Part shown: piece after piece, positions 1 through 64,000 of the stretch | How the letters are laid out: every line of letters begins with the position of its first letter | Position numbering within the stretch: position 1 is the first letter of the stretch | Assembly: GCA_964565715.1 (NCBI GenBank) | Contig: CAZMGG010000011.1 | Coordinates: 121-64,120 of the forward strand | DNA from: an uncultured candidatus Brocadiaceae bacterium | Lineage (GTDB): Bacteria; Planctomycetota; UBA1135; UBA2386 | Reading direction: 5' to 3' | Length of the DNA: 64,000 bases | Position numbers and translations under genes: made by a program | The notes under the pieces: model-generated | What the model was told of the DNA's origin: nothing | What the model saw: only the letters and a program-made list of their open reading frames with translations | Database searches by the model: none

Positions 1-846
<846 letters not shown>

Positions 847-1028
847 CAGCCCTTCTCCCTGGCAGCGGGCGGCGAGTTCGGCGAGACGGGGGGGCTGCGG
901 CACGGATGCGACTCTAGTGCGGATGAGAAAGTATTGCAACGGCGAAGAGGGCCCGGGTCGGCGGGGCGATGGGCGTAGGCGGCACGACGATGGTGGTTTT
1001 GGCCCTCGCTCCTAGGATCCGCATCCCC

Positions 1029-4000
1029 ATGTTGCGTCCCGGCCCCGCCTTCCTCGCCCGCCTCGTCCCCGGGGTGATCCTGCTGCTGCTCGCCGCCTGC
1101 GGCGAGGGCGCTCCGGACCCCGCCGGGCCCGCCGCGCTCCCGCCGGCTGGCCCGCCCCCGGCCGCCCCACGCCTGGAACTGCGCCCCGGCGACTCCATCG
1201 CCATCGTCGGCAACGGGCTCGCCGAGCAGATGCAGCACGACGGCTGGTTCGAGACCCTGCTGCACGTCCGCTTCCCCGACCACGCGCTGGTCGTGCGCAA
1301 CCTGGCGGTGGCCGGCGACGAGGTGTCGCTGCGGCCGCGGTCGAAGAACTTCGGCACGCCCGACGAGCACCTGCAGCGCTGCAAGGCCGACGTGGTGATC
1401 GCGTTCTTCGGGCGCAACGAGGCCTTCGCCGGGCCCGCCGGCCTCGATCGCTTCCGCGCCGACCTCACCGGCTGGTTGCGGCACGTGCGCGGCCAGACCT
1501 TCGGCCAGGCGCCGCCGCGGGTGGTGCTGTGCGGGCCGCTGCAGCAGGAGGCGCTGCCGGACCCGGCGCTGCCGCAGGGCGAGGTGCTCGACGCGATCAA
1601 CCAGGACCTCAGGCGCTACAGCGACGCGATGGCGGCGGTGGCGCGGGCCGAGGGCGTGCCGTTCGTCGACCTGGGCGGGCCGCCGCCCATGGCGCAGCGG
1701 AACGGCGCGCCGTGGACCAGCGATGGCGTGCGGCCGACCGCGGCCGGCAACCATCAGATCGCCGTGCGGCTCGACGCGGCGCTGTTCGGCGGCGCGGAGC
1801 CTGCCTCGCCGCACCGCGACGCGATCCGGGCTGGGGTGCTGGAGAAGAACGACCTCTGGTTCCACCGCTACCGCACCACCGACGGCTACTCGATCTTCGG
1901 CGACCGCGGCGAGCTGGCGTTCGTCGACGGCCAGACCAACCGCGAGGTGCTGAACCGCGAGCTGGAGGTGCTCGACCAGATGACCCGCAACCGGGACCGG
2001 CTGATCCACGCGCGGGCCCGGGGCCAGGAGATCGCCGACCTCGACCGGGATCTGCCGCCGTTCCTGCCGGTGAAGACCAACATCCCGGGGCCGCTGCCCG
2101 ACGGCGCCCACCGCTTCCAGACCGGCGAGGCGGCGATCGCCGACATGACCGTGCTGGACGGCCTGCAGGTGAACCTGTTCGCGTCGGAGGAGCGCTTCCC
2201 GGCCCTGGTCAATCCCAACCAGATGGCGGTGGATCCGCGCGGGCGGGTCTGGGTGACCGCCTGGCCGACCTATCCGCACTGGCAACCGCGGCAGCCGCGC
2301 AACGACAAGCTGCTGATCCTGCCGGACGACGACGGCGACGGCCGCGCCGACCGTTGCATCGAGTTCGCCAGCGACCTGCACAACCCGACCGGTTTCGACT
2401 TCTGGAACGGCGGCGTGCTGGTGGCGCAGGTGCCCGATCTGTGGTTCCTGCAGGACACCGACGGCGACGACGTCGCCGACCGGCGGGAACGGGTGCTGTC
2501 GGGGCTCGACTCCGCCGACACCCATCACTCGATCAACAGCTTCGTGTTCTCGCCGGGCGGCATCCTCTACTTCCAGGAGGGCACGTTCCACCACACCGGC
2601 GTCGAGACGCCGTGGAGCGGCGCGGTGCGCAGCTTCAACGCCGGCGTGTTCGCCTTCGATCCGCGCAGCCGGCGGTTCGAGGTCCATGCCGCCTATCCGT
2701 TCGCCAATCCGCACGGCCACGTGGTGGACCGCTGGGGCCAGGGCTTCGTGACGGACGGCACCGGCGCGGTGCCCTACTGGGGGACCTCGATCTCGGTGCA
2801 CGTCGAGCACCCGCGCAAGCTCGGTGGCGCGCCGACGGTCTACCGGCAGCGCACGCGGCCGTGTCCGGGCACCGCGATCCTGTCGAGCAGCCACTTCCCG
2901 CCTTCGATGCAGGGCGAGTGGCTGGTGGCCAACGTGATCGGCGTGCTGGGCGTGCTGCGCTATCGCCTGCACGACGACGGTGCGGGCTACACCGCCACCG
3001 AGCAGCCGCCGCTGCTCACCTCGCGCGACCCGAACTTCCGGCCGGCGGACGTCGACATCGGCGGCGATGGCGCGATCTACCTCGCCGACTGGCACAACCC
3101 GATCATCGGCCACATGCAGCACAACCTGCGCGATCCGAGCCGCGACAAGGCGCATGGCCGGGTCTACCGGGTGACCGTCGCCGACCGGGCGCCGCGGCAG
3201 GCGCCGGACACCAGCAAGGCGGGCGAGGGCGAATTGGTGGCGCTGCTGGCCGATCCCGACGAGCCGGTGCGCTACCGGGCGCGGGCGGAACTGTCGGCGC
3301 GGCCGACGGCGGCGGTGCTGGCGGCGGTGGCTGCCTGGCTGCCGTCGGCGCTGGCCGCGGAGCAGGCAGGCGTGCATCCGCGGTTGGAGGCGTTGTGGCT
3401 GCAGCAGCGCTGCGGCGCCGTCGACGAGGCGCTGCTGGCGACGGTGCTGGCCGACGCCGATCCGCGGGCGCGGGCGGCGGCGGTGAAGGTGCTGGTGGAG
3501 ACGCGGCACGGCCGCCAGGACCTGCTGGAACGGCTGCGCCCGCTGGTCGCCGATCCGCACCCGCGGGTGCGGGCCGAGGCGGTGCGCGGCTGCAGCTTCG
3601 TGCCGTCGGCCCAGGCCGCCGAGGTGGCGCTCGGTGCTGCCGCACAGCCGCTCGACCGCTGGCTCACCTACATCCTGCGCGAGACGCTGAAGACGCTCGA
3701 GCCGCGCTGGCGCGAGGCGATCCGGCTCGGCGCGTTCGCGCCGCCGGCGGCCGGGCTGGCCTGGCTGCTCGACATGGTCGAGACCGCCGACCTTGTGCAG
3801 CTGCCGAAGACCGACGAGGTGTGCGAGGCGCTGCTGCAGCGCGCCGGCGTGCCGGCGGCGGCGCGCCGCGACGCGCTGCGAGTCCTCGCCGAACGGCAGG
3901 GTCGGACGCCGCTCCTCGAACTGCTGGCGCGCCTGCAGGCGCTGCCGGCGTCGGCGCCCGCCGCCGCCGACCTGGGGGCGCTGCTGCTCGGCGAGGACGA

Positions 4001-5366
4001 GGCCGCGCTGCGGGCCGAGGCGGCGGCGATCGAGGCGCTCGGCCGCGGCGCCGCGCAGCCGGCGGTGCGGGCGGCCTGCCACGCGGTGGCGCTGCGGCTC
4101 GCCGCCGATCCGGCGCCGGTCTGGGACGCCGCGGCAGGCGACGGTCGGCTGGGTGACCTGCTGGCCGGCGTGGCGCTCGGCAGAGGGCTGGCGGCGCCGG
4201 ACGCGGTGTGGGAGCGCGTGCAGCCGCTGCTGCGACAGGCCGATGGCGCGGCCGCGCCGACGCCGGGCGTGGCCTTCCAGCTCTACCGCGCGCCCGCGTT
4301 CCCCGACGTGCGGCAGGAGACCCTGTCGGCGCTGACGCCGGTGGCCACCGGCGTCGTCCCGCACTTCACCCAGCAGGTGCCGGGCGCCGACTTCGAGCCC
4401 TACGGCCTGCAGCTCCGCGCCACCCTGCACGTGCCCAACGACGGCCGCTACACCCTGTTCGTGGCCTCCGACGACGGCTCGCGCCTCTACCTGGACGGCC
4501 AGGAGCTGATCCAGAACGACGGCCCGCACGGCATCGTCGAGAAGCGGGCGGCCCGCGATCTGACGGCCGGGCCGCACGACCTGCTGGTGACCTGGTCGGA
4601 TCACGGCGGCGCCGACCACCTGACGGTGTCGTGGGCGGGGCCGGACCTGGGCAAGCAGCCGATCCCGGCCAGCGCGCTCACCGTGAACGACCCGCTCGGC
4701 CAGCGGCGCGCGGCCATCGCCGCGGCGGCGGTCCTGGCGCCGGGCCGGCCGGCGGCGGTGACCGAGCTGACCGCGTTGCTGGCCGAGCCGGCCCTGCGCG
4801 GCGCGGCCCTGGCGGCGCTGCGCCGGCTCGACTGCGAGCACCTGCCGCCGGAACTGGCGCGGCCCCTGCTGGCGGCGTTGCAGGCCCTGCTGCCCGGCGC
4901 CGACGAGGACGCCATCGCGCTCGGCCTGCGCGTCTGCCGCGCCGTGCCGGAGAGCGAGGCCGCGCCGCTGCGCGAGGCGTTCGGCCGGCTCGAACCGCAA
5001 CGCATCGAGCTGCGCACCCTGCCCGAGCGGATGCGCTACGACAAGGAGCAGTTCACCGTGCGCGCCGGCCGGCCGGTGCGCCTGCGCCTGCAGAACCCCG
5101 ACGCGATGATGCACAACCTGCTGATCGTGCAGCCGGGCGCGCTGGAGGCGATCGGCACGCTGGCCGAGGCGCTGGGCCAGGACGGCTTCGCGAAGGACTT
5201 CGTGCCGGCCGATCCGCGCGTGCTGCACCACACGAAGCTGCTGCAGCCCGGCGCCAGCGAGGTGCTGGAGTTCACCGCGCCGGGCGTGCCCGGCGACTAT
5301 CCCTACGTCTGCACCTTCCCTGGCCACTGGCGCATCATGCAGGGCGTGATGCACGTCGTGCCGTGA
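1029..5366 (+). CDS. giant secreted multidomain protein: SGNH hydrolase, beta-propeller (membrane-bound dehydrogenase-like), HEAT repeats, PA14, C-terminal cupredoxin
   Basis: Lipoprotein-type leader (LLLLAACGEG). GDSIAIVGNGLAEQ is an SGNH block I. ARM/HEAT-like helical repeats are present (DPRARAAAVKVL, DPHPRVRAEAVRG). PA14-like segment: RATLHVPNDGRYTLFVASDDGSRLYLDG. The terminal YPYVCTFPGHWRIMQG is the azurin/plastocyanin Cu-ligand motif C-x4-H-x3-M. I found no CxxCH. Confidence 0.8.
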   Translation: MLRPGPAFLARLVPGVILLLLAACGEGAPDPAGPAALPPAGPPPAAPRLELRPGDSIAIVGNGLAEQMQHDGWFETLLHVRFPDHALVVRNLAVAGDEVSLRPRSKNFGTPDEHLQRCKADVVIAFFGRNEAFAGPAGLDRFRADLTGWLRHVRGQTFGQAPPRVVLCGPLQQEALPDPALPQGEVLDAINQDLRRYSDAMAAVARAEGVPFVDLGGPPPMAQRNGAPWTSDGVRPTAAGNHQIAVRLDAALFGGAEPASPHRDAIRAGVLEKNDLWFHRYRTTDGYSIFGDRGELAFVDGQTNREVLNRELEVLDQMTRNRDRLIHARARGQEIADLDRDLPPFLPVKTNIPGPLPDGAHRFQTGEAAIADMTVLDGLQVNLFASEERFPALVNPNQMAVDPRGRVWVTAWPTYPHWQPRQPRNDKLLILPDDDGDGRADRCIEFASDLHNPTGFDFWNGGVLVAQVPDLWFLQDTDGDDVADRRERVLSGLDSADTHHSINSFVFSPGGILYFQEGTFHHTGVETPWSGAVRSFNAGVFAFDPRSRRFEVHAAYPFANPHGHVVDRWGQGFVTDGTGAVPYWGTSISVHVEHPRKLGGAPTVYRQRTRPCPGTAILSSSHFPPSMQGEWLVANVIGVLGVLRYRLHDDGAGYTATEQPPLLTSRDPNFRPADVDIGGDGAIYLADWHNPIIGHMQHNLRDPSRDKAHGRVYRVTVADRAPRQAPDTSKAGEGELVALLADPDEPVRYRARAELSARPTAAVLAAVAAWLPSALAAEQAGVHPRLEALWLQQRCGAVDEALLATVLADADPRARAAAVKVLVETRHGRQDLLERLRPLVADPHPRVRAEAVRGCSFVPSAQAAEVALGAAAQPLDRWLTYILRETLKTLEPRWREAIRLGAFAPPAAGLAWLLDMVETADLVQLPKTDEVCEALLQRAGVPAAARRDALRVLAERQGRTPLLELLARLQALPASAPAAADLGALLLGEDEAALRAEAAAIEALGRGAAQPAVRAACHAVALRLAADPAPVWDAAAGDGRLGDLLAGVALGRGLAAPDAVWERVQPLLRQADGAAAPTPGVAFQLYRAPAFPDVRQETLSALTPVATGVVPHFTQQVPGADFEPYGLQLRATLHVPNDGRYTLFVASDDGSRLYLDGQELIQNDGPHGIVEKRAARDLTAGPHDLLVTWSDHGGADHLTVSWAGPDLGKQPIPASALTVNDPLGQRRAAIAAAAVLAPGRPAAVTELTALLAEPALRGAALAALRRLDCEHLPPELARPLLAALQALLPGADEDAIALGLRVCRAVPESEAAPLREAFGRLEPQRIELRTLPERMRYDKEQFTVRAGRPVRLRLQNPDAMMHNLLIVQPGALEAIGTLAEALGQDGFAKDFVPADPRVLHHTKLLQPGASEVLEFTAPGVPGDYPYVCTFPGHWRIMQGVMHVVP

Positions 5367-5401
5367 GCCGTCCGCCCGACTTTCCTGCCCGCCGAGGTTC
5401 C

Positions 5402-6883
5402 ATGCCGCACCCGACCATCGCCCTCCTGCTGCTGTCCGCGCTGCTCCCGGCGTCGCTGCCCGCCCAGGATCCCTGGGTCGTCTACCCGGGCAGCGGCGGC
5501 GTCGGCGCCGGCCGCAAGGTCGTGCTGGTCGCCGGCGACGAGGAATACCGCTCCGAGGAGGCGTTGCCGGCGCTGGGCCGGATCCTGGCGATCCGGCACG
5601 GCTTCCACTGCACGGTGCTGCTGCCGATCGACCCGCAGACCGGCATCGTCCAGCCCAACGTCCGCACCAACATCCCGGGCCTGCAGGCGCTGGCCGAGGC
5701 CGACGTGATGGTGATCGCCACGCGCTTCCGCGACCTGCCCGACGCGCAGATGGCGCACATCGACGCGTTCCTGCGGCGGGGCGGTGCGGTGCTGGGGCTG
5801 CGCACGGCCACCCACGCCTTCCAGGTCGGCAGGGACCAGCCGTGGGCGCGCTACGGCAACGGCTACAACGGGCCCGAGCGGGAATGGCACGGCGGCTTCG
5901 GCCGGCTGGTGCTGGGCGAGATGTGGATCAGCCACCACGGCGCCCACGGCCGCGAGAGCACCCGCGGCGTGCTGGCGCCCGACGCCAAGGGGCATCCGAT
6001 CCTGCGCGGGCTCGCCGACGGCGACGTCTGGGGCCCGACCGACGTCTACGGCGTGCGCCTGCCGCTGCCGGGCGACAGCGCGCCGTTGCTGCTGGGCCAG
6101 GTGCTGGCCGGCATGACGCCGGACGCGGCCCCGGTGGCCGGCGAGAAGAACGAGCCGATGCTGCCGGTGGCCTGGACCCGCACCTACCAGTTGCCCGGCG
6201 GCTCGGCGGGACGGGCGGTGACGACCACCATGGGCGCCTCCCAGGACCTGCAGAGTGCCGGCACGCGCCGGTTCCTGGTGCAGGCGGTCTGCTGGCTGTG
6301 CGGGCTCGGCGAGGCGATTCCGGCCGAGGGCCTGGACGCCGGCCTGGTGGGGGGCTTCGCGCCGTCGCGCTTCGCCTTCCACAAGGACGAACACTGGGTG
6401 GCGAAGGCGCTGCGGCCCGAGCACCTGGCGATGGCGGTGCAAGACCCGGACGTCGCCACCGTCGAGGGGCTGGTGGCGGCGCTCTACGGCAGCATCTCCG
6501 GGCCGAAGGGGCAGGCCCGCGACTTCACCCGCATGCGCAAGCTGTTCGCGCCGGACGCGCGGCTGATCCCGGTGGGCGCGCCGTCGGGGCGCGGGGCCGT
6601 GCTGCCGGCGCTGACCGTCGACCAGTACATCGAGCGCTCCGGCGAGTTCCTGGTCAGCGTCGGCTTCACCGAGCGCGAGGTCGCCCGGTCCATCGACCGC
6701 TTCGGCGGCATCGCCCAGGTGTGGAGCACCTACGAGGGCAGGCGGGACGGCGACGCCGAGCCGTTCCTGCGCGGCATCAACTCGATCCAGTGCGCCTTCG
6801 ACGGCCGCCGCTGGTGGGTGACGAGCCTTGCCTGGCAGCAGGCTGGCCCCGACCTGCCGCTGCCGGCCGGCCAGGACCGCTAG
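5402..6883 (+). CDS. secreted ThuA-like (class I amidotransferase-like) domain protein with C-terminal NTF2/SnoaL-like domain
   Basis: Signal peptide MPHPTIALLLLSALLPASLPAQ. KVVLVAGDEEYRSEEALPALGRIL...VMVIATRFRDLPD is typical of the ThuA family. The C-terminal roughly 130 aa (LVAALYGSISGP...INSIQCAFDGRRWWVTSLAWQQ) looks NTF2-like. Confidence 0.7.
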   Translation: MPHPTIALLLLSALLPASLPAQDPWVVYPGSGGVGAGRKVVLVAGDEEYRSEEALPALGRILAIRHGFHCTVLLPIDPQTGIVQPNVRTNIPGLQALAEADVMVIATRFRDLPDAQMAHIDAFLRRGGAVLGLRTATHAFQVGRDQPWARYGNGYNGPEREWHGGFGRLVLGEMWISHHGAHGRESTRGVLAPDAKGHPILRGLADGDVWGPTDVYGVRLPLPGDSAPLLLGQVLAGMTPDAAPVAGEKNEPMLPVAWTRTYQLPGGSAGRAVTTTMGASQDLQSAGTRRFLVQAVCWLCGLGEAIPAEGLDAGLVGGFAPSRFAFHKDEHWVAKALRPEHLAMAVQDPDVATVEGLVAALYGSISGPKGQARDFTRMRKLFAPDARLIPVGAPSGRGAVLPALTVDQYIERSGEFLVSVGFTEREVARSIDRFGGIAQVWSTYEGRRDGDAEPFLRGINSIQCAFDGRRWWVTSLAWQQAGPDLPLPAGQDR

Positions 6884-6886
6884 CCG

Positions 6887-6919
6887 GTTCTCCACCGACT
6901 CTCCAGAGCGGTGGAGAAC
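6887..6919 (+). terminator. perfect 11-bp stem hairpin just after the ThuA-like gene stop
   Basis: gttctccaccg-actctccagag-cggtggagaac starts 4 nt after the TAG at 6881-6883. A second 6-bp hairpin cttgcc-ggt-ggcaag lies at 6941-6955. There is no U-tract, so an intrinsic terminator is only one possibility. Confidence 0.35.
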
Positions 6920-7031
6920 GTGGCCTCCGGGGATCGCCGTCTTGCCGGTGGCAAGGCACCTACCCCGCCCCTAGTGTGCGACGGCAACACCCACCCCAAC
7001 ATCACGGTCCGTTGCCAGGGAGGTTCCGATC

Positions 7032-9218
<2,187 letters not shown>

Positions 9219-9251
9219 CCCGGCGGGGGGGCCGCCGCTAACGTTCCGCCG

Positions 9252-10283
9252 ATGGACTTTCCCGCCTGGGACCCGGTGCTGCTCGACATCCCGGGGCTGC
9301 CCATCGACGTGCGCTGGTACGGGCTCATGTACGTCGTGGGCTTCGTCGTGGGTCAGATGATCCTGACCCGGCTGGCCCGCCGCGGCTTCTTCCCGATCGC
9401 GCCCGAGCGCGCCGGCGACCTGGTGCTCTACCTGGTGTTCGGCGTGATCCTCGGCGGCCGGCTGGGCTACGCGCTGTTCTACGAACAGCACCTGCTGCAT
9501 CCGGTGCGGATCTTCGAGGTCTGGCGCGGCGGGCTCGCCTTCCACGGCGGGCTGATCGGCGTCGCCGTGGCCTACTGGCTGTTCTCCCGCAAGCAGAAGC
9601 TGCCGGCGCTGCGGGTCGGCGACTGCTGCGCGCTGGCGGTGACGCCGGGCATCTTCGCGGTGCGGATGGCCAACTTCATCAACGGCGAGCTGTACGGGCG
9701 CGTCACCGAGAAGGGGGTCGGCCTGGCCATGCAGTTCCCCACCGATCCGGTGGCGATGCGGCTCCTGCACCTGTCCGAGAGCTGGACCATGCGCGACCGG
9801 GAGCTGTGCATCCAGGTGGCGTTCGGCCGGCGCTCCTGGGAGAGCGTGCAGGGACTCCTGTCGGAGGTGGACGACACCGGCCGCCGGATCGACTGGGCCA
9901 GCGTCCGCCCGCACCTCGACTGGGCGGCGATCCGGGACCAGGTGCCCTACCGGCACCCGTCGCAGCTCTACGAGGGGCTCGGCGAGGGCCTGCTGGTGGG
10001 GCTGTGCCTGCTGGTGGTGTGGCTGCTGGTCCGCAACCGCAACCCCCGGCCCGGCCTGTTCGGCGGCCTGTTCCTGATCGGCTACGCCACGGTCCGCTTC
10101 TTCATCGAGTTCCTGCGCCAGCCCGACGCCCAGTTCCGCTCGGCGGACGATCCCCTGGGCACGGTCCTGCTGGGGATGACCATGGGCCAGGTCCTGTGCG
10201 TCGGCATGGCCCTGGCGGGCGTGCTGATGTTCTGGTGGGGCGGCCGGACCCCCCGGCCGGCGGCGCCCACCACCCCGGCCTGA
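9252..10283 (+). CDS. lgt: prolipoprotein diacylglyceryl transferase
   Basis: IDVRWYGLMYVVGFVVG, GGRLGYALFY and WRGGLAFHGGLIG are Lgt signature blocks. It is polytopic. At 343 aa it is longer than E. coli Lgt because of a central insertion. Confidence 0.88.
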   Translation: MDFPAWDPVLLDIPGLPIDVRWYGLMYVVGFVVGQMILTRLARRGFFPIAPERAGDLVLYLVFGVILGGRLGYALFYEQHLLHPVRIFEVWRGGLAFHGGLIGVAVAYWLFSRKQKLPALRVGDCCALAVTPGIFAVRMANFINGELYGRVTEKGVGLAMQFPTDPVAMRLLHLSESWTMRDRELCIQVAFGRRSWESVQGLLSEVDDTGRRIDWASVRPHLDWAAIRDQVPYRHPSQLYEGLGEGLLVGLCLLVVWLLVRNRNPRPGLFGGLFLIGYATVRFFIEFLRQPDAQFRSADDPLGTVLLGMTMGQVLCVGMALAGVLMFWWGGRTPRPAAPTTPA

Positions 10284-10362
10284 CGGGATTTGCCCCTTCC
10301 GTGCTTGCGCCGGGGTGGGGGACCGCTACCCTGCTCGCCCTCCCGAACCCCCTGAACCAGCC

Positions 10363-10680
10363 ATGGCCCGAGTTTGTGCAGTCACCGGCCGCCGCACGCG
10401 GATCGGCAACCAGGTCACCCGCCGCGGTCTCGCCAAGAAGAAGGGCGGCGTCGGCCGCCGTGTCACCGGGCGCAGCAAGCGGACCTTCAAGCCGAACATC
10501 CACACCGTGCGGGTGCTGACCCCGGACGGCAGCATCGTCCGGATGAAGCTGTCGGCCAAGGCCATCAAGCGCGGGATGATCACCATCACGCAGAACGGCA
10601 AGGAAGTCAGCTTCCCGCTGGTCAAGGCGTTGCGCGGCAGCAACCGCGCGCACAGCAAGGCGCAGAAGAAGACCGGCTAG
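10363..10680 (+). CDS. rpmB: 50S ribosomal protein L28 with C-terminal extension
   Basis: MARVCAVTGRRTRIGNQVTRRG...FKPNIHTVRV...MKLSAKAIK is the L28 pattern. It has about 30 extra residues compared with my recollection of typical L28 length (about 78 aa). Confidence 0.88.
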   Translation: MARVCAVTGRRTRIGNQVTRRGLAKKKGGVGRRVTGRSKRTFKPNIHTVRVLTPDGSIVRMKLSAKAIKRGMITITQNGKEVSFPLVKALRGSNRAHSKAQKKTG

Positions 10681-12101
10681 CCGCCGCAGGCCGCCAGCAC
10701 GCGGGTCAGCAGCCCGGCCAGGTCGAAGCCGCCCCGCTGGGTGCAGCCGAGCCGCACCACCACCAGGTCCTGTTCCGGCAGCACCGCCACGTACTGCCCC
10801 TCGAAGCCGGACATCCAGGCGAGGCTGCGTGGCAGTCCGGGGAACGGCCGATCCTCGGGTGCCCCCTCGCGACCGGCGTTGAGCCACCAGTGCCGGCCGT
10901 AGCCGCCCCGCGGTGCACCCGGCGTCGGCGTCCAACTCCGCGCCACCCAGCCGTCGGGCAGGATCCGCACGCCGTTCCAGCTGCCGCCCCGCAGGTAGAG
11001 CAGCCCGAACCGGGCCCAGTCGCGGGCGGTGGCGAAGCCGAGCGAACTGCCGACGAAGGTCCCCGACGGGTCGGTGGCGATCACCGCCGAGCGCATGCCG
11101 ATCCGGGTGAACAGGGCCCGGCTCGGGAACGCGTGGTGGTCGGCGTCGTGGTCGAACGTCGCCCGCAGCACGCGACAGAGCAGGTTGGTGGTGCCGCTCG
11201 AGTACTGGAACCGGCTGCCCGGCGGCGCCGCCAGTTCCCTTGCCGCTGCCACCGCGCCGGCGCTGTCGCTCTGCAGCAGCATCCGCGCCACAAGGCCCTG
11301 CACGTCCTGGTAGTCCTCGCTCCAGGCCAGGCCCGACTGCATGCGCAGCAGGTCGTCGAGGCGCAGCGCCCGCCGCGGGTCGTCGGGCTCGCTCCACTCG
11401 GGCACCGGCAGCGGTGCTCCCGGATCGAGGCGATCCTGGGCCACGCGGATGCCGACCAGCGCGTCGACCACGCTCTTGGTCATCGACCAGCCCGGCAGCG
11501 GCATCGCCGCATGGAAGCCCTCGGCGTAGCGTTCGCAGATGAGCCGGCCGCGGTGCAGCACGACCACGGCGCGGGTGCGGACGGGGCCGCCCGCCCGTTC
11601 GACGAAGGCATCCGCCACCGCCTGCTCCAGCGCCGCACGGTCCACCTCCGCCGGCCACGGCAGGTCCGGCAGCCGCTCGCCGTCGGGCCACGGCACGCCC
11701 GCCGGATCGAAGCCGGGGTCCGCCGGCACCACCGCCCGCGCCCGCAGTTCGGCCACGCTGCGCTGGCCCTGCAGCACGCAGCCGAGCCCCTCGACGAACA
11801 CGGCGGTGGCGCTCGCCTGGCCGAGCCTCGCGGTCAGCGTCCCGCCCGCGCGATCCACCTCGAAGCGGACCAGCGGGCCGATCAGCGCGTTGAGGGCGGT
11901 GTCCGGCGCCAGTTCCTGGGCGCGCACCGAGTCCAGCTCGCGGCCCGACACGAACACCGCCGAGCCCGCCACCAGGGCGGCGTAGGCCGCGCCGACCTTC
12001 GCCACGTCCGCCGGTGCCGCCGCCGGCTTCGGCTCCTGGGCCCCGAGCAGTCCCAGGCACGACGGCAACAGGGCGAGCGCGAGCAGGCGGTGACACGGCA
12101 T
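10677..12101 (-). CDS. secreted serine hydrolase, beta-lactamase/transpeptidase-like family
   Basis: Signal peptide MPCHRLLALALLPSCLGLLGAQ. SMTKSVV is the S-x-x-K active-site motif. Its stop overlaps the rpmB stop by 4 nt in convergent orientation. Confidence 0.8.
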   Translation of the reverse strand: MPCHRLLALALLPSCLGLLGAQEPKPAAAPADVAKVGAAYAALVAGSAVFVSGRELDSVRAQELAPDTALNALIGPLVRFEVDRAGGTLTARLGQASATAVFVEGLGCVLQGQRSVAELRARAVVPADPGFDPAGVPWPDGERLPDLPWPAEVDRAALEQAVADAFVERAGGPVRTRAVVVLHRGRLICERYAEGFHAAMPLPGWSMTKSVVDALVGIRVAQDRLDPGAPLPVPEWSEPDDPRRALRLDDLLRMQSGLAWSEDYQDVQGLVARMLLQSDSAGAVAAARELAAPPGSRFQYSSGTTNLLCRVLRATFDHDADHHAFPSRALFTRIGMRSAVIATDPSGTFVGSSLGFATARDWARFGLLYLRGGSWNGVRILPDGWVARSWTPTPGAPRGGYGRHWWLNAGREGAPEDRPFPGLPRSLAWMSGFEGQYVAVLPEQDLVVVRLGCTQRGGFDLAGLLTRVLAACGG

Positions 12102-12196
12102 GCCGGAACCATAGCCGCGACCCCGCGCGCGCCGGCTTGTGCGTTCCCGGCCACCCACTACGCTGGCCGCGCCCGCCTGCCCCGCGAGGTCCGACC

Positions 12197-14677
12197 ATGC
12201 GCCTTCCCTCCCCGACGTGGTGCGCCCCTGCCCTGTTCGCGCTCCTCGGCGCCGCCCTCGCGGCGCAGCAGCCCACCGAGCCGCCGACCGAGCCGCCGCG
12301 CCACCTCGTCATCGTCACCGTCACCGGCCCGGCCCAGCTCCGCCAGGTGATGGCGCTCGAACCCGACCTCGCCAGCTGCCGGCAGCCGTTGCCCGGCCAG
12401 CGACGCCTGGAACTCATCGCCACCGACCAGGACCTGCAGCGCCTGCAGCAGGCGGGCATCGCCCACCGCGTCGCCATCCGCGACCTCGCCGCCTGGCACG
12501 CGGCCCAGCTCGCCCGCTTTCCGGTGCAAAACCAGGAGGACCTGACGCCGCCGATCGGCCAAGGCGCCATGGGCGGCCACTACACCCTGGCCCAGATGGA
12601 GGCGATCCTCGACTCGTTCGCCACCCAGTTCCCGCAGCTCTGCTCGCCGAAGACCTCGATCGGCCTGTCCGTCGAGGGCCGCCACATCTGGATGGTGAAG
12701 ATCTCGGACAACTGGCAGACCGACGAGAACGAGCCCGAGGTGCTCTACGACGCCCTGCACCACGCCCGCGAGCCGCTCTCGCTCGGCGCCACCCTGTTGT
12801 TCATGGACGAGCTGCTGACCGGCTACGGCACCGACCCCGTGGCGACCTTCCTGATCGACCAGCGCGAGCTCTACTTCGTGCCCTGCCTCAACCCCGACGG
12901 CTACGAGTACAACCGCCAGACCAACCCGAACGGCGGCGGCATGTGGCGCAAGAACCGCCGCAACAACGGCGACGGCACCTTCGGCATCGACCTCAACCGC
13001 AACTACGCGACGGCCTGGTCGGCGCCCAACGGCGGCAGCTCCGGCGCCACCAACAGCGACACCTACCGCGGCCCCGCGCCCTTCTCCGAGCCCGAGACCC
13101 AGGCCATCGAGGCGTTCGCCGCCTCCCGCCAGTTCGTGCAGGTGTTCACCACCCACACCTACACCGACGTGCTGCTGCGCCCCTGGGGCTGGCAGAACGG
13201 CGATCCGGCCAACGTCGCCGACTACGACGCCATGGGGCCGTTCCTGGTGGCCGAGAACGGCGTGCAGCAGGGCTCCATCAGCGCGCTGCTCTACATCGCG
13301 TCCGGCAGCGCCGTCGACCACCACCACACCGTCCGCGGCAGCTATGCCTGGACCGCCGAGCTGGGCCGTTCCAACGAGGGCGGCTTCTGGCCCGCCGGCC
13401 AGACCATCGTCGACATCGCCCGCCGCCACCAGCCGATGTTCCGCAAGGTCGCGCTCTGCGCCGGTCCGGCGCTGGACGCCACCGCGCTCACGGTGACCGA
13501 GGGCCCCGGCAGCAACCAGAACCAGCGCGTCGAGGCCGGCGAGACCGGTCTGGTCACTCTCACCGTGCAGAACGTCGGCGTCGGCGCCAGCTCGGCCCTC
13601 GTCGACCTGCTGCCGGTGAGCCCGGGCCTGCAGATCCTGACCGCCAACTTCGCCATCGGCTACGTGCCGGCCTTCGGCTCGGTGCCCCTGCCGCAGCCGC
13701 TCTCGTTCGCCGTGCCCGCCAACTTCCCGCTGCCGGTGGCGCAGCTCAAGGTCCGCCTCACCGGCGGCGGCCGCACCGTCGAGCTGCCCCTCGACCTGCC
13801 GCTGGTCGCGCCGCGCCTCCTGGTCGCCGACGACTTCGAGCAGGATCGCGGCTTCGCCCGCGCGCCGGCCGGCACCGCCACCACGGGCCTCTGGGAGCGC
13901 AGCACGCCGCAGCAGACGGTGAACGCCAGCGTCGTGATCCAGCCCGGCAGCCAGACCACGCCCGGCGGTTCGCGCTGCTGGGTCACCGACGGCCGCGCCG
14001 GCAGCAGTGCCGGCACCTACGACGTCGATGGCGGCTACACCGACCTCTGGTCACCGGAGCTGGACCTGCGCCACCTCACCACGGCGACCATGCTGTTCGA
14101 CTGCTGGTACGCCGAGAGCCAGTCCAACGACGCGCTGGAGATCAGCGTCAGCCGTGACGGCGGCCAGAGCTGGTCGCTGGCCCACAGCCGCAGCACCTCC
14201 ACCGGTGCCTGGCTGCGCCTCGAGATCGACCTCGGCGCGCCGCTCACCGACCGCATGCGCCTGCGCGTGCGCGCCCAGGACCTGAACGCGTCCCTGGTCG
14301 AGGCCCTGATCGACCAGTGGGAGCTGCGCGGCTTCGCCCCGGATGGCGCCCTCACCGTGCTCGGCTCCGGCACGCTCGGCAGCCGCGTCCGACTCGGCCT
14401 GCTGGCGCCGCCCGCCGCCGCCATCGTGCCGCTCGGCAGCGCCGCGCCCGGCGGGCCGGTGACCTTCGCCGGCGTGCAGGGCGCGCTGCTGCTGGATCCC
14501 GCCGGCCTCGTGGCCCTGCCGCTGCAGCTCGCCGACGGCAACGGTCACGCCAGCCACGAGATCGCCATCCCCAACCTGCCGCCGCTGGTCGGCGCGACCT
14601 TCCACTTCCAGCAGGTCTTCGCCAGCGGTGCTGTGGCGGCGTTCGGCCAGAACGTGCAGGCCCTGACGCTGCGCTAG
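12197..14677 (+). CDS. secreted M14-family zinc carboxypeptidase with C-terminal beta-sandwich modules
   Basis: Signal peptide MRLPSPTWCAPALFALLGAALAAQ. HHAREP is the HxxE zinc motif. NPDGYEY...WRKNRR...GIDLNRNY are M14 blocks. The tail ...IAIPNLPPLVGATFHFQQVF...QALTLR is shared with three other proteins in the window. Confidence 0.8.
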   Translation: MRLPSPTWCAPALFALLGAALAAQQPTEPPTEPPRHLVIVTVTGPAQLRQVMALEPDLASCRQPLPGQRRLELIATDQDLQRLQQAGIAHRVAIRDLAAWHAAQLARFPVQNQEDLTPPIGQGAMGGHYTLAQMEAILDSFATQFPQLCSPKTSIGLSVEGRHIWMVKISDNWQTDENEPEVLYDALHHAREPLSLGATLLFMDELLTGYGTDPVATFLIDQRELYFVPCLNPDGYEYNRQTNPNGGGMWRKNRRNNGDGTFGIDLNRNYATAWSAPNGGSSGATNSDTYRGPAPFSEPETQAIEAFAASRQFVQVFTTHTYTDVLLRPWGWQNGDPANVADYDAMGPFLVAENGVQQGSISALLYIASGSAVDHHHTVRGSYAWTAELGRSNEGGFWPAGQTIVDIARRHQPMFRKVALCAGPALDATALTVTEGPGSNQNQRVEAGETGLVTLTVQNVGVGASSALVDLLPVSPGLQILTANFAIGYVPAFGSVPLPQPLSFAVPANFPLPVAQLKVRLTGGGRTVELPLDLPLVAPRLLVADDFEQDRGFARAPAGTATTGLWERSTPQQTVNASVVIQPGSQTTPGGSRCWVTDGRAGSSAGTYDVDGGYTDLWSPELDLRHLTTATMLFDCWYAESQSNDALEISVSRDGGQSWSLAHSRSTSTGAWLRLEIDLGAPLTDRMRLRVRAQDLNASLVEALIDQWELRGFAPDGALTVLGSGTLGSRVRLGLLAPPAAAIVPLGSAAPGGPVTFAGVQGALLLDPAGLVALPLQLADGNGHASHEIAIPNLPPLVGATFHFQQVFASGAVAAFGQNVQALTLR

Positions 14678-14681
14678 CCGC

Positions 14682-15434
14682 TCACCGCACGGTGAGCGAC
14701 AGCGGATTCGTCAGCAGGAAGCCGTTCACGTCGTACACCAGGGACTGCAGCTGCAGCCCCAGGTAGCGCAGCGCCGGCAGGTTCGGCACGTTCAGCTGCA
14801 GGCCGCTGCTGCGTCCCTGCGTGTCCAGCACGCCGAATGCGTTGGTGAAGGCGTCGCCGGTCATCGGCACCGACAGCGCCGTCGTCAGTCCCAGCACGGT
14901 GACCGGGTTGCGCGAATCCAACGACAGGGCCGCGAAGTACAACCCGCCGAACGAGCGCGGCGAAGTGACCTGCAGCGGCGTCGCAGCACCCACCGCGGCG
15001 TTGCCGCCGGCGGTCAGCGACGCGTCGTTGGGGCCCTGCACCGACAGCGCGAACCAGTCGGTGCGCAGGTTGTTGATGCCGGCATCCCACACCCGCGTCT
15101 CCATCCAGTAGATGCCGTTCGGCACCGGCACGCCGTTGGGATCGCGCAGGTCCCAGCTGAGCTGGTAGGTGCCGTTCGGCGGCACGTTGACCAGGAACTG
15201 GCCGCACCAGAGGTTCGGCCCGACCTGCGGGCCCTGCTGGCTGCCCTGGTGGATCCGCACCCAGGTGCACGGCGACGGCAGCACGACCCCCTGGCCGGTG
15301 CTGTCGGTGAGCGTGATGGTCACCGGCGTCAGCGGCGGCACCGGGTTGGGGCTGAACTCGAGCGAAACGGTCTGCGCCGGCAGCAACGCGGCGGCGGTGG
15401 ACAGGACGAGGAGGGTGGTGGTGTGGTGGATCAT
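14682..15434 (-). CDS. secreted hypothetical protein, tandem paralog A
   Basis: MIHHTTTLLVLSTAAALLPAQTVSLEFSPNPVPP...NVPNLPALRYLGLQLQSLVYD...NPLSLTVR. It aligns end to end by eye with the next gene. Confidence 0.7.
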   Translation of the reverse strand: MIHHTTTLLVLSTAAALLPAQTVSLEFSPNPVPPLTPVTITLTDSTGQGVVLPSPCTWVRIHQGSQQGPQVGPNLWCGQFLVNVPPNGTYQLSWDLRDPNGVPVPNGIYWMETRVWDAGINNLRTDWFALSVQGPNDASLTAGGNAAVGAATPLQVTSPRSFGGLYFAALSLDSRNPVTVLGLTTALSVPMTGDAFTNAFGVLDTQGRSSGLQLNVPNLPALRYLGLQLQSLVYDVNGFLLTNPLSLTVR

Positions 15435-15495
15435 GGTGAGGTTGCTCCGAACGGCCGAGGATAGCCCTGGAGCCTGCACCGGGAAGGGCCGGCGG

Positions 15496-16251
15496 TCAGC
15501 GCACGGTCAGCGACAGCGGGTTGGTGAGCGCGATGCCGTTCGGGTCCAGCAGCAGCGCCTGCAGCTGCAGCCCGCGGTGCCGCAGCGCCGGCAGGTTGGG
15601 CACCAGGAGCTGGAGGCCGTGCGAGTTGCCCATGCCGTCCATGCTGCCGAACGCGTTCAGGCAGGCGTCGCCGGTGATCGGCAGCGACAGGCAGGTGCGC
15701 AGGCCGAGGATGGTGGCGGGGTTGCGCGAATCCAGCGACAGCCCGCACCAGTAGAGCCCGCCCGGCGAGCCCGGCAGCGCGATCTGCAGCGGCGTGATCT
15801 GGCCGACGGCGGCCGGCCCGGCGGCGGTGAGCGACGGCGCGTTCGGATGCTGCACCGACAGGCAGAACCAGTCGGTGGTCACGCTGGTGAGGGTGGGGTC
15901 CCAGGTGATGGTCTCGATCCAGTAGGTGCCCCACGGCACGGACTGCTGGTTGCGGTCGAGCTGGTCCCACAGCAGCGAGAAGGTGCCGTTCGGCGGGATC
16001 TGGTGGACGGTGGGCGGGCAGAAGAAGCTGAGCCCGAGGTCGGGTCCGCGCTGGCTGCCGGCCCGGATCCGCAGCCACGTGCAGCGGGTCGGCAGCGCCC
16101 GGCCGACGCCGGTGCTGTCGGTGAGCGTGAAGGTGATCGGCACGCCGGGCGGCGCCGGGTTGGGCGCGAACTCGAGGGAGACGGCCTGGGCAGGGGTGAG
16201 GGCGGCGGTGGTGACGGCGGCGGTGAACAGGAGGGCGGCTGCGGTGCGCAT
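15496..16251 (-). CDS. secreted hypothetical protein, tandem paralog B
   Basis: MRTAAALLFTAAVTTAALTPAQAVSLEFAPNPAPP...LVPNLPALRHRGLQLQALLLD...NPLSLTVR. It is collinear with paralog A, including conserved Cys and Trp positions. Confidence 0.7.
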   Translation of the reverse strand: MRTAAALLFTAAVTTAALTPAQAVSLEFAPNPAPPGVPITFTLTDSTGVGRALPTRCTWLRIRAGSQRGPDLGLSFFCPPTVHQIPPNGTFSLLWDQLDRNQQSVPWGTYWIETITWDPTLTSVTTDWFCLSVQHPNAPSLTAAGPAAVGQITPLQIALPGSPGGLYWCGLSLDSRNPATILGLRTCLSLPITGDACLNAFGSMDGMGNSHGLQLLVPNLPALRHRGLQLQALLLDPNGIALTNPLSLTVR

Positions 16252-16358
16252 CGGATCGCGGTGGGGCAGCGGGCGATCGTAGCTGGTCGCGGCGTGCGGG
16301 GCGTGGGGCGTGGCGTTGTCGCGGGCGAGGCGGCCGGCGGCTACGCTGCGCGGTTCCG

Positions 16359-16435
<77 letters not shown>

Positions 16436-16441
16436 GCCCGG

Positions 16442-17992
16442 TCAGGACACCGCCACCGGCTCTGCGCAGCGCCGAGGAGCCACCGCCACCGGCGCCGTCA
16501 CGACCTGCCCCCCGACCAGCGCCAGTTCCCGGAAGCCGCACGGCAGCAGCAGGTGGCCGACCATCTCCACATCGCAGCGCCGGGCCTGCTGCAGCAGCAC
16601 CACCTGCCGTTCCCCCGCCTGCGCCGCCAGCTGGAACACCGCCGCCGAGGCGCCGGGGGACGCGGCGGCCGAGGCCACGAGCCGCATCTCCGCCACCGCC
16701 AGCACCAGCCCTTCCGCCGTGCGCACCTGGCCACGCGCCACGTCGATCGTCACCCTTGCCCGCGGCAGCCGCCGGCGCAGCGCGAAGGCCGCCCCGAGCC
16801 CGCCGATCCCGCCCAGGAACGCCAGCACCGCCATGCCGCCGGCGATGCCCCGATCACCGGCCTCGCTGCCCTGCTGGATGCGCGGGTGCGGCGATGGCCG
16901 GCGTTCCCGGTACTTCTTCACGAACGACGCCGGGTGCAGCGCGATCACCGCCAGCAACATCCCGCCGAGCAGCGCCGCCACTCCGAAGCCCGCGGCCGCG
17001 CGGCGTTCGAGCCGGCGCCGCTCGATGCTGGTCCCGAAGCGGACCACGCCACGCAGCCACAGCTGCACCTGCCCCCGTGCGGCCCGGCTGAGCGGCAGCA
17101 CCGCCAGCCACTGCCGCGATGCCGGCTCCTCCCCGCCGACCAGTTCCGGACACGCCGCCGGATCGGCCAGCTCCCGCCTGGGCCTCGCCGGCGCTGGCGG
17201 CGGCGTCACCTCCAGCGCGGCGGCCGGCGGGCGCAGGGCCCAGGCCAGGTCGGCCGCGCGCTCCCAGCGCATCCGGGCGATGCGGCGATCGAGGATCCCG
17301 TCCAGATCGACCAGATGACTGATCGCCATCAGCAGGTGGTAGTGCACGCCCACGGCGACCAGCAGGAACTCCAGTCGCGGGTCGTCGGGGAGATGGCCGA
17401 CCCAGGCGTCCATCGGCAGCACCACCGTGAAGCTGGCGAGCAGCATGGCCAGGATGGCGATGCCGTAGCAGCGGCCGAAGGCGCCGAGCGCGCGCAGCAG
17501 CGCCCGCGCGTTCTCGCCCGAGGGCGGTGCGCTGGCCTCGAAGGCCGTCCAGTGCGCCAGCGCGAACGCCAGGAACACCAGGGTCATCCAGCCCTGGCCG
17601 GCGGGGCTGCTGGCGACGGCCAGCGCGAGGAAGGGCAGCAGGAAGAGCGCGGTGACCAGGGTGCGCCGGCCGCGGCTGGCGATGCCACCGCGCAGGCGCA
17701 GGGCGAGGTCGCCGAGCAGCACCGCCAACGGCAGCAGGCAGCCGAAGCACGAGGCCAGGAACTCGTGCAGGGGCCACATGGCGAAGGTGCGCAGCTCGTC
17801 GGTGAGCCGGTAGCCCTGGCGGAGGAAGGCCAGCAGGGCGAGGGCGAACGACAAAGCCAGGAGCAGGTGCGGTGCGGCCGCGACGCTGCGGGCGGCGATC
17901 GAGCGGGTTTCCTGCGGCGGGGCGTCCACGCCCAGGCTGCTTCGGGGATCGGGCCGGGGGGACTGGAGGCGGAAGCCCGGGGCCGGCGGCAT
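16442..17992 (-). CDS. polytopic membrane protein, function unknown
   Basis: Several hydrophobic helices (LLLALSFALALLAFL, LASCFGCLLPLAVLLG, LVTALFLLPFLALAV, GIAILAMLLASFTVVL, LLGGMLLAVIAL, MAVLAFLGGIGGLGAAF). This is the C-terminal part of track ORF 16442..19216. The start is uncertain because the ATG at 17992 lies only 9 bp from the divergent gene. Confidence 0.5.
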   Translation of the reverse strand: MPPAPGFRLQSPRPDPRSSLGVDAPPQETRSIAARSVAAAPHLLLALSFALALLAFLRQGYRLTDELRTFAMWPLHEFLASCFGCLLPLAVLLGDLALRLRGGIASRGRRTLVTALFLLPFLALAVASSPAGQGWMTLVFLAFALAHWTAFEASAPPSGENARALLRALGAFGRCYGIAILAMLLASFTVVLPMDAWVGHLPDDPRLEFLLVAVGVHYHLLMAISHLVDLDGILDRRIARMRWERAADLAWALRPPAAALEVTPPPAPARPRRELADPAACPELVGGEEPASRQWLAVLPLSRAARGQVQLWLRGVVRFGTSIERRRLERRAAAGFGVAALLGGMLLAVIALHPASFVKKYRERRPSPHPRIQQGSEAGDRGIAGGMAVLAFLGGIGGLGAAFALRRRLPRARVTIDVARGQVRTAEGLVLAVAEMRLVASAAASPGASAAVFQLAAQAGERQVVLLQQARRCDVEMVGHLLLPCGFRELALVGGQVVTAPVAVAPRRCAEPVAVS

Positions 17993-18001
17993 GATGGCCG
18001 C

Positions 18002-19288
18002 ATGCGCCCGATCGGTTGCCTCCTTGCCGGTGTGTTCCTGACGATCCTGGCGCCAGCCCAGGAGGCCACGCCGCCGAGCCGGCAGCAGCAGGCGCTTGCC
18101 GGCGAACTGGCGACATTCGCCGAATGGTGCCAGAAGAACGGCTTTCCCGGGCAGGCGGCGGCCGTGGCCCGGGAGGCGCTGGATGCCGATCCCGCGCACG
18201 GCAAGGCCAAGGCGCTGGCGGCCGCCGGCGCCGGCGAGGATGCCGCCGACGAGGCGGCGGGGAAGAAGCTGGCACAACGGCGCGCCGGCGCGGGCAAGCG
18301 CATCGCCACGCTCTACTGCGAAGTGGCCGCCGGCGAGCCGCCGGGCCCGGCCGCCCGCGCGCCGCTGACGGCGGCGTTCCGCTGGGATGCGGGGACGGCC
18401 GATCGCCTCGTCGAGAGCGCGTGGAAGAAGGCGCTGGCCCAGGGCGAACACGCCCGGGCCCACGACCTGCTCAGCGTTGCCCTCGCGCACGAGACGCTGG
18501 GCGCGTCGAGTCGGGCGCAGCAGGCGCGCCGGAAGGCGCTGCACGAGTGCGAGATCGAGCTGGCCCAGAAGCAGCCGTTGCTGCGGCAGGTCCGCGGCCA
18601 TCCGATGCAGTACTGGCTGTCGCTGCCGCAGGGCTGGAGCGGTGACCGCGAGTGGCCGATCCTGGTGGCGGTCGAGGGGGCAGGCTGCAACTTCGTCCGC
18701 ATGAACGGGATCTACGGCGGCAGGGACAATCGCGACTTCGTGGTGGTGACGCCGTGCAGCCTCAGCAACACCAACTCGCTGCAGGAGCAGCGCGGCAACT
18801 ACCCGTATCCGCCGGAGCTGCTGGCCGAGTGGGACCGGCGCCGCATGGAGTTCGACGAAGCGGGGCTGCTGGCCCTGCTGGCCGACGTGCGCGCCGACTT
18901 CCGCGGTGAGGCGAAGGTCTTCGTCACCGGCTTCAGCGGCGGCGGCAACCTGACCTGGCAGATGGTGTTCGCGCATCCCGAACTGCTGGCGGCGGCGGCG
19001 CCGGCCTGCGCCAACTTCGCCGGGCTGCGGGGTGCGGCGTCGACGGCGCCGGAACGCGAGGCGCTGCCGATCCTGGTGGTGCAGGGGGAGGACGATCCGT
19101 TCCGGCCCGATGACAGCAAGAGCCCGCTGGATCGGCAGTGGGCGATGGCGCGGGCGCAGCTGGAGCAGCACGGCTATCGCGGCTGGAGCTACTCGCTGGT
19201 GCCGAAGACCGGGCACGCGCCGTGTGCGGCCGAGGTGCTGGCCTTCTTCCGCAAGGTGGCGGGGGCCTCGCCGACGAAGGATGGCTGA
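18002..19288 (+). CDS. secreted alpha/beta hydrolase (esterase / PHB-depolymerase-like) with helical N-terminal region
   Basis: Signal peptide MRPIGCLLAGVFLTILAPAQ. GFSGGG is a nucleophile elbow. A ...GHAP histidine lies near the C-terminus. Only the last 428 aa of track ORF 16424..19288 look real. Confidence 0.7.
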   Translation: MRPIGCLLAGVFLTILAPAQEATPPSRQQQALAGELATFAEWCQKNGFPGQAAAVAREALDADPAHGKAKALAAAGAGEDAADEAAGKKLAQRRAGAGKRIATLYCEVAAGEPPGPAARAPLTAAFRWDAGTADRLVESAWKKALAQGEHARAHDLLSVALAHETLGASSRAQQARRKALHECEIELAQKQPLLRQVRGHPMQYWLSLPQGWSGDREWPILVAVEGAGCNFVRMNGIYGGRDNRDFVVVTPCSLSNTNSLQEQRGNYPYPPELLAEWDRRRMEFDEAGLLALLADVRADFRGEAKVFVTGFSGGGNLTWQMVFAHPELLAAAAPACANFAGLRGAASTAPEREALPILVVQGEDDPFRPDDSKSPLDRQWAMARAQLEQHGYRGWSYSLVPKTGHAPCAAEVLAFFRKVAGASPTKDG

Positions 19289-19303
19289 GGTGCGGCGCGG
19301 CGG

Positions 19304-19789
19304 TCAGAGCTCGCGGGTCAGGAACACGCTGAAGGCGCTGTCCGGGTAGTCGCCGAAGCGCCCGCAGCGGACGAAGCCGGCGCTGGCGTAGAGGCGCAGC
19401 GCCGGCTCGAACGGTGGCCCGCAGCCGGTCTCCAGCCACAGGCTGCGGTAGCCGCGGGCGCGGGCTTCGGCCATCAGGTGCTGCAGGATGGCGCGGCCGA
19501 TGCCCTGGCCGAGGAAGGCGTCGGCGACGCGCATCGACTTGATCTCGCCGCGCACGGCGTCGAGCTGCTTGAGGGCGCCGCAGCCGGCGAGCTGGTCCTG
19601 CTGCCACACCGACCAGAAGGTCACATCGGGCTGCTGCAGTCGTTCGATGGCCATGGCATGCACGTGGCCCGGCGGCGAGTTCTCGTGCATGCCCGCGAGG
19701 TGACGCGCGATCAGGGCGCGGGTGGGCGCGCCGGTGAGATCGTCGATCCGGAACTCCAGGGGCGGGGCCATCCTGCGGGCGTGGATCAT
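19304..19789 (-). CDS. GNAT family N-acetyltransferase
   Basis: IKSMRVADAFLGQGIGRAILQHLMAEARARGYRSLWLETG...A(L)RLYASAGF is the acetyl-CoA binding motif A (Q/RxxGxG/A). Confidence 0.85.
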   Translation of the reverse strand: MIHARRMAPPLEFRIDDLTGAPTRALIARHLAGMHENSPPGHVHAMAIERLQQPDVTFWSVWQQDQLAGCGALKQLDAVRGEIKSMRVADAFLGQGIGRAILQHLMAEARARGYRSLWLETGCGPPFEPALRLYASAGFVRCGRFGDYPDSAFSVFLTREL

Positions 19790-19826
19790 GCCGCGGGGGC
19801 CCCGGGCGGGCGACGGCGCGCCGGGG

Positions 19827-20144
19827 TCAGTCCACCAGCAGGTCCTGCAGGCCCACCCGGTCCTGCACCTGGTGGCTCGCCTTGGCTGCCTCGGGCCAGC
19901 GCCGGATCGCCTGCTGCACCGTCTCGGCGGCGCGCTGGGCCGTGCTCAGCTTGAAGGCCGGATCGTTGGCATCGGCGTCCTCGGGCTTCTGGTCCACCGC
20001 CGGCCGCAGGAACGGATTGGCGTCGACGGTGTCCGGCAGGCTGAGGGACTTGCGCAGCTCGGCGCCTCCCATGCGTTCCTGGTGCTGCCGGATCAGCGGC
20101 TGCGGCAGGGCGCGGGACAGATCGGCGGGTAGGCGGGCTTCCAT
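19827..20144 (-). CDS. small hypothetical protein (105 aa)
   Basis: MEARLPADLSRALPQPLIRQHQERMGG...TAQRAAETVQQAIRRWPEAAKASHQVQDRVGLQDLLVD. The frame has high GC3. I recognise no family. Confidence 0.45.
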   Translation of the reverse strand: MEARLPADLSRALPQPLIRQHQERMGGAELRKSLSLPDTVDANPFLRPAVDQKPEDADANDPAFKLSTAQRAAETVQQAIRRWPEAAKASHQVQDRVGLQDLLVD

Positions 20145-20212
20145 GTCGCGGGATTCGACAGGGGCGGGGGTCGCCTTGAGCCGTGCGGTCCCGTTGTGGG
20201 ACGGCGCCGGGC

Positions 20213-21442
20213 TCAGTTCGCGGCGAAGCGGCGCGGGGCGAACAGCGGCAGGGCCGGATCGTCGGCGTGGCCGGCGGCGATCTGTTCGGCGAGGCAGGCG
20301 CCGCCGCGGAAGGCGAACGAGAGGCCGTAGCCGTTGAAGGCCAGTAGGGCGAACACGCCGGGCTTTTCGGGCAGGGCGCCGAGCAGCGGCAGGCCGTCCG
20401 GCGTGCCGGCCATGATGCCGGTCCACTGGTGGGGGAACGGGACGTCGCGCAGGGCGGGAAAGTGGCGCTGCACGTAGCCGAGCAGGTTCTGCGTGACCTC
20501 GGGATGGATGGCGTCGTCGTCGAGGATGCCCACCTCCTCGCCCTTCACGCTGTGACGCATGCCGCCGATGACGAAGCGCTGCCGGTGGACGCGGAAGTAC
20601 TCGTAGCAGAAGTTGGACGACATGGCGCAGGACGGGAAGCCCTGCAGCGTGCCGGCGTCGAGGTCGCCGGTGGCGATCACCTGGCCGCGGAACGGGAACA
20701 CGACGCGGGCGAGGAAGCCGGTGGGGTCGAGGTGGCGGGCGAGCGTCGACGTGCAGTGCACGACCACCGCGGCGCGCACGGTCTGGCCCGAGCGCAGGTG
20801 CACCGCGAAGTCGCCGGCGTCGCCGTCGATGGCCACGACCTCGATCGAGGTGCAGAGGGTGGCGCCGGCGTCGACGGCGGCGCGGGCGAGTCCGCGGACC
20901 ATGGCGGCGGGTTGCACGATGGCCTCGCCGGGCAGGAACAGGGCGCCGTGGAAGGCCGTGGCGGCGGGGAAGCGGGCGTGCACGGCGGCCTCGTCGAGCA
21001 GTTCGTGCGGCACGCGCTCGGCGCGGAGGAGGGCCGCGGCCTCGGCGAGTTCCTGGGCTTCGTGCGGTGTCTCGGCGAGCCGCAGGCCGCCCTGGTCGAC
21101 GAGGTCGCAGGCGACGTGGTGGGCGCGCAGCGCCGCCTTCAGGTCGTCGTGGTTGCGGCGCAGGAAGCCCCACAGGAGGCGCGCCCGCTCGGCGCCGAAC
21201 TGGCCGACGATGCGGTGGTAGTGCTCGCCGAGTCCGAGCAGGAGCTGGCCGTCGTTGCGGCCGCTGGCCCGGGCGGCGACGGTGCGGGCCTCGAGGACGG
21301 CGACGGCGGCGCCGGCCTGCGCGAGGTGCAGGGCGGTGGCGATGCCGGCGATGCCGCCGCCGACGATGGCCACATCGCAGCGCTCGGGCGGCGGCGCGGT
21401 GGGCAGCGTGTCGGGTTCCTGCAGCCAGAGGGAGAGGGGCAC
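20213..21442 (-). CDS. FAD-dependent oxidoreductase (DAO family)
   Basis: N-terminal CDVAIVGGGIAGIATALHLAQAGAAVAVLEAR is a GxGxxG dinucleotide fold. Its length of 409 aa is typical of the DAO family. Confidence 0.85.
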   Translation of the reverse strand: MPLSLWLQEPDTLPTAPPPERCDVAIVGGGIAGIATALHLAQAGAAVAVLEARTVAARASGRNDGQLLLGLGEHYHRIVGQFGAERARLLWGFLRRNHDDLKAALRAHHVACDLVDQGGLRLAETPHEAQELAEAAALLRAERVPHELLDEAAVHARFPAATAFHGALFLPGEAIVQPAAMVRGLARAAVDAGATLCTSIEVVAIDGDAGDFAVHLRSGQTVRAAVVVHCTSTLARHLDPTGFLARVVFPFRGQVIATGDLDAGTLQGFPSCAMSSNFCYEYFRVHRQRFVIGGMRHSVKGEEVGILDDDAIHPEVTQNLLGYVQRHFPALRDVPFPHQWTGIMAGTPDGLPLLGALPEKPGVFALLAFNGYGLSFAFRGGACLAEQIAAGHADDPALPLFAPRRFAAN

Positions 21443-21482
21443 GGCGTGGATCCTAGGCCGGCTCCGGGACCGGATGGAACTC

Positions 21483-22073
21483 CTACGGCGTCCGGTCGAG
21501 TTGCGCCTGTTCGGCGGGGGTCAGCCGGGCCCGCAAGCCGGGCGTCTCCTCGCACAGGCCCACGGCGTCGGCCAGGTCCACCAGGCGTTTCGATCGCCGA
21601 CGTCCCGGGTCGGCGGCTGCGCGCAACTTGGCGCGCACGAGGTCGAAGGACGTGGCGATTCGCAGCCTGCCCTCACCCAGCGGGTGCTCTTCGGCATTCC
21701 GCACGGCATCGGCGAGCAGGGGATCCGCGGTGAACTGGACCGGCGTTCCGTCCGGTCCCTGCCACTTCTCCGAGTGTGTGTGCCGCCCGAGGCGCCGGAA
21801 GCCCCCGGCCTGCAACGCCGCCACGGGAATCTGGTCGTAGGACAGCAGGGCCAGATCGACGTCCAGCGTCGTGCGCGGCTCACGGCTGTGGAACTGCACC
21901 GCCAGCCCACCGATCACCGCGTAAGGGGTTGCGGCTTCGGTCAGCAACCTCGCCAGCGCCAGCACCGTCTGCTCCTTGCCCCGCATCGAGCCTCCCTCGC
22001 CGCCGTCTTGGATGAGATGGAAGCGGACATCCAGCCGGGAGCTCAGGTCCAGCAACTCGGCCAGGGTCCGCAT
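21483..22073 (-). CDS. nucleotidyltransferase-fold protein (MNT/DUF6036-like), function unknown
   Basis: PYAVIGGLAVQFH...TLDVDLAL is a GG...DxD minimal-NTase pattern. A helical tail (RRRSKRLVDLADAVGL) follows. The start could instead be the internal ATG at 21986. Confidence 0.5.
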   Translation of the reverse strand: MRTLAELLDLSSRLDVRFHLIQDGGEGGSMRGKEQTVLALARLLTEAATPYAVIGGLAVQFHSREPRTTLDVDLALLSYDQIPVAALQAGGFRRLGRHTHSEKWQGPDGTPVQFTADPLLADAVRNAEEHPLGEGRLRIATSFDLVRAKLRAAADPGRRRSKRLVDLADAVGLCEETPGLRARLTPAEQAQLDRTP

Positions 22074-22133
22074 CGGCGGGATGATACCGGCGCACGGGCC
22101 GGCCGCCGCCTGGACCGGCGGCCGGCGCGGGCT

Positions 22134-23333
22134 ATGGTGCGCCGGCCGATGGACCTCTGCGTCTACGCCCATCCGTGGGACCTGCGTGACCTCGCGCCGC
22201 ACGGCGGGCTGCCGCGGCTGCGGGAGCTGGGCTTCCAGGAGGTGGCGCTGGCGGTGGCCTACCACGCCGGCCGCTGGCTGACGCCGTGGAGCGGCGATGG
22301 CCTCGTGCGCTTCCTCGAGGACGGCACGGTGCACTTCCGGCCGCAGGAGACCTACGGCGAACTGCGGCCGCTGCCTTCCTCGGAGGTGCGACCCGGCGAG
22401 CCGTCGCCGCTGGAACGGCTGTGCGCGGAGGCGCCCGCGGCGGGCCTGCGGGCGCGCGCCTGGGCGGTGTTCCACCACAACAGCCGGCTCGGGCGGCTGC
22501 ATCCGGCGAGCACGGTGCAGAACTGTCTCGGCGACCGTTATCCGTATGCGTTGTGCCCGGCGCGGCCCGAGGTGCAGGACTACACCGCGACGATGGTGCG
22601 CGACCTGTTGGCCCACCCGGGACTCGCGGCGATCGAGCTGGAAGGCCTCGGCTGGATGGGCTGGAAGCACTCGAGCCACCACGAGAAGGCCAGCTTCGCG
22701 CCGGCCGGGCTGCTGGAGCTGGCGCTGTCGGCGTGCTTCTGCGAGCACTGCGAGCCGGCCTATGCCGGCGATGGCCACGATCCGGCCCTGCTGCGCGCCT
22801 TCTGCACCGCGGAGACAACGCGGCTGCTGCGGGACGGCGACGCGATGGCGCCGGCTGTAGCGCTGAGCGAGGCGGCGTGGCGGCAGGCGGCGACGGAGCC
22901 GGAGCTGGCCTTCGCGGTGCCGTCGACGCGGGCGAGCGTGATGTCGGCGTTGGTGCGACGGCTGCGGCAACACTGGCCCGAGGGCATCGCGCGCGCGGTG
23001 CAAGTGCATCCATCGCGCTGGTTCGCCGGCAGCCAGCTGCCGGTGGCGCAGGCCCAGGGTCTCGGTCGCGAGGACGAGTTCGTGCTCACCGCCTACGGCG
23101 AGAGCCTGGAGGGCATCGAGCGCCTGCTGACGATGGCGGACATGCACCTGCTGCGCGATCGGCGGAAGCGGCTGTGCATCTGGCCGAAGGCGCCGCAGTT
23201 CCGTTCCGACGACGACCTGCGGGCGCTGCGGGCGTCGTGCGGGAAGCACGGCATCACGGCGCTGTCGATCTACCACCTCGGCCTCTTGCCGTGGCGCACG
23301 CTGGAGCGGGTGGCGAAGGTGCTGGCCGGATGA
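22134..23333 (+). CDS. hypothetical protein (possibly TIM-barrel glycoside-hydrolase-like)
   Basis: MVRRPMDLCVYAHPWDLRDL...GFQEVALAVAYHAG...IELEGLGWMGWKHSSHHEK... has alternating beta/alpha character. The family assignment is a guess. Confidence 0.55.
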   Translation: MVRRPMDLCVYAHPWDLRDLAPHGGLPRLRELGFQEVALAVAYHAGRWLTPWSGDGLVRFLEDGTVHFRPQETYGELRPLPSSEVRPGEPSPLERLCAEAPAAGLRARAWAVFHHNSRLGRLHPASTVQNCLGDRYPYALCPARPEVQDYTATMVRDLLAHPGLAAIELEGLGWMGWKHSSHHEKASFAPAGLLELALSACFCEHCEPAYAGDGHDPALLRAFCTAETTRLLRDGDAMAPAVALSEAAWRQAATEPELAFAVPSTRASVMSALVRRLRQHWPEGIARAVQVHPSRWFAGSQLPVAQAQGLGREDEFVLTAYGESLEGIERLLTMADMHLLRDRRKRLCIWPKAPQFRSDDDLRALRASCGKHGITALSIYHLGLLPWRTLERVAKVLAG

Positions 23334-23361
23334 TGCCGCTTTGTCCCTTCGGATTTCTGGC

Positions 23362-25029
23362 ATGAAGATCGGACTCTCCCTCGCCGCCTGTCTTCTGCTC
23401 GCGGCGACGCTCCCTGCCCAGGCGCCACCCGTGCGGCCGCGCCTCGTGGTGCTGTGCTCGGTGGACCAGCTCGCGAGCTGGGTGCTCGACGACGTGCTGC
23501 CGCACTGCGCGGGCGACGGCGGCTTCCGGCGGCTGCTGGACGAGGGCACGCGCTTCTCGCGCTGCGCCTATCTGCACGGCTGCACCGAGACGGGGCCCGG
23601 CCACGCCACGCTGTCCACCGGCGCGCCGGCGCGGTCGCACGGCATCGTCAAGAACCAGTGGTGGGACCCGGATTCGGCGGTGGCGCGGTACTGCGTCGAC
23701 GATGCGCGGGTCGAGGCGCTGCCCGACCTGCCGGAGGGCGGGGGCAAGGGTCCGGGCCTGCTGCTGGCGCCGACCATCGGCGAGGGCATCAAGGCCCATC
23801 TCGGCGCCCGCGCCCGCGTGGTGTCGGTGGCGTGGAAGGACCGCAGCTCGATCCTGCTGGCGGGCCCGGCGGCGGACGTGGCGGTCTGGTTCCACGCCGA
23901 GACCGGCCGGCTGGTGACCAGCCAGGCCTTCGGCCCGACGGCGCCGCCGTGGCTCGCGGCTTTCCAGGAACGGAGGGTCCTGGATGGCTTCTTCGGCCAG
24001 GTCTGGGAGCGCAGCGGGCCGGCGTCGGCCTACGCCGGTCTGGTCGACGACCGGCCGTTCGAGGCGCCGCACGGCAACGGCAGCCTGCAGCGCACCCTGC
24101 CGCAGAAGCTCACCGGCGGGCTCGAGGCGCCGGGGCCGCTGTTCTACGGCCAGGTCTACGCCTCGCCGTTCGGCAACGAGGCGGTGCTGCAGGCGGCGCT
24201 GGCGGCGGTGCAGGGCGAGAAGCTCGGCACCGACGACGTGCCGGACCTGTTGTGCGTCGGCTTCTCGTCGACGGACACCGTGGGGCACGCGTTCGGGCCC
24301 GACAGCGTCGAGGCCCGCGACGGGCTGCTGCGGCTCGATCGGCAGCTGGCGACGCTGCTGCAGGCCCTCGACCGGCAGGTGGGGGTGGGCCACTACGCGT
24401 TCCTGCTGTCGGCCGACCATGGCGTGGGGCCGATCCCGGAGGCCGCGGCGCAGGCCGGCGTGCCGGCCGGGCGCGGGCTGGTGCTGACCCGGGCCAAGGG
24501 GGCGGCCGAGTCGGCCCTGGCGCGCCGCTACGGCAGCCGCGAGGGGAAGGGTCCCTACGTGCCGCGGGCCAGCGAGATGTCGCTCTTCCTCGACCGCACG
24601 GCGCTGGCCGAGGCGGGCGTGCAGGGGGAGGCGGCGCTGAGAGAGGCGTTCCGCATCGCCGCCAACGCCGCCGCGGTGGCGCCGGGCGCGCTCACCGCGT
24701 TCGCCACCGACGAACTGCTGCGCCATGGTCCCGGCGAGGATCCGATCCGGCGGGCGATGTTCTTCGCCGCGCATCCCGAGCGGGCCGGCGACGTGCTGGT
24801 GGTGCTGCGGCCGTTCTGGCTCGACGGCACCTCGCCGGCCTCGCATGGCTCGCCGCACGCCTACGACCGCGAGGTGCCGCTGCTGGCGATGGGGCCGGGC
24901 ATCGCCGTGGGGATCGACCAGACGCCGGTGTCGCCGGGCCTGTGCGCGGTGCTGATCGCGCGCCTGCTCGGCATCCCGAAGCCGAGCCTCGCGGTGGACG
25001 AGGTGCCGCCGGGCGTGCTCGCCCGCTGA
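23362..25029 (+). CDS. secreted alkaline phosphatase superfamily protein (nucleotide pyrophosphatase/phosphodiesterase-like)
   Basis: Signal peptide MKIGLSLAACLLLAATLPAQ. VVLCSVDQL...TETGPGHATLSTGAPARSHGIVKNQWWD and ...GFSSTDTVGHAFGPDS...LLSADHG are metal-ligand blocks of the AP/NPP superfamily. Confidence 0.8.
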   Translation: MKIGLSLAACLLLAATLPAQAPPVRPRLVVLCSVDQLASWVLDDVLPHCAGDGGFRRLLDEGTRFSRCAYLHGCTETGPGHATLSTGAPARSHGIVKNQWWDPDSAVARYCVDDARVEALPDLPEGGGKGPGLLLAPTIGEGIKAHLGARARVVSVAWKDRSSILLAGPAADVAVWFHAETGRLVTSQAFGPTAPPWLAAFQERRVLDGFFGQVWERSGPASAYAGLVDDRPFEAPHGNGSLQRTLPQKLTGGLEAPGPLFYGQVYASPFGNEAVLQAALAAVQGEKLGTDDVPDLLCVGFSSTDTVGHAFGPDSVEARDGLLRLDRQLATLLQALDRQVGVGHYAFLLSADHGVGPIPEAAAQAGVPAGRGLVLTRAKGAAESALARRYGSREGKGPYVPRASEMSLFLDRTALAEAGVQGEAALREAFRIAANAAAVAPGALTAFATDELLRHGPGEDPIRRAMFFAAHPERAGDVLVVLRPFWLDGTSPASHGSPHAYDREVPLLAMGPGIAVGIDQTPVSPGLCAVLIARLLGIPKPSLAVDEVPPGVLAR

Positions 25030-25082
25030 CCTGGCCCGCGCGGTGCTCGGCCGCCGCGGCGGCGATGGCAAGGGGGCTTGCG

Positions 25083-25100
25083 GGCCCGGGGATCCGGGCC
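25083..25100 (+). terminator. 7-bp GC hairpin after the phosphatase gene
   Basis: ggcccgg-ggat-ccgggcc lies 54 nt after the stop. There is no U-tract. Confidence 0.25.
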
Positions 25101-25151
25101 GGGTGGCGTAGCCGCCGGGCGTCGCAGAACGGGGTACCCTTCTGCACCCCC

Positions 25152-25775
25152 ATGGACCGACTGATCGAACGATTCCCCCTCAAGCGCGGCGCCCACCAGG
25201 GTCGCCGGGACGGCATGTGCGCCATGGAGATGGTGGCGTGGCTCGCCGGCGAGGAGCACAGCGACGAGCCGCAGTGCGCCTGTCCGGTGATCGCCGCGTT
25301 CGTCCGCGCGCTCAACGACGCGCTGCCGAGCGATGCGGCGCGGACCCGCTGGCTGCGGCCGCTGGTGCCGCAGCTGGTGAACACCCGCGGCAGTGCGGCC
25401 GACGAACGGCGGCGCGGGCTGCAGGTGGCCGACGCGGTGGTGCGTGAGATCCTGCCGAAGGCGTTGCAGCGGGCGGGACGGACCGCCGAGGCGGATCTGT
25501 TCCGGCTGCTGCCGCCGGTGGCGGATCGGGCCAACGCGGCGCTGGCGTTGTGCGCGCTGCGGGCCTACGCCCAGGACCAGCACGCCGCCGAATGGCTGCT
25601 GGAGCGCGCCGCCGACGGCGCCACGCCGGCGCGGTTCGTCGCCGCCGGCGTGCAGGCGGCGCGGGAGGCGGCGGGCACCGACGGCCTGCGGGCGTGCGTC
25701 GACATCGTGCTGCGGATCTGCGGGCCACAGGGCGCCCAGGACGTCGCCGCGGACGCCCGCGAACTGGGCGCCTAG
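25152..25775 (+). CDS. hypothetical protein with N-terminal Cys cluster
   Basis: MDRLIERFPLKRGAHQGRRDGMCAMEMVAWLAGEEHSDEPQCACPVIAAFVRALND... The frame has good GC3. Its stop overlaps the convergent gene stop (CTAG at 25772-25775). Confidence 0.55.
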   Translation: MDRLIERFPLKRGAHQGRRDGMCAMEMVAWLAGEEHSDEPQCACPVIAAFVRALNDALPSDAARTRWLRPLVPQLVNTRGSAADERRRGLQVADAVVREILPKALQRAGRTAEADLFRLLPPVADRANAALALCALRAYAQDQHAAEWLLERAADGATPARFVAAGVQAAREAAGTDGLRACVDIVLRICGPQGAQDVAADARELGA

Positions 25776-26953
25776 CGGCCCAGGTAGTCGCGCAGCTCGC
25801 GGCTGCCCTGGGGCGGCACCCGGGCGGCCACGTCGTCCGGTCGCGCCAGGGCGAACGCGATGCCCAGCGAGAACGGGCCGATCGGCGCGTGGTTGCCGGT
25901 GTAGCGGCCATGGCCGTGGTAGCTGCCCTTCGCTACGAGATCGAAGCCGGTGACCTTGCCGTCCTTCACGCGCACTTCGCCCCGCAGGCGCAGGTGGTAG
26001 CCGCGGGCCGGCGCGCCATCGCCGGCGGGGGCTTGGGCGCGGGCCTCGCCGCGCACGACGAAGCGACCGTCGCCGGCCGGTTCCATGGTGAAGTCGGCCT
26101 GCCACACCTCGCGCGCGCGCCACATCGGCGGCTCGCCGCGGCTGTTGTCGATCAGGTGGAAGCGGGCGATGCGGGTGCCGAGGGTCTCGGGCCAGTGGCC
26201 ACGGGCCAGCGCGTCGGCCTCGGGCCCGGTGACCCAGAGGTGGTCGCGGCCGAGCCCTTCGCGGAACGGCCGGTGCCACTCGGGGTGCTCGACCTCGGGC
26301 CAGCGGGCCTCCAGCACGCGCGTGAAGACGGCGACGACGAGACCGCCGGCCGGCGGCGTGCGGGCGAACGTGGGATCGACGGCGGCAGCGCTGTCGGCGC
26401 CGGTGGCGGGGCTTGCCTCCGGCTTGCCCGTGGCAAGATGCTTCGTCAGCAGATCGCGCAGCCTGCCGGCGTCGCGGTGGTTCCAGCCGTGCACCAGGGT
26501 CCCGTCGGGTTCGGCCAGGTAGAACCCCTGGGTCGTCCGGCCCGGCGTCATGCCGTCGCGCTGGAACACGATCTTGCGGTAGAGCTCGCCCTCGGCGTCC
26601 TGCTGCCGGACGTGATACCACTCGTCCACCGCCACCGGCACGAAGTGCTCGCGCAGCCGCGCGATCACCGTCGGATCGGCGAAGCTGGACGCACGGTCCA
26701 GCACGCCGTTGTTTCAGGTGCAGCCGAGCGGATGGCCGTTCATCGACCAGACGAACAGGCGCTTGCCGTCCGCCTTCGCCTCGGCGGCGGCGGCCACGAG
26801 CTGCAGCCGCCAGGGGATCGTCTGCCAGGGCTCCGGTGCTGCGGGCACGAGCTGCGCGTGCAGCGACCGGAACTCGGCGGCGGTGAGCGGCGGCGGGGTG
26901 GGCGCGGGATCCTGGGGCGCCAGCAGGGTCACGGTGAGCAGGAGCGCGAGCAT
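25772..26953 (-). CDS. secreted thioredoxin-like protein with in-frame TGA (candidate selenoprotein, C-T-U) or disrupted gene
   Basis: Track ORFs 26714..26953 and 25772..26704 share one frame and are separated only by TGA AAC AAC GGC. The junction reads ...KRLFVWSMNGHPLGCT-TGA-NNGVLDRASSFADPTVIARLREHFVPVAVDEW. The signal peptide is on the upstream piece only. There is no SD for the downstream piece. Confidence 0.55.
26684..26702 (-). other. candidate SECIS-like hairpin
   Basis: On the mRNA, 11 nt 3' of the UGA, a perfect stem GCUGGAC/GUCCAGC forms with loop CGUGC. On the plus strand this is gctggac gcacg gtccagc. Confidence 0.4.
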
Positions 26954-26999
26954 CGCGCCACTCTAGCGCCCCTCGCTCTGGGCAAGCAGCCGATCGTCG

Positions 27000-29900
27000 T
27001 CAGCGGGCCGGGCCCGCCATCCGCGCCAGCAGTTCCTCCAGTGGCCCGCGGCGGCAGTGCCGCAGCCAGGGGCCGCTGACCGCCAGGGCCAGCGCCGTGT
27101 AGCCCAGGAAGGCGGCGAGCCCGACGGCCATCGGCCAGTCCTCGGCGGGCCAGGCGGCGCGCAGCAGCGGGAACAGCAGGGCCACGTGCAGCAGGTAGTG
27201 GGTGAGCGACAGCCGGCCGACGGCGGTCAGCGGCGCCCATGCGCGGCCGTTCGTGCGCAGCAGCAGGCAGCCACCGGTCACCGCCACCGCTCCGCTCGTC
27301 GCCAGCAGCAGGAACGGCAGCGTGGTCGGCACCCAGGTGAAGGCGAGCGGTGCCGCGGTGTCCGCCAGCGCGGCGTCGGCGGTGGCCTGCACGAGCTGCA
27401 GCGGCAGCAGGGCGGCCAGGGCCAGCCAGGTCCAGCGCCGCAGCCGGGCCGGCCGGTCGAGGCCCGCGCGCACCATGGCGATGCCGAGCAGCGGCAGGGC
27501 GAGCCACGGCAGCACCGGGTAGTTGCCGTCGAACAGGTAGTAGCGCACGGTCACGAGGCCGAAGGCGCTCCACATGGCGGGCGTGCCGTCCTCGTGCCAG
27601 TCGGCCTCGACCTGATCGCCGATGTGTGGCGCCGCTATGGGCGCCCGCACCCACGCCCCGGGGGCGAGGCCGCGCGCGCGCGAGGCCGGACGGCCCAGCA
27701 CCGGCAGCGCCAGCAGCAGCAGCAGGCCGAGCGGCGACAGCACCTCGGTGGGCCACAGCAGGAGGCCGAACGGGATGCCGAGCGCGATCAGCCCGAGCGC
27801 CCGTCGCGTCTGGCTCCCGACCGCGCGCGGGCCAGGGCCGCGGCCGCGCTGCACCGCCCAGGCGATGCCCGCCAGCAGGCAGAACAGGGCCGCCGGCTTG
27901 CCCTCCAGCAGGCGCGCCAGCAGGGCCGGCAGCAAAGCCCAGCCGTCGCCCTCGGTCGGCACCGTGTGCACGAACACCATGCCGAGCACGGCCAGCCCGC
28001 GGGCGGCATCCAGGGCCGGCAGGCGTGCGGCCGGCACGGTGGGCACGGCCGGTGGCACGGGCACCGGCGGTGCGGTGGGCGCGGCCGGTGCGGTGGGTGC
28101 GCCCGCGTAGTGTTCGCCGGCGGTGAGCCGTTCGTGCTTCATCACCACGCCGTGCGGCCCGACCACGGCGCCTTCGCCGATCGCAGCACCGTAGAGCACG
28201 ACGCTGGCGCGGCCGAGCGTCGCGCCGCGGCCGACGTGCACCGGCGCGGTCTTCAGCACGCGATCCTCGAAGCTGTGGGCCTGGAACATCGTGTCGACGG
28301 TGCCGTGGTCGGCCAGCCGCAGCATGTCGGGATCCACCACCTGGCTGAAGCCGGGGCCGAGCAGCACGGCGCGGCCGATCCGCATGCCCATCGCCCGCAG
28401 GTAGAACGGCAGCAGCAGGGTGCCTTCCAGGTGCTGCAGGAAGGGGGCGGCCCAGCGCTGCCAGCAGACGTAGAGGAAGTCCCAGCGGCTGGCCCAGCAC
28501 GACCACAGGGCGTGCTGGCCCGCGCGCACACGGCCGAGCAGCAGCCACTTGAGCAGCAGCACCAGCAGGCAGGGCGCCAGGGCCGCGACCAGCGTGGCGG
28601 AGCCGAGTGCTGGCAGCAGCAGGCCGAGGTCGGCGGCGAAGCGGGCTTCGGCGCGGCCGGCGAGCTGCAGCCAGAGCAGCGCCAGGAGCGCCGGCACGAC
28701 GGGCAGCAGGAAGCGCAGCCCTTCCCAGAAGAGCCGGTTGCCGCGCCGCAGCAGCCCGGGCTCGTGGGTGAGCCGCCGGTCGATGGTCACCACCTCGCGC
28801 CGCGGCAGCGCGAACGCCGGCAGGCCGAACCAGCCGGTGCCCGCCCGCATCGCGCGATCGTCGGCGATGGTGCAGACGCCCAGCAGCAGGTCGTCGGGCA
28901 GGCGCTGGCCCCCCTCGATCACCGCGTGGTTGCCGACGAAGGTGCGGGCGCCGAGCACCGCCGGCGCCACGGTGACTACGCCCTGCCGCAGGCGCGGCAC
29001 GCCGAGGTAGATGCCGTCGGCGAGGAAGCACTCCTCGCCCAGCGCGGTGTGTTCGGGCAGGGTCTCGAGGATCGTGCTGATCTCGCAGCGGCGGCCGATG
29101 CGCATGCCGGAAAGCCGCAGCCACGCCGGCCAGAACAGGGTGCCGGACAGCCATTCGCCCGCCGACTCCAGCAGGCCGGTGCGCAGCCACAGCCGGGCGT
29201 AGCACGGGTGCCAGCGGCTGAACGCACCCGCCGGCACCTTCGGGCCCCAACGCAGCAGCAGGGCCGCGGCCAGCAGGCGGGCCGGCAGCTCCAGCACCGT
29301 GCTGGCCAGCACCAGCAGCACGGCCAACGGTGCGGTCAGCGGCGCCTGCAGGAAGGCCAGTGCGGCCGGCGTGTCGACGCCACCGAGGTGCAGGGCCAGC
29401 AGCAGGAGCAGGGCGAAGGGCACCGCCAGCAGCGGCTGCAGTCCGAAGCGCAGCAACAGGAGCCGCATGGCGTGCCGCAGGGGCAGCCGGTCGTCGGAGC
29501 GGTCCACGCCCGGCGGTGTCTCGGCCGGTCCGGTGGGACGCGCCGGCACGCCGTCCCAGCGTTCATGGGCCGGCACCCGGCCGCCGGGCGGCAGGAACGC
29601 GAGCGGCCCCAGTTCGGCGCCTTCACCGATCTCGCTGCCGGGACCCATGCCGGCGCGCACGTGCAGCGTCGCCGCGCGCCGCACGGTCACCGGGCCGAAC
29701 ACCAGCTGGCCCTGATCCAGTTCGCACACTCCGAGCGCCGCCTCCTGGCCCACGGTGACGTCGTCGTGCAGTTCCAGCAGGTCCCAGCCGCCGCGCTGCA
29801 GGTCGACGCCGCGATGCAGGTGGACCCGCGCGCCGATGCGGGCGCCGAGCGCGCGCAAGGCCATGTTCTGCAGCTCGGTGCCGGCCAGCAGCGACCATGG

Positions 29901-32000
29901 CACGAGACGCACGGCGCGTTCCACCAGCCAGCAGCGGAAGTGCTGCGCCGTGAACGCCGGCACGCACCCCGGCCGGTACTCGCCGACCAGGAGCTCCTTC
30001 GCCAGCACCGCCAGCCACAGCGCGCCGAGGCCCCAGCCCAGCACGCCGACGAACCCGAAGACCGGCGCCAGCAGGATCGTCGCCACCGGCCCCAGCGTCG
30101 TGATGCCGAACGGCAGCAGCGCGAAGGCCAGCAGGTAGAGCACGCCGCCGCCGAGCACCAGGCTCGCCAGCAGCGTCGCGGTCTGGGCGAGACCGAACCA
30201 GAAGGGCTGCCCGGTCGGGGTTGCCTGCGGCGAGGGAGCTGCCGCGGCCGGCGGGACGACGCGCTCGGCCCGCGCCGCCAGCGCGCGCACGGTCCGCAGC
30301 CCATACACGTCCCGCACCGTGAGCCCCGCGGTGCGCGGGTCGGCACGCAGCAGCGAGATCACCAGCGCCGCACGCAGCGAGTCGCCGCCCAGCGCAAAGA
30401 AGTCGTCGTCCGGAGCCGGCGTCGTGCCGAGGCCCTGCGCCATCGCCTTGGCGATCGCGGCCTCGATGCCCACAGCGGGCGTGGCAGCGGTGCTGGTCGC
30501 GGGTCCGCCCAGTTCGGGCAGCGCCCTGCGGTCGAGCTTGCCGCCGATGGTGCGCGGCAGCGTCGCCAGCACGCCGATGCGGGCCGGCACCATGACCGCC
30601 GGCAGCTCGGCTCGCAGCCGTTCCTGCAGGGCCTGGGCGTCCGGCGGCGCCAGGGGATCCTGCGGCACCACGTGCGCCGCCAGCAGGGCCGCGCCGTCGC
30701 TGCCCTGCACGCGGCAGCCGGCCTCGCGCACGCCGGGGCAGCGGCACAGCGCCGCCTCGATCGCCTCCAGCTCCAGCCGATGGCCGCGCAGCTTGACCTG
30801 CGCGTCGATCCTGCCGTGGTACTCGAGGTCGCCGTCCGGCCGGCGCACGACCCGGTCGCCGGTGCGGTAGATCCGGCCGAACACCGGATGGGTGGGGAAC
30901 TGCCGCGCCGTCAGTTCGGGCTGGCCGAGGTAGCCGCGGGCGAGGCCGATGCCGGCGATGCATAGCTCGCCGGGCTCCCCGTCGGCGATCTCGTGCAGGT
31001 CCTTGTCGAGCACGTGGGCGTGGTTGCCCGGCACCGGTTGGCCGATGCTGACCGGCCGGCCGGGCTGCAGGCGCGTGCGCGTCACCGTCACCGAACACTC
31101 GGTCGGCCCGTAGCCGTTCTCCAGCCACAACGCCGCGGCCCAGCGGTCGCACAGGTCCTGCGGCATCGCCTCGCCGCCGGCGTAGCACAGCCGCAGGTCC
31201 GGCAATTCCCGCCCCACGTCGGTGACGTGCATGCTCCGCAGCAGCGTCGGCGGCGGGCACAACACGGTGATCCGTTCCTGCCGCAGCCACGCCGGCAGGT
31301 CCGGGCCGAGCCGCACGGTGGCGTCGTCGAGCAGCACCACCGTGGCGCCGCTGGCGAGCGCCAGGAAGGTCTCCTCGACGGAGCTGTCGTAGGCCGGCGA
31401 GCTGCCCTGGGCGATGCGGTCGCCGGGCCCGAGCCCGAAGCGGCGCACGCCTTCCCGGATCAGGTTGACGACGCCGCCGTGCTCCAGCATCACCGCCTTC
31501 GGCGCGCCGGTGGTGCCCGAGGTGTAGATCAGGTAGGCGAGGCGGTGCGGATCGGCGGGGTGCTCCCATTCGGCGGCCGCTGGCCGCCCATCGGCCAGCG
31601 CCGCTGCGGCGTCGACGATCCGCCCGGCGAAGCCCAGCGCCCGCGCCCGTGCGGTGCCGGCGGCGTCGGTCACCAGCGCCACCGCAGCGCTGTCGTGCAG
31701 CACGTGCCGCAGGTGCGCATCGGGGAAGTGCGGCTCCAGGCACACCCAGGCGGCGCCGGCCCGCAGGATCGCCAGCTTTGCGGCGTAGAGTTCGCAGCCC
31801 TGCCGCGGCAGCAGCACCGCGACCACCCGTTCCCCGCCATCGGGCGGGCCGAGGCGGGCGGCCAGCGCTGCCGCGTCGGCATCGAGTTCGCGGTAGGTGC
31901 GGCCCTGCCGCCGCGGCCGCCCTTCTCCCGGCGGCACGTCGACCGCCGGCGCGTCGGGCCAGCGCCGAAGCGCCGCGGCGAACAGGTCCTGCAGCAGCAT
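27000..32000 (-). CDS. Pls/PosA-type single-module NRPS (A-T, then three TM + hexapeptide-repeat-like modules) fused to a C-terminal DUF418/acyltransferase-like polytopic domain
   Basis: Adenylation motifs LAYLIYTSGTTGAPKAVMLEHGG, GELCIAGIGLARGYLG, YRTGDRV and KLRGHRLELEAIE. Carrier motif FFALGGDSLRA. Three repeats follow of hydrophobic helices plus left-handed-helix-like segments (LGARIGARVHLH..., SGMRIGRRCEIS..., MGMRIGRAVLLG...). A Pro/Ala linker (28020-28105) is followed by LPALDAARGLAVLGMVFVH...RRGPLEELLARM. I chose the ATG at 32000 (MLLQDLF). Confidence 0.85.
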   Translation of the reverse strand: MLLQDLFAAALRRWPDAPAVDVPPGEGRPRRQGRTYRELDADAAALAARLGPPDGGERVVAVLLPRQGCELYAAKLAILRAGAAWVCLEPHFPDAHLRHVLHDSAAVALVTDAAGTARARALGFAGRIVDAAAALADGRPAAAEWEHPADPHRLAYLIYTSGTTGAPKAVMLEHGGVVNLIREGVRRFGLGPGDRIAQGSSPAYDSSVEETFLALASGATVVLLDDATVRLGPDLPAWLRQERITVLCPPPTLLRSMHVTDVGRELPDLRLCYAGGEAMPQDLCDRWAAALWLENGYGPTECSVTVTRTRLQPGRPVSIGQPVPGNHAHVLDKDLHEIADGEPGELCIAGIGLARGYLGQPELTARQFPTHPVFGRIYRTGDRVVRRPDGDLEYHGRIDAQVKLRGHRLELEAIEAALCRCPGVREAGCRVQGSDGAALLAAHVVPQDPLAPPDAQALQERLRAELPAVMVPARIGVLATLPRTIGGKLDRRALPELGGPATSTAATPAVGIEAAIAKAMAQGLGTTPAPDDDFFALGGDSLRAALVISLLRADPRTAGLTVRDVYGLRTVRALAARAERVVPPAAAAPSPQATPTGQPFWFGLAQTATLLASLVLGGGVLYLLAFALLPFGITTLGPVATILLAPVFGFVGVLGWGLGALWLAVLAKELLVGEYRPGCVPAFTAQHFRCWLVERAVRLVPWSLLAGTELQNMALRALGARIGARVHLHRGVDLQRGGWDLLELHDDVTVGQEAALGVCELDQGQLVFGPVTVRRAATLHVRAGMGPGSEIGEGAELGPLAFLPPGGRVPAHERWDGVPARPTGPAETPPGVDRSDDRLPLRHAMRLLLLRFGLQPLLAVPFALLLLLALHLGGVDTPAALAFLQAPLTAPLAVLLVLASTVLELPARLLAAALLLRWGPKVPAGAFSRWHPCYARLWLRTGLLESAGEWLSGTLFWPAWLRLSGMRIGRRCEISTILETLPEHTALGEECFLADGIYLGVPRLRQGVVTVAPAVLGARTFVGNHAVIEGGQRLPDDLLLGVCTIADDRAMRAGTGWFGLPAFALPRREVVTIDRRLTHEPGLLRRGNRLFWEGLRFLLPVVPALLALLWLQLAGRAEARFAADLGLLLPALGSATLVAALAPCLLVLLLKWLLLGRVRAGQHALWSCWASRWDFLYVCWQRWAAPFLQHLEGTLLLPFYLRAMGMRIGRAVLLGPGFSQVVDPDMLRLADHGTVDTMFQAHSFEDRVLKTAPVHVGRGATLGRASVVLYGAAIGEGAVVGPHGVVMKHERLTAGEHYAGAPTAPAAPTAPPVPVPPAVPTVPAARLPALDAARGLAVLGMVFVHTVPTEGDGWALLPALLARLLEGKPAALFCLLAGIAWAVQRGRGPGPRAVGSQTRRALGLIALGIPFGLLLWPTEVLSPLGLLLLLALPVLGRPASRARGLAPGAWVRAPIAAPHIGDQVEADWHEDGTPAMWSAFGLVTVRYYLFDGNYPVLPWLALPLLGIAMVRAGLDRPARLRRWTWLALAALLPLQLVQATADAALADTAAPLAFTWVPTTLPFLLLATSGAVAVTGGCLLLRTNGRAWAPLTAVGRLSLTHYLLHVALLFPLLRAAWPAEDWPMAVGLAAFLGYTALALAVSGPWLRHCRRGPLEELLARMAGPAR

Positions 32001-32011
32001 GGGGCGGGAGG

Positions 32012-32542
32012 CTATCCGCCCGTGCTGCCGCCGCCGTCCTGTTCCTCGCGGACCCGCAGGTGGTCGGCGAGCCAGGGCCGCAGCGTCCGCCGACGCGCCG
32101 GCAAGAGGTGACGGAAGCCGCGCACGACGCCGACGCAGTCCCTGGCACCGCAGCCGCACGGGAACGGGCTCGCCAGTTCCCATTCGGTGGTGTGATAGTC
32201 GAACGTCACCTCGGCGAAGGCCCGGATTCCGGTCCGCGCCAGCAGCGTGCGACCGCGCAGGAACGCATTCGGCGCGCAGGCGTGGTTGAGGAAGCGCCAC
32301 GGATGGTGGTCCATGGCCTCCTCGAGGGCGACCTCGGCCGGCAGCTCGACGTGCTCGTGCGGGCCGACCTGCACCGAGAAGCGCGATGGCACGGGCACGA
32401 CGATGCCGTCGATCGGCAGGACCGGCTCGCCCCGCCGGATCGCCTCGGTGGCGATCACCTGGAACTGGTGACGGGTGCGCACCACCGCGACGCGGCTCTG
32501 TGTGGGCGACGGACGGGACGGGGACGGCTGCAGATCGGTCAT
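32012..32542 (-). CDS. SET-domain protein (putative lysine methyltransferase)
   Basis: WRFLNHACAPNAFL, EVTFDY and the post-SET-like cluster PFPCGCGARDC. The stop lies 11 nt upstream of the NRPS ATG on the same strand. Confidence 0.8.
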   Translation of the reverse strand: MTDLQPSPSRPSPTQSRVAVVRTRHQFQVIATEAIRRGEPVLPIDGIVVPVPSRFSVQVGPHEHVELPAEVALEEAMDHHPWRFLNHACAPNAFLRGRTLLARTGIRAFAEVTFDYHTTEWELASPFPCGCGARDCVGVVRGFRHLLPARRRTLRPWLADHLRVREEQDGGGSTGG

Positions 32543-32588
32543 CGGGCCGCGTGTTACGGGTCCGGGCCCAGGACCTCCACTGGCTGGT

Positions 32589-32614
32589 CCACGCAACACA
32601 GTGTTGTTACGTGG
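32589..32614 (-). promoter_or_regulatory. imperfect palindrome upstream of the SET/NRPS genes
   Basis: ccacg-caacac-a-gtgttg-tta-cgtgg lies 47-72 nt upstream of the SET ATG. It is relatively AT-rich for this genome. Confidence 0.3.
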
Positions 32615-32650
32615 GTTGCGCACAGTGGCCCGCGGCGGACGCGGTCCTGA

Positions 32651-32942
32651 TCAGGACGCGTCGGGCCACGACTGGAGTCCGACAGCGGCGGGATCGGGCC
32701 GGGCATCCGGTCGCACACCCATCCACCAGGGACGCGGGCCCGGACCGTCGATCGCCTCGCCGATCTGGATCCGTCGCCATTGCTCTGCCGGCGACAGCGA
32801 TGCCCACACGAGACCGATCGCCTGCATGATCGAGCAGAACAGCTCTGCCCGCTCGGCGTGCGTCAACCGTTGCATCTCGCGCACCTGCTGCGCCAGTTCG
32901 GCGCGCTCGTCCGGGATCGGCAGCGTGGGCACAGGCGGACGA
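32651..32942 (-). CDS. small hypothetical protein (GTG start, about 96 aa)
   Basis: VPTLPIPDERAELAQQVREMQRLTHAERAELFCSIMQAIGLVWASLSPAEQWRRIQIGEAIDG... The frame has high GC3 and fills the gap between the sulfatase and SET genes. The start was chosen by me. Confidence 0.3.
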
Positions 32943-32984
32943 TAGCGTGGCCGGTCCCGGCCGGCAAACCAGGCGCGCCCGCGG

Positions 32985-34337
32985 TCAGCCGTCCTGGCCG
33001 CCCCAGCGTGGCTCCTGCAGTTCCTTCTCCCACGCCGCCAGCGCCGCCAGCATCGCCTCGAGCCGCTCGCCTTCGTCGGCGGCCCGGTCGTGCCGCTCGC
33101 CGCGGTCGCGCCGCAGGTCGAACAGCTGCGGCGACTGGCCCTCGGCGCCGCGCAGCCACACCAGCTTCCACGGGCCGCGCCGCATCGCCACCGGCCCCTT
33201 GCCGCCATCGATGCGCCAGAACAGGTCGCGCTCGGGCAGCGCGTCCACCGCGCCCCGCAGCCGCGGACCGAGATCGATGCCATCCAGGCGCCATTCCTGC
33301 TCGACCTTGCCGCCGGCCGCGGCCACGAACGTCGGCAGCAGGTCCAGCAGGATCACCGGCTCCTCCAGCACCGTGCCGGGCTGCACCACGGAGGGCCAGC
33401 GGAACGCCAGCGGCACCCGCACGCCGCCCTCCCAGACCTGGCCCTTGCGGCCGCGCAGCGGGCCGTTGTCGGCGCCGGTCTGGGTCTGGCCGCCGTTGTC
33501 GTTGCTGAACACCACCAGGGTGCGGTCGGCGAGGCCGTGCTCCTGCAGCGCGTCCAGCACCGTGCCCACCGCGCGATCGAGCCCGACCAGCAGCCCGAGG
33601 TTGTTGGCCCGGCGCTCCGGCAGCCCGGCCGGTACCCTGGCGCGGTCGGCGGGCTTCGGCTGCAGCGGGCCGTGGGTGGCGGTGAACGACACCATCAGGA
33701 AGAACGGCCGATCCTTGTGTCCGGCGATGTAGCGAGCCGCCGCGGCGCCGAACCGGTCGGTGACGAAGCCCCGCTCGGGCACCGGCTCGCCGTTCTCCTG
33801 GATCACCTGATGCGGCGAAGGGTCGGCGATCGGCTGGTAGCGGCGCGCGCCCTGCAGCAGGCCGTGGAAGAAGGCGAAGCCGCGGCGGTTCGGGTGGTAC
33901 TCGGCGGGATAGCCGAGGTGCCACTTGCCGACCAGGGCGGTGTCGTACTGCAGCGCCGTGAGGCGGTCGGCGACGGTGCGCTCGGCGAGATCCATGCCGC
34001 CCTGCATGTAGCCCGGCGGGATGTTGCGTTCGTGGCCGAAGCGCTGCTGGTAGCGGCCCGTCAGCAGGCCGGCGCGCGATGGCGAGCACACCGCGCCGGT
34101 CACGTAGGCGTCGCTGCAGCGGGCGCCGTCCTTGGCGATCGAGTCGATGCGCGGCGTCAGCGTGCGGCAGTCGGCGGCGGCATCGGGCTGGAAGCCGAAG
34201 TCGGCGAAGCCGGCGTCGTCGCTGAACAGCAGCACGATGTTGGTGGGGGCGGGCTTCGGCGCGGGTGGCGGCGGCGTCGGGTCCTGGGCGAGCAGGGGGA
34301 GGGCGAGGAACTGGAGCGCGAGGACTCGGTGCCGCAT
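32985..34337 (-). CDS. secreted sulfatase (formylglycine-dependent arylsulfatase family)
   Basis: Signal peptide MRHRVLALQFLALPLLAQ. NIVLLFSDDAGFADFG and the CSPSRAGLLTGR formylglycine motif (C-x-P-x-R) are present. Confidence 0.88.
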   Translation of the reverse strand: MRHRVLALQFLALPLLAQDPTPPPPAPKPAPTNIVLLFSDDAGFADFGFQPDAAADCRTLTPRIDSIAKDGARCSDAYVTGAVCSPSRAGLLTGRYQQRFGHERNIPPGYMQGGMDLAERTVADRLTALQYDTALVGKWHLGYPAEYHPNRRGFAFFHGLLQGARRYQPIADPSPHQVIQENGEPVPERGFVTDRFGAAAARYIAGHKDRPFFLMVSFTATHGPLQPKPADRARVPAGLPERRANNLGLLVGLDRAVGTVLDALQEHGLADRTLVVFSNDNGGQTQTGADNGPLRGRKGQVWEGGVRVPLAFRWPSVVQPGTVLEEPVILLDLLPTFVAAAGGKVEQEWRLDGIDLGPRLRGAVDALPERDLFWRIDGGKGPVAMRRGPWKLVWLRGAEGQSPQLFDLRRDRGERHDRAADEGERLEAMLAALAAWEKELQEPRWGGQDG

Positions 34338-34494
34338 GGGGCGATGGTAGCGGCCGGGCTCCGACGACCGGCGTATCATTGCGTTCGGGCGAACGCGGTG
34401 CGCGGGAGGTTGGCCCGTCCTTGCGGCGGTCGGATGGGACCGGTACCAAACGAGGGCTGCCGGCGCGTCGGTGCGCCCTGCGAGGATCCTGCCC

Positions 34495-35544
34495 ATGAAC
34501 GCCAACTCCTTCCTGTTCCCCTTGCTGGTCGTCGTCGCCAGCCCGCTGGCGACCGCCCAGACCCTCGTCTTCGCCACCGACTTCGATGGCGCGCTGCCGG
34601 CGGCCGTCCAGCCGGGCGCTGCGATGCTCGAGGGCGTCCAGGGCTACGCCACGCTCGGCCCGAGCGGGGCGCCGTTCGGCGGCAACATGCTGCGCAGTCC
34701 CACCGGCAACGTCGTCACCCTGCAGCTCACCAACCTGCCGCCGCACAACGCGATCAGCCTCGACTTCCTGTTCGCGGCCATCGACTCGCTGGACGGCACC
34801 GGCACCTATCCGTCCGGCGACTTCTTCAAGATCACGTTGGATGGCAACCCGATCTTCCGCGAGTCCTTCGCCAATGCGCTGGCCTCCCAGGTGCAGAGCT
34901 ACGTGCCGCCGCCGGGGGTCGAACTGGCGCGCCGGGTCGATCTCGGCTTCACCCAGGGCTTCTACTACCTGGACAGCGCCTACTGGCTCGGCAACGATCC
35001 GCAGTTCGCGCGCATCGGCCACACGGCGGCTACCGCGACCTTCACCTTCGAGATGGAAGGGCCGGGCATCCAGCCGCTGTACGACGAGTCGTGGGGCATG
35101 GACCGGCTCCACGTCACGGTGGACTCGGTGACGCACCCGGGATCGGCCACGGCCTACGGCACCGGTTGCGGTCCGACCCTGGCGGCCACCGCGCCGCCGC
35201 GCATCGGCCAGACGCTGCCGCTGCTGATGCAGAACCTGCCGGCGTCGAGCGTGCTGGCGTTCCTGGCGATCGGCGACTCGGCAACCCAGTTCGGTGCGTT
35301 GCCGTTGCCGCTGGCGTTGGACGGTTATGGCGCGCCCGGCTGCTGGCTGCTGCACGACCTGCGCTACAACGGCAGCTCGCCGATGCTGCTGCTCGGCACC
35401 AGCGCGGTGGCCGACATCGCCATCCCGGGGCAGGCGATCTACGCCGGGTTCGTGTTCCGCCTGCAGGGCTGGGCGATCGCACCGGGCAGCAACACGGTGG
35501 GCGTGGTGTTCAGCAACGGCCTGCAGGTGCAGGTGGGGCAGTAG
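34495..35544 (+). CDS. secreted hypothetical protein carrying the shared C-terminal module
   Basis: MNANSFLFPLLVVVASPLATAQ signal peptide (an alternative GTG start is at 34471). The C-terminus reads ...ADIAIPGQAIYAGFVFRLQGWAIAP...VFSNGLQVQVGQ. Confidence 0.6.
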   Translation: MNANSFLFPLLVVVASPLATAQTLVFATDFDGALPAAVQPGAAMLEGVQGYATLGPSGAPFGGNMLRSPTGNVVTLQLTNLPPHNAISLDFLFAAIDSLDGTGTYPSGDFFKITLDGNPIFRESFANALASQVQSYVPPPGVELARRVDLGFTQGFYYLDSAYWLGNDPQFARIGHTAATATFTFEMEGPGIQPLYDESWGMDRLHVTVDSVTHPGSATAYGTGCGPTLAATAPPRIGQTLPLLMQNLPASSVLAFLAIGDSATQFGALPLPLALDGYGAPGCWLLHDLRYNGSSPMLLLGTSAVADIAIPGQAIYAGFVFRLQGWAIAPGSNTVGVVFSNGLQVQVGQ

Positions 35545-36543
35545 CTACCGCAGGTCCGCCCGCGTCACCGCGCCGTCGCCGTTCCGATCGGCGCGCTGGA
35601 AGGCCGCCGGCGGGCCGCCGAACTCGTCCAGGGTGACCCGGCCGTCGCCGTTGAGGTCGAACCGGCCGACGAAGTCGTCGCCGGTGACCATCTTCTTGTA
35701 GCGATCGACCTCCTCGCGGCTCACCGCCGCGTCGCGGTTCTGGTCGATCAGCTCGAACAGCGCGCGATTGCCCTGCCACTCGTTCTGCTCGACGCGCCCG
35801 CTCTTGTCCTTGTCCCATTCGTCGAACGGCACCGGATACGGCTGCGGCCGGCCGCGGTCGCGTTCCTCCTGCTGCAGGCGCTCGCCGATCAGGTACAGCA
35901 GGCGCTGCAGTTCGTCGCGGTCCAGCGCCTGGTCCTTGTCGCGATCGACGTGGGGCAGCGCCAGAAGCAGCTCCTTCATGCGGTCGAACTCGCGGCCGGA
36001 CACCTTGCCGTCGCCGTCCTTGTCGAGCCGCTTCAGGATCGCGTCCGGATCCAGGTACTCGCCGCGGAGCTCGGGCAGGGGCGGCTTCGGCGGCGGCGCG
36101 GCGGCGCGGGCCTCGCTGAGGTCCTTCTGGTCGATCACGCCGCTGCCGTCGAGGTCCAGCGTCGCGAATGCCGCCTCGCTGCCGGTCCACTCGGCGCGGG
36201 TCACCTTGCCGTCGCGGTTCGGGTCGAAGCGGGACAGGACGGCGAGGCGCTGCAGGGCCAGCGACTCGGCGGTGGCGCGCGGTCGCGGCTCGACCTTGTT
36301 GCGGTAGCTGGCGCGCAGGAAGCGCTGCGCCACCTCGCTGGTGACGAACTCGTCGGCGCCGACGCTGCCGTTGCGATCCTTGTCCATCTGCGCGAACTGG
36401 CGGTCCGAGCCCGGGAACTCCTTGCGCTCGAGGCTGCCGTTGCCGTCCTGGTCGAAGGCCTCGAACTGCTGGCGCAGGAGCTTCTGCTCGTCCTGCGCGA
36501 ACAGCGGACCGACCAGCAGGAAGAGCAGGGCGAGGCGTCTCAT
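35545..36543 (-). CDS. secreted EF-hand calcium-binding repeat protein
   Basis: Signal peptide MRRLALLFLLVGPLFAQ. About ten DxDxDG-type loops are present (DQDGNGSLERKEF, DKDRNGSVGADEF, DPNRDGKVTRAEW, DLDGSGVIDQKDL, DKDGDGKVSGREF, DKDKSGRVEQNEW, DLNGDGRVTLDEF, DRNGDGAVTRADL and others). Its ATG overlaps the upstream gene stop (ATGA). Confidence 0.85.
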   Translation of the reverse strand: MRRLALLFLLVGPLFAQDEQKLLRQQFEAFDQDGNGSLERKEFPGSDRQFAQMDKDRNGSVGADEFVTSEVAQRFLRASYRNKVEPRPRATAESLALQRLAVLSRFDPNRDGKVTRAEWTGSEAAFATLDLDGSGVIDQKDLSEARAAAPPPKPPLPELRGEYLDPDAILKRLDKDGDGKVSGREFDRMKELLLALPHVDRDKDQALDRDELQRLLYLIGERLQQEERDRGRPQPYPVPFDEWDKDKSGRVEQNEWQGNRALFELIDQNRDAAVSREEVDRYKKMVTGDDFVGRFDLNGDGRVTLDEFGGPPAAFQRADRNGDGAVTRADLR

Positions 36544-39527
36544 CGGGGTCTCCGGGGAGCGGATGGCGAGGTGCGCAGCTCGCCGTAGCGGCCCTCGGCC
36601 TCGCGGCCGACCGGCACCTCGGCGCGCAGCACGCGCAGCATCTCGTCGCGGGTGAGGTAGCGGCAGTCCTCGTGGCTGATGTCCTTCTCCCAGCGGCCGC
36701 GTTCGTCCTGCAGGCGGTCGAAGGCCATCTCCTCGAAGTGCAGGTCGCGGACGCCCTGCAGGCTGTCCCAGGTGGTCAGGTCCTGCAGGCCGGTGGGCAT
36801 GCGGCTCGCATCGAGCAGGTGGCCGAGGCCGCCGGCACCGCTGGCGACGACGAATTGCTGCAGGAAGGGCGCGTTGTAGACGCGCAGCAGGCGCAGCCGG
36901 CCGGTGCCGCCGTAGACGCGGACGTTGCCCTGGGCGCGGGCGGGCTCCAGGGGATTGGAGATGTCGTAGGCGGTGACGCGGAGCTGGCGGTTCTGGTCGT
37001 CGCCCTGCTCGGCCAGCACGAACAGGTAGTCGCGTTCCTGGCTCCTGATGCCGCCGCCCTGGCTGCCGAGGTCGAACTGGGTGTTGCAGGCCACGCCGCG
37101 CACGTCGGCGCGGTCGCGGGGGAAGGTGCGCTCGTGGCGGGGGCCGTGCAGCACCTGCGGCTTGCCCGGCTCGGTGAAGTCGACGAGGCGGACGCCGTCG
37201 AGGCCGCAGGCCACCGCGGCGAGGTGGCGGGCGGGGCTGCGGCCGATGCGCTCGCCGAGCGGATCCTGGGCCTTGGTGCGCGAATACTGGAAGAAGGCGG
37301 TGACGTCGGTGGCCTCGTTGGGGGCGCCGCTCTCGCCGTTCAGGTCGACGCTGGCCAGCACCTTGGGCTGCTGCGGGTCGGCGACGTCGGCGATCACGAG
37401 CCCGCCGGGGCCGTCGGCCACCAGCAGCCAGGGCCAGGCGAGGTGCAGCGCGCGGGCCTGGATGGTCGGCAGCGCCGCCAGCAGCTTCGGCCGGTCGGGC
37501 TTGTCGAGGTCGAAGATCAGCACGCCGCCACTACCGTCGGCGACGTAGAGGTGATCGCCCTGGACCAGGGCGGCGCGCGGGTCCTGCAGTTCCTTGCGGC
37601 TGCCGACGAGGCGGGGCTGCACGGGGCTCTGCAGGTCGACGACGTGCAGCGAGCCGTCGCTGGCGCCGACGTAGGCGTGGGTGGCCTGGGCGGTGGCCGG
37701 ATGGCTGCGCAGGCCGAGCGCGCGGGGATCGCCGGGCAGCGGCAGGTCGGCCACCGGCGTGGTGCGGGCGGGCTGCTTGCCGTCGAAGGCGATGGTCCAG
37801 AGGCCACGGCCGGTGATGGCGTAGCCGAACTCGCGGGTCAGGCGGAAGTTGATCGAGCCGAGCCCCCAGGTGGCGGGGCTGCGGTGGCACTCGACGCAGG
37901 TGCGCGCCTCGGGCCGGGTGGTGTGGGTCTGGTGTGGCACCAGGGTCACGCCCGACAGGCCCGCCGCGGTCACTGGCAGGCCCTGGTGCAGGACGGTGTT
38001 GCCGTTCTTGTCGTGGGCCGAGCCGATGGTGGAGAAGCCGACCATGTAGGGCGCCACCTGCTGCTCGTGGTTGAAGCCGAGCCGGAGCTGGTTGAAGGCC
38101 GCGAACACCTTCTCCTGGGTCGTGACGCGGCCGTCGGTGCGGCGGCCGGAGATCAGGTCGAGCTGGGTGAACTGCTCGTTGCGGTCGAAGTGGAAGCCGA
38201 AGAAGTTGACGTTCCAGCCCGAGTGGCAGGCATAGCACTCGAGGCGGCCGTGCTCGCTGGTCATCGCCGCGGCGGCGCGGGGATTCCACTCGGGCCGGGT
38301 GCGGTCGACGACGTGGGCCGCCTGGGTGACCTTGTGGCGCCTGCCGGTGACCTTGCTGACCAGGAAGAACTCGTCGTCCTCGCGGTGCAGGTTCTTCACC
38401 CGGCGGCCCTTGCTGGTCAGCAGGTCGGACACCCGGTCGACGGTGCCGTGGCAACTGGTGCACTCGATCTCGACGGCGTGGTCCATCTGCGGCCACAGGT
38501 TGCCGTCGCCCATGGTGTCAGAGCTGGTGTGGCAGTCGATGCAGTGCATGCCGCGCTGGTGGTGCACGTCGGGCGGCGTCAGGTCCTGGTCCTGGATGTA
38601 GAAGGCGCCGTTCTGCAGCTTGTCGGTGGTGCCGGGCACCTCGGGCCCCGCCGGCATGCCGGGCACCAGCTGGGCCAGGCCGCGGAAGGACAGGCCGATG
38701 CTGGCGTCGCCGTAGTGGCAGCGGGCGCAGGTGTCGGTGGTGACCCGGCTGGTCATCCGGTGCTGCAGTGGGTGGCCGGGCTCGCGCTTGTCGATGGTGG
38801 GGTCGTTGCTGCGCGAGCGGCCGTCCTCGGCGTAGGGCACGTGGCAGGCCGAGCACCCTTCGCCGCGGTAGTCGCCATCGAGACCGACGCGGCCGCGCAC
38901 GCCGCGGCCGACGCTCCACAGGTGGCACTGCATGCAGGCCTTGCGCGGCAGGTCGGAGTAGTGGGTGGCGATGTCGCCGGGTCTGCCGTTGCCGGTGTGG
39001 GCCGGCACCTGGCTGACGGCGCGCAGCGCCTTGTCGGGCACCTCGCCGTCGTCGTCGCGGGCGGCGAACACGCCGTAGGCCGGCCGCTTGCCCCGGGCGA
39101 GCCCGTGCTCGTAGTAGCCGTCGCCGAGATGGCCGGTGGTGGTGGCGTGCAGCGACTTCAGCACGTTGTCGACGTAGCGGTCGTGGCAGGTGCCGCAGGT
39201 CTGTCGCACGACGCGCAGGTTGGACGGGTTGCGGAAGCGCTGCCACTCGAGGTCGAAGTTCTCCGGCAGCACCCGCTCGTCGCCCGGCACCGGCTGCTTC
39301 GGCAGCACGTGGGCCCGGTCCTTCTCGGCGGCGCTCTCGTCGCCGCCGTGGCAGTCGACGCAGCGCAGCGGGAAGCCCGGATGGATCTCCTCGATGCCGC
39401 CGTGGCACTGCAGGCAGCCGTTGCGCGCGGGGGCGCCGGAGGCGGCGCGGGCCGCGGGCTGGTCCGGCAGGAGGCTCGCGCCGAGCAGCGGCAGCAGCAG
39501 CAGGGCGAAGGTGGCGAGGCGGCGCAT
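36540..39527 (-). CDS. decaheme c-type cytochrome fused to a C-terminal LVIVD-repeat beta-propeller-like domain
   Basis: Signal peptide present. Ten CxxCH motifs counted: CLQCH, CVDCH, CGTCH, CMQCH, CSACH, CARCH, CIDCH, CTSCH, CYACH, CVECH. The C-terminal half carries repeats GGVLIFDLDKPDRPKL, GGLVIADVADPQQPKV, GVRLVDFTEPGKPQV and RVTAYDISNPLEP. Confidence 0.85.
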   Translation of the reverse strand: MRRLATFALLLLPLLGASLLPDQPAARAASGAPARNGCLQCHGGIEEIHPGFPLRCVDCHGGDESAAEKDRAHVLPKQPVPGDERVLPENFDLEWQRFRNPSNLRVVRQTCGTCHDRYVDNVLKSLHATTTGHLGDGYYEHGLARGKRPAYGVFAARDDDGEVPDKALRAVSQVPAHTGNGRPGDIATHYSDLPRKACMQCHLWSVGRGVRGRVGLDGDYRGEGCSACHVPYAEDGRSRSNDPTIDKREPGHPLQHRMTSRVTTDTCARCHYGDASIGLSFRGLAQLVPGMPAGPEVPGTTDKLQNGAFYIQDQDLTPPDVHHQRGMHCIDCHTSSDTMGDGNLWPQMDHAVEIECTSCHGTVDRVSDLLTSKGRRVKNLHREDDEFFLVSKVTGRRHKVTQAAHVVDRTRPEWNPRAAAAMTSEHGRLECYACHSGWNVNFFGFHFDRNEQFTQLDLISGRRTDGRVTTQEKVFAAFNQLRLGFNHEQQVAPYMVGFSTIGSAHDKNGNTVLHQGLPVTAAGLSGVTLVPHQTHTTRPEARTCVECHRSPATWGLGSINFRLTREFGYAITGRGLWTIAFDGKQPARTTPVADLPLPGDPRALGLRSHPATAQATHAYVGASDGSLHVVDLQSPVQPRLVGSRKELQDPRAALVQGDHLYVADGSGGVLIFDLDKPDRPKLLAALPTIQARALHLAWPWLLVADGPGGLVIADVADPQQPKVLASVDLNGESGAPNEATDVTAFFQYSRTKAQDPLGERIGRSPARHLAAVACGLDGVRLVDFTEPGKPQVLHGPRHERTFPRDRADVRGVACNTQFDLGSQGGGIRSQERDYLFVLAEQGDDQNRQLRVTAYDISNPLEPARAQGNVRVYGGTGRLRLLRVYNAPFLQQFVVASGAGGLGHLLDASRMPTGLQDLTTWDSLQGVRDLHFEEMAFDRLQDERGRWEKDISHEDCRYLTRDEMLRVLRAEVPVGREAEGRYGELRTSPSAPRRPR

Positions 39528-39531
39528 CGCC

Positions 39532-40719
39532 TCAGGCGAACAGGTCCCGGATCACCCTGCCCGACATGGTCTTCGGCGGCTGCCGGCCGAACAGCGACAG
39601 CACCGTCGGCGCCACGTCGTGGGTCTGCGCCTCGGTCCTGCTGACCTTGTTGCGGGCGAAGTCGGGCCCGGCGGCCACCAGGAAGACCTTGCGCAGCTCG
39701 TCGCTGCTGTCGCCGTGGTCGAGGCCGTTGCGCTCGTTGAGGTCCTTGTCGCGGCCGAACTCCGGCAGCACCAGGATCGCGGTCCTGTCCTTCAGGTCGG
39801 GGTCCTGCTGCACCGCGTCCCACAGCCTGCCGAGTTCCTGGTCGTTGCGCCGGATCACCTCGACGTAGCCGTTGTAGGAGCCGTGCGCGATGTCGGCGTT
39901 CTGCAGGGTGATGCCCAGCAGCTTCGGCTTGAACACCCGCAGCATGTTGAGGCCGACCCGGATCGCCTTGGCGTCGCCGGCGCCGGGCCCGGTCACCTTG
40001 GCGGTGTTGCCGGTCAGCTCGTCGAGGATGAACTTCTCCACCCGCCGCACCTGGGTCGGATCCGGCGCCTGGCCGCCCTTCATGGCCTGCAGCGCCGCCG
40101 GATCCAGCGCCGCGGCAAGCCGGTCGAGGGTGGCGGCGTCGCGCTCGGAGTCGGGCTTCGGCCGGCCGAAGGTCGCCAGCACCTTCTGGAACTCGACGTT
40201 GAAGATGCCATCGCCATCCAGCACCTGGGCGCCGAACGCCTCGCCGTAGTCGGGGTGGTCGCTGCAGGCGAACAGCCGGCCCTGCACGCCGCCGGCGGTG
40301 CTGAGCCAGACGTCGCCCGGGCCGAAGCCCGCGTCCTTGCGCAGGTGCTCGAACAGCGTCGGGTTGAGCCCGCGCTGGTTCTCGCGGATGCCCATCACCT
40401 CGACGTTGCCGGTGAAGATCGACAGCGCCGCGCCATAGTGGCCGACGTTCTGGCAGCGCACCTGCGGGATCGCCACGCCCTGACTGGCGATGCGCATCAG
40501 GTTCGGCACGTTCGCCGGCGTGCCGAGGCAGTCCTTCATCCGCACGCCGCCGGCGAACGCGACCACGACGACGTGCTCGGTCCTCGGCGGCGGGGTCCAC
40601 AGGCCGCCCAGCAGGCCGTCTTCCCGCAGGCAGCCGTCGAGCTGCGGCAGGGCGGCCGCGGCGGCGGCGCCGGCCAGGAAGTCGCGGCGGGAGGGGCGGC
40701 GGTCGCGGGGCTGGGTCAT
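39532..40719 (-). CDS. DUF1501 family protein (sulfatase-like fold) with Tat signal
   Basis: MTQPRDRRPSRRDFLAGAAAAAAL is a twin-arginine leader. ...DHGDSS... and the overall 395-aa size are typical of DUF1501. Confidence 0.8.
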   Translation of the reverse strand: MTQPRDRRPSRRDFLAGAAAAAALPQLDGCLREDGLLGGLWTPPPRTEHVVVVAFAGGVRMKDCLGTPANVPNLMRIASQGVAIPQVRCQNVGHYGAALSIFTGNVEVMGIRENQRGLNPTLFEHLRKDAGFGPGDVWLSTAGGVQGRLFACSDHPDYGEAFGAQVLDGDGIFNVEFQKVLATFGRPKPDSERDAATLDRLAAALDPAALQAMKGGQAPDPTQVRRVEKFILDELTGNTAKVTGPGAGDAKAIRVGLNMLRVFKPKLLGITLQNADIAHGSYNGYVEVIRRNDQELGRLWDAVQQDPDLKDRTAILVLPEFGRDKDLNERNGLDHGDSSDELRKVFLVAAGPDFARNKVSRTEAQTHDVAPTVLSLFGRQPPKTMSGRVIRDLFA

Positions 40720-40804
40720 CGGGCTACCGGGGCACGGTGTATGGTAGCGGGGACGGCGGGCCTGGCCGAGCCCCGGGTCGCCCCGTTCTTCGGCGTTCCG
40801 GGGC

Positions 40805-41818
40805 TCAGTAGTACTGGTACTCCACCGAGCCGACCAGCGACCGCACCAGCAGCGCCGGGGTAGAGCCCTGGGCCAGTTCGCCCTGGAACGCCTGCGCCTC
40901 GGCCGCCGACGGCTCCCGCGCCAGATACCGCGCGAAGCACTCGCGGACGAAGGCCGGGCCGTCCTGGCCCGCCGCCGGCAGGTCGGCCTTGCCCGAGTCG
41001 AGGATCAGCTTGGCCAGCACCGCCTTGAGCGGCGCCGGGTCGGCCATCGACTGCAGGGCGTTGCGCAGGTTGCGCAGCTCGTCGTGGTCGGGCACCCGCT
41101 GCAGCAGGTCCATGTAGAGCCCGCGCAGGAACTGCCGCTCGCTCTTCGGCTTCGGCCGCAGGAGCGCCGTGCGATACGCCTCGCCCTGCAGCCAGCGGCC
41201 CAGCACGGCGAAGAACGTGCGCCAGTCCGCCTGCACCTCGGCGACCTCGGGCGCGTCCTTTGGCAACGGCGCGTCCAGCAGGCGCCGGTGGTGGCGGTCC
41301 AGCAGGTGCCGCGCGCAGTCCGCGTGGGCCAGCACGATGCGGATCACGTCGGCCTGGTTCTGCCCTTCCTCGCCGAGGAAGCGCGCCTTCCTGCCGTCGT
41401 AGAGCCTCTTGCCCGCCTCCAGGATCGGCTTCGTCCGCCGATCCTGCACCGTGTAGCCGAGGCACTGCTCGAGCACCACGGTGACGAAGGTGTCGTTGCC
41501 GGGATTGCGCTGCGAGAAGCCGGTGCTGAGCAGGATCTCCGCCAGCGCGTCCCGCGCCGTCAGCTCGCCGCGCTGCAGCTGCAGCGGCACCCGGTCGACG
41601 CCCTCGCCGCGCGGGCGGAAGTTGTCGATCAGGAGGAAGTAGTAGAGCTCCTCCTCGAACCAGGCGGTCATCGCCTCCCGCGAGCCGAGCAGGCGCGGCA
41701 GGACCGCCGCGAGATCGGCGCCAACGTAGGCCGCCCGTTCGCCGGGGCTCGGCCCGCGCTGCAGCGTGTCGTAGCACAGGCGCTGCAGCAGGCGCAGGGT
41801 GACCTTGGTCTCACGCAT
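40805..41818 (-). CDS. DUF1549/DUF1553-like helical repeat protein (usual partner class of DUF1501), lacking any cytochrome motif
   Basis: Three copies of the motif resembling FLRRxYLDLxGRxPxxxE: LLQRLCYDTLQRGPSPGE, FLRGLYMDLLQRVPDHDE and FVRECFARYLAREPSAAE. Start chosen at ATG 41818. Confidence 0.55.
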   Translation of the reverse strand: MRETKVTLRLLQRLCYDTLQRGPSPGERAAYVGADLAAVLPRLLGSREAMTAWFEEELYYFLLIDNFRPRGEGVDRVPLQLQRGELTARDALAEILLSTGFSQRNPGNDTFVTVVLEQCLGYTVQDRRTKPILEAGKRLYDGRKARFLGEEGQNQADVIRIVLAHADCARHLLDRHHRRLLDAPLPKDAPEVAEVQADWRTFFAVLGRWLQGEAYRTALLRPKPKSERQFLRGLYMDLLQRVPDHDELRNLRNALQSMADPAPLKAVLAKLILDSGKADLPAAGQDGPAFVRECFARYLAREPSAAEAQAFQGELAQGSTPALLVRSLVGSVEYQYY

Positions 41819-41855
41819 GGCGGCGGATGGTAGCGCAAGGCTAGCATCGGCACTG

Positions 41856-42680
41856 GTGACCATCCCCGAGCAGGCGACTCCCGCGCTGGAGCTGTGCGAC
41901 ATCGGCGCCAACCTGACCGATCCGGCGTTTTGCGGCGATCTGCCGGCGGTGCTGGCCCGAGCCCGGCGCCAGGGCGTCACCCGGATCGTGCTGACCGGCA
42001 CCGACGTCGACACCAGCCGCCGGGCGCTCGCCCTGGCGCGGGTGCATCCGGGCTTCCTGTGGAGCACCGCCGGCGTGCATCCGCACCACGGGGCCAGCGT
42101 CGACGACGCGGCGCTGCAGGCGTTGCACGAACTGCTGGCGGCGCCCGAGGTGGTGGCGGTGGGCGAGTGCGGGCTCGACTACTTCCGCGACCTGTCGCCG
42201 CGGGACGCGCAGGAGCGGGCCTTCCGTGGCCAGATCGCGCTGGCGGTGGCCCTGCAGAAGCCGCTGTTCGTGCACGACCGCGACGCGTTCCCGGACGTGC
42301 ACCGGCTGCTGGCCGAACGGCGGAGGGAGTACCCGCGGGCGGTGGTGCACTGCTTCACCGGCGACGAGACGGCGCTGCGCGGCTACCTCGACCTCGACCT
42401 GCACATCGGCATCACCGGCTGGATCTGCGACGAGCGGCGCGGGCTGCACCTGCGGGAACTGGTGCGCTACGTGCCGCGGGAGCGGCTGCTGCTGGAGACC
42501 GACTCGCCCTACCTGCTGCCGCGGACGATCCGGCCGAAGCCGGGCTCGCGGCGGAACGAGCCGTGCTTCCTGCCGCACGTGCTGGCGATGGTGGCCGGGT
42601 GCCTGGGCGAGGATCCGGCGGTGGTGGCAGCCCGCACCACGGCGACGGCGCGGGCGTTCTTCGGGCTGGGCCATCCCTAG
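41856..42680 (+). CDS. tatD: TatD family metal-dependent hydrolase
   Basis: LCDIGANLTDPAF, WSTAGVHPHH, AVGECGLDYFR, LFVHDRDA, VVHCFTG and LLLETDSPYL are TatD blocks. The start is ambiguous (GTG 41856 chosen; the track start is 41799). Confidence 0.85.
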   Translation: MTIPEQATPALELCDIGANLTDPAFCGDLPAVLARARRQGVTRIVLTGTDVDTSRRALALARVHPGFLWSTAGVHPHHGASVDDAALQALHELLAAPEVVAVGECGLDYFRDLSPRDAQERAFRGQIALAVALQKPLFVHDRDAFPDVHRLLAERRREYPRAVVHCFTGDETALRGYLDLDLHIGITGWICDERRGLHLRELVRYVPRERLLLETDSPYLLPRTIRPKPGSRRNEPCFLPHVLAMVAGCLGEDPAVVAARTTATARAFFGLGHP

Positions 42681-42723
42681 AATGCGTCGTAAATATCTAA
42701 TCCGTAGCATCTTAGGATATCGA

Positions 42724-42756
42724 ATGCATTTTCGGAGTGTCACTCCGAAAATGCAT
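42724..42756. promoter_or_regulatory. perfect 33-nt palindrome inside an AT-rich leader
   Basis: atgcattttcggagtg-t-cactccgaaaatgcat ends 2 nt before the ATG of the DUF4143 ATPase gene. The surrounding roughly 80 bp (42681-42758) are about 40% G+C by my count. Confidence 0.45.
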
Positions 42757-42758
42757 CC

Positions 42759-44018
42759 ATGGCGTATCGCCACCGCAGCATCGAGGCGCAGGTCACCGCC
42801 CTGGCCCGGTCCTTTCCGGCGGTCCTGGTCACCGGGCCGCGGCAGACCGGCAAGACCACCCTGCTCACCGAGGTGGCCGCCGACCTGCTCGCCCAGCCGG
42901 TGACCACGTTCTCCTTCGACACGCCGGCCCAGATCGACCAGGTGCGGCGGGATCCGGCAATGTTCTTCCAGGAGCACCAGGGTGTGATGTTCCTGGACGA
43001 GGTGCAGAACGTGCCCGACCTGTTTCCGTGGCTGAAGCGGGAGATCGATCGCACGGGCCGGGCGTTCCGCTTCTTCCTCTCCGGCAGCCAGCACTTCCAC
43101 CTGATGCGTGGGGTCACCGAGTCGCTGGCCGGGCGCATCGCCGTGCTGGACCTGTGGCCGTTCGCCAGCCGTGAGTTCGGCGAGAACGAGCCGAGGGCGG
43201 TGGTGGAGGCGCTGGAGGATCCACAACGGTTGCTGGCACGGGTCGGCGAGGAGTGGCCGTGCGCTCCCGACACGGTGCTGTCGACCATGCTGCTGGGCGG
43301 CTACCCGCCGGTTCGGCTGCGGCAGGCGCCGGCCACCGAGTGGTTCGAGGCCTATCGGCGGACCTTCGTGCAGCGCGACATCCGCGAGCTGAGCCAGGTC
43401 GCGGATCTGGGTCGCTTCGACCGCTTCGTCGTCCTCTGTGCCGGTCGGGCCGGCACCATCGTGTCGAAGAGCGAACTCGGCAACTCGCTCGGGGTCGATG
43501 GCAAGACCGTCGACCATTGGCTGTCGCTGCTGGAGACGAGCTATCAGGTCGTGCAGCTGCCTGCCTGGCACCAGAACACCACGTCGCGATTGACCAAGCG
43601 GCCGAAGCTGCTGTTCGCCGACAGCGGCCTGGGACTGCATCTGCAGGCGATCCGGAGCCACGACGCGCTGCGCAACGCGCCGCACTTCGGCCGCCTGTTC
43701 GAGTCGTTCGTGCTGATGGAGATCCGCAAGCTCTACGGCCACGCGGCGCTGCCCTGGAACGGTCACCACTGGTCGACGCCGCGCGGCGCCGAATGCGATC
43801 TGGTGCTGCCCGTGGGCGAGCGCCTGGTGCCGGTGGAGGTCAAGTTCCGCGCCACGGTGTCGGCCGACGACGCGGTCGGCATCGCCGCGATGCGGCGGAT
43901 CCACGGCGATCGGGTCGGCCCGGGCATCGTGGTGTCGATGCTGCCGCGGATCGAGCGGCTGGCCCAGGACGTCATCAACGTGCCGGTCGGCTGGCTCCTC
44001 GGGCGCGAGGTGGCGTAG
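42759..44018 (+). CDS. AAA-family ATPase with C-terminal DUF4143-like domain
   Basis: Walker A VLVTGPRQTGKTTLL and Walker B-like VMFLDEVQ. The C-terminal ...ECDLVLPVGERLVPVEVKF resembles the restriction-endonuclease-like DUF4143 core. Confidence 0.8.
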   Translation: MAYRHRSIEAQVTALARSFPAVLVTGPRQTGKTTLLTEVAADLLAQPVTTFSFDTPAQIDQVRRDPAMFFQEHQGVMFLDEVQNVPDLFPWLKREIDRTGRAFRFFLSGSQHFHLMRGVTESLAGRIAVLDLWPFASREFGENEPRAVVEALEDPQRLLARVGEEWPCAPDTVLSTMLLGGYPPVRLRQAPATEWFEAYRRTFVQRDIRELSQVADLGRFDRFVVLCAGRAGTIVSKSELGNSLGVDGKTVDHWLSLLETSYQVVQLPAWHQNTTSRLTKRPKLLFADSGLGLHLQAIRSHDALRNAPHFGRLFESFVLMEIRKLYGHAALPWNGHHWSTPRGAECDLVLPVGERLVPVEVKFRATVSADDAVGIAAMRRIHGDRVGPGIVVSMLPRIERLAQDVINVPVGWLLGREVA

Positions 44019-44030
44019 CGACCCGCCGCC

Positions 44031-45599
44031 TCACCGGACGTGGGGCACCGTCGCCAGCACCTCGCACTCGCCATTGCCGCGCCGGCTGTGCACCACCACC
44101 GTGTGACGACCGTCGACGCCGGCGCGGAACGCCGTCAGCACGTTGCCGCCGGTGCCGCCGCCCTCCCAGGTGCCGAGCGCACGGCCGTCGGGCCCCAGCA
44201 CCGTCACCGCCGCGTCGCAGCTCGCACTGCGCGCCGACAGCCACCACTCGGCGCCCGCCGTCAGCATCACGTGGCAATGTCCGGGCGCATCGGTCCGCAC
44301 CGGCAGCACCAGCGGCGCGTCGGGCCGCAGTTCGGGCAGCTCCAGCCGGTCGACCCGCACTTCATAGGCGCCGCCGCCGGTGCCGCCGGGGCAGAACACC
44401 AGCAGCCGGTGCCGGCCCGGCCGTTCGACCAGGAAGGTCCGCTCCGGGTTGCGGTCGAGCGGCGAGCGGTCGTCGACATTCGCCAGCACCGTGCCGTCCG
44501 GCGCCCACAGGTCGAACTGCGCGTCGAACGCGGCACTGGTCACGGACACCCGCAGCACCTCGCCGGGCGTCCCCGGCAGCTCGTACACCGTGCCGCCGCC
44601 GAGCGGCAGCACCGCCTGCACCGGCGCGCCGAACTCCAGTCGCACCGCCTCCCGCTGCAGCGTGATGCCGCACGCGCTCGCAAGGTGCGACGGATTGCGC
44701 ACGCGCAGCTCCAGCTGCGCGTCCTTCCTGGCCACCAGCCAGCGCCAGTGGCTGCCGCCCTTGTCCAGCGCGCCGGTCCAGACGAACGCCGGCCCGCGCC
44801 CGGGCGCGGTCTCGATCAGGTCGAACGGGCCCGGCCCCGCCGCCACGGCGAGGTGCAGCGCCAGCGCCTCGCCCTGCCGCACCGGCAGCCGCCAGACGTC
44901 GAAGCCGTGCGGCGGCATGGTGTCTTGCACGCCCTGACCGAGGTCCCGTTGCCGCGCCAGCGCCAGCGCGAGATCGCACTCGCGGTCCGCCTCGCCCTCG
45001 ATGCGCACGAAGTGATCGCCGTCCACCAGCGCCCGGTAGCCGCCCAGCCACTCGACGAGGTCCTGCCGCGATGGATCGAACACGCGGGTGACCCGCCCCT
45101 GCCCGGTGACGGTGGGCACCAGGATGTCGCCCTGCCGCAGCGGCACGCGATAGTGCCACCACTGCTCCTCGCCGAAGCGATGGTGCGCCTCGCCGTCGGC
45201 CGGCAGGTCGCTGGTCGGCATGCGCACCAGCACGAACGAGTAGTGGCCGCCGCCGCTGCCCTCGAAGCCCTGCACCCGGAACGCCAGCGGGCCGTCCTTG
45301 GGCGCGCGCAGCCAGAGTTCGCTCCGCGTGCCCTCGCCGTCGTTCTCGCCGAGCAGGGTGCCGGTGCCGTCCACCAGGGACAGCACCGGGTCGAAGGCCG
45401 AGCTCTCGACCACGCAGTGCAGCATCTCGCCCTGCTTGCCGGGGAACTCCCAGCGGTCGGTCTTGCCGAGCGTCAGCAGCTTGTGCTCGCGGATCTCGCG
45501 GCCGGGCGGCACCTGCCGGCTGCCCTCCTGGGCGCCGAGGTGGGGCAGCAGCAGGAGGAGGAACGGAAGGAACGGGGCGGATCGGCTCATGTGGGTCAC
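44031..45599 (-). CDS. secreted protein with repeated pre-peptidase-C-terminal-like beta-sandwich domains
   Basis: Signal peptide SAPFLPFLLLLLPHLGAQ. Repeated pattern ...SAFDPVLSLVDGTGTLLGENDGEG...GGGHYSFVLVR / ...AAFDAQFDLWAPDGTVLANVDD...GGGAYEVRVDR / ...CDAAVTVLGPDGRALG... Confidence 0.65.
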   Translation of the reverse strand: MTHMSRSAPFLPFLLLLLPHLGAQEGSRQVPPGREIREHKLLTLGKTDRWEFPGKQGEMLHCVVESSAFDPVLSLVDGTGTLLGENDGEGTRSELWLRAPKDGPLAFRVQGFEGSGGGHYSFVLVRMPTSDLPADGEAHHRFGEEQWWHYRVPLRQGDILVPTVTGQGRVTRVFDPSRQDLVEWLGGYRALVDGDHFVRIEGEADRECDLALALARQRDLGQGVQDTMPPHGFDVWRLPVRQGEALALHLAVAAGPGPFDLIETAPGRGPAFVWTGALDKGGSHWRWLVARKDAQLELRVRNPSHLASACGITLQREAVRLEFGAPVQAVLPLGGGTVYELPGTPGEVLRVSVTSAAFDAQFDLWAPDGTVLANVDDRSPLDRNPERTFLVERPGRHRLLVFCPGGTGGGAYEVRVDRLELPELRPDAPLVLPVRTDAPGHCHVMLTAGAEWWLSARSASCDAAVTVLGPDGRALGTWEGGGTGGNVLTAFRAGVDGRHTVVVHSRRGNGECEVLATVPHVR

Positions 45600-45681
45600 C
45601 GTGCCATGGATCCCGGGGCCGGCGGTTCCTTACCGGAATCTGGTGCCCCGGCGCCGGCGCGCTCCAATGGCTGGTTCCGCC

Positions 45682-47913
45682 ATGTCGCACCCCCGCCTTC
45701 CGTTCGCCCTCCTCGTCCTGCTCCTGCCGCCGGCCCAGGCCCAGGATCCGGCCCACCTGGATGCCACCCGGATCAGCTCCCGCGAGTTCGCACCGCAGCG
45801 CTTCGGCCCGGCCCGCTGGCTCGATGGCCAGCACTACGCCACCCTGGAGAGCAGGCCGGGCGGCGGCCCGCTCGAGCTGGTCCGCTACGAGGCCCGCACC
45901 GGCCAGCGCACGTTGCTGGTGTCGGCGGCGATGCTCTGGGTGCCCGACGAGGGCCGCGCGCTCGGCATCGAGGACTACGCGTTCTCGCCGGACGGCACCC
46001 GGCTGCTCCTGTTCACCGACAGCGAGCGCGTCTGGCGGCAGAACACCCGGGGCGAGTACTACGTGCTGCCGCTGGATGGCAGCCGCGCGCCGCGCCGCCT
46101 CGGCGGCAGGCTGCCGAAGTCGTCGTTGATGTTCGCCAAGTGGTCGCCGGACGGCAGCCGCGTGGCCTACGTGGCCGCGCACGACCTCTACGTCGAGGCG
46201 CCTGGCAGCGAGCCCGTGCGGCTCACCCGCGATGGCTCCGCCACCCTCATCAACGGCACCTTCGACTGGGTCTACGAGGAGGAGTTCGACTGCCGCGACG
46301 GCTTCCGCTGGAGCCCCGACGGCAGCCGCATCGCCTTCTGGCAGCTCGATGCCGAGGGCGTCGGGGAATTCCTGATGATCGACAACCTGGCGGGGCCCTA
46401 CAGCAAGGTCGTGCCGGTGCAGTTCCCGAAGGCCGGCACCACCAACTCCGCCTGCCGGATCGGCGTGATCCCGGCCAAGGGCGGCGACGTCGTCTGGATG
46501 CAGACGCCGGGCGATCCGCGCAACACCTACCTGCCGCGGATGGAATGGCATCCGGGCGGCAGGGAACTGATGGTGCAGTGGCTGCCCCGCGAGCAGAACC
46601 GCGTCGACGTGTTCGCCTGCGACGCCGAAACCGGCGCCCGCCGGACGGTCTGGACCGAACGCGACCAGGCCTACATCGACATCCGCGAGGACTTCCGCTG
46701 GCTCGAGGACGGCAAGGCGTTCTTCTGGACCGGCGACGGCGACGGCTGGCGGCACGCCCGCCGCATCGCCTGGCCAGACGGCACGGCCACGCTGCTGACG
46801 CCCGGCGACTACGACCTGATGGCGGTGCTGCACGTCGACGAGAGGCAGGGCCGGATCCTGTGCGCCGCCTCGCCGGACGACGGCACGCAGCAGTACCTGT
46901 ATGCGGTGCCGCTGCAGGGCGGGCCCGCCGAGCGCCTCACGCCCAAGGACCAGCCCGGCTGGCACGACCACCAGGTCTCGCCGGATGGCTCCCTGTCGAT
47001 CCGCACGCACTCGCGCTTCGCCGTGCCGCCGATCATCGACCTGGTGGCCCTGCCCGCCCACGAGACGGTGCGCACGCTCGTCGACAATGCCGCCCTGCGG
47101 GAACGGCTGGCGGCGCTGCGGACCGGCCAGGACGTGTTCTTCCGCGTGCCGATCGGCGACGGCATCGAACTGGACGGCTGGCAGATGCTGCCGCCGGACT
47201 TCGACCCGGCGAAGACCTGGCCGGTGCTGTTCCACGTCTACGGCGAGCCCTGGTCGCAGACCGTCAAGGACACCTGGTTCCTCTCGCACCACCTGTTCCA
47301 CCGCTGGGCCACCCAGCAGGGCTACGTGGTGATCAGCATCGACGCCCGCGGCACGCCGGCCCCCCGGGGCCGGGACTGGCGCAAGGCGCTGTACCAGCAG
47401 ATCGGCGTGCGCAGCACCGCCGACTGGGGCAAGGCCGTGCGCGCCCTGCAGGAACGGCACCCCTGGATCGACAGGACCCGCTGCGCGGTCTGGGGCTGGT
47501 CCGGCGGCGGCTCGATGACCCTCAATCTGCTGTTCCGCGACCCGGCCCTGTTCCAGGCCGGCATTTCGGTGGCGCCGGTCACCGACATCGGCCTCTATGA
47601 CACGATCTATCAGGAGCGTTACAGCGGCATCCCGCAGCAGGTGCCCGAGGTCTACCGGCAATCGTCGCCCGTGCACTTCGCCGGCAACCTGCAGGGCCAT
47701 CTGCTGCTGGTGCACGGCACCGGCGACGACAATGTCCACTACCAGCACGCCGAGCTGCTGGTGGACGCCTTGATCGCGGCGGGCAAGCGGTTCGAGTTCC
47801 TGCCCTATCCGAACCGCACCCACGCCATCGCCGAGGGCAAGGGCACCCGCGCCCATCTGTATGGCTCGCTGCTCGACTTCCTGCAGCGGCGCGTGCCGGC
47901 GGGCCCGCGGTAG
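45682..47913 (+). CDS. dipeptidyl-peptidase IV / S9B prolyl oligopeptidase family
   Basis: Signal peptide MSHPRLPFALLVLLLPPAQAQ. N-terminal beta-propeller blocks (NGTFDWVYEEEF, FWQLD). The catalytic GWSGGGSM and the C-terminal HGTGDDNVHYQH are present. Confidence 0.88.
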   Translation: MSHPRLPFALLVLLLPPAQAQDPAHLDATRISSREFAPQRFGPARWLDGQHYATLESRPGGGPLELVRYEARTGQRTLLVSAAMLWVPDEGRALGIEDYAFSPDGTRLLLFTDSERVWRQNTRGEYYVLPLDGSRAPRRLGGRLPKSSLMFAKWSPDGSRVAYVAAHDLYVEAPGSEPVRLTRDGSATLINGTFDWVYEEEFDCRDGFRWSPDGSRIAFWQLDAEGVGEFLMIDNLAGPYSKVVPVQFPKAGTTNSACRIGVIPAKGGDVVWMQTPGDPRNTYLPRMEWHPGGRELMVQWLPREQNRVDVFACDAETGARRTVWTERDQAYIDIREDFRWLEDGKAFFWTGDGDGWRHARRIAWPDGTATLLTPGDYDLMAVLHVDERQGRILCAASPDDGTQQYLYAVPLQGGPAERLTPKDQPGWHDHQVSPDGSLSIRTHSRFAVPPIIDLVALPAHETVRTLVDNAALRERLAALRTGQDVFFRVPIGDGIELDGWQMLPPDFDPAKTWPVLFHVYGEPWSQTVKDTWFLSHHLFHRWATQQGYVVISIDARGTPAPRGRDWRKALYQQIGVRSTADWGKAVRALQERHPWIDRTRCAVWGWSGGGSMTLNLLFRDPALFQAGISVAPVTDIGLYDTIYQERYSGIPQQVPEVYRQSSPVHFAGNLQGHLLLVHGTGDDNVHYQHAELLVDALIAAGKRFEFLPYPNRTHAIAEGKGTRAHLYGSLLDFLQRRVPAGPR

Positions 47914-47983
47914 GGGAGCACCGATCGCATCGGCGGTTTGCGGCGGCCTGCGGTCCGGCGCCGGCGACGGCCGAAGCCGGGAC

Positions 47984-48376
47984 ATGACTCGCCGTTTCGC
48001 CGTGCTGTCGTCTCTCCTCCTCGCCGCCTGCGGCGGCGCCACCGCCAAGGACCCGAAGTCGGTCCTGCAGTCCTTCCTCACCGCGGTGGAGAAGGCCGAT
48101 GGGCCCGGGGCCCGTCGCCTGCTGGTGACCGCCGAGCAGCATGACGAGTCGCTGTCCTTCGAGCGCGAGGGCCTGCAGGACGGCTACCGGCTCGGCGCCG
48201 CCCGGGTGACCGGCGACCGGGCGCAGGTGCCGATGACCGTGCAGCGGAACGGCAAGGAGATGACGCTGCCGATGGTCCTGCACAAGCAGGACGACGGCTG
48301 GCGTCTCTGCCTGCACGACACGATGCAGGCGGCGCTGGACGAGATGCGCCAGCGGGCCGGCCAGCCGCCGCGCTGA
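47984..48376 (+). CDS. small lipoprotein (DUF4878-like)
   Basis: MTRRFAVLSSLLLAACGG lipobox. ...SVLQSFLTAVEKADGPGARRLL... is NTF2-like. Confidence 0.6.
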   Translation: MTRRFAVLSSLLLAACGGATAKDPKSVLQSFLTAVEKADGPGARRLLVTAEQHDESLSFEREGLQDGYRLGAARVTGDRAQVPMTVQRNGKEMTLPMVLHKQDDGWRLCLHDTMQAALDEMRQRAGQPPR

Positions 48377-48693
48377 TCGGGAGGGCACGCTGCAGCGGCC
48401 GGTTGCCCGCCAAGCGGGAGCGTAGGTTGAGTCTGCCCAGGGACTTCCGTGCGCGTCGGCGGGGCAGGGGCGGGGCGCACTCAGCCAAGCCTGGCGGGAA
48501 TCTGGTTTACACCCTCCGATGTACCGTCGTGACGGGTAGTCGGGGTCACGATGCGCCCCTCGCACCACGACCCCGATGCGCCCGCACCATGCCTGATGTG
48601 AGCCTCAGCGAGGTTCACGCATGCGCCGATTCCTCATGCTGCGACTGGAGGTGCCCGATCGTTGGCTTTGCGCGTAGATTCTCACTCGGATTC

Positions 48694-49041
48694 ATGGTGG
48701 CGTCGCTTGCGACCGTCACCTGGGCTGCGGTAAGGCCGAGCGCGCACACGTGCCGCCTCGTCCTGGACTGGAACCAGGTTGGGCAGGTGTGGGTGCCAGC
48801 GTGTGAAGGGGAGTGTGACGAGGGATGTGTCCCCACTTCCGAGGTGATCGATGGGCGCCTGACGACGACGTGCTACTGCGACGGGTTGGATCCGGTAGGC
48901 TCGTGTGCTGGAATGCACGTCGACAACGACTGGGACCTCGTCATCTGTGACGCCACGCTGTATTGCTCCAAGTGCCTAGAGCCATACTCACCGGCGCCCG
49001 GCAGTCCGGGCCAGCGGATCGAGGCTTGCCCGTGCCAGTGA
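48694..49041 (+). CDS. small cysteine-rich protein (115 aa, 12 Cys)
   Basis: MVASLATVTWAAV...HTCRLVLDWN...PACEGECDEGCVP...TTCYCDG...GSCAG...VICDATLYCSKCLEP...EACPCQ. Its stop overlaps the next ATG (TGATG). It lies in the lower-GC region. Start chosen by me. Confidence 0.45.
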   Translation: MVASLATVTWAAVRPSAHTCRLVLDWNQVGQVWVPACEGECDEGCVPTSEVIDGRLTTTCYCDGLDPVGSCAGMHVDNDWDLVICDATLYCSKCLEPYSPAPGSPGQRIEACPCQ

Positions 49042-50615
49042 TGGCGCCGAAGCCTGGGCGTGGCATGATCCGCTGGGTCGTTGTCGTGCTCGGCGCATTG
49101 GCGCTGATTGTCTGGGTTTGTCGTGGTATGGAGGTCGCCGGTCCCCAGCCGGCACAGGTCCCTCGCTCCGACATCCCCTTGCTTGAGGATGCGACGCCTG
49201 CCACGCCGCAGTCGGAGCGGGTCCAGGTCCAGCCCTCTCCTGCCCTGCGAGCGCGGCTCGAGGTCGCGGTACTGTCACGGGGGGAACGGATCGTGGCGGC
49301 AGACGTGTGGGTCACCAAGGAGGAGGGTCGCCGACGGCTCCATGCCGAGCCGTCCGGCCGGACGGGGGGCGATGGTATCGCCGCGATCGAGGTTCCGAAG
49401 AATGCCGCAGACATCGTGGTCGCGGCCAGGCGAGGCTACGTGACCGCCGGCGTTGCTGCATCCGAAGCCCATGAGGGCAGGCTGACCATCGAACTCGAGC
49501 CCGCACACGGAGTCATCGTCGAGTGCCTCGATCTCTCCGGTGTCCCGGTTGCCGGGCTGCGACTCGCATTGAGTCGGGCCATGTGGCAGGCGGGCCCTGG
49601 TGACGACGGAAGTCGGCACGGGATCGCCGGATTCGATCCCGAGCAGGCGCTGCACGTGAGCGACAGTGATCGAGGCGGGCTGGCGACATTCTCCGACCTC
49701 TCGACAGGCCTCTACGAGCTGTGGGTCTGGAGTCCCGATTGGTTCGAGCACCATCGAAGCTGGCGGACCAACATCCCGGTGCCGACCACGGAGCGCCTCC
49801 AGCTCCGGGTCGCAAAGGCGCTTGCGTGCGGTGTCGTGTTCCGGGGAGACGAGGTGGTCTCGGAACGCTTCCAGGGAGGGTTCGTGACCATTCGCGACAG
49901 GCCCCGCCTGTCGGCAGCCGAGTCCGAACTACGAGAGCGGTTCCCCGGCGCGCGCTGCTACGTGACACTGCCCCGCCAGGCGGGTGAGGACCGGGTGACC
50001 GCCACCTTCTTCCTGCGCAGCTCGGGGTCGAAGGGGATGGACCTCCGGCTCGTTCCACTCCAGGACTTCGGCGGGCCTGAGGAGGTCATCCTCACGACGT
50101 CGGGCCGCGATCCTCGATCTGGCCGGGTGTCCGTGATCCTGTCGCAGCCCTGCGGCACCGAGGTGGACGGGCAGGAGCTGCTGCTGCAGAGCGTCGTCGT
50201 CGGCACCATGGTGATGAAGGGCGGCGTCACCGGCAGTGCCGTCGAGGTCCCGCCCGGACCGCATCGCATCGTGTTCCGTGACCCATTGCTCAGGCACTGG
50301 GCGCAACGATCCGGCAAGAACACCCTCACGGTCGCGCCCGGGAGCGAGGAGCGCCATGTCGTTGTTCTCCCCGGGGATGTCAGGCCATGCGTGATCACCT
50401 ATCGGGACGGCGCCGAGGACCGGACCCCGCGACACGTCGAGGTGGCCTTTGGCAACGAGCGTATCTCAGCCCGCCCCGCGGAGAGCACGCCACTGCTGCT
50501 GCCTGTGGGCTTGGAACTTCAGGTCGAGGTCGTGTCCGCCCGTGGAGAGCGCATGCGACGAACCATCGCCGTGGAATCAGGGACGAGACCGGTAGCGATC
50601 CGCATGGATCGGTGA
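49041..50615 (+). CDS. N-terminally membrane-anchored protein with carboxypeptidase-regulatory-like beta-sandwich repeats (paralog 1)
   Basis: TM helix IRWVVVVLGALALIVWV. Repeats are of the type VIVECLDLSGVPVAGLRLALSR...SDSDRGGLATFSDLSTGLYELWVW. It is collinear with the protein at 52508..54259. Confidence 0.6.
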   Translation: MAPKPGRGMIRWVVVVLGALALIVWVCRGMEVAGPQPAQVPRSDIPLLEDATPATPQSERVQVQPSPALRARLEVAVLSRGERIVAADVWVTKEEGRRRLHAEPSGRTGGDGIAAIEVPKNAADIVVAARRGYVTAGVAASEAHEGRLTIELEPAHGVIVECLDLSGVPVAGLRLALSRAMWQAGPGDDGSRHGIAGFDPEQALHVSDSDRGGLATFSDLSTGLYELWVWSPDWFEHHRSWRTNIPVPTTERLQLRVAKALACGVVFRGDEVVSERFQGGFVTIRDRPRLSAAESELRERFPGARCYVTLPRQAGEDRVTATFFLRSSGSKGMDLRLVPLQDFGGPEEVILTTSGRDPRSGRVSVILSQPCGTEVDGQELLLQSVVVGTMVMKGGVTGSAVEVPPGPHRIVFRDPLLRHWAQRSGKNTLTVAPGSEERHVVVLPGDVRPCVITYRDGAEDRTPRHVEVAFGNERISARPAESTPLLLPVGLELQVEVVSARGERMRRTIAVESGTRPVAIRMDR

Positions 50616-50883
50616 CGCATGCCGGTCTGGGTGCGGTTGCTTCGGCGCCTTCGATCCTGGGGCGAGTGGGCACCTGGCATTGGTGGGTCTGCTCGGTGTG
50701 CTCGGCTCCGCAGGCCTCTACCTGTCCTCTGAGGGTTGCAGTCGATCGGCAGCATCGGGATCCAAGGCGCAACGTGGGTAGCGATGCAGATCAAGGGGGC
50801 AGTGCGGCGGCATCGCACGATGCAAGTGCCTGCACCCCAGACGGGCAGCCCATGCCCTGACCTAAGTTCGCGTCCGCCGTGGC

Positions 50884-51558
50884 TTACACGGCGACGGCCC
50901 AGCGCAGGCCGAACGGCAGCGCCGCCGGGCCGTACAGGAAGTGCAGCACCCGCCGCGGGCCCTCGCCGGTCTGCCGGGACGAGCGGTGCAGCAGCAGTGG
51001 CCGCAGCACCAGGGCGCCGCCGCACGGCACCGGACAGGGCACCTCGCCGTGCAGCCGGCGCAGGGTCAGGGCCTGCTCGACGGTGAGCCGTCCTGCCCCG
51101 TGCGAGCCTGCCACGACCCAGAGCGCGCCGTCGCCAGGACTGGCGGGGTCGAGCTGCAGGCGCACGGCGACCAGCGCTTCCAGCACGGCGTCCGGCGGCT
51201 GCGCGAACAGACAGTCATCCTTCAGGCTCCAGCCGGTGACCTCGGGTGCCGGCACCCGCTCCGCGACGGGGATGCTCAGGTCCTGGTGCAGCGGCACCAG
51301 CCAGTTGCGCGTGGCTGTCTTGGCGAACAGCGTGCATTGCACGCAGCGGAGGTCCTGGAGGATCGCCGCCAAGGCCGGGTGCCGGCGCAGTTCCGCCGCC
51401 AGCGCCCGCACGAGGGGGCGTTCCAGCAGGGTGCGGCTGCCGGCCTCACCGAAGTCGGCGATGACGCCGAGCACCTCGTCGAGGCGGGCCTGGTCGAGCA
51501 AGGGTCCGGTGATGGCGTGGCCGGACCGGGACAGCGCCGCCAGGATGGCATCGCTCAT
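50884..51558 (-). CDS. phytanoyl-CoA dioxygenase (PhyH)-like Fe(II)/2OG oxygenase
   Basis: ...NWLVPLHQDLSIPV (HxD), ...GALWVVAGSHG..., ...GGALVLRPLLLHRS. It is about 224 aa. The start ATG 51558 overlaps the upstream gene stop. Confidence 0.65.
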   Translation of the reverse strand: MSDAILAALSRSGHAITGPLLDQARLDEVLGVIADFGEAGSRTLLERPLVRALAAELRRHPALAAILQDLRCVQCTLFAKTATRNWLVPLHQDLSIPVAERVPAPEVTGWSLKDDCLFAQPPDAVLEALVAVRLQLDPASPGDGALWVVAGSHGAGRLTVEQALTLRRLHGEVPCPVPCGGALVLRPLLLHRSSRQTGEGPRRVLHFLYGPAALPFGLRWAVAV

Positions 51559-52115
51559 CCGCCCGCCTCGGCGATCGCCCGGGCCAGGTTCTGGCGCGCG
51601 GCACCCTCGAGCCGCTGGCCCCACGGCGTGCAGAAGATGCGTTCCTTGCCCAGCATCGTCCGCAGGAAGGCGAGGCGGCCGGTGCGGAACGCGTCGTCGG
51701 GGACATGGGCGTATTCGGCGCGGATCGCCGCGGCATTGCGGCAGAAATGCTCCCACGGGACCGCCAGCGGCTGCAGATCGAGATCGATCACCGGCGCCGC
51801 CTCGGGGATGGAGGGCTGGTGCGACCTGGTGTCGCGGACGATGCGCGCGACGAGCGCGGTGGTCGCGGCGTCGTGCCCCGCGGCGGGCAGCAGACGCTCG
51901 CACAGGAACGCGCTCTGCTCCTCGTTGTCGTCGCGGCGCGGGTCGTAGATGGCGTCGTGGAACCAGATCGCCAGCACCTGGGCGTCGGACAGCGGCAGCG
52001 CGCGGCCGAGGTCCAGCATGGTCGCGATGTGCGGCAGCGCGTGGTAGTGCCGGTGCGGCTCCAGGTAGCGACGGGTGAGGTCGAGGAGCAGGTCGGGACG
52101 GGGCTCGGTGCCCAT
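51555..52115 (-). CDS. HD-like predicted metal-dependent phosphohydrolase
   Basis: RYLEPHRHYHALPHIATML...VLAIWFHDAIYDP...: the HYH...H...HD pattern of a small HD-related family. Confidence 0.65.
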   Translation of the reverse strand: MGTEPRPDLLLDLTRRYLEPHRHYHALPHIATMLDLGRALPLSDAQVLAIWFHDAIYDPRRDDNEEQSAFLCERLLPAAGHDAATTALVARIVRDTRSHQPSIPEAAPVIDLDLQPLAVPWEHFCRNAAAIRAEYAHVPDDAFRTGRLAFLRTMLGKERIFCTPWGQRLEGAARQNLARAIAEAGG

Positions 52116-52507
52116 GGCGGAGAGGATCGGCGGGCGGCCGGCGCGTGGCAAGCGCTGGGGGGTGAGGTGGAGTTATTAAGATCGCACCTGGGGCGAAGGG
52201 GCCCTGGTGCGGGCGGTTGCGCTCGCAGTGTTCGGCTGATAGGCTGCCACAACCGCTTGCCGAGTCCTGCTCGCCCGAGCCCAGCTCGAAGGAGAACCGG
52301 AGTGGAAACCGCCGATTCTGTTGGTGATCCCGCTGGCCGTCGCTGGGTGGGAGTCGTGTGCCTGGAGTGGGACGACGGACAGTGAGGGCAGGGTGAGCTT
52401 CGGAGGCGTCCTTGCGGGACGTGGCATCGATGTGTTCGTGACTGAGACCGGACGTTGGCGGACATTGGAGTGCGAAGAACGCGGCCAGGGCCGCTTCTTC
52501 GCCAGGT

Positions 52508-54259
52508 ATGCCATCGCGCCAAGGTGACGTGCATGGGTGCTGCAGGCGGCGCACCGGAGAAGTGGACGAGGCGGCGGCCGAGCCGATGGTCCGCCGGCAC
52601 CCGGATCGCCGTCATGCTGCTGGTCTCTGCGGTGGTGTGCTGGTGGCTGGTGGCGGACCACCGCGACATTCCCGGCGACCCCCGGGTGCCGGTGCCCCAT
52701 CAGGCTCCGGAGCCGCGCACGCCGTCGCGGCTCCGCCGACCGATCACGAGCCGGATCTACGGGCCGAGGTGTTGCCGGATCCGGCCTCTGGCCGGGTCTT
52801 CCACGTCGTCACGGGCGACGGCGAACCGCTGGCAGAGTCTGTGGCTCACGTCGCGGCGTCGACCGACCGGGAACTGCCGCCGACCCTGGTCCCGTGGCAC
52901 GCCGACGCTGCCGGACGCATCGTCCTGCCGAACGACCTGGAACTCCGGACAGAGGAAGTGCTGGTGTTCCGCGCACCGGGTCATCTGTCGGCGGTCTCGG
53001 CGGCGACCACGGGGGGCAGGGTCGTCCTGCACCGGAGTGCAGTTCTCCAAGGGTGCGCCAGGCTGGCCACCGGCGATGGCGTTCCGGGCCTCGCGGTCAG
53101 CCTCTCGAGGGTGCACTTGACCCTGGACCTTGCGCAACCCGAGCGGAACCACCCCGGGGCAATGCCCGGACCCGGTCATGCCGCCGTGTTCCGCGCGGTA
53201 TCCGATGCGCGGGGGAGATTCGCGATCGATGGGTTGGCGCCGGGGACCTGGTGGATGCGGCTCGCACATCCGGACCTGGGCGTCGTCCAGCATTCGGCGG
53301 GCGAAGGGATGGCGGTGGTCGTCCCAGGACCCGAGATCGAGGTGCTCCTCGCGCAGTACTTCGTCGGCCGACTGGTCGTGGCAGGCGAAGGCAGCCTGGC
53401 CATGGTGGGCATGGAGCGGCCGCCCTGGTGCACGGATCATGCGACATACGACGACTCGGTGGAACTGCTGCGCCGGCGCCATCCCGCGCTGCGCACGGCC
53501 TTGCCCGCGCGCGATGCGGTGTTCCTCTGCCTCCCCGATCCGCGACGGTTGCCCGCGGCGGTCGTCGGGCGGGTGTGGGCCGACACGATGGACGGGGCGA
53601 GGCACGAGGTCCGCGTCGCCATGGCGCCGTGGAACGGGTCTGCGGAAGCCCTGGTGGAGACGATCCTGCCGCTCGACGCGCACGTGGGCCGTGCAGCTGG
53701 CGGCCAGGTGCGGGCCGCATTGACCGACCAGGCGGGTGCGCTGGTCCGGTGCGAGATCGACTGGCTCCGGACGGACCGCGAGGGGCCGGGCCCACCGCTG
53801 GTGTTCGCCAGCGACTCGGGGCGGCCGCAGGCCATGCCGAGGGGGCGCTATCAGGTGGCGCCGGCGGATGCCTTCTGGGCGCAGGTGACCGGCTCCACCG
53901 CCGTGGTGGTGGAAGGCGGGGGGGCGGCAGCATCGATGCTCGAGGTCTCATGGCGCCTGCCCATGCGGGTGTGCGAGGTGCGCTTCGTCTCTGCCGAGGC
54001 CGGTCGGTGTGGCGGCAGGCTGATCGTGACCGGCAGGGTCTCTGTGCCCGGACCGTCGGGCGACGTGCTGCCGTTCCGGAGGGCGTTGACCGTCGAGCCG
54101 GGCGCGCCGTGTGGCATGCAACTGCCACCCGGTTCCTATGAGGTGCGCGCAATCGTGGGTGGGTTCGAGAGCGCCCAGGCTTCGTTCGAAGTGCGCGGCG
54201 CGGAGGTGGAGCACATCCAGGTCATGCTGCCGACCATGGTCCCGGATGGCCGGCGATGA
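52508..54259 (+). CDS. beta-sandwich repeat protein, paralog 2 (N-terminal membrane anchor is in another frame; possible frameshift/pseudogene)
   Basis: The body aligns by eye with paralog 1 (GVPGLAVSLSRVHL...VSDARGRFAIDGLAPGTWWMRLAHPDL). The only TM helix (TRIAVMLLVSAVVCWWLVA) is encoded in the frame of track ORF 52455..53120, starting at ATG 52533. Confidence 0.5.
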   Translation: MPSRQGDVHGCCRRRTGEVDEAAAEPMVRRHPDRRHAAGLCGGVLVAGGGPPRHSRRPPGAGAPSGSGAAHAVAAPPTDHEPDLRAEVLPDPASGRVFHVVTGDGEPLAESVAHVAASTDRELPPTLVPWHADAAGRIVLPNDLELRTEEVLVFRAPGHLSAVSAATTGGRVVLHRSAVLQGCARLATGDGVPGLAVSLSRVHLTLDLAQPERNHPGAMPGPGHAAVFRAVSDARGRFAIDGLAPGTWWMRLAHPDLGVVQHSAGEGMAVVVPGPEIEVLLAQYFVGRLVVAGEGSLAMVGMERPPWCTDHATYDDSVELLRRRHPALRTALPARDAVFLCLPDPRRLPAAVVGRVWADTMDGARHEVRVAMAPWNGSAEALVETILPLDAHVGRAAGGQVRAALTDQAGALVRCEIDWLRTDREGPGPPLVFASDSGRPQAMPRGRYQVAPADAFWAQVTGSTAVVVEGGGAAASMLEVSWRLPMRVCEVRFVSAEAGRCGGRLIVTGRVSVPGPSGDVLPFRRALTVEPGAPCGMQLPPGSYEVRAIVGGFESAQASFEVRGAEVEHIQVMLPTMVPDGRR

Positions 54260-54355
54260 CCGGGCAGTAGAGACGCGCACGTCAGGCCCCCCCATGCCAT
54301 CGACGTTCCCACCCAGCCCCGCAGCCGTGCCTGCGTCCGCGCCGATCACGCCCCC

Positions 54356-54550
54356 ATGAGTTGAGTCGGATCCGTCTGCAGCGCCCGGGCGGCGCAGACC
54401 CAGAGCCAGATCGGCATCGCCGTGCTGAAGCAGGCCCTCGATCTGCAGAAGGCCGAGGGCGAGGCCGTACTCCAGCTCCTGCGGAACACCCCGCGGCCGG
54501 TGTCGGTGCCGCAGCCGGGCACCGGCACCCGGGTCGACGTCAGCATCTGA
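54356..54550 (+). CDS. YjfB-like putative motility protein, with in-frame TGA at codon 3
   Basis: ...AAQTQSQIGIAVLKQALDLQKAEGEAVLQLLRNTPRPVSVPQPGTGTRVDVSI matches my memory of the YjfB family (SxxxxGVAVLKKAxDxQxxxxxxLLxxxP..G..IDI). The only in-frame ATG (54356) is followed by AGT TGA. The next canonical start is the GTG at 54422. Confidence 0.45.
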
Positions 54551-54642
54551 ACTGCCGATCCGGCGGACCCAGCAGCCCCCGCGCCCGCCACCCGGCTTTC
54601 CCCTGCGGCACCGCCGACCACCGGCGCTACCATGGCGCGCTG

Positions 54643-55614
54643 ATGCAGCCGGCCCGCCTCGAATCCCCGCCGCCCGTGCGCCGTCGCCGGCGCCTGCGCG
54701 ACCTCAAGCAGGTGCCCGTGCTGCCGTCGCTGGTGACGCTGGGCAACGTCTTCTTCGGCTTCCTGGCCATCCAGAAGGTCGCCGACGCCCTGCGGCAGGT
54801 GGGCCCCGGCACCAGCTTCCTCGACCCGACGGTGGTGTCGCTGTTCGAGGTGGCCGCGATCCTGGTGTTCGTGGCGATGGTGTTCGACGCGCTGGACGGC
54901 CGGATCGCGCGGATGACCAACCAGGCCACGCCGTTCGGGGCGCAGCTCGACAGCATGGCCGACATGGTCACCTTCGGGGTGGCGCCGGCGTTCATGGCCA
55001 AGGTGCTGATCGAGCTGCACGCCCATGGCGAGAACGCGCTGCTGCCGAGCCATCCGAAGCTGTACTACGTCGCGGCGGCGATCTACGTGCTGTCGGCGGC
55101 GCTACGGCTGGCGCGGTTCAACGTCGAGACCGGGTCCGGCGACGACGACCATCGCGAGTTCCGCGGGCTGCCGTCGCCGGCGGCGGCGGCGGTGGTGTGC
55201 TCGGTGATCGCGTTCCTGTGCACGCAGAAGGACGAGAAGCAGGTGCTGAGCCGGCTGCTGCTGTCGCCGCAGCACTTCGATTGGCTGGTGTACGGCCTGC
55301 CGGTGGGGCTGGCGGTGCTGGGGCTCCTGATGGTGAGCCGGGTGCCGTATCCGCACCTCGTCTACACGGTCGTGCGCGGCCGGCACAGCTTCCCGTTCCT
55401 GGCGAGTCTGGTGGTGCTGATCGGCATCGCCGCGCTGGAATGGCAGTTCGCGCTGTGTGCGGCGACGCTCGGCTACGTGCTGTGGGGGCTGCTGCTCGGG
55501 CTCTACCGGCTGGTGACCACGGGGCGGTTCGAGCATCGCGACGGCGGGCCGGGCGACGACGGCGGCGAGGATGACGACGAGGACGGGCTCGCCGGCCATC
55601 CGTCGCGGAACTGA
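54643..55614 (+). CDS. pssA: CDP-diacylglycerol--serine O-phosphatidyltransferase
   Basis: DALDGRIARMTNQATPFGAQLDSMADMVTFGVAPA is the CDP-alcohol phosphatidyltransferase motif D-x2-DG-x2-AR-x8-G-x3-D-x3-D. Its PssA-like context is ELDSxADxVTFGVAP. The protein is polytopic. Confidence 0.82.
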   Translation: MQPARLESPPPVRRRRRLRDLKQVPVLPSLVTLGNVFFGFLAIQKVADALRQVGPGTSFLDPTVVSLFEVAAILVFVAMVFDALDGRIARMTNQATPFGAQLDSMADMVTFGVAPAFMAKVLIELHAHGENALLPSHPKLYYVAAAIYVLSAALRLARFNVETGSGDDDHREFRGLPSPAAAAVVCSVIAFLCTQKDEKQVLSRLLLSPQHFDWLVYGLPVGLAVLGLLMVSRVPYPHLVYTVVRGRHSFPFLASLVVLIGIAALEWQFALCAATLGYVLWGLLLGLYRLVTTGRFEHRDGGPGDDGGEDDDEDGLAGHPSRN

Positions 55615-55628
55615 TCCAGGGCACGCGC

Positions 55629-56942
55629 ATGCAGCCTGTGTTGGCCTACCTCGGGCTCGGCAGCAACCAGGGCGACCGCCTGGCGCACCTGCAGCAAGCC
55701 GTCGCGGCGCTGCGGGCGACGCCCGGCGTGCGCGTGGACGCCGTGTCGCAGTGGCGGGAGACCGCGCCGGTGGGCGACGGGCCGCCGCAGGGACCGTTCC
55801 TGAACGGTGCCGTGCGGATCGTGACCTTGCTGCCGGCCGAGGCGCTGCTGGCGGTCGGCAAGGCCCTGGAGGCGGCGGCGGGGCGGAAGCTGCCGGCAGA
55901 GCGGCATGCGCCGCGGCAGCTCGACGTCGATGTGCTGCTCTACGGCGACCGGCGGATCGACACGCGCGAACTGGTGGTGCCGCACCCGCGCCTGCACGAA
56001 CGCGAGTTCGTGCTGGAGCCGCTGCGGGAACTGGGCGTCGACCCGGCGGCGGTGCCGCGGCACGAGCGGCCGGGGCTGTGTGAGGACCCCGTGCAATTCG
56101 CCGCGCGGTGCACGCAGTGGCAGGAGGGCGGCTGCGTCGTGGGCCTGGTGCCGACGATGGGGGCGCTGCACCGGGGCCATCGCTCGCTGCTGGAACGGGC
56201 GCGCGCAGAGTGCGACCGGGTGGCGGCGACGATCTTCGTCAACCCGCTGCAGTTCGGGCCGGGCGAGGACTTCGCCGTGTATCCGCGGACGCTCCCGACG
56301 GACCTGGAGCTGTGCCGGGCGGCCGGCGCCGACCTGGTGTTCGCGCCGAGCCCGGGCGCGATGTACGACCCGGACTTCTGCAGCCACGTGGCGGTGGGGG
56401 CGGTGGCGGAGGGCATGGAAGGCAGCGTCCGGCCCGGTCACTTCGGCGGCGTGGCGACGGTGGTGGCGCGGCTGTTCGCGCTGGCGCGGCCGCACCGCGC
56501 CTACTTCGGCCAGAAGGACGCGCAGCAGGTGGCGGTGATCCGGCGGATGACGCGGGACCTGGGCTTCCCGCTGCGGCTGGTGGAGTGTCCGACGGTGCGC
56601 GAGCCCGACGGGCTGGCGCTGAGTTCGCGCAACGTGTTCCTGGCGCCGGCGGACCGGGCGGCGGCTGTGGTGTTGAGCCGGGCGCTGCGGGCGGCGCGGG
56701 CGGCGTTCGGCGATGGCGAGCGGGAGGCTGGGCGGCTGCTGGCGGTGGCGCGGGCCGAACTCGACGCCGAGCCGCGCGCCTCGCTCGACTACCTGGAACT
56801 GCGGGCGGAGGACAGCCTGCTGCCGCTGCCGGCGGGGCCGGTGGCGGGCGGGCGGATGCTGGTGGCGGTGCGGTTCACCGGCGGCGAACGGCCGGTGCGG
56901 TTGATCGACAACCTGTCGCTGCAGGACGATCTTCCGGCATGA
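55629..56942 (+). CDS. bifunctional HPPK (FolK) / pantoate--beta-alanine ligase (PanC) fusion
   Basis: The N-terminal AYLGLGSNQGDR...LDVDVLLYGD...VPHPRLHEREFVLEPL is HPPK. The C-terminal GLVPTMGALHRGHRSLL...IFVNPLQFGPGEDF...GHFGGVATVV is PanC. Confidence 0.85.
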   Translation: MQPVLAYLGLGSNQGDRLAHLQQAVAALRATPGVRVDAVSQWRETAPVGDGPPQGPFLNGAVRIVTLLPAEALLAVGKALEAAAGRKLPAERHAPRQLDVDVLLYGDRRIDTRELVVPHPRLHEREFVLEPLRELGVDPAAVPRHERPGLCEDPVQFAARCTQWQEGGCVVGLVPTMGALHRGHRSLLERARAECDRVAATIFVNPLQFGPGEDFAVYPRTLPTDLELCRAAGADLVFAPSPGAMYDPDFCSHVAVGAVAEGMEGSVRPGHFGGVATVVARLFALARPHRAYFGQKDAQQVAVIRRMTRDLGFPLRLVECPTVREPDGLALSSRNVFLAPADRAAAVVLSRALRAARAAFGDGEREAGRLLAVARAELDAEPRASLDYLELRAEDSLLPLPAGPVAGGRMLVAVRFTGGERPVRLIDNLSLQDDLPA

Positions 56943-57862
56943 CGGTGCTGCATCTCGAGGCCCGGGCCAAGCTCAACCTGGTGCTGCGGATCGTCGGCCG
57001 GCGGCCCGATGGCTATCACCTGCTGGAGACGCTGTTCCACGAGATCGCGCTGTGCGACGACCTGTGGGCGGAACGGTGCGAAGGCGGCTCCACGATCGTG
57101 GTGCGCGGCGATGGCGGGCGGGCCGAGGCGCCCGCGGGGCCCGACAACCTGGTGCTGCGGGCTGGTGCGGCGTTCCTGCAGCGGGCGGGGCTCGGCGGCG
57201 GCGTGCGTTTCTGGCTGCAGAAGCGGATTCCGGCGGGCGCCGGGCTCGGCGGCGGCAGCAGCGATGCGGCGGCGGCCCTGCGGCTGTGCCAGGCGCTGAC
57301 CGGCCGGCCGCTGGACGAGGCGGTGCTGCGCGGCGTGGCGGCCGGGCTCGGCGCCGACGTGGCCTTCTTCCTGCGCGGCGGCTCGCAGTGGGGGCGCGGC
57401 AAAGGCGACCAGCTCACGGCGGCGCCGGACACGCCCCGGCGCCACTTCGTGCTGGTGGTGCCGCCCTTCGACTGCCCGACCGCTGCGGTCTACAGAAAGT
57501 TCGCGGAGTCGTGGAACGGGCCCGGGCCCGCGGCTATGGTCCCCGACGTAACGGTCCCTCCGAACGAGGATTCCGGCGAACATGGCCGGTTCATCAACCA
57601 CCTCGAATCAGCCGCGGAGCGCGTCCGTCCCGAACTCGCAGTGCTGCGGGCTCGCGTGGCGGAGAAGGGATATCCGTCGGTGCGCATGACGGGCAGTGGT
57701 TCCACCCTGTTCGTCGCCTGTGCCGACGCGGCGGGGGCGCAGCGCGCCGGTGCAGCGCTGCAGCCGCTTTGCGCCGAAGGCGTGCGGCTGATCCAGACCC
57801 GCTCGGCGGATCCCGGCCCGGAGCCGGTGGCCCGCCGACCGTGGTCGGGAGGAGCGACATGA
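56939..57862 (+). CDS. ispE: 4-diphosphocytidyl-2-C-methyl-D-erythritol kinase
   Basis: AKLNLVLRIVGRRPDGYHLLETLF and KRIPAGAGLGGGSSDAAAAL are GHMP kinase motifs. The ATG overlaps the panC stop (ATGA). Confidence 0.88.
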   Translation: MTVLHLEARAKLNLVLRIVGRRPDGYHLLETLFHEIALCDDLWAERCEGGSTIVVRGDGGRAEAPAGPDNLVLRAGAAFLQRAGLGGGVRFWLQKRIPAGAGLGGGSSDAAAALRLCQALTGRPLDEAVLRGVAAGLGADVAFFLRGGSQWGRGKGDQLTAAPDTPRRHFVLVVPPFDCPTAAVYRKFAESWNGPGPAAMVPDVTVPPNEDSGEHGRFINHLESAAERVRPELAVLRARVAEKGYPSVRMTGSGSTLFVACADAAGAQRAGAALQPLCAEGVRLIQTRSADPGPEPVARRPWSGGAT

Positions 57863-57946
57863 ACGGCGTCGTGGGCGGTTGCCCGCGGCGTCCGCGGTCC
57901 AGGGGGGACCGGTAACGACGCAGCAGGGCAGCAGGGAGGCAGCGAC

Positions 57947-58540
57947 ATGGGCGGCAGCGAACGAGTGGACAGGAGCGGGCAGGCCGGTGAAGGGCCGCGC
58001 CTGCCGATCACCGAGATCCGCATCAAGCTCTGCGACGATCCGCGCAACAAGCTGCGGGCGTTCTGCAGCGTCACCATCGGTGACGCCTTCGTCATCCGCG
58101 ACCTGAAGATCATCGACGGCACCAAGGGGCCGTTCGTGGCGATGCCGAGCCGCAAGCTCGCCGATCATTGCCCGAAGTGCAGCTACAAGAACCACCTGCG
58201 GGCGGCGTTCTGCAACCAGTGCGGTGGCCGCCTGGATCCGGGCCGGGCGCCGAAGGACGAGCGCGGCCGCGCCCGGCTGCACGCCGATCTGGCGCACCCG
58301 ATCAACAGCCCCACCCGCATCGAGCTGCACAAGGCGGTGGTGCGCGCCTATCACGACGAGCAGGAGTTGGCCAGCCGCTCGGACTACCGGCCGAAGAGCT
58401 TCGACGACTTCGACATGATCAGCGAGGCGGTCGACGACGAGTACCTGGTCGAACTGGAGCGCCGCCAGGAGGAACGCGAGCGGCGGCGGCAGTCGCCGTC
58501 CACCGGCGCCGGCGGGACGATGGCGGCGGGCGCCGAGTAG
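57947..58540 (+). CDS. spoVG: SpoVG family protein with inserted zinc-ribbon and acidic/basic C-terminal tail
   Basis: ITEIRIKL...[35 protein letters not shown] ... [19 protein letters not shown] is the SpoVG core. It is interrupted by [21 protein letters not shown] (CxxC-x12-CxxC). Confidence 0.82.
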
Positions 58541-58579
58541 GCGCGGGGCGTCCAGCCCGGCGCCGGTTAGAACTTCGCC

Positions 58580-59443
58580 GTGTCCATCCGCATCGCCATC
58601 GTCGGGCCGGGCCGGGTCGGCTCGGCCCTCGGGCAGAAGTGGCACCGCGCCGGTGCCTCGCTGCTGGGCTTCGTCGGCCGGCGGCCCGAGACGGTGGCCT
58701 CGGCCCTGCAGTTCTGCGGCGCCGGCGCGGCGCTCGGCGTGCGTGATCTGGCCACGGCCCACGTCGTCGTCTTCGCGGTGGGCGACGAGGCGCTGCCGGC
58801 GGTGGTGCGGCAGGCCCTGGCGGCGCCGCCGCGGCCGTGCAGCCTGTGGCTGCACACCTCGGGCTGCCACGATCTCGACGTGCTGGCGCCCGCTGCCGGC
58901 GTGGCCCGCACCGGCATCCTGCACCCGGCGCTGCCGTTCCCCGATGCGACCGCGGGCCTGCAGGCCCTGGAGGGCGCGCCGGCGGTCCTGTCCGGCGGCC
59001 TGCGTTCGCTCCGCCTGCTGCAGCGCCTCGCCGAACTGCTCGGCATGCGGCCGCTGCTGGCCGGGCCCGGCGACCGCCGGCTCTATCACGCCGCCTGCGC
59101 GCTCGCCGCCAACGGCAGCACCGCCCTGTTCGCCCTGGCGGAGCGGGTGCTGGCGGCCCACGGCGGTCTCGGCGAAGGCGATCGCCGCGACCTGGTGGCG
59201 GCGCTGATGGGCGCGGCGGTGACGGGCAGCGGCCGCCGCGGGCCGGCCCTGGCCCTGTCCGGACCAGTGCTGCGCGGCGACGCCGCCACCGTCGCCCGGC
59301 ACCTGCACGGCCTGCGTGCCATCGGCGACGACGCCCTGCTCGGCTACCGCGGCCTGATGCTGGCGGCCCTTCGCCTCGCCGAGGAGCGCGGCCTCCCCGC
59401 CGACGCCGCCGAACGGGTCCGCCGGGCCCTGGAGGGCGCCTGA
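58580..59443 (+). CDS. Rossmann-fold NAD(P)-binding protein (DUF2520-like)
   Basis: IRIAIVGPGRVGSALG dinucleotide fold. The C-terminal half is helical. GTG start. Confidence 0.65.
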   Translation: MSIRIAIVGPGRVGSALGQKWHRAGASLLGFVGRRPETVASALQFCGAGAALGVRDLATAHVVVFAVGDEALPAVVRQALAAPPRPCSLWLHTSGCHDLDVLAPAAGVARTGILHPALPFPDATAGLQALEGAPAVLSGGLRSLRLLQRLAELLGMRPLLAGPGDRRLYHAACALAANGSTALFALAERVLAAHGGLGEGDRRDLVAALMGAAVTGSGRRGPALALSGPVLRGDAATVARHLHGLRAIGDDALLGYRGLMLAALRLAEERGLPADAAERVRRALEGA

Positions 59444-60936
59444 TGGCCGAGGTGGTGGTCAGCATCCACGCGCTCGGTCGCGAGCAGGCCCAGCGGGACG
59501 CGGCGCGGGCGGCGATGGCCGGCGCCGACTGGATCGAACTGCGCCTCGACCGCTGGCCGATGGACCAGGACCTGACCGCGCTGATCGAGGGCATCCGCCT
59601 GCCGGTGCTGGTGGCCTGCCGCACGCCCGAGGACGGCGGCGCCTTCCGCGGCGCGCTCGGCGAACGGCGCGAGCTGCTCACCGCCGCCCTGCACGCCGGC
59701 GCCCGCGGCCTCGACCTCGAGCAGTGGGAGAACTGGATGCCGTCGGTGGGCCGCGACCGGCTGAAGCTGCTGATCCGGTCGCACCACTGCCTCACCGGCG
59801 TGCCGAAGGACCTGCCGGCCATCCAGGACCGGCTGTTCGGCATGCAGTGCACCACGGCCAAGATCGCGGTGCTGGCCCACGACCTGGCCGACGCCGCGCC
59901 GGTGCTCGACCTGCTGGGCCAGACCGACCAGCGCAGCCGGCCGACCGCCGCCTTCGCCATGGGCCGCACCGCCTGGCCGGTCCGGGTGCTGGCCTGCGCG
60001 CTCGGTTCGCCCCTGGTCTACGCCTCGCTCGGGGACGGCGAGGAGACCGCGCCGGGCCAGGTGCCGGTTGACGAACTGCTGGGGCTCTACCGGGTGCATG
60101 CCCTGTCGGGCAGCACCCAGGTGTTCGGCCTGCTCGGCAACCCGGCCCTGCACTCGCTCGGACCCTGGCTGCACAACCGGGCCTTCCGCCGCCTGGGGCT
60201 CGACGCCGTCTACCTGCCGTTCGAGACCTCGCGGCCCGAGGCGGTCCTGGCCATGCTGCCGCGCCGGCAGCTCCGCGGCCTGTCGGTGACGGCGCCGCAC
60301 AAGCCGGCGCTGGCCGAGCAGTGCCACCGCCTCACCGCCGATGCGGCCGCCACCGCCGTGGTCAACACGGTGACCCTGGAGGCCCACGGCCTGCTGGTCG
60401 GTCACAACACCGACGTGGCCGGCGTCCTCGGCGCGCTGGGCCGGGCGGGACTCGCCGCCGTGGCGCCCGGTGGGCCACCGCCGAACGGCGTCGTGCTCGG
60501 CACCGGCGGCGCCGCCCGGGCCGCCGCCATCGCCCTGCACCGCCTCGGCCTGCGGGTCACCATGCTCGGCCGCAGCCTCGAGCCGGCGCGGGCGTTCGCC
60601 AGCCACCACGGCTTCGCGCTCGGCGCCCAGAACGAGCGCCTGCTGGCCGAACTGCGCCCCGCAGCGGTGGTCCACGCCACGCCGGTGGGCAGCCATGGCC
60701 GGGACCCCGACGAGCGCCTCGTCCCCGAGTGGCAGCCGCTGCCCGGCACCGTGGTGCTCGACATGGTCTACCGGCCCGCCGTCACCCGCCTGCTCCGCGA
60801 CGCGGCCGCCGCCGGCGCGGTGGCGGTGCCGGGCATCGAGATGTTCCTGACCCAGGCGCGCGCCCAGGTCCGCCTGTTCACCGGGCACGACCTGCCCGAG
60901 GAGGAACTGCGCCTGTTCCTGGCGGGCACCCGATGA
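59443..60936 (+). CDS. bifunctional type I 3-dehydroquinate dehydratase / shikimate dehydrogenase (AroD-AroE fusion)
   Basis: The N-terminal ...ADWIELRLDRW...PVLVACRTPEDGGAF...HAGARGLDLE...TAKIAV is type I DHQase. The C-terminal VFGLLGNPALHSLGPWLHNRAF..., LSVTAPHK, NTV and VLGTGGAARA is AroE. The ATG overlaps the previous stop. Confidence 0.85.
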   Translation: MAEVVVSIHALGREQAQRDAARAAMAGADWIELRLDRWPMDQDLTALIEGIRLPVLVACRTPEDGGAFRGALGERRELLTAALHAGARGLDLEQWENWMPSVGRDRLKLLIRSHHCLTGVPKDLPAIQDRLFGMQCTTAKIAVLAHDLADAAPVLDLLGQTDQRSRPTAAFAMGRTAWPVRVLACALGSPLVYASLGDGEETAPGQVPVDELLGLYRVHALSGSTQVFGLLGNPALHSLGPWLHNRAFRRLGLDAVYLPFETSRPEAVLAMLPRRQLRGLSVTAPHKPALAEQCHRLTADAAATAVVNTVTLEAHGLLVGHNTDVAGVLGALGRAGLAAVAPGGPPPNGVVLGTGGAARAAAIALHRLGLRVTMLGRSLEPARAFASHHGFALGAQNERLLAELRPAAVVHATPVGSHGRDPDERLVPEWQPLPGTVVLDMVYRPAVTRLLRDAAAAGAVAVPGIEMFLTQARAQVRLFTGHDLPEEELRLFLAGTR

Positions 60937-61469
60937 CCGGCGCCACCGCCGGGCCGCGCGCCATCGTCCTGCTCGGGCCCCGCGGTGCCGGCAAGACCAC
61001 GCTGGCGCCCCGGCTGGCCGCGGCGCTCGGCTGGACCTGGCAGGACGGCGACGCGCTGCTGGCCGAGGCGGTCGGCTGCCCGGCCCCGGAGTTCCTGCGG
61101 CGGCACGGCGAGGCGGCGTTCCGGGCCCGCGAGGCGGGGATCACCACCGCCGCCCTCGCCGCGGCCCGCGACACCGTCCTGGCGCTCGGCGGCGGCGCCG
61201 TCCTCCTGCCGGCGGTCCAGCAGGCCCTGCGCGCCCCGGACCTCCTGCCGATCCTGCTCCTGCCCGACCTGCCCACCCTGGTCCGGCGGCAGGCCGCCGC
61301 ACCCCGGCCGGCCCTGACCACGCTGCCGCTGGCCGAGGAGGTGGCGGCGCTGCTCGCCGAACGGCTGCCGCTCTACCGGTCGCTCGCCGCCATCACCCTC
61401 GACACCGGCGCCGAAGACCCGGAGTCCTGCGTGCGCCGCATCGTCGGGCGCCTGCGCGCCGGCCCCTGA
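60933..61469 (+). CDS. aroK: shikimate kinase
   Basis: IVLLGPRGAGKTTL Walker A. ...DGDALLAEAVG...FRAREA...LGGGAVL are shikimate kinase blocks. The ATG overlaps the aroDE stop. Confidence 0.85.
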   Translation: MTGATAGPRAIVLLGPRGAGKTTLAPRLAAALGWTWQDGDALLAEAVGCPAPEFLRRHGEAAFRAREAGITTAALAAARDTVLALGGGAVLLPAVQQALRAPDLLPILLLPDLPTLVRRQAAAPRPALTTLPLAEEVAALLAERLPLYRSLAAITLDTGAEDPESCVRRIVGRLRAGP

Positions 61470-61579
61470 TCGCCGGCTTCATTTCCGGCCGGCAAATGTC
61501 GATGCCGACCGGCGACGCGGAGCGGTAAGATCGGCGGCCGTTCGTGCTCGAAGCCGGGTGTGGGCAGGCCGCGCACAAG

Positions 61580-61660
61580 GTCGTCCGTTCCGTCGCGTCA
61601 GCCTTCTCGTCAGCCTTCTCGTCGGATCGTCGTCGGTCGTGTCGTCGTTCGTCGGTCGCT
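61580..61660 (+). repeat. A-poor GTC/TCG-rich low-complexity tract with a 12-nt tandem duplication
   Basis: gtcagccttctc occurs twice in tandem (61597-61620). It is followed by gtcggatcgtcgtcggtcgtgtcgtcgttcgtcggtcgc. The tract lies in the 229-nt gap between aroK and the next gene. Confidence 0.6.
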
Positions 61661-61698
61661 GCATCACTCGGAGTCCGGGAGCGCTCTGTCGGCCCTTC

Positions 61699-64000
61699 AT
61701 GAAGTCCCGCCTGCTGGTCGCCGTGTCGTTGGTTCTCGCCCTCGCCGGGGGCGGGGTGGTGGCGCAGGGTCAGGGCACCCAGGGGAACGGTCAGGGCACC
61801 ACCCAGCGCGCCGGTGAGTTCGAGCAGTGGAAGGCCGACCTCGAGCGCGTCGGTCCCGAGGCCGCCGAGGCCCGCCTCGCCGCCATCGAGAACCTGCTCT
61901 CCATGCTCGACCTGCGCGCCCACACCCTGCTGCAGGAGAAGCTGCGCAAGGCGCCCGGCCCCGACTCCCTGCACGAGCCGATCCTCACCGCCGTCGGCCG
62001 CCGCGTCCGCACCGGCGACCGCGCCTTCTCGGTCGGCGACGAACAGCGCGAACTGCGCCAGCAGATCCTGCGGGCCTGGGTGCCCACCCTCGCCTCCTTC
62101 TGGCTGCAGCCCGATCCGCTACCCGCCGGCACCAGCGGCCAGGCCACCAACGCCCAGCCCGAGCCCTTCCGCGACCTGGCCCGCGCCTGCATCACCCGCT
62201 GGCCGGTGCGCGAGCTGGAGGAGGGCCTGCGCGCGGTGATGGCGCTGCCGACCCAGGACGTGGCCATGAAGGTGGCCGCCCTCTGGACCGCCGCCGACAG
62301 CCAGAACCTCTATCTGGCGCCGTTCCTCGCCGACCAGTACGCCAGCGACGACGCCCGGGTGCGGGTGGCCGCCCGCGCCGCCCTCCGCCTGCTCACCCTG
62401 CAGGACGCCGAGTTCGCCACCGCCGAGCAGTTCAAGGCCTGGTTCCAGCAGAACGGCAACCGCCGCTACCTCGACCTGGCCGAACAGGCCGCCCGGGCCG
62501 CCGACGGCCGCGTCCAGCGCCTGCAGCAGGAGTACCGCCAGCGCCTGCTGGACGGCGTCACCGAACTCATGCTGGCGCTGGCCGACCCCCGCGCCGGCGT
62601 CGACTGGGCCGCGGTGCAGGCCCGCGTCCTGCTCGACGACCCGCCGGGCACCATGGATGCCTGCCTCGAGCGCCTGCGCGTCCGCCTGCAGGATGACGTC
62701 CACACCGAGAACCACACCGCCCAGCGCCAGGCCTTCCACAAGGCCCTGCTCGACGAACTCGGCCGGCTCGGCACCGGCAACCCGCGCCGCCGCGCCCTGC
62801 TGCTCGAGAACGCCGCCTTCCTGCTCCGCCCCGACGGCGCCCTCTCCGCCGACATGGAGAAGCTGCTGGTGCAGCACCTCGACTCCAGCGAGCCGCTGGT
62901 GGCGACCGCCGCCATCCGCGGTCTCGCCCGTTTTCCCACCGCCAGCAGCCGCGCCGGCCTCGTCAAGAACGCCCGCGCCGCCCTCGAACTGGCCAGCGAT
63001 GCCTCCCTCGAGCGCGTCCGCGCCATCCTGCGCACCCTCGGCCGTCGGGCCAACCCGACCTGGCGCGCGCCCGCCCCCAACGACGCCGACAAGGCCGAGT
63101 GGCTGGCCCTGATCCGCGCCGTCTTCGACCAGGCCTGGCTCCGGCCGCTCCGCGCCGACGCGATGACCGTGGCCCTGCTCACCGATCCGAACGGCGAGCG
63201 CGTTCCCGAGGTCTTCGACACCCTGCTGGCCCTGGCCCAGGATCCGCAGCAGGACTACGAGCTGCGCTCCACCAGCCTGATCCACCTCAAGGACTTCCTC
63301 GGCAACGAGGCCCGCGCCGACGCCTTCGTCCGCCAGGTCGCCGGTCTGCTGGCCGACACCGACAAGGAGATCCGGCTGTTCGCCGCCAACCGGCTCTCCC
63401 AGCTCCCCGACCACGCCGACGCCAAGCGCCGCGAATGGGTGCTCGTGGTCCTGCAGGCGGCCCGCGATCGCGCCCTCGTCGAGCCCGATCCGGGCGTCCT
63501 CCGCGCCCTGGTCGCCACCATGTCGGCCTGCGCCCGCCCGCCCGGCAGCGCCGACCAGGCGATCGGTTCGATCATCCTCGTGCTCGAAGGCATCGGCTTC
63601 CCGGTCCCCGCCGACCAGCAGTTCCGCATCGCCCCCCTGCTGGCCGCCCTCACCGCCATCGCCGCCGAACCGATGACCGATCCGGCCCCGTGGCTCAGCG
63701 CCTGCCGCGTCCTGCAGCAGCACGAGCAGCGGCCCAGCCTCCGCCACGTGCTGCAGAGCCAGCACGCCGCGCGCCTGGCTCCGGACGTGGCCTCCACCGA
63801 CGCCGGCCTCGCCCAGCGCGCCCGCCTGGCGATGCACTTCCTGATCCAGGCCGCCCTGCACAAGCCCCCGAAGGACTCCTGGACCTCCCCGGACCTCAAG
63901 GCCGAGGCCTCGGACGTCCGTTCCGCCCTGGTCGCCCTGGACGGCATCGACGCCGACCTCGACGCGGCGCCGATCCGCCTCATGCGCCTCGAGATCCTCA
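61699..64000 (+). CDS. large secreted helical-repeat (HEAT/ARM-like) protein, 5' part (runs off right edge)
   Basis: It is not in the ORF track because it has no stop in the window. I read the frame codon by codon from ATG 61699 to 64000 and found no stop, with very high GC3. Signal peptide MKSRLLVAVSLVLALAGGGVVAQ. Helical repeats include DARVRVAARAALRLL, EPLVATAAIRGLARF and DKEIRLFAANRLSQL. Confidence 0.8.
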   Translation, partial: MKSRLLVAVSLVLALAGGGVVAQGQGTQGNGQGTTQRAGEFEQWKADLERVGPEAAEARLAAIENLLSMLDLRAHTLLQEKLRKAPGPDSLHEPILTAVGRRVRTGDRAFSVGDEQRELRQQILRAWVPTLASFWLQPDPLPAGTSGQATNAQPEPFRDLARACITRWPVRELEEGLRAVMALPTQDVAMKVAALWTAADSQNLYLAPFLADQYASDDARVRVAARAALRLLTLQDAEFATAEQFKAWFQQNGNRRYLDLAEQAARAADGRVQRLQQEYRQRLLDGVTELMLALADPRAGVDWAAVQARVLLDDPPGTMDACLERLRVRLQDDVHTENHTAQRQAFHKALLDELGRLGTGNPRRRALLLENAAFLLRPDGALSADMEKLLVQHLDSSEPLVATAAIRGLARFPTASSRAGLVKNARAALELASDASLERVRAILRTLGRRANPTWRAPAPNDADKAEWLALIRAVFDQAWLRPLRADAMTVALLTDPNGERVPEVFDTLLALAQDPQQDYELRSTSLIHLKDFLGNEARADAFVRQVAGLLADTDKEIRLFAANRLSQLPDHADAKRREWVLVVLQAARDRALVEPDPGVLRALVATMSACARPPGSADQAIGSIILVLEGIGFPVPADQQFRIAPLLAALTAIAAEPMTDPAPWLSACRVLQQHEQRPSLRHVLQSQHAARLAPDVASTDAGLAQRARLAMHFLIQAALHKPPKDSWTSPDLKAEASDVRSALVALDGIDADLDAAPIRLMRLEIL

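What the first reader, a model, noticed from the sequence alone, without database searches (positions are those of the whole stretch)
25772..26953. In-frame UGA at the redox position of a secreted thioredoxin-fold protein, with a perfect hairpin 11 nt downstream: candidate selenoprotein (C-T-U)
- **Seen in the sequence.** Two track ORFs on the minus strand (26953..26714 and 26704..25772) are in the same frame. They are separated only by TGA (26716-26714) followed by AAC AAC GGC.
- **Upstream piece.** It carries the only signal peptide (MLALLLTVTLLAPQ) and stops at ...GKRLFVWSMNGHPLGCT.
- **Downstream piece.** It continues NNGVLDRASSFADPTVIARLREHFVPVAVDEW. It has no signal peptide, no ATG and no Shine-Dalgarno, only a GTG 9 nt after the stop.
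- **Read together.** The junction looks like the strand/active-site-loop/helix of a thioredoxin-like (Thioredoxin_7 / DUF255-like) domain, with the stop exactly where the second redox residue is expected.
- **Established knowledge.** Sec replaces Cys in many bacterial thiol-oxidoreductase-like proteins, and a CxU arrangement is known from Sep15.
- **Hairpin.** The mRNA forms GCUGGAC-CGUGC-GUCCAGC (26702-26684) starting 11 nt after the UGA. This puts a G/U-containing apical loop about 18 nt downstream, compatible with bacterial SECIS geometry.
- **Not global recoding.** Other genes here (fur, lgt, glnN, the giant 1029..5366 gene) end in TGA.
- **Inference.** This is a Sec-containing periplasmic oxidoreductase of a family I cannot name. 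It lies 46 nt downstream of the NRPS gene on the same strand.
Basis: partly seen in the sequence, partly recalled or inferred. Interest (0 to 1): 0.78.

Follow-up and report, generated by a model that had tools for sequence, protein, structure and literature searches.

The report
New secreted thioredoxin-like selenoprotein family
The apparent stop codon splitting this gene is almost certainly read as selenocysteine, which makes it one 393-residue exported thioredoxin-like protein from a widespread Planctomycete/Verrucomicrobial family that databases annotate as a truncated hypothetical protein.

Summary

- **The stop codon.** The two minus-strand ORFs (26953..26714 and 26704..25772) are one gene interrupted by TGA at 26716-26714.
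- **Conservation.** All 83 related loci with readable upstream DNA carry TGA at exactly this column. It sits inside the conserved peptide W[AS]M[ND]GHPLGC[TV]-U-NNGVLDR.
- **Cys homologues.** Of 23 uninterrupted distant homologues, 8 have Cys at that column.
- **The hairpin.** It fits all four published bacterial SECIS criteria and places G23-U24 in the loop, as in E. coli fdhF. One stem pair covaries through three pair types at synonymous sites with no broken pair. The codons GAC and CGT in the hairpin are frozen, unlike the same amino acids elsewhere in the gene.
- **Sec machinery.** A tRNA-Sec gene lies about 240 nt (L019) and about 300 nt (L059) downstream of the orthologue.
- **Structure.** An AlphaFold model (pLDDT 91) shows an N-terminal thioredoxin-like domain, closest to the DsbH/Thioredoxin_7 type, plus a beta-rich C-terminal domain with no significant match.
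- **Novelty.** There is no Pfam or NCBIfam hit. The family does not match any of the 119 prokaryotic selenoprotein families catalogued in 2026.
- **Open points.** The biochemical function is unknown. Sec machinery in the window's own genome could not be checked.

The parts
25772..26953 (-). Complete selenoprotein gene: 393 codons with UGA (Sec) at codon 80, followed by the TAG stop at 25774-25772.
   Evidence: Searches show one frame. Searches show the same architecture in 83 loci. One search gives a confident single-chain model (pLDDT 91.4).
26912..26953 (-). Probable signal peptide (MLALLLTVTLLAPQ). The cleavage site was not predicted with a tool.
   Evidence: Hydrophobic N-termini are seen in most orthologues. 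This was read by eye and is an inference.
26714..26716 (-). In-frame UGA, proposed selenocysteine codon (residue 80).
   Evidence: TGA is at this column in 83 of 83 loci. Cys occupies the column in 8 of 23 uninterrupted homologues.
26720..26722 (-). Cys78 codon, the proposed resolving partner in the C-x-U motif.
   Evidence: Cys is conserved in about 98% of orthologues: 79 of 81 distinct genes and 26 of 28 aligned members. It is replaced by Gly in L008 and Ala in L050.
26677..26708 (-). SECIS-like stem-loop. Counting the U of UGA as nt 1:
- lower stem nt 9-13 pairs with nt 36-40;
- upper stem nt 15-21 pairs with nt 27-33 (26702-26684);
- apical loop C22-G23-U24-G25-C26.
   Evidence: Fold. The 5-bp core is conserved in 80 sequences, with CG/GC/UA covariation at one pair and no broken pair. 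Synonymous sites are frozen. It fits the bSECIS criteria quoted.
26429..26881 (-). Thioredoxin-like domain (residues about 25-175), with the C-x-U loop between strand 65-71 and helix 82-103.
   Evidence: AlphaFold model. Foldseek top hit is 7tkv_A, a Thioredox_DsbH domain, at probability 1.0. Sub-threshold Pfam hits to Thioredoxin_7 and Thioredox_DsbH.
25775..26356 (-). Beta-rich C-terminal domain (residues about 200-393) with the conserved motifs RDHLW, RFHLIDNTRGEPPMW and VPPQG. Function unknown.
   Evidence: Confidently modelled with no significant PDB match and no Pfam hit. Conserved columns are listed.

Best explanation
Window 26953..25772 (minus strand) is one gene for a 393-residue exported selenoprotein.

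**Decoding (well supported).** UGA at codon 80 is decoded as selenocysteine by the standard bacterial route. A short stem-loop inside the coding sequence begins 11 nt after the UGA and presents G23-U24 in its apical loop. It would recruit SelB carrying Sec-tRNA(Sec) to the ribosome.

**Protein (fold modelled, chemistry inferred).** The protein has an N-terminal thioredoxin-like domain. The redox loop reads G-C78-T-U80-N-N-G, just before the first helix. A beta-rich C-terminal domain of unknown fold class follows. I infer that:
- Sec80 takes the place of the attacking Cys of a thioredoxin-type CxxC site;
- Cys78 resolves the intermediate by forming a selenenylsulfide;
- the protein therefore acts as an extracytoplasmic thiol/selenol oxidoreductase, or a redox-sensing binding module;
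- the C-terminal domain supplies substrate or ligand specificity.

The substrate and the physiological role are unknown.
For: 1. **Conserved UGA in a conserved peptide.** TGA is at the same column in 83 of 83 loci from Planctomycetota, Verrucomicrobiota and related bins. The peptide is conserved on both sides. The codons just after the UGA vary synonymously (AAC/AAT, GGN), so they are translated.
2. **No restart codon.** The supposed restart codon is not a start codon in at least 12 loci.
3. **Gene callers truncate the family.** All of the top 120 database homologues cover only about 68-79% of the query, and most start at the same (M)LDR.
4. **Sec/Cys pair.** In an exhaustive search, 23 of the best 150 representatives run through the junction without a stop. 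Of these, 8 have Cys at the Sec column, as C-T-C or x-T-C. One Cys form examined at DNA level has TGT and lacks the hairpin.
5. **Hairpin.**
   - The 5-bp core is present in 80 of 80 sequences.
   - Pair 24:36 is CG 57, GC 17 and UA 4 with none broken, and both sites are third codon positions.
   - Asp86 is GAC in 80/80, against 50-67 of about 80 at other conserved Asp columns.
   - Arg87 is CGT in 79/81, against 5-15 of about 80 elsewhere.
   - All four bSECIS criteria quoted from PMC13188914 are met: loop 5 nt, G then U at loop positions 2-3, 18 nt between UGA and loop, and MFE -22 kcal/mol.
   - The loop G23-U24 is at the same distance from the UGA as in E. coli fdhF.
6. **tRNA-Sec nearby.** A tRNA-Sec gene (Rfam RF01852, 66.8 and 68.5 bits against a threshold of 47) lies about 240 nt downstream of the orthologue in L019 and about 300 nt downstream in L059.
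7. **Sec machinery in the phylum.** Planctomycetes with full selA/B/C/D sets are documented (PMC4807772).
8. **TGA is a real stop elsewhere.** It ends other window genes and ends this same gene in 30 of 84 loci.
9. **Fold.** AlphaFold gives pLDDT 91.4 and pTM 0.89. The best PDB match is a Thioredox_DsbH domain, followed by AGR2, peroxiredoxins, Sco1 and DsbE. Sub-threshold Thioredoxin_7/DsbH hits span the Sec site in 10-12 of 28 members.
Against: - selA, selB, selC and selD could not be looked for in the genome that the window comes from. The window holds only a tRNA-Arg.
- There is no experimental evidence of selenium incorporation.
- The conserved hairpin core is short (5 bp). Rfam has no matching model.
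- The redox mechanism is inferred from fold and motif only.
  - The model's confidence is lowest around the Sec loop (block means 72-81), where few aligned sequences were available.
  - Two orthologues lack Cys78 (L008, L050), so a selenenylsulfide cannot be universal.
- Many paralogues have lost both redox residues. The module can therefore work without redox chemistry.
Confidence: 0.9

Rival explanations
1. There are two separate genes: a 79-aa exported peptide, then a 310-aa protein started at the GTG nine nt after the stop. They would be translationally coupled, perhaps as a split protein whose halves associate.
For: Gene callers annotate it this way everywhere. GTG is the commonest codon at that position, in 68 of 78 sequences.
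Against: - The codon is GTC, GTT, GTA, ATA or ATC in at least 12 loci, with no alternative start nearby.
- The three 'intergenic' codons encode an invariant N-N-G with synonymous variation.
- No Shine-Dalgarno sequence is present.
- Uninterrupted homologues are single chains with Cys at the stop column.
- The model puts strand 65-71 and the helix after the UGA in one thioredoxin fold.
Confidence: 0.03
2. The UGA is read through as a standard amino acid (Trp, Cys or Gly). This could happen by near-cognate read-through stimulated by the hairpin or by a reassigned genetic code, without selenocysteine.
For: UGA-to-Trp reassignment exists in some Verrucomicrobiota (abstract of PMC13462651). Downstream hairpins can stimulate read-through in general (general knowledge).
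Against: - TGA is a normal stop in the window and at the end of this very gene in 30 loci.
- Homologues show Cys at the column, never Trp.
- The hairpin geometry and loop match bSECIS rules.
- tRNA-Sec genes sit next to two orthologues.
Confidence: 0.04
3. The gene is a pseudogene, or the TGA is a sequencing or assembly error in this contig.
For: None beyond the presence of a stop codon.
Against: The identical TGA is found in 83 independent assemblies, with purifying selection on both sides.
Confidence: 0.01

Closest known systems
Thioredox_DsbH / DUF255 (PF03190) and Thioredoxin_7 (PF13899) domains, for example Brucella Bab1_2064 (PDB 7tkv)
   Same: - Best structural match: Foldseek probability 1.0, 128 aligned columns.
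- Weak sequence matches run across strand 1, the active-site loop, helix 1 and strand 2.
- Both share the FVPVxVD-type second strand.
   Different: - Scores are below the Pfam thresholds: at most 19.4 bits against 27.
- The active-site loop is about 5 residues longer.
- The motif is C-x-U rather than CxxC.
- The C-terminal partner is a beta-rich domain, not the alpha/alpha barrel of DUF255 proteins (the latter from my own knowledge).
[quoted passage not shown] Both appear in Table 1 of PMC13188914.
   Same: They are bacterial thioredoxin-like selenoproteins with Sec in the redox motif. Sec.1 also has a CxU motif.
   Different: No hit to NF041199, PF13192 or any other NCBIfam or Pfam model at E <= 1. 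The domain architecture and size also differ.
E. coli fdhF SECIS element
   Same: It lies in the coding sequence immediately 3' of the UGA. The upper stem starts at nt 15 and G23-U24 sit in the apical loop.
   Different: - There is no sequence similarity outside the GU.
- The loop is CGUG[C/A].
- In most family members an unpaired C16 separates the core from a weak lower stem, whereas fdhF has a bulged U17/U18.
- The conserved core is only 5 bp.
Eukaryotic Sep15 (SELENOF), a thioredoxin-like selenoprotein with a CxU motif
   Same: A C-x-U redox motif on a thioredoxin-like fold, in a protein that leaves the cytoplasm.
   Different: No detectable sequence relationship: the Pfam scan returned no Sep15/SelM family. 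The SECIS type and location are bacterial. The C-terminal domain is unrelated.

Membership tests
Bacterial selenoprotein gene (SelB/bSECIS-dependent UGA decoding) | In-frame UGA conserved among orthologues, with protein-level conservation on both sides | tested here: met
   83 of 83 loci have TGA, flanked by the conserved W[AS]M[ND]GHPLGC[TV] and NNGVLDR motifs.
Bacterial selenoprotein gene (SelB/bSECIS-dependent UGA decoding) | Cys-containing homologues aligned at the Sec column | tested here: met
   8 of 23 uninterrupted representatives have Cys there. The codon is TGT in L085.
Bacterial selenoprotein gene (SelB/bSECIS-dependent UGA decoding) | bSECIS consensus: apical loop 3-9 nt, upper stem 4-16 bp, G in the first two loop positions, 16-37 nt from UGA to loop, MFE <= -7.5 kcal/mol | tested here: met
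   Criteria were taken from PMC13188914.
- Loop CGUGC, 5 nt.
- Stem 7 bp in the window and 5 bp in the family core.
- G then U at loop positions 2-3.
- 18 nt spacing.
- MFE -22 kcal/mol in the window and -11.3 for the family consensus.
Bacterial selenoprotein gene (SelB/bSECIS-dependent UGA decoding) | RNA-level selection on the hairpin (covariation, synonymous constraint) | tested here: met
   Pair 24:36 is CG 57, GC 17, UA 4, with 0 unpaired. GAC is 80/80 and CGT 79/81, against mixed usage at control columns.
Bacterial selenoprotein gene (SelB/bSECIS-dependent UGA decoding) | selA, selB, selC and selD present in the same genome | tested here: inconclusive
   - The window has no tRNA-Sec and the rest of its genome is not available.
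- tRNA-Sec lies about 240 nt (L019) and about 300 nt (L059) downstream of the orthologue.
- Full sel gene sets are reported for other Planctomycetes (PMC4807772).
- Complete genomes carrying the gene could not be scanned.
Bacterial selenoprotein gene (SelB/bSECIS-dependent UGA decoding) | Selenium actually incorporated at the UGA | not testable with these tools
   This needs 75Se labelling or mass spectrometry.
Thioredoxin_7 (PF13899) / Thioredox_DsbH (PF03190) | Score above the Pfam gathering threshold | tested here: not met
   The window protein has no hit at E <= 1. Other members reach at most 19.4 bits against a threshold of 27.
Thioredoxin_7 (PF13899) / Thioredox_DsbH (PF03190) | Thioredoxin fold with the redox motif between strand 1 and helix 1 | tested here: met
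   Model topology is b65-71, loop with C78/U80, a82-103, b104-110, b143-147, b153-157, a162-174. Foldseek hits 7tkv, AGR2, Prx, Sco1 and DsbE.
Thioredoxin_7 (PF13899) / Thioredox_DsbH (PF03190) | CxxC (or CxxS) active-site spacing | tested here: not met
   The motif is C-T-U followed by N-N-G, with no Cys three residues after Sec.
Any of the 119 catalogued prokaryotic selenoprotein families (PMC13188914, Table 1) | Match to the family's Pfam or NCBIfam model | tested here: not met
   No Pfam-A or NCBIfam 20.0 hit at E <= 1. Families listed only by a CDD id (cd02966, cd02970, cd10141, cd01144) could not be scanned directly, but their motifs (UxxC, UGC, UxxS, CU/GxUC, CxxU) differ.

The most novel reading that the evidence does not exclude
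This would be the founding, essentially Sec-obligate member of an uncharacterised extracytoplasmic two-domain module of the PVC superphylum.

- The same module serves as the outer sensor domain of Ser/Thr kinases and FecR-type anti-sigma factors.
- In its free secreted form it would use a C-x-U selenenylsulfide switch to sense or transform a specific periplasmic redox-active ligand.
- It could be one of the selenoproteins that keep the Sec-decoding trait alive in Planctomycetes, as hinted by the adjacent selC in two genomes.
Probability: 0.3. Interest if true: 0.75.

Novelty: new member of a known kind. Interest (0 to 1): 0.62.

Why it matters
- **Annotation.** About 350 matching stretches in species-representative genomes, plus many metagenomic proteins (1,194 representatives at E <= 0.001), are currently annotated as a short upstream ORF of about 70-90 aa plus a truncated 300-aa hypothetical protein. 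This includes the RefSeq entry for the cultured Tautonia plasticadhaerens.
- **Selenoprotein catalogue.** Recognising the family adds an apparently uncatalogued entry to the prokaryotic selenoproteome. It is unusual in three ways: it is exported, it carries a C-x-U motif, and it shows no Cys replacement among 83 close orthologues.
- **A new module to study.** The family defines a domain pair with no Pfam model. Planctomycetes also wire this pair to kinases and anti-sigma factors.
- **A SECIS example.** It gives a clean natural case of SECIS constraint on synonymous sites, useful for training SECIS and selenoprotein predictors on PVC genomes.

Tried and rejected
- **Family scans.** Pfam and NCBIfam scans of the full protein gave no hits. 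An Rfam scan of the region gave only chance matches.
- **Structure.** A single-sequence AlphaFold run was useless, with pLDDT 40. I then used the window protein with X at the Sec position, plus database fragments, which worked.
- **Exhaustive search.** It accepted X at the Sec position.
- **N-terminal search.** A word-indexed search with the N-terminal 119 residues found only the short upstream fragments and no Cys forms. The Cys forms appeared only in the exhaustive search.
- **PDB sequence search.** It returned only a short, probably accidental similarity to the acyl-CoA carboxyltransferase motif GHPVGIVANNGVL, at E 0.013.
- **Gene neighbourhood.** Clustering of 83 loci found no conserved partner. 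Sulfatase genes were nearby in 7 loci, and these genes are abundant in these phyla anyway.
- **Second candidate in the window.** The TGA at 9216 is just the glnN/lgt gene boundary.
- **Source of the window.** Looking up the window's own protein to learn its origin returned nothing.
- **Literature.** Searches found no description of this family. A 'hypothetical' selenoprotein candidate in Planctomycete P1 (PMC4807772, Table S9) could be related but cannot be checked.
Full report
**1. What is in the sequence**

On the minus strand, an ATG at 26953 opens a 79-codon ORF that ends with TGA at 26716-26714. The next codons are AAC AAC GGC GTG, and the frame then stays open to TAG at 25774-25772. Read through, the junction is ...GKRLFVWSMNGHPLGCT-[UGA]-NNGVLDRASSFADPTVIARLREHFVPVAVDEW...

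The hairpin GCUGGAC-CGUGC-GUCCAGC lies at 26702-26684, starting 11 nt after the UGA. The 42 nt from the UGA fold at -22 kcal/mol, with z = -4.6, and 1 of 200 shuffles folds as well.

The window is 73% G+C. I scanned every TGA for coding-type GC3 periodicity on both sides, and only two sites passed. One is this site. The other is the glnN/lgt boundary at 9216, which is two ordinary neighbouring genes. TGA is therefore a normal stop in this organism, and this junction is unique in the window.

**2. The stop is conserved, and the sequence around it is translated**

- **Database homologues are truncated.** A protein search returned 342 homologues.
- **First loci examined.** In Tautonia plasticadhaerens, a Planctomycetota MAG and a JGI contig, a small ORF ends nine nt before the homologue. 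Reading through gives the same junction.
- **Genome scan.** A scan of one genome per GTDB species found 356 matching stretches and returned 80 loci. They are mostly Planctomycetota, with several Verrucomicrobiota bins and a few bins under other labels. Every locus with upstream sequence, 83 of 83, has TGA at the same column and none has a Cys codon. The flanks read W[AS]M[ND]G[HN]PLGC[TV] and NNG[VIL][LVI]DR.
- **No restart.** The codon where gene callers restart is GTG in most loci, but it is GTC, GTT, GTA, ATA or ATC in at least 12. Reinitiation is therefore not a general explanation.
- **The 'intergenic' codons are translated.** The second Asn codon is AAC 63 and AAT 18. The Gly codon uses all four synonyms.
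- **TGA still works as a stop.** The true end of the same gene is TGA in 30 loci, TAG in 29 and TAA in 24.

**3. Sec/Cys pair**

An exhaustive phmmer search of 1.84 billion representatives gave 1,194 hits at E <= 0.001. Most alignments begin at query residues 84-91. Among the best 150, 23 run through the junction without a stop. Aligned, the Sec column holds:

| Residue at the Sec column | Representatives |
|---|---|
| Cys, as C-T-C | P0135, P0140, P0148, P0159, P0241 |
| Cys, as x-T-C | P0180, P0210, P0235 |
| E, G, A, S, N, Y, D, R or H | the other 15 |

One Cys form examined at DNA level (L085) has TGT and no hairpin at +15..+33.

**4. The hairpin behaves as a SECIS element**

- **Conservation and covariation.** In 80 distinct sequences the core UNGAC / CGUG[C/A] / GUCN'A is always present. 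Counting from the U of UGA, it spans nt 17-21 and nt 27-31, separated by the loop. Alignment pair 24:36 joins the third position of the Leu/Val/Ile codon to the third position of the Ser codon. It is C-G in 57 sequences, G-C in 17 and U-A in 4, with none unpaired.
- **Frozen synonymous sites.**

| Position | Codon use in the hairpin region | Same amino acid at other conserved columns |
|---|---|---|
| Asp86 | GAC 80/80 | GAC 41-67 of about 80 |
| Arg87 | CGT 79/81 | CGT 5-15 of about 80 |
| Asn81, directly after the UGA | AAC 81/81 | AAC 41-69 of about 73-81 |

- **Published criteria.** The bSECIS model in PMC13188914 asks for a 3-9-nt loop, a 4-16-bp stem, G in the first two loop positions (usually G then G or U), 16-37 nt between UGA and loop, and MFE <= -7.5 kcal/mol. 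This element has a 5-nt loop CGUGC, a 5-7-bp stem, 18 nt of spacing and MFE of -22 kcal/mol (-11.3 for the family consensus).
- **Comparison with fdhF.** G23-U24 fall at the same numbered positions as the loop G23-U24 of E. coli fdhF. I confirmed that sequence in 5,419 E. coli genomes and folded it alongside. That these two fdhF bases contact SelB is from my own knowledge of the literature and was not checked here.
- **Rfam.** There is no matching family.

**5. Sec machinery**

The window has only a tRNA-Arg, and the rest of its genome could not be reached. ARAGORN run over all fetched loci found a tRNA-Sec (anticodon UCA) about 240 nt downstream of the orthologue in L019 and about 300 nt downstream in L059. 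Rfam RF01852 confirmed both, at 66.8 and 68.5 bits against a threshold of 47. Full selA/selB/selC/selD sets are reported for the Planctomycetes Gemmata obscuriglobus and Isosphaera pallida and for two Porphyra-associated strains (PMC4807772). Direct confirmation in a complete genome carrying this gene remains to be done.

**6. The protein**

- **Model.** With an alignment, AlphaFold gives pLDDT 91.4 and pTM 0.89.
- **N-terminal domain.** Residues about 25-175 have thioredoxin-like topology. Strand 65-71 leads to a loop carrying C78 and U80, then helix 82-103, strand 104-110, strands 143-147 and 153-157, and helix 162-174.
- **Structural matches.** The best PDB match is the Thioredox_DsbH domain of Brucella Bab1_2064 (7tkv, probability 1.0, E 2.7e-3). 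AGR2, peroxiredoxins, Sco1 and DsbE follow. No match reaches E <= 0.001.
- **Sequence matches.** Sub-threshold Pfam hits to Thioredox_DsbH and Thioredoxin_7 span the Sec site in 12 and 10 of 28 members. The best is 19.4 bits against a threshold of 27, and the loop is about five residues longer than in the profiles.
- **Position of Sec.** Sec80 sits two residues before the helix. In my reading this is the place of the attacking Cys of CxxC. That is an inference, because no structural superposition was available to me.
- **C-terminal domain.** Residues about 200-393 are confidently modelled as long antiparallel strands but have no significant structural or Pfam match. They carry the most conserved motifs of the family: RDHLW, RFHLIDNTRGEPPMW and VPPQG.
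- **Export.** Most orthologues start with a hydrophobic signal-like segment, so the protein is probably exported.

**7. Context and relatives**

- No gene neighbour is conserved across 83 loci.
- In the window the gene follows a 1,766-aa protein combining AMP-binding, carrier-protein, hexapeptide and acyltransferase domains. It faces a phosphodiesterase-family gene. Neither association recurs elsewhere.
- In distant paralogues the whole two-domain module forms the C-terminal, presumably extracytoplasmic, part of other proteins:
  - Ser/Thr protein kinases (P0151, P0159, P0180, P0195);
  - FecR-type anti-sigma factors (P0215, P0221, P0266);
  - a sigma-70 fusion (P0236).
- Some of these keep Cys at the Sec column (P0159, P0180) and others have lost it. 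The module can therefore act as a sensor or binding domain. This colours my functional guess: a redox-active binding or catalytic module rather than a general disulfide reductase.

**8. Comparison with what is known**

The 2026 catalogue of 119 prokaryotic selenoprotein families lists a Pfam, NCBIfam or CDD model for each (PMC13188914). This protein hits no Pfam-A or NCBIfam 20.0 model at E <= 1. All database names for family members, Sec forms and Cys forms alike, are 'hypothetical protein', apart from 'serine/threonine-protein kinase' for one kinase fusion. RefSeq WP_145272470.1 of Tautonia is the truncated 300-aa piece.

Literature searches found no description. One unnamed 'hypothetical' candidate in a 2016 Planctomycete paper cannot be excluded as an earlier sighting.

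It works like other bacterial thioredoxin-fold selenoproteins and uses a canonical in-frame bSECIS, so it is a new family of a known kind. Its particular features are the C-x-U spacing, the export signal, the apparent absence of Cys replacement among 83 close orthologues, and the unknown C-terminal domain.

**9. Verdict**

- Selenoprotein with SECIS-directed UGA decoding: about 0.9.
- Extracytoplasmic thiol/selenol oxidoreductase or redox sensor using Sec80 with Cys78: about 0.5. This is inferred from fold and motif only.
- Rivals are each unlikely for the reasons given above: two coupled genes, read-through with a standard amino acid, and pseudogene or sequencing error.

Noticed in passing
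window 26711-26713 (codon after the UGA); alignment A2 columns 10-12: The Asn codon immediately after the UGA is AAC in 81 of 81 sequences, while the next Asn codon varies (AAC 63, AAT 18). This is an unexplained constraint outside the predicted stem, possibly a UGA-context effect.
   Followed up: partly
L019 4137-4236 and L059 4057-4155: A tRNA-Sec gene lies about 240 nt (L019) and about 300 nt (L059) downstream of the orthologous selenoprotein gene in two Planctomycetota/Pirellulaceae MAGs. The other neighbours (galactokinase, LytB, epimerase, ScpB) are unrelated to selenium.
   Followed up: yes
contig of P0148 (JGI 3300048101; no DNA available): A Cys-form homologue (C-T-C-N-N-G) without a signal peptide sits between an asparagine-synthase gene and radical-SAM plus SPASM genes, next to glycosyltransferases. 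This context differs from that of the Sec forms.
   Followed up: no
L003 2477-4501 (also L004): This orthologue carries an extra C-terminal extension of about 290 aa, with a weak, sub-threshold hit to polysaccharide lyase family 14 (E 2.5e-4, 21 bits against a threshold of 27).
   Followed up: partly
proteins P0151, P0159, P0180, P0195, P0215, P0221, P0266, P0236: The whole two-domain module occurs as the C-terminal part of Ser/Thr kinases, FecR-type anti-sigma factors and a sigma-70 fusion. Some of these retain Cys at the Sec column.
   Followed up: yes
window 27000-32300 (- strand): A 1,766-aa protein combines AMP-binding, phosphopantetheine-carrier, hexapeptide-repeat, HGSNAT/acyltransferase_3 and DUF418 regions. 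This is an unusual NRPS-like/membrane acyltransferase fusion directly upstream of the selenoprotein gene.
   Followed up: partly
window 16382-19288 (+) and 16442-19303 (-): Two roughly 960-codon ORFs lie antisense to each other with nearly identical GC1/GC3 profiles (0.84/0.84). I did not resolve which strand is coding. A tRNA-Arg(TCT) lies at 16359-16435.
   Followed up: no
family profile positions 74-110 compared with PDB 4q0g chain A residues 328-364: There is a short local similarity between the Sec-site peptide (mdGhPlgctXnnGvlDRas) and the acyl-CoA carboxyltransferase motif VHGHPVGIVANNGVL (E 0.013). It is probably chance, because the folds differ.
   Followed up: partly

What the first reader, a model, noticed from the sequence alone, without database searches (positions are those of the whole stretch)
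27000..32542. SET-domain methyltransferase gene abutting a Pls/PosA-type polymer-forming NRPS
- **Seen in the sequence.** A 176-aa SET-domain protein (NHACAPN, FDY, post-SET-like CGCGARDC) ends 11 nt before the ATG of a 1666-aa protein.
- **The large protein.** It has one adenylation domain, one carrier domain (GGDSL) and then three repeats of transmembrane helices plus hexapeptide-like segments. It has no condensation or thioesterase domains.
- **Established knowledge (from memory).** This A-T-(TM/terminal-domain)x3 layout is the Pls/PosA family, to which epsilon-poly-L-lysine synthetase belongs. SET domains methylate lysine epsilon-amino groups and are uncommon in bacteria.
- **Inference.** The pair could make and N-methylate a homopoly(amino acid) or similar cationic polymer, or the SET protein could methylate the synthetase itself. 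I do not know of a described SET/Pls pairing.
- **Context.** The candidate selenoprotein lies directly downstream, and a small ORF and a sulfatase lie upstream, all on the same strand.
Basis: partly seen in the sequence, partly recalled or inferred. Interest (0 to 1): 0.72.

Follow-up and report, generated by a model that had tools for sequence, protein, structure and literature searches.

The report
SET methyltransferase paired with polylysine-synthetase-like enzyme
A small SET-domain methyltransferase gene sits 11 bases upstream of a membrane-bound, polylysine-synthetase-like enzyme; the same pair recurs in bacteria from at least five phyla (once fused into one protein), so it is a real, undescribed two-gene unit that probably makes a methylated, positively charged amino-acid product.

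Summary
On the minus strand, a 176-aa SET protein (32542..32012) ends 11 nt before a 1666-aa synthetase (32000..27000).

The synthetase has an adenylation domain, a carrier domain, and a Pls/PosA-type terminal domain of three (2 TM + beta-helix) repeats.

- **Conservation.** SET lies directly upstream in 38 of 72 species genomes carrying this synthetase clade (22/22 Actinomycetota; also Planctomycetota, Verrucomicrobiota and others). Starting from SET, 48 of 68 metagenome loci have the synthetase directly downstream. No other neighbour is conserved. One protein fuses all parts.
- **Substrate.** The adenylation pocket is the uncharacterised DSECYGGVTK type, not the Lys type. The one tested member of that type did not activate Lys, Orn, DAB or DAP.
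- **SET relatives.** The closest solved relative is BurB, which S-methylates free methionine. It is not a histone methyltransferase.

Best reading (about 0.4): SET makes a methylated cationic amino acid that the synthetase loads. The main rival is product tailoring, favoured by identical pockets in synthetases without SET. I rate it a new variant of a known kind, testable in cultured Kutzneria, Amycolatopsis and Lentzea.

The parts
32012..32542 (-). SET-domain AdoMet-dependent methyltransferase gene (176 aa; stop codon at 32014-32012)
   Evidence: - Pfam SET, 28.7 bits.
- Invariant in 41 homologues: N86 H87 C89 P91 (NHxCxP), F114 D115 Y116, and post-SET C129 C131 C136.
- AF2 model pLDDT 94.5.
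- Best PDB match is BurB, by sequence (E 1.4e-18) and by fold (E 2e-10, TM 0.62-0.68).
32001..32011 (-). 11-nt intergenic spacer (CCTCCCGCCCC) between the SET stop codon and the synthetase ATG
   Evidence: Read directly from the sequence. In related loci the gap between the tblastn matches of the two genes on the same strand is 11-193 nt. No promoter-like or terminator-like site was found anywhere in 25500-35000.
27000..32000 (-). Single-module membrane synthetase gene (1666 aa): A - T - Pls/PosA terminal domain - TmAT domain
   Evidence: Full-length homologues of 44-66% identity are found mainly in Planctomycetota MAGs.
30537..31979 (-). Adenylation domain (residues 8-488); pocket D205 S206 E209 C248 Y273 A274 G276 G296 V304 T305 K488, that is the 'DSECYGGVTK' type
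   Evidence: - Pfam AMP-binding 1.7e-71 and TIGR01733 5.7e-109.
- Pocket positions extracted by alignment and checked against the LgrA alignment.
- The same code is listed as an uncharacterised pocket in PMC10522769.
30270..30455 (-). Carrier (thiolation) domain, residues 516-577, with the GGDSL phosphopantetheine attachment site
   Evidence: Pfam PP-binding, 1.4e-06.
28095..30128 (-). Pls/PosA-type terminal domain (residues 625-1302): three repeats of two TM helices plus a left-handed beta-helix segment (C1-C3)
   Evidence: - TIGR02353 2.9e-107, below the curated cutoff.
- TM pairs and the LRxxGxRIG repeats.
- AF2 model pLDDT 89.4, pTM 0.90.
- Foldseek matches to hexapeptide acetyltransferases (CysE, maltose/galactoside O-acetyltransferases).
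27027..28025 (-). C-terminal transmembrane acyltransferase (TmAT; HGSNAT/YeiB-like) domain, residues 1326-1658, with D1331-x-x-R1334-x10-H1345
   Evidence: - Pfam DUF418 4.9e-15 and HGSNAT_cat 5.5e-08; Acyl_transf_3 3.8e-05, below its cutoff.
- R and H are invariant and D nearly invariant across 51 sequences.
- The motif definition comes from PMC12423673.
- Foldseek matches human HGSNAT over 411-445 alignment columns, probability 1.00, E 6e-4.

Best explanation
**What it is (well supported).** This is a conserved two-gene cassette.
- Gene 1 encodes a small cytoplasmic SET-fold, AdoMet-dependent methyltransferase of a bacterial subfamily. Its nearest characterised member is BurB, which methylates a free amino acid.
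- Gene 2 encodes a single-module, membrane-embedded synthetase of the Pls/PosA (cationic homopoly-amino-acid synthetase) family. It belongs to the large, biochemically unsolved 'DSECYGGVTK' clade.
- In this window and in many Planctomycetota, gene 2 carries an extra HGSNAT/YeiB-like transmembrane acyltransferase domain.

**How it most likely works (inferred).**
1. SET methylates a free or carrier-bound amino acid, producing a bulkier cationic monomer. Candidates are N-epsilon-methylated lysine or S-methylmethionine.
2. The adenylation domain keeps Asp235 (alpha-amine) and Glu239 (cationic side chain) but has an enlarged Ser236/Gly301/Gly322 pocket. It activates that monomer and loads it on the carrier domain.
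3. The three-fold beta-helix/TM terminal domain joins monomers, or transfers them, at the membrane to give a methylated cationic oligomer or polymer.
4. The fused TmAT domain, where present, helps pass or attach the product across the membrane.
For: **Shown.**
- The domain architecture.
- SET catalytic and cofactor motifs are invariant.
- Starting from the synthetase, SET lies directly upstream in 38 of 72 species-level genomes: Actinomycetota 22/22, Planctomycetota 8/13, Verrucomicrobiota 5/7, Armatimonadota 1/1.
- Starting from SET, 5 of 7 contig look-ups and 48 of 68 metagenome loci have the synthetase directly downstream.
- Flanking genes differ between loci, and no third gene is conserved.
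- SET and synthetase pairwise identities co-vary, r = 0.92.
- P0107 carries TmAT-SET-A-T-terminal domain in one 1887-aa polypeptide.

**Favouring monomer supply.**
- BurB is the best solved relative by sequence (70 bits, against 55 for MLL1) and by fold.
- BurB and this family share the FDYxTTE-type motif, Q58 and H64.
- BurB methylates free Met to the cationic amino acid SMM for a thiotemplate pathway.
- The pocket lacks Thr322, which is conserved in diamino-acid activators. The one tested DSECYGGVTK domain rejected Lys, Orn, DAB and DAP and took Arg only modestly. The authors of that study suggested a larger analogue as the real substrate.
- SET lies before the A domain both in gene order and in the fusion protein.
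Against: - The 11 pocket positions are near-identical in 41 synthetases with SET and 33 without (invariant at 5 positions, with one to three odd sequences at the other 6). No alignment column is conserved differently between the two groups.
- Most Acidobacteriota (20/21) and all Alphaproteobacteria (0/4) with this synthetase lack an adjacent SET.
- Two lineages carry only decayed SET remnants next to an intact synthetase: L038 and L088.
- These points suggest SET may be dispensable. That fits tailoring better, unless SET or an analogue is encoded elsewhere, which I could not test.
- SET is only 24-29% identical to BurB. It carries an 11-residue helical insert that BurB lacks.
- A monomer whose side-chain amine is fully methylated, or is a sulfonium, could not form the isopeptide bonds typical of the family.
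- There is no biochemical data for this SET, and none for any full-length member of the clade.
Confidence: 0.4

Rival explanations
1. Tailoring. The synthetase activates an ordinary, unmethylated cationic metabolite. SET is an accessory enzyme that methylates the carrier-bound unit, the growing chain or the finished oligomer. Lineages without SET would simply make the unmethylated product.
For: - The pocket is near-identical, and no residue is conserved differently, between 41 synthetases with SET and 33 without.
- SET is absent next to the synthetase in 34 of 72 genomes.
- SET remnants lie beside intact synthetases in L038 and L088.
- Orphan SETs are scattered through the SET tree.
Against: - The closest characterised SET acts on a free amino acid, not on a peptide.
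- According to PMC10522769 and my own knowledge of Pls, these enzymes release and export the chain as it grows. A cytoplasmic methyltransferase would therefore have little access to it, and methylating the attacking amine would block elongation (inference).
- No standard amino acid was a good substrate for the one tested A domain of this type.
Confidence: 0.3
2. Not a polymerase. The terminal domain, with the fused TmAT domain in Planctomycetota, transfers a single aminoacyl unit from the carrier domain onto a membrane or cell-envelope acceptor such as a lipid or glycan. This would be analogous to D-alanylation by DltA/DltC/DltB. SET would supply or modify that unit.
For: - The TmAT domain has an intact DxxRx10H motif and an HGSNAT-like fold.
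- TmAT proteins move acyl groups from a pantetheine thioester (acyl-CoA) across the membrane.
- The model of terminal domain plus TmAT is compact, pTM 0.90.
- The TmAT domain can sit at either end of the protein.
- Some related loci lie beside envelope genes: LPG_synthase_TM and PMT_2 in L001, and a glycan/ABC-export cluster in L003.
- The terminal domain scores below the curated Pls/PosA cutoff.
Against: - Most clade members, including all actinomycete ones, lack the TmAT domain.
- The envelope-gene neighbours are not conserved.
- Every characterised member of the family makes homopolymers.
Confidence: 0.2
3. Protein methylation. SET methylates a lysine of the synthetase itself (a regulatory modification) or of some other protein, and the product is not methylated.
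For: - SET domains are classically protein-lysine methyltransferases, and histone methyltransferases are the next-best PDB matches.
- Tight 1:1 gene coupling and a fusion protein would also suit an enzyme that acts on its partner.
Against: - No residue, lysine or otherwise, is conserved specifically in synthetases with SET.
- BurB is closer than any protein methyltransferase.
- About 30% of family members are orphans without the synthetase next to them.
Confidence: 0.07
4. Adjacency without a shared function: chance or inherited synteny only.
For: Half of the synthetase loci lack SET, and 20 of 68 SET loci lack the synthetase.
Against: - The pair recurs in at least five phyla with unrelated flanking genes.
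- The genes are always on the same strand, in the same order, with gaps of 11-193 nt.
- A fused protein exists.
Confidence: 0.03

Closest known systems
Epsilon-poly-L-lysine synthetase Pls (Streptomyces albulus) and delta-poly-L-ornithine synthetase PosA (Acinetobacter baumannii): the CHPA synthetases, NCBIfam TIGR02353
   Same: - One A domain, one T domain, and no C or TE domain.
- A terminal domain of about 700 aa with three pairs of TM helices and three beta-helix segments.
- Asp235 and Glu239 are kept in the pocket.
   Different: - The pocket is DSEC(Y)(A/V)GGVTK instead of DAESIGTVVK (Lys). Thr322, conserved for diamino acids, is replaced by Gly.
- The TIGR02353 score is below the curated cutoff.
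- It has an extra C-terminal TmAT domain.
- It has a conserved SET partner gene, whereas posA is described as a single-gene operon.
The 'DSECYGGVTK' homologues of Patel & Gulick 2023 (Bdellovibrionales OFZ39577.1, Novosphingobium WP_072382105.1; PMC10522769)
   Same: The specificity pocket is of the same type, and it is conserved in all 120 best homologues of the window protein. This is the clade the window protein belongs to.
   Different: That paper tested only the isolated A domain. It found modest L-Arg activity and no use of diamino acids. It mentions no methyltransferase at all, and so no SET neighbour or TmAT fusion. I could not retrieve the genomic context of OFZ39577.1.
BurB (Burkholderia thailandensis) and MSMT (Streptomyces mobaraensis): SET-domain L-methionine S-methyltransferases
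   Same: - Small (about 170-180 aa) bacterial SET proteins with a post-SET CxCx4C motif and C-terminal helices.
- Best PDB match by sequence and by fold.
- BurB feeds a cationic methylated building block into a thiotemplate pathway.
   Different: - Only 24-29% identity.
- The window family has NHxC where BurB has LHSC, plus an 11-residue helical insert with the conserved W82-R83.
- No BurI/BurD/BurE-type genes are nearby.
- The substrate is unknown.
Transmembrane acyltransferase (TmAT) superfamily: AT3 (OafA/OafB), HGSNAT, YeiB/DUF418
   Same: - Pfam HGSNAT_cat and DUF418 matches.
- The DxxRx10H motif in the first helix.
- A multi-helix fold that matches human HGSNAT.
   Different: It is fused to a carrier-protein-dependent synthetase. 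Known members use free acyl-CoA and are fused, if at all, to SGNH or other periplasmic domains (otherwise my own knowledge). The donor and acceptor here are unknown.
DltA-DltC-DltB-DltD D-alanylation system (functional analogy only)
   Same: An adenylating enzyme loads an amino acid on a carrier protein, and a polytopic membrane acyltransferase passes it to an extracytoplasmic polymer (my own knowledge).
   Different: DltB is an MBOAT, which is unrelated to TmAT (MBOAT served as the negative control in PMC12423673). There is no SET partner. No homology is claimed.

Membership tests
Pls/PosA (CHPA) synthetase family, TIGR02353 | N-terminal single adenylation domain followed by one carrier domain | tested here: met
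   AMP-binding 8-488 and PP-binding 516-577; TIGR01733 364.6 bits, above its cutoff of 317.4.
Pls/PosA (CHPA) synthetase family, TIGR02353 | No condensation or thioesterase domain | tested here: met
   No such Pfam family matched at E <= 0.01.
Pls/PosA (CHPA) synthetase family, TIGR02353 | Terminal domain of about 700 aa: six TM helices in three pairs, each followed by a homologous soluble (beta-helix) segment C1-C3 | tested here: met
   - TM pairs and three LRxxGxRIG repeats, with internal BLAST as low as 2e-8.
- The AF2 model shows helix pairs followed by beta-rich segments three times.
- Foldseek matches to hexapeptide acetyltransferases.
Pls/PosA (CHPA) synthetase family, TIGR02353 | Scores above the curated NCBIfam cutoff for the terminal domain | tested here: not met
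   359.8 bits against a cutoff of 423.1, although E is 2.9e-107 and 674 of 695 profile positions are covered. It is a divergent subfamily.
Pls/PosA (CHPA) synthetase family, TIGR02353 | Pocket residues conserved for diamino-acid substrates (Asp235, Glu239, Thr322) | tested here: not met
   Asp and Glu are present, but position 322 is Gly in the window protein and in 118 of its 120 best homologues. The residue definition comes from PMC10522769 Supplementary Table 2.
Pls/PosA (CHPA) synthetase family, TIGR02353 | Product is a cationic homopolymer joined by isopeptide bonds | not testable with these tools
   Needs chemistry.
SET-domain methyltransferases (PF00856) | SET fold with the NHxC and (F/Y)DY motifs that bind AdoMet and line the methyl-transfer channel | tested here: met
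   - Pfam 28.7 bits, above 22.4.
- N86 H87 C89 and F114 D115 Y116 are conserved in 41 sequences.
- AF2 model pLDDT 94.5, with 250 PDB matches at E <= 0.001; all 50 listed are SET-domain structures.
SET-domain methyltransferases (PF00856) | Post-SET zinc cluster CxCx4C paired with the Cys of NHxC | tested here: met
   C89, C129, C131 and C136 are invariant or nearly so. Zinc binding itself was not tested.
SET-domain methyltransferases (PF00856) | Substrate is a protein lysine | not testable with these tools
   The nearest relative, BurB, is an exception that acts on free Met.
BurB/MSMT methionine S-methyltransferases | Closest sequence and structural neighbour among solved proteins | tested here: met
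   hmmsearch E 1.4e-18, covering residues 19-168; Foldseek ranks 1-3. This shows resemblance only.
BurB/MSMT methionine S-methyltransferases | Encoded with SMM decarboxylase, aminotransferase and dehydrogenase genes (BurI/D/E) of the DMSP pathway | tested here: not met
   No conserved neighbour other than the synthetase in 89 loci.
BurB/MSMT methionine S-methyltransferases | Methylates the sulfur of free L-methionine | not testable with these tools
   Needs an enzyme assay. Identity to BurB is only 24-29%, whereas BurB and MSMT, which share the function, are 35% identical.
TmAT superfamily (AT3 / HGSNAT / YeiB-DUF418) | Family HMM matches | tested here: met
   DUF418 56.3 bits (cutoff 23.6) and HGSNAT_cat 33.0 bits (cutoff 22). 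Acyl_transf_3 at 23.3 bits is below its cutoff of 31.
TmAT superfamily (AT3 / HGSNAT / YeiB-DUF418) | DxxR motif in TM helix 1 (DxxRx10H in AT3 proteins) | tested here: met
   D1331-A-A-R1334-x10-H1345. R and H are invariant and D is at least 90% conserved in 51 sequences. Motif definition.
TmAT superfamily (AT3 / HGSNAT / YeiB-DUF418) | Conserved multi-helix transmembrane fold | tested here: met
   Foldseek matches human HGSNAT (8vli, 8vkj, 8vlg and others) over 411-445 alignment columns, probability 1.00, E 6e-4 to 2e-3. A phmmer search of PDB sequences found nothing.
TmAT superfamily (AT3 / HGSNAT / YeiB-DUF418) | Transfers an acyl group from a cytoplasmic thioester to an extracytoplasmic acceptor | not testable with these tools
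   Needs experiments.

The most novel reading that the evidence does not exclude
The cassette makes a kind of natural polycation not yet described: an oligomer or polymer of a methylated amino acid that carries a permanent or bulky positive charge, such as S-methylmethionine (sulfonium) or di/tri-methyl-lysine (quaternary ammonium). SET would be only the second SET-fold enzyme known to act on a small molecule in secondary metabolism. In Planctomycetota the fused HGSNAT-like domain would take its acyl donor from the synthetase's own carrier-domain pantetheine thioester rather than from acyl-CoA, carrying or attaching the product across the membrane.
Probability: 0.15. Interest if true: 0.85.

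Novelty: new variant of a known kind. Interest (0 to 1): 0.68.

Why it matters
- **New chemistry to look for.** Pls-type enzymes make commercially used antimicrobial polycations such as epsilon-polylysine. The DSECYGGVTK clade is large: 567 matching stretches in species-representative genomes and over 6000 protein clusters at E <= 1e-50. It is spread across soil, freshwater and actinomycete genomes, yet its substrate and product are unknown.
- **A concrete clue to the substrate.** A conserved methyltransferase partner tells experimenters which non-standard substrates to try, namely methylated cationic amino acids.
- **Tractable organisms.** The pair occurs in cultured strains, including Kutzneria viridogrisea DSM 43850, Amycolatopsis vancoresmycina NRRL B-24208 and Lentzea aerocolonigenes NBRC 13195.
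- **Wider role for bacterial SET domains.** It would extend them beyond protein methylation; BurB is so far the only natural-product example.
- **A new type of fusion.** A carrier-protein synthetase fused to a transmembrane acyltransferase has not been discussed in the TmAT literature I read.

Tried and rejected
1. **Context of the tested Bdellovibrionales enzyme.** I tried to recover the genomic context of OFZ39577.1 by stitching its A-domain sequence from the OCR-damaged supplementary DNA. The stitched query returned only hits of 34-52% identity, not the protein itself.
2. **Taxonomy of SET relatives.** One cluster look-up of 10 representatives gave an organism name for only one cluster (a second had just 'hypothetical protein'), so I did not repeat it.
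3. **TmAT domain against PDB sequences.** A phmmer search found nothing. Only the fold search recovered HGSNAT.
4. **Defence-system models.** PADLOC has no match for either protein.
5. **Promoter and terminator scan** of 25500-35000 found nothing. This is uninformative for this organism type.
6. **Literature searches** for a SET/Pls pairing, a DUF418/NRPS fusion, an SMM-activating A domain, and newer CHPA synthetase work found nothing relevant beyond PMC10522769, PMC12542666, PMC7496086 and PMC12423673.
7. **A third conserved partner gene** (hydrolase, exporter, PPTase, second methyltransferase). ORF clustering over 89 loci gave only within-genus synteny.
8. **Lysine as the substrate.** Considered and rejected because of the pocket and the published assay.
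9. **The 'small ORF' 32651..33283.** Considered and rejected as part of the unit: it has no family match and overlaps the sulfatase gene.

Full report
**1. The observation**

The window is about 73% G+C, so six-frame ORF lists are crowded. I used codon-position GC to pick out real genes.

On the minus strand, a 176-aa ORF (ATG 32542, stop 32014-32012) translates to a SET-domain protein. It contains NHACAPN, TFDY and CGCGARDC and matches Pfam SET at 28.7 bits, above the 22.4 cutoff. Its codon-position GC is 0.73/0.53/0.90, typical of a coding frame. The junction reads TAG-CCTCCCGCCCC-ATG, an 11-nt gap.

The next gene (32000..27000) encodes 1666 aa. Its domains are:
- an adenylation domain (Pfam 8-358 and 414-488; TIGR01733 above its cutoff);
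- a carrier domain (516-577, GGDSL);
- the NCBIfam 'Pls/PosA family' terminal domain (625-1302, E 2.9e-107, but 359.8 bits against a curated cutoff of 423.1).

No condensation or thioesterase domain was found.

TM helix pairs lie at about 607-668, 847-916 and 1090-1159. Each is followed by a homologous segment bearing LRxxGxRIG (at 715, 961, 1201). Pairwise BLAST between the segments reaches 2e-8.

Residues 1326-1658 are a separate membrane domain that matches DUF418 (4.9e-15), HGSNAT_cat (5.5e-8) and, more weakly, Acyl_transf_3.

**2. Is the SET-synthetase adjacency conserved?**

I approached it from both genes.

*Starting from SET.* A search returned 55 relatives, the named ones from Planctomycetota and Longimicrobiales MAGs.
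- In 5 of 7 contig look-ups, SET sits immediately upstream of an A-T-hexapeptide synthetase. The flanking genes are otherwise unrelated.
- A metagenome scan using the SET alignment gave 80 loci. Of the 68 with enough downstream DNA, 48 have the synthetase's A domain starting within 450 nt downstream.

*Starting from the synthetase.* I scanned one genome per species with an alignment of the terminal domain. That gave 567 relatives, of which the 80 best were kept. Seventy-two of these have upstream DNA, and SET lies directly upstream on the same strand in 38 of them, with gaps of 11-193 nt. One of the 38 (L038) is only a fragment.

| Phylum | Loci with SET directly upstream |
|---|---|
| Actinomycetota (Kutzneria, Amycolatopsis, Lentzea, Planosporangium, Actinocrispum, a Streptomyces) | 22/22 |
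| Planctomycetota | 8/13 |
| Verrucomicrobiota | 5/7 |
| Armatimonadota | 1/1 |
| Acidobacteriota | 1/21 |
| Alphaproteobacteria | 0/4 |

Further evidence for a real pairing:
- Clustering all ORFs from 89 loci found no other neighbour shared beyond a single genus.
- Pairwise identities of SET and synthetase correlate across 41 loci (r = 0.92). Shared species phylogeny contributes to this figure.
- A neighbour-joining tree of the synthetases places SET-linked genes on several deep branches.
- One NCBI protein, P0107 (1887 aa), carries all the parts in a single chain, in the order TmAT(27-371)-SET(370-518)-A(567-1148)-T-terminal domain(1203-1885). The TmAT domain is therefore at the opposite end compared with the window protein.

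Together these results show a genuine, widespread two-gene unit.

**3. Which synthetase is it?**

I aligned the window protein with its 120 best homologues and read off the specificity positions. The anchors were FDxS, LPPT, GGE and YGPTE, cross-checked against the LgrA alignment. The window pocket is D-S-E-C-(Y)-A-G-G-V-T-K. Of the 120 homologues, 112 read DSEC-Y-[V/A]-G-G-V-T-K.

This is the 'D S E C Y G G V T K' pocket that Patel & Gulick (PMC10522769) list as uncharacterised, from a Bdellovibrionales MAG and a Novosphingobium. Their isolated A domain did not use Lys, Orn, DAB or DAP and showed only modest activity with L-Arg. They proposed a larger analogue as the true substrate.

Their table also marks D235, E239 and T322 as conserved for diamino acids. 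In this clade T322 is Gly.

The pocket still suits a cationic alpha-amino acid, but it is not the lysine pocket and probably not a simple diamino-acid pocket.

**4. What kind of SET protein is it?**

In an alignment of 41 family members, the AdoMet and catalytic motifs (N86 H87 C89 P91; F114 D115 Y116) and the post-SET cysteines (C129, C131, C136) are invariant or nearly so.

A profile search of PDB sequences puts BurB first (E 1.4e-18, 70 bits, aligned over residues 19-168). Histone methyltransferases follow (MLL1, 55 bits). An AlphaFold model (pLDDT 94.5) also finds BurB first by fold (E 2e-10, TM 0.62-0.68). MLL1 comes next at 6e-8, TM about 0.5.

BurB is a 172-aa SET enzyme that S-methylates free L-methionine to the cationic amino acid S-methylmethionine. 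This is the first step towards the DMSP that is loaded by an A domain of the BurA assembly line. Trottmann et al. note that natural-product methyltransferases were otherwise known only from classes I and III.

The window family shares with BurB the compact size, the C-terminal helices, an FDYxTTE-like motif, Q58 and H64.

There are also clear differences. Identity is only 24-29%. The family has an 11-residue helical insert with the conserved W82-R83 that BurB lacks. No BurI/D/E-type genes accompany it.

BurB is therefore a precedent for a SET enzyme acting on a free amino acid. It is not proof of the same substrate.

The subfamily comprises 396 clusters (50% identity) at E <= 1e-30 and 4479 at E <= 1e-10.

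**5. The extra C-terminal domain**

The sequence LDAARGLAVLGMVFVH gives D1331-x-x-R1334-x10-H1345. Across 51 fused homologues, R and H are invariant and D is at least 90% conserved.

DxxR, extended to DxxRx10H in AT3 proteins, is the signature of the first helix of the transmembrane acyltransferase (TmAT) superfamily. That superfamily unites AT3, HGSNAT and YeiB/DUF418. Its members form a pore through which the pantetheine thioester of acyl-CoA reaches an extracytoplasmic acceptor.

A model of residues 590-1666 is confident (pLDDT 89.4, pTM 0.90). Its beta-helix parts match hexapeptide acetyltransferases. Its C-terminal helical bundle matches human HGSNAT over 411-445 alignment columns.

The fusion occurs in Planctomycetota-type members and in one Chthonomonadales MAG. 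It is absent from the actinomycete, acidobacterial and alphaproteobacterial members.

**6. How does it work?**

The shown facts fit three possible roles for SET.

*(a) Monomer supply.* SET methylates a free or carrier-bound amino acid, and the A domain loads the product. Support comes from:
- the BurB precedent;
- the non-standard, enlarged cationic pocket;
- the poor activity of the tested A domain on all standard amino acids;
- the position of SET before the A domain, both in gene order and in the fusion protein.

*(b) Tailoring of the product.* Support comes from:
- the 11 pocket positions being near-identical in 41 synthetases with SET and 33 without, with no alignment column conserved differently between the groups;
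- SET being absent next to the synthetase in nearly all Acidobacteriota and Alphaproteobacteria;
- decayed SET remnants lying beside intact synthetases: L038, and three colinear weak hits in L088;
- orphan SETs being scattered through the SET tree.

*(c) Methylation of the synthetase itself.* This has no specific support.

I favour (a) at about 0.4 and put (b) at about 0.3. The evidence for (b) would also be explained by an unlinked SET or a non-homologous methyltransferase elsewhere in the genome. The Met-to-SMM step itself is known to be catalysed by non-homologous enzymes: MmtN shows no significant similarity to BurB, and MSMT is only a distant (35%) BurB homologue. I could not scan whole genomes for this. 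In addition, a cytoplasmic enzyme has limited access to a chain that is released and exported during synthesis. That last point is inference.

What the terminal domain does with the monomer is a separate question. It could polymerise it, as in all characterised relatives. Or it could transfer it to an envelope acceptor through the TmAT domain. I list the second option as a rival at 0.2.

**7. Comparison with what is known, and novelty**

The synthetase has the layout of the Pls/PosA family but fails two membership tests: the curated score cutoff and the diamino-acid Thr322. It is best described as a divergent, uncharacterised subfamily.

The SET protein is a true SET-fold enzyme, and BurB is its nearest characterised relative. 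The TmAT domain meets the family's sequence and fold criteria.

I found no paper describing a SET/Pls-type pairing or a synthetase-TmAT fusion. PMC10522769 never mentions a methyltransferase.

I therefore rate this a new variant of a known kind. It is a good experimental lead because the pair occurs in cultured actinomycetes.

**8. Context in the window**

The neighbours have unrelated functions:
- a sulfatase (34577..32985, minus strand);
- a PafA-like alkaline phosphatase (23341..25029, plus strand);
- a multihaem cytochrome/LVIVD protein;
- a DAO oxidoreductase;
- a GNAT acetyltransferase.

None is conserved next to the pair in other genomes.

The ORF immediately downstream (26953..25772, minus strand) begins with a hydrophobic stretch resembling a signal peptide (judged by eye, no predictor run) and carries an in-frame TGA within GCT*NNG. 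It is not part of the conserved unit.

Noticed in passing
window 25772-26953 (minus strand): The ORF starting 47 nt after the synthetase stop begins with a hydrophobic stretch resembling a signal peptide (MLALLLTVTLLAP...; judged by eye) and has an in-frame TGA in the context ...HPLGCT*NNGVL.... It continues in frame for 299 more codons with no Pfam match. It is not conserved next to the synthetase in other loci.
   Followed up: partly
proteins P0176-P0183, P0202, P0307: The best-scoring relatives of the SET profile in the 1.8-billion-protein library carry 4-9 tandem copies of this SET domain in one chain (for example P0176, 1479 aa with 8 copies, and P0177, 1449 aa with 9 copies). Their origin and meaning are unknown.
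   Followed up: no
protein P0107; protein P0164: P0107 fuses TmAT-SET-A-T-terminal domain in one 1887-aa chain, with the TmAT domain at the N-terminus. P0164 (1580 aa) is a clade member with a 4'-phosphopantetheinyl transferase domain (PF01648) fused to it.
   Followed up: partly
L008 3030-6389; L094 3575-6826; L103 1093-4346: Some orphan SET genes, with no synthetase downstream, lie directly after a large same-strand gene of about 700 aa. In L008 that gene is a Peptidase_S9 prolyl-oligopeptidase-type gene (711 aa), and SET is followed on the other strand by a GBBH-like_N (DUF971) gene. In L094 and L103 the upstream 694-aa ORF was not annotated, and a 159-aa ORF follows on the other strand. 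This may be a second recurring context for this SET family.
   Followed up: no
L088 about 6600-6860 (just upstream of the A domain at 7197); L038 7929-8072: In two Verrucomicrobiota MAGs the position upstream of an intact synthetase holds only fragments of SET. L088 has three colinear weak hits, and L038 has one 48-residue piece. This suggests SET loss by decay.
   Followed up: partly
L001 7323-9588; L003 1-9822: In some related loci the pair lies beside cell-envelope genes. L001 has an MprF-type LPG_synthase_TM gene and a PMT_2 glycosyltransferase. L003 has a glycosyltransferase/ABC-2 exporter/PIG-L cluster. These neighbours are not conserved across loci.
   Followed up: no
L085 16956-18080: In one Lentzea genome whose synthetase lacks the TmAT fusion, a separate DUF418-like gene (32% identical to the window's TmAT domain) lies about 5 kb downstream of the synthetase.
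   Followed up: no
window 32012-32606 (minus strand): The synthetase reading frame stays open for about 600 nt upstream of its ATG and overlaps the SET gene in another frame. Mechanical ORF lists therefore report a 1766-aa or 1868-aa ORF. Codon-position GC and homologues show that the SET frame is the coding one there.
   Followed up: yes

What the first reader, a model, noticed from the sequence alone, without database searches (positions are those of the whole stretch)
36540..39527. Decaheme cytochrome c fused to an LVIVD-repeat propeller-like domain
- **Seen in the sequence.** The N-terminal roughly 560 aa carry ten CxxCH motifs, which I listed and counted.
- **C-terminal half.** The remaining roughly 430 aa contain repeats of the type GG(V/L)(L/V)I(F/A)D(L/V)xxPxxP(K)(L/V): GGVLIFDLDKPDRPKL, GGLVIADVADPQQPKV, GVRLVDFTEPGKPQV, TAYDISNPLEP.
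- **Established knowledge.** LVIVD repeats form beta-propellers of unknown function. Multiheme cytochromes of this size act as electron conduits or multi-electron redox enzymes.
- **Inference.** A propeller covalently attached to a ten-heme wire suggests a substrate- or partner-binding head on an electron-transfer module, possibly a novel periplasmic or extracellular oxidoreductase.
Basis: partly seen in the sequence, partly recalled or inferred. Interest (0 to 1): 0.62.

Follow-up and report, generated by a model that had tools for sequence, protein, structure and literature searches.

The report
Ten-heme cytochrome with inserted propeller domain
This is a real, well-conserved gene of uncultured Planctomycetota for an exported ten-heme electron-carrying protein with a seven-bladed propeller domain built into it; it always sits beside an enzyme-like protein of unknown function and a calcium-binding module, so it is probably one part of an unstudied electron-transfer machine outside the cytoplasm.

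Summary
Window 36540-39527, minus strand, encodes a 995-aa exported protein with ten CxxCH heme motifs (aa 38-548). These are followed by an LVIVD-type region that AlphaFold2 models as a seven-bladed beta-propeller.

New here:
- The heme part is a partial relative of the uncharacterised Geobacter cytochrome ExtM.
- The propeller (aa ~566-930) is an insertion into that fold, not a C-terminal add-on. The last ~40 conserved residues match the segment that follows the equivalent heme in propeller-less relatives.
- An eleventh ancestral heme motif has changed to an almost invariant FFGFH motif.

All ten motifs and eleven further His are invariant in 47 homologues. That is enough for bis-His ligation of every heme, so it is probably a wire rather than a catalytic heme enzyme.

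In 36 species-level Planctomycetota MAG loci:
- A Tat-exported DUF1501-like protein lies directly upstream in 33 of the 33 loci that have upstream DNA.
- An EF-hand module is present in all 36, fused in 21 and a separate gene in 15, as here.

No paper found describes the family. The most likely role is the electron-transfer and docking subunit of a variant of the DUF1501-cytochrome modules of Planctomycetes. The chemistry is unknown.

The parts
36540..39527 (-). g3: the 995-aa decaheme cytochrome c with inserted LVIVD propeller (the finding)
   Evidence: ORF and translation. Ten CxxCH motifs. Pfam Cytochrome_C7, Cytochrom_c3_2 and LVIVD. At least 961 homologues (only 8000 candidates scored), nearly all 'hypothetical protein' of Planctomycetota MAGs.
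39444..39527 (-). Sec-type signal peptide, about aa 1-28 (MRRLATFALLLLPLLGASLLPDQPAARA); no lipobox Cys
   Evidence: Read from the translation. The first Cys is C38. The cleavage site is inferred, not predicted by a tool.
37833..39443 (-). ExtM-like multiheme cytochrome module, aa ~29-565, with ten CxxCH motifs
   Evidence: NCBIfam ExtM NF040943 scores 225.7 bits over aa 33-365, against a cut-off of 800. All ten motifs align with the CxxCH motifs of 26-27 of 27 propeller-less relatives. All ten are invariant in 47 homologues.
38157..38204 (-). Degenerate eleventh heme motif: FFGFH (aa 442-446) inside the near-invariant stretch FFGFHFDRNEQFTQLD
   Evidence: Aligns with CxxCH in 18 of 27 stand-alone relatives and 3 of 10 full-length cluster representatives. 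All 36 aligned loci at 41-69% identity carry the degenerate non-Cys form (N[FL][FLM]GFH; Ser replaces the His in L024). The four divergent loci keep NC[FY]GCH. AF2 pLDDT is below 50 at aa 444-462.
36738..37832 (-). Seven-bladed beta-propeller, aa ~566-930. Blades 2-5 are clear LVIVD units; blades 1, 6 and 7 are diverged.
   Evidence: AF2 strands 562-935, mostly pLDDT above 90. Foldseek matches only propellers: cd1 NirS, Sb-PTE and WD40 proteins, at E about 1e-7. The only sequence match among solved structures is the LVIVD-type propeller Sb-PTE, 5hrm, E 4.6e-6. Pfam LVIVD.
36543..36737 (-). C-terminal return segment, aa 931-995, with conserved motif FDRLxDExGRxxKDISHE..RYL..EM and invariant H952
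   Evidence: An HMM of this tail hits propeller-less ExtM-like cytochromes 25-35 residues after the heme equivalent to heme 10. E-values go down to 7e-10, while reversed and shuffled decoys score 0.46 or worse. H952 is invariant in 47 homologues and is His in 13 of 27 stand-alone relatives.
35545..36543 (-). g4: secreted 332-aa protein with ten EF-hand loops in five pairs. Its ATG overlaps the g3 stop codon (ATGA).
   Evidence: Pfam EF-hand_1, _5, _6 and _7, E 1e-34 to 1e-40. Loops listed, pI 4.98, overlap shown. An EF-hand module is present in 36 of 36 related loci, fused to g3 in 21.
39532..40719 (-). g2: Tat-exported 395-aa DUF1501-like, alkaline-phosphatase-fold protein. Its stop lies 4 nt before the g3 ATG.
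   Evidence: TAT_signal plus weak DUF1501, Metalloenzyme and Sulfatase hits. DUF1501 hits in 11 of 11 orthologues, best E 3e-6. RRxFL is invariant. Distant match to S1_8A sulfatase 9bes, E 4e-7. It lies upstream of g3 in 33 of 33 loci that have upstream DNA.
40805..41818 (-). g1: roughly 337-aa helical DUF1549/DUF4214-like protein. The start is uncertain and no signal peptide is evident.
   Evidence: Weak DUF4214 hit. The orthologue in L003 has faint PSCyt2 and DUF4214 hits. Found upstream of g2 in 25 of 33 loci. In L002 the same domain ends an 878-aa protein with a heme-motif N-terminus and a PKD domain.

Best explanation
g3 is an exported c-type cytochrome whose ten covalently bound hemes, probably all ligated by two histidines, form an electron wire of the ExtM type.

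Shown:
- A seven-bladed LVIVD beta-propeller is inserted into a surface loop just after the last heme.
- The chain then returns to the cytochrome with a conserved helix carrying His952.

Inferred:
- The propeller is held rigidly against the heme-10 end of the wire.
- The protein is not an enzyme on its own. It is the electron-transfer and docking subunit of a four-part module outside the cytoplasm.
- The other parts are a Tat-exported DUF1501-like alkaline-phosphatase-fold protein (the likely catalytic partner), a DUF1549-like helical protein and a multi-EF-hand calcium-binding module.
- Electrons pass along the hemes between periplasmic carriers and the partner docked on the propeller or on the remodelled former heme-11 pocket.
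- Ca2+-loaded EF-hands stabilise or anchor the assembly.

Not known: the direction of electron flow and the substrate.
For: Heme module:
- Ten CxxCH motifs far above chance, all invariant in 47 homologues.
- Eleven non-motif His are also invariant: 49, 73, 127, 133, 252, 256, 322, 426, 446, 535 and 952.
- Position 127 alternates His/Met across the superfamily, as axial ligands do.
- There is no CxxCK motif.
- Partial ExtM homology.

Propeller and insertion:
- The full-length AF2 model has pTM 0.84 and a high-confidence seven-blade propeller. Foldseek finds only propeller matches.
- The tail is homologous to the post-heme segment of propeller-less relatives.

Operon:
- Tight spacing in the window: a 4-nt gap before g3 and an ATGA overlap after it.
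- g2 lies upstream in 33 of 33 loci with upstream DNA. An EF-hand module is present in 36 of 36 loci and fused in 21. These are species-representative loci at 41-69% identity.
- g2 is at least as conserved as g3 (52-71% against 47-68% identity in the same loci) and has an invariant twin-arginine motif.
- Loss of the heme-11 cysteines coincides exactly with the clade that has g2 and EF-hands.

Precedent: DUF1501 genes are known to pair with cytochrome-bearing partners, including a PSCyt1/WD40 cytochrome-propeller protein (Kamneva et al. 2012, PMC3542564).
Against:
- No model of the complex could be made, so contact between g3 and g2, g1 or g4 is inferred from gene order and fusion only.
An open, catalytic heme therefore cannot be excluded.
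- Alkaline-phosphatase-fold proteins are hydrolases wherever they have been characterised, so a redox role for g2 is unproven.
- The link between heme-11 loss and gain of g2 rests on a single clade, which means one evolutionary event.
- A divergent subfamily keeps the cytochrome-propeller without g2. The protein can therefore function without that partner.
Confidence: 0.55

Rival explanations
1. Cell-surface or extracellular electron conduit. The decaheme wire would deliver electrons to, or take them from, an insoluble or external acceptor, as Geobacter and Shewanella outer-surface cytochromes do. The propeller would bind the surface or substrate, and the Ca-binding EF-hand or dockerin tail would anchor the protein to the envelope.
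For: - The heme module is related to ExtM, which is encoded in a Geobacter cluster implicated in selenite/tellurite and Fe(III) reduction.
- The divergent subfamily ends in a dockerin type I domain, a Ca-dependent anchoring module.
- LVIVD repeats are described as cell-surface repeats.
- The same genome has an MtrC/OmcA-like decaheme next to a 13-heme cytochrome on contig C176.
Against: - No porin or beta-barrel, secretion or sorting component is conserved next to the gene.
- g3 has only a Sec signal peptide and no lipobox.
- The invariant partner is a soluble Tat-exported enzyme-like protein, which suggests a periplasmic complex.
- MtrC/OmcA family models score far below their cut-offs (13.7 bits against 209).
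Confidence: 0.2
2. Self-contained enzyme of the cytochrome-plus-propeller type, like cd1 nitrite reductase or quinohemoprotein dehydrogenases. The propeller would hold a metal or organic cofactor where the chemistry happens, and the hemes would only feed it.
For: - The best Foldseek matches include cd1 nitrite reductase, 1h9y, E 7e-8.
- The only solved LVIVD-type propeller, Sb-PTE 5hrm, is an enzyme; from memory, it carries a binuclear Mn centre.
- Non-repeat motifs in blades 5-7 are strongly conserved (FQYSR, FDLGSxGGxIxSxExDY, YNxPFLQ). They include the acidic D819, E831 and D833.
Against: - No His or Cys is conserved inside the propeller, aa 566-930. NirS-, NosZ- or Sb-PTE-like metal or heme ligation is therefore not supported.
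- The Foldseek matches are generic, at 9-14% identity.
- By strand topology, the conserved patches fall on A-B hairpins of the blades next to the insertion point. That fits an interface with the cytochrome domain (inference).
Confidence: 0.12
3. Redox handling of a metal cation, for example Fe(II) or Mn(II) oxidation or metal reduction. Carboxylate-rich sites on the propeller and the acidic ten-EF-hand protein would bind the cation or its product.
For: - g4 is acidic (pI 4.98) with ten cation-binding loops.
- There are invariant acidic residues in the propeller and the tail: D819, E831, E932, D937 and D949.
- The EF-hand protein gives a sub-threshold hit to lanmodulin, 63 bits against a cut-off of 135.
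Against: - The EF loops are canonical Ca2+ loops. Only one of the ten has the Pro at loop position 2 that (from memory) is characteristic of lanmodulin.
- Nothing in the operon resembles known Fe- or Mn-oxidising systems.
- This reading is purely compositional.
Confidence: 0.06

Closest known systems
ExtM (GSU2935) of the Geobacter sulfurreducens extHIJKLMNOPQS cluster; NCBIfam NF040943
   Same: Homologous multiheme module. It scores 225.7 bits over aa 33-365. All ten heme motifs, several distal His and the C-terminal segment align with propeller-less ExtM-like cytochromes of 600-700 aa found in Desulfobacterota, Shewanella, Ferrimonas and others.
   Different: - The score is far below the equivalog cut-off of 800.
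- It has 10 hemes, not 12: archetype heme 10 has changed to FFGFH and heme 12 is absent.
- A 365-aa propeller is inserted.
- There is no extN/O/P/Q (Rieske / cytochrome b) context.
- ExtM itself has no demonstrated function.
DUF1501 + PSCyt/DUF1549/DUF1553 gene modules of Planctomycetes and Verrucomicrobia, including the four-gene type with a PSCyt1/WD40 protein (Kamneva et al. 2012, PMC3542564)
   Same: A Tat-signal DUF1501-type protein is encoded next to a DUF1549-like protein and a cytochrome c fused to a beta-propeller. Kamneva et al. propose electron transport outside the cytoplasm; the function is unknown.
   Different: - The cytochrome here is a ten-heme ExtM-like wire, not a single-heme PSCyt1 domain.
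- The propeller is LVIVD type and inserted, not WD40.
- g2 is a divergent DUF1501 relative, below the Pfam cut-off in the window copy.
- An EF-hand module is an obligatory extra part.
Cytochrome cd1 nitrite reductase NirS (PDB 1h9y, 1gjq, 6tpo)
   Same: Cytochrome c and a beta-propeller in one periplasmic polypeptide. It is among the top Foldseek matches.
   Different: - From memory, NirS has one c heme and an eight-bladed propeller that binds heme d1.
- Here there are ten hemes, seven blades and no conserved His in the propeller to ligate a cofactor.
- Identity is 12-14%, a generic propeller match.
Sb-PTE phosphotriesterase of Sphingobium sp. TCM1 (PDB 5hrm, 5ioj)
   Same: The only solved structure whose sequence matches the LVIVD-type repeats, E 4.6e-6. 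Foldseek E 2e-7.
   Different: It is a stand-alone hydrolase (from memory, seven-bladed with a binuclear Mn centre ligated by His and Glu) and has no hemes. The window's propeller has no conserved His that could form such a site.
Hydrazine synthase and its non-anammox homologues (PMC12758564)
   Same: Heme c domains combined with six- or seven-bladed propellers in Planctomycetota. The beta subunit has a functional insertion in blade 6, and the window's propeller also has a conserved special hairpin in blade 6.
   Different: No sequence or fold match to HZS chains appeared. The gene order and partners differ. This was considered and rejected as a relative.

Membership tests
c-type multiheme cytochrome | Several CxxCH heme-attachment motifs in an exported protein, conserved in homologues | tested here: met
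   Ten motifs, all invariant in 47 homologues. An N-terminal signal peptide is present. Shuffles give a mean of 0.03 motifs.
ExtM equivalog (NCBIfam NF040943) | Whole-protein score of at least 800 bits | tested here: not met
   225.7 bits, covering profile positions 17-304 of 599.
ExtM equivalog (NCBIfam NF040943) | Twelve hemes, and a position in an ext cluster with ExtN and Rieske/cytochrome b ExtO/ExtP | tested here: not met
   Ten hemes. The neighbours are DUF1549-like, DUF1501-like and EF-hand proteins, with no Rieske or cytochrome b. The cluster composition comes from PMC5877670.
ExtM-like superfamily (homology only) | Collinear alignment of the heme motifs and the C-terminal segment with propeller-less relatives | tested here: met
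   phmmer E 1e-58 to 1e-89 over aa ~30-580. Motif columns are Cys/His in 26-27 of 27 relatives. The tail HMM gives E down to 7e-10, against 0.46 or worse for decoys.
LVIVD repeat (Pfam PF08309) | Score above the gathering cut-off of 20.2 bits | tested here: met
   34.6 bits, E 1.2e-8, 3 stretches. The hit is also precomputed for most homologues.
Beta-propeller fold | Four-stranded antiparallel sheets arranged around an axis, and a fold match to known propellers | tested here: met
   AF2 gives 28-29 strands between aa 562 and 935, mostly with pLDDT above 90. All 50 listed Foldseek matches contain propellers, with probability 0.99-1.00. The count of seven blades comes from the strand list; coordinates could not be inspected.
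OmcA/MtrC and DmsE/MtrA decaheme families (TIGR03507, TIGR03508) | Family model score above the cut-off | tested here: not met
   13.7 bits against 209.3, and 9.1 bits against 192.2.
Catalytic multiheme enzymes (NrfA, ONR, HAO, OTR) | Active-site heme with an unusual or missing distal ligand (for example CxxCK in NrfA), and family-level similarity | tested here: not met
   No CxxCK. The only match is a local 54-residue match to NrfA 6v0a at E 2.4e-4. NCBIfam NrfA scores 8.3 bits against 595. There are enough invariant His for bis-His ligation of all ten hemes. Actual ligation was not verified in 3D.
DUF1501-cytochrome module of PVC bacteria | A DUF1501 protein with a Tat signal encoded next to a cytochrome-bearing partner | tested here: met
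   g2 has an invariant RRxFL motif. DUF1501 is hit in 11 of 11 orthologues, best E 3e-6, although the window copy reaches only E 0.0078 and 15.8 bits against a cut-off of 27. Adjacency holds in 33 of 33 loci.
DUF1501-cytochrome module of PVC bacteria | The partner carries PSCyt1/PSCyt2/PSD1 domains | tested here: inconclusive
   g1 gives only a weak DUF4214 hit. Orthologues give faint PSCyt2 hits. One orthologue has an N-terminal heme-motif domain. g3 has no PSCyt domain above threshold (PSCyt3 E 0.12).

The most novel reading that the evidence does not exclude
The four-gene cassette would be a new kind of periplasmic oxidoreductase.

- The catalytic subunit would be the Tat-exported alkaline-phosphatase-fold protein g2. 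It has an invariant His94 at the position of the sulfatase formylglycine nucleophile, plus DxAH and LDHGD motifs that could hold a redox-active metal.
- The decaheme g3 would wire it. Its remodelled former heme-11 pocket (FFGFHFDRNE) and its propeller would form the docking and electron port.
- If so, the large DUF1501 family of Planctomycetes and Verrucomicrobia, unexplained since 2004, would consist of redox enzymes rather than hydrolases.
Probability: 0.25. Interest if true: 0.85.

Novelty: new variant of a known kind. Interest (0 to 1): 0.55.

Why it matters
DUF1501 and the planctomycete-specific cytochrome families are among the largest unexplained gene families of Planctomycetes and Verrucomicrobia. 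They have been suspected of electron transport since 2012, without any assay.

This cassette is the variant with the clearest redox signature:
- The heme carrier is a ten-heme wire.
- The DUF1501-like partner lies directly upstream in every locus with upstream DNA, and the Ca-binding module is fused to the wire in most species.
- The cassette occurs in roughly one in six sampled Planctomycetota genomes, from groundwater, lakes, sea water and activated sludge.

It therefore gives a defined, compact target (three or four proteins) for finding out what DUF1501 proteins do.

For cytochrome evolution, it is also a clean example of domain grafting into a multiheme fold combined with pruning of two hemes.

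Tried and rejected
- **Cytochrome-only model.** AlphaFold2 on aa 30-566 with 12 orthologues failed (mean pLDDT 34). No fold comparison of the heme module alone was possible. Model coordinates are not exposed, so heme-ligand pairing and the domain interface could not be measured.
- **Foldseek on the full model.** It returned only generic propellers in the 50 rows shown and nothing for the heme part.
- **Sequence search of solved structures.** The full-length profile gave nothing useful: a local NrfA match at E 2.4e-4.
- **Hydrazine-synthase relationship.** Considered because of the heme-plus-propeller theme and the blade-6 insertion. Rejected, because there was no match.
- **Family membership.** ExtM equivalog, MtrC/OmcA, DmsE, NrfA and HmcA membership were all rejected on score.
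- **Home-made LVIVD HMM.** A model built from four units recognised only those four. Blades 1, 6 and 7 are supported by the model only.
- **Divergent subfamily.** The 391-aa ORF upstream of the divergent homologue in L049 was tested as a hidden g2 and is not one (hhalign probability 0.8%).
- **Shewanella context.** The ExtM-like gene in Shewanella phaeophyticola is an orphan and gives no functional clue.
- **Promoter and terminator scan.** Uninformative across the operon.
- **Literature.** Searches for LVIVD with multiheme or cytochrome, and for multiheme with beta-propeller and Planctomycetes, found no description of this architecture.

Full report
**1. The observation**

The finding's coordinates are exactly an open reading frame on the minus strand (36540..39527, ATG start, 995 aa). 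In this roughly 73% G+C genome it is the frame with coding-type composition, with GC3 0.96 and GC2 0.49.

The product starts with a Sec-type signal peptide and has no cysteine before C38. It has ten CxxCH motifs at aa 38, 56, 111, 198, 225, 267, 329, 356, 431 and 544, and no CxxCK. Shuffled versions of the protein give a mean of 0.03 motifs.

Pfam finds Cytochrome_C7, Cytochrom_c3_2 and LVIVD. LVIVD scores 34.6 bits against a cut-off of 20.2, in three stretches.

**2. Conservation**

A search of 5.8 billion proteins gave at least 961 homologues (only 8000 candidates were scored). The top 120 are full length (about 950-1340 aa), and every source name that gives a taxon is a Planctomycetota MAG, annotated 'hypothetical protein'.

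In an alignment of 47 homologues at 45-79% identity:
- All ten CxxCH motifs are invariant.
- Eleven further His are invariant: 49, 73, 127, 133, 252, 256, 322, 426, 446, 535 and 952.

In a sample of 301 Planctomycetota genomes, 58 had a match. About 46 of those matches are full length at 46-53% identity, spread over many families. None of the four sampled genomes of the window's own family has one.

A scan of one genome per species found the full-length architecture only in Planctomycetota MAGs, from groundwater, lakes, the Black Sea, the open ocean, vents and activated sludge. Propeller-less relatives at 28-35% identity occur in Desulfobacterota, Shewanella, Ferrimonas, Chromatiaceae, Methylomirabilia and others.

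**3. The heme module**

NCBIfam's best hit is ExtM, the 12-heme cytochrome of the Geobacter ext cluster. The score is 225.7 bits against an equivalog cut-off of 800, and it covers only aa 33-365. ExtM has no demonstrated function. The protein is therefore an ExtM-like relative, not an ExtM.

An exhaustive HMMER search showed many stand-alone cytochromes of 600-700 aa that align with aa ~30-580 at 33-38% identity. They carry 9-12 heme motifs.

A joint alignment shows the following:
- All ten motifs of the window protein align with motifs of these relatives (26-27 of 27).
- His73, 256, 322 and 535 are conserved across the whole superfamily.
- Position 127 alternates between His and Met, which is the behaviour of an axial heme ligand.

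There are enough conserved His for bis-His ligation of every heme and no sign of a catalytic heme. I could not verify the pairing in three dimensions.

**4. The propeller is an insertion (new)**

AlphaFold2 on the 47-sequence alignment gave mean pLDDT 80.9 and pTM 0.84. Residues 560-970 mostly have pLDDT above 90 and consist of 28-29 beta strands, which is seven four-stranded blades.

Foldseek against the PDB returned only propellers: cd1 nitrite reductase, the Sb-PTE phosphotriesterase, WD40 proteins and DDB1. E-values are about 1e-7 and identity is 8-14%. The only sequence match among solved structures is Sb-PTE (5hrm, E 4.6e-6), through LVIVD-type repeats.

The last roughly 40 conserved residues (FDRLxDExGRxxKDISHE..RYL..EM, aa 936-970) do not belong to the propeller. 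A profile of this tail hits the propeller-less ExtM-like cytochromes:
- The hit always lies 25-35 residues after the heme equivalent to heme 10.
- It lies directly before their last heme motif.
- E-values go down to 7e-10, while reversed and shuffled decoys score 0.46 or worse.

So the propeller (aa ~566-930) sits inside a loop of the cytochrome fold, and the chain returns afterwards. By the strand order of the model, the last strand (928-935) completes blade 1 together with strands 562-596. The entry and exit of the propeller are therefore adjacent, as a domain insertion requires. This last point is an inference.

**5. Two ancestral hemes were pruned (new)**

Residues F442, F445 and H446 align with the Cys, Cys and His of a further heme motif. 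That motif is present in 18 of 27 stand-alone relatives and 3 of 10 full-length cluster representatives.

Across the related loci:
- All 36 aligned loci at 41-69% identity carry the degenerate non-Cys form (N[FL][FLM]GFH) within a near-invariant stretch ending in RNE.[FL][ST]QLD. In L024 a Ser replaces the His.
- The four divergent loci at 35-41% identity keep NC[FY]GCH.

This is one of the most conserved stretches of the protein, yet the model is unsure there (pLDDT below 50 at aa 444-462). The final heme of the 12-heme archetype is also absent.

**6. Context**

On the minus strand the order is g1, g2, g3, g4:
- g1 (40805-41818) is DUF1549/DUF4214-like.
- An 85-nt gap follows.
- g2 (39532-40719) has a Tat signal and is DUF1501-like.
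- A 4-nt gap follows.
- g3 is the cytochrome.
- Its stop overlaps the start of g4 (ATGA). g4 (35545-36543) is a secreted acidic protein with ten EF-hand loops.

In 36 main-clade loci from different species:
- g2 lies directly upstream in all 33 loci that have upstream DNA.
- g1 is found in 25.
- An EF-hand module is present in all 36, fused to the C-terminus of g3 in 21 and a separate gene in 15. Two of the fusions were confirmed with Pfam.

g2 is at least as conserved as g3 (52-71% identity). It has an invariant RRxFL twin-arginine motif and hits DUF1501 in 11 of 11 orthologues. It is distantly related to sulfatases (9bes, E 4e-7). In a weak alignment, its invariant His94 falls at the formylglycine position of sulfatases.

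The divergent subfamily that keeps heme 11 ends in a dockerin domain and lacks g2.

Kamneva et al. 2012 (PMC3542564) described DUF1501 genes paired with planctomycete cytochromes, including a PSCyt1/WD40 cytochrome-propeller protein. They proposed electron transport of unknown purpose. The present cassette is a variant of that theme with a much larger heme complement.

**7. Mechanism**

*Shown:*
- An exported decaheme ExtM-like cytochrome with an inserted seven-blade LVIVD propeller.
- Obligatory genomic coupling to a Tat-exported alkaline-phosphatase-fold protein and an EF-hand module.

*Inferred:*
- The hemes form a bis-His wire.
- The propeller carries no conserved His or Cys. It is a docking platform held at the heme-10 end.
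- The conserved A-B hairpins of blades 5-7 (FQYSR, FDLGSxGGxIxSxExDY, YNxPFLQ) lie next to the insertion point and probably pack on the cytochrome.
- g2 is the catalytic partner.
- The EF-hands give Ca-dependent stability or anchoring.

I put 0.55 on this reading. The rivals are:
- A surface electron conduit anchored by the Ca-binding tail (0.2).
- A propeller that is itself catalytic (0.12).
- Metal-cation redox chemistry (0.06).

**8. Novelty**

No paper in the searchable library describes a multiheme-LVIVD protein.

Earlier notes of this scan describe the same cassette in other genomes and read it the same way. They are not independent evidence. I re-derived the operon conservation here and added four points:
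- the insertion topology;
- the pruned hemes;
- the His/Met ligand position;
- the dockerin subfamily without g2.

I class the finding as a new variant of known kinds (ExtM-like cytochromes and DUF1501-cytochrome modules). Its interest is moderate to high, because it offers a compact handle on the long-unexplained DUF1501 family.

**9. Limits**

- There is no model of the complex.
- The cytochrome-only model failed.
- No cultured carrier was identified.

Noticed in passing
window 40805-41818 (-): g1 (DUF1549-like) shows no recognisable signal peptide from any plausible start, although all its partners are exported. Its ORF cannot start far upstream, because tatD occupies the other strand from 41799. 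It might be co-exported with the Tat-signal protein g2 by hitchhiking, or the start may be mis-set.
   Followed up: partly
L002 1368-4004 (+): In one relative the g1 domain is the C-terminal end of an 878-aa protein. Its N-terminus has a planctomycete-cytochrome-like motif (C-A-T-S-G-C-H, a CX4CH spacing), followed by a faint Pfam PKD_4 hit. This ties the cassette to the PSCyt/DUF1549 families.
   Followed up: partly
own genome, contig C176 (outside the window): A 967-aa decaheme with MtrC/OmcA-like repeated segments (TIDFKVMIHKIH...) lies next to a 356-aa protein with 13 CxxCH motifs. This is a possible extracellular electron-transfer cluster in the same organism. It is not a paralogue of g3.
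   Followed up: no
own genome, contig C18 (outside the window): A 543-aa membrane-anchored octaheme cytochrome whose sequence looks like the hydroxylamine-oxidoreductase / octaheme nitrite reductase class. It was not scanned against any family library.
   Followed up: no
window 32985-34577 (-) and 34471-35544 (+): A sulfatase gene (Pfam Sulfatase, E 3.5e-45) lies downstream of the cassette. It is separated from it by a 357-aa plus-strand ORF with coding-type GC3 and no family hit. Neither is conserved next to the cassette in other genomes.
   Followed up: partly
L024, and G229:C120: One orthologue has Ser in place of the otherwise invariant His446 of the FFGFH motif. In another genome the gene appears as two adjacent pieces (aa 10-727 and 740-972), which may be a frameshift or an assembly error.
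   Followed up: no
L071 3968-5833 (+), Shewanella phaeophyticola: Cultured Shewanella and Ferrimonas species carry stand-alone ExtM-like cytochromes. The one in L071 is 621 aa and scores 308 bits against the ExtM model, below its cut-off. It has no ext-cluster neighbours. These could serve as tractable models for the heme module.
   Followed up: partly
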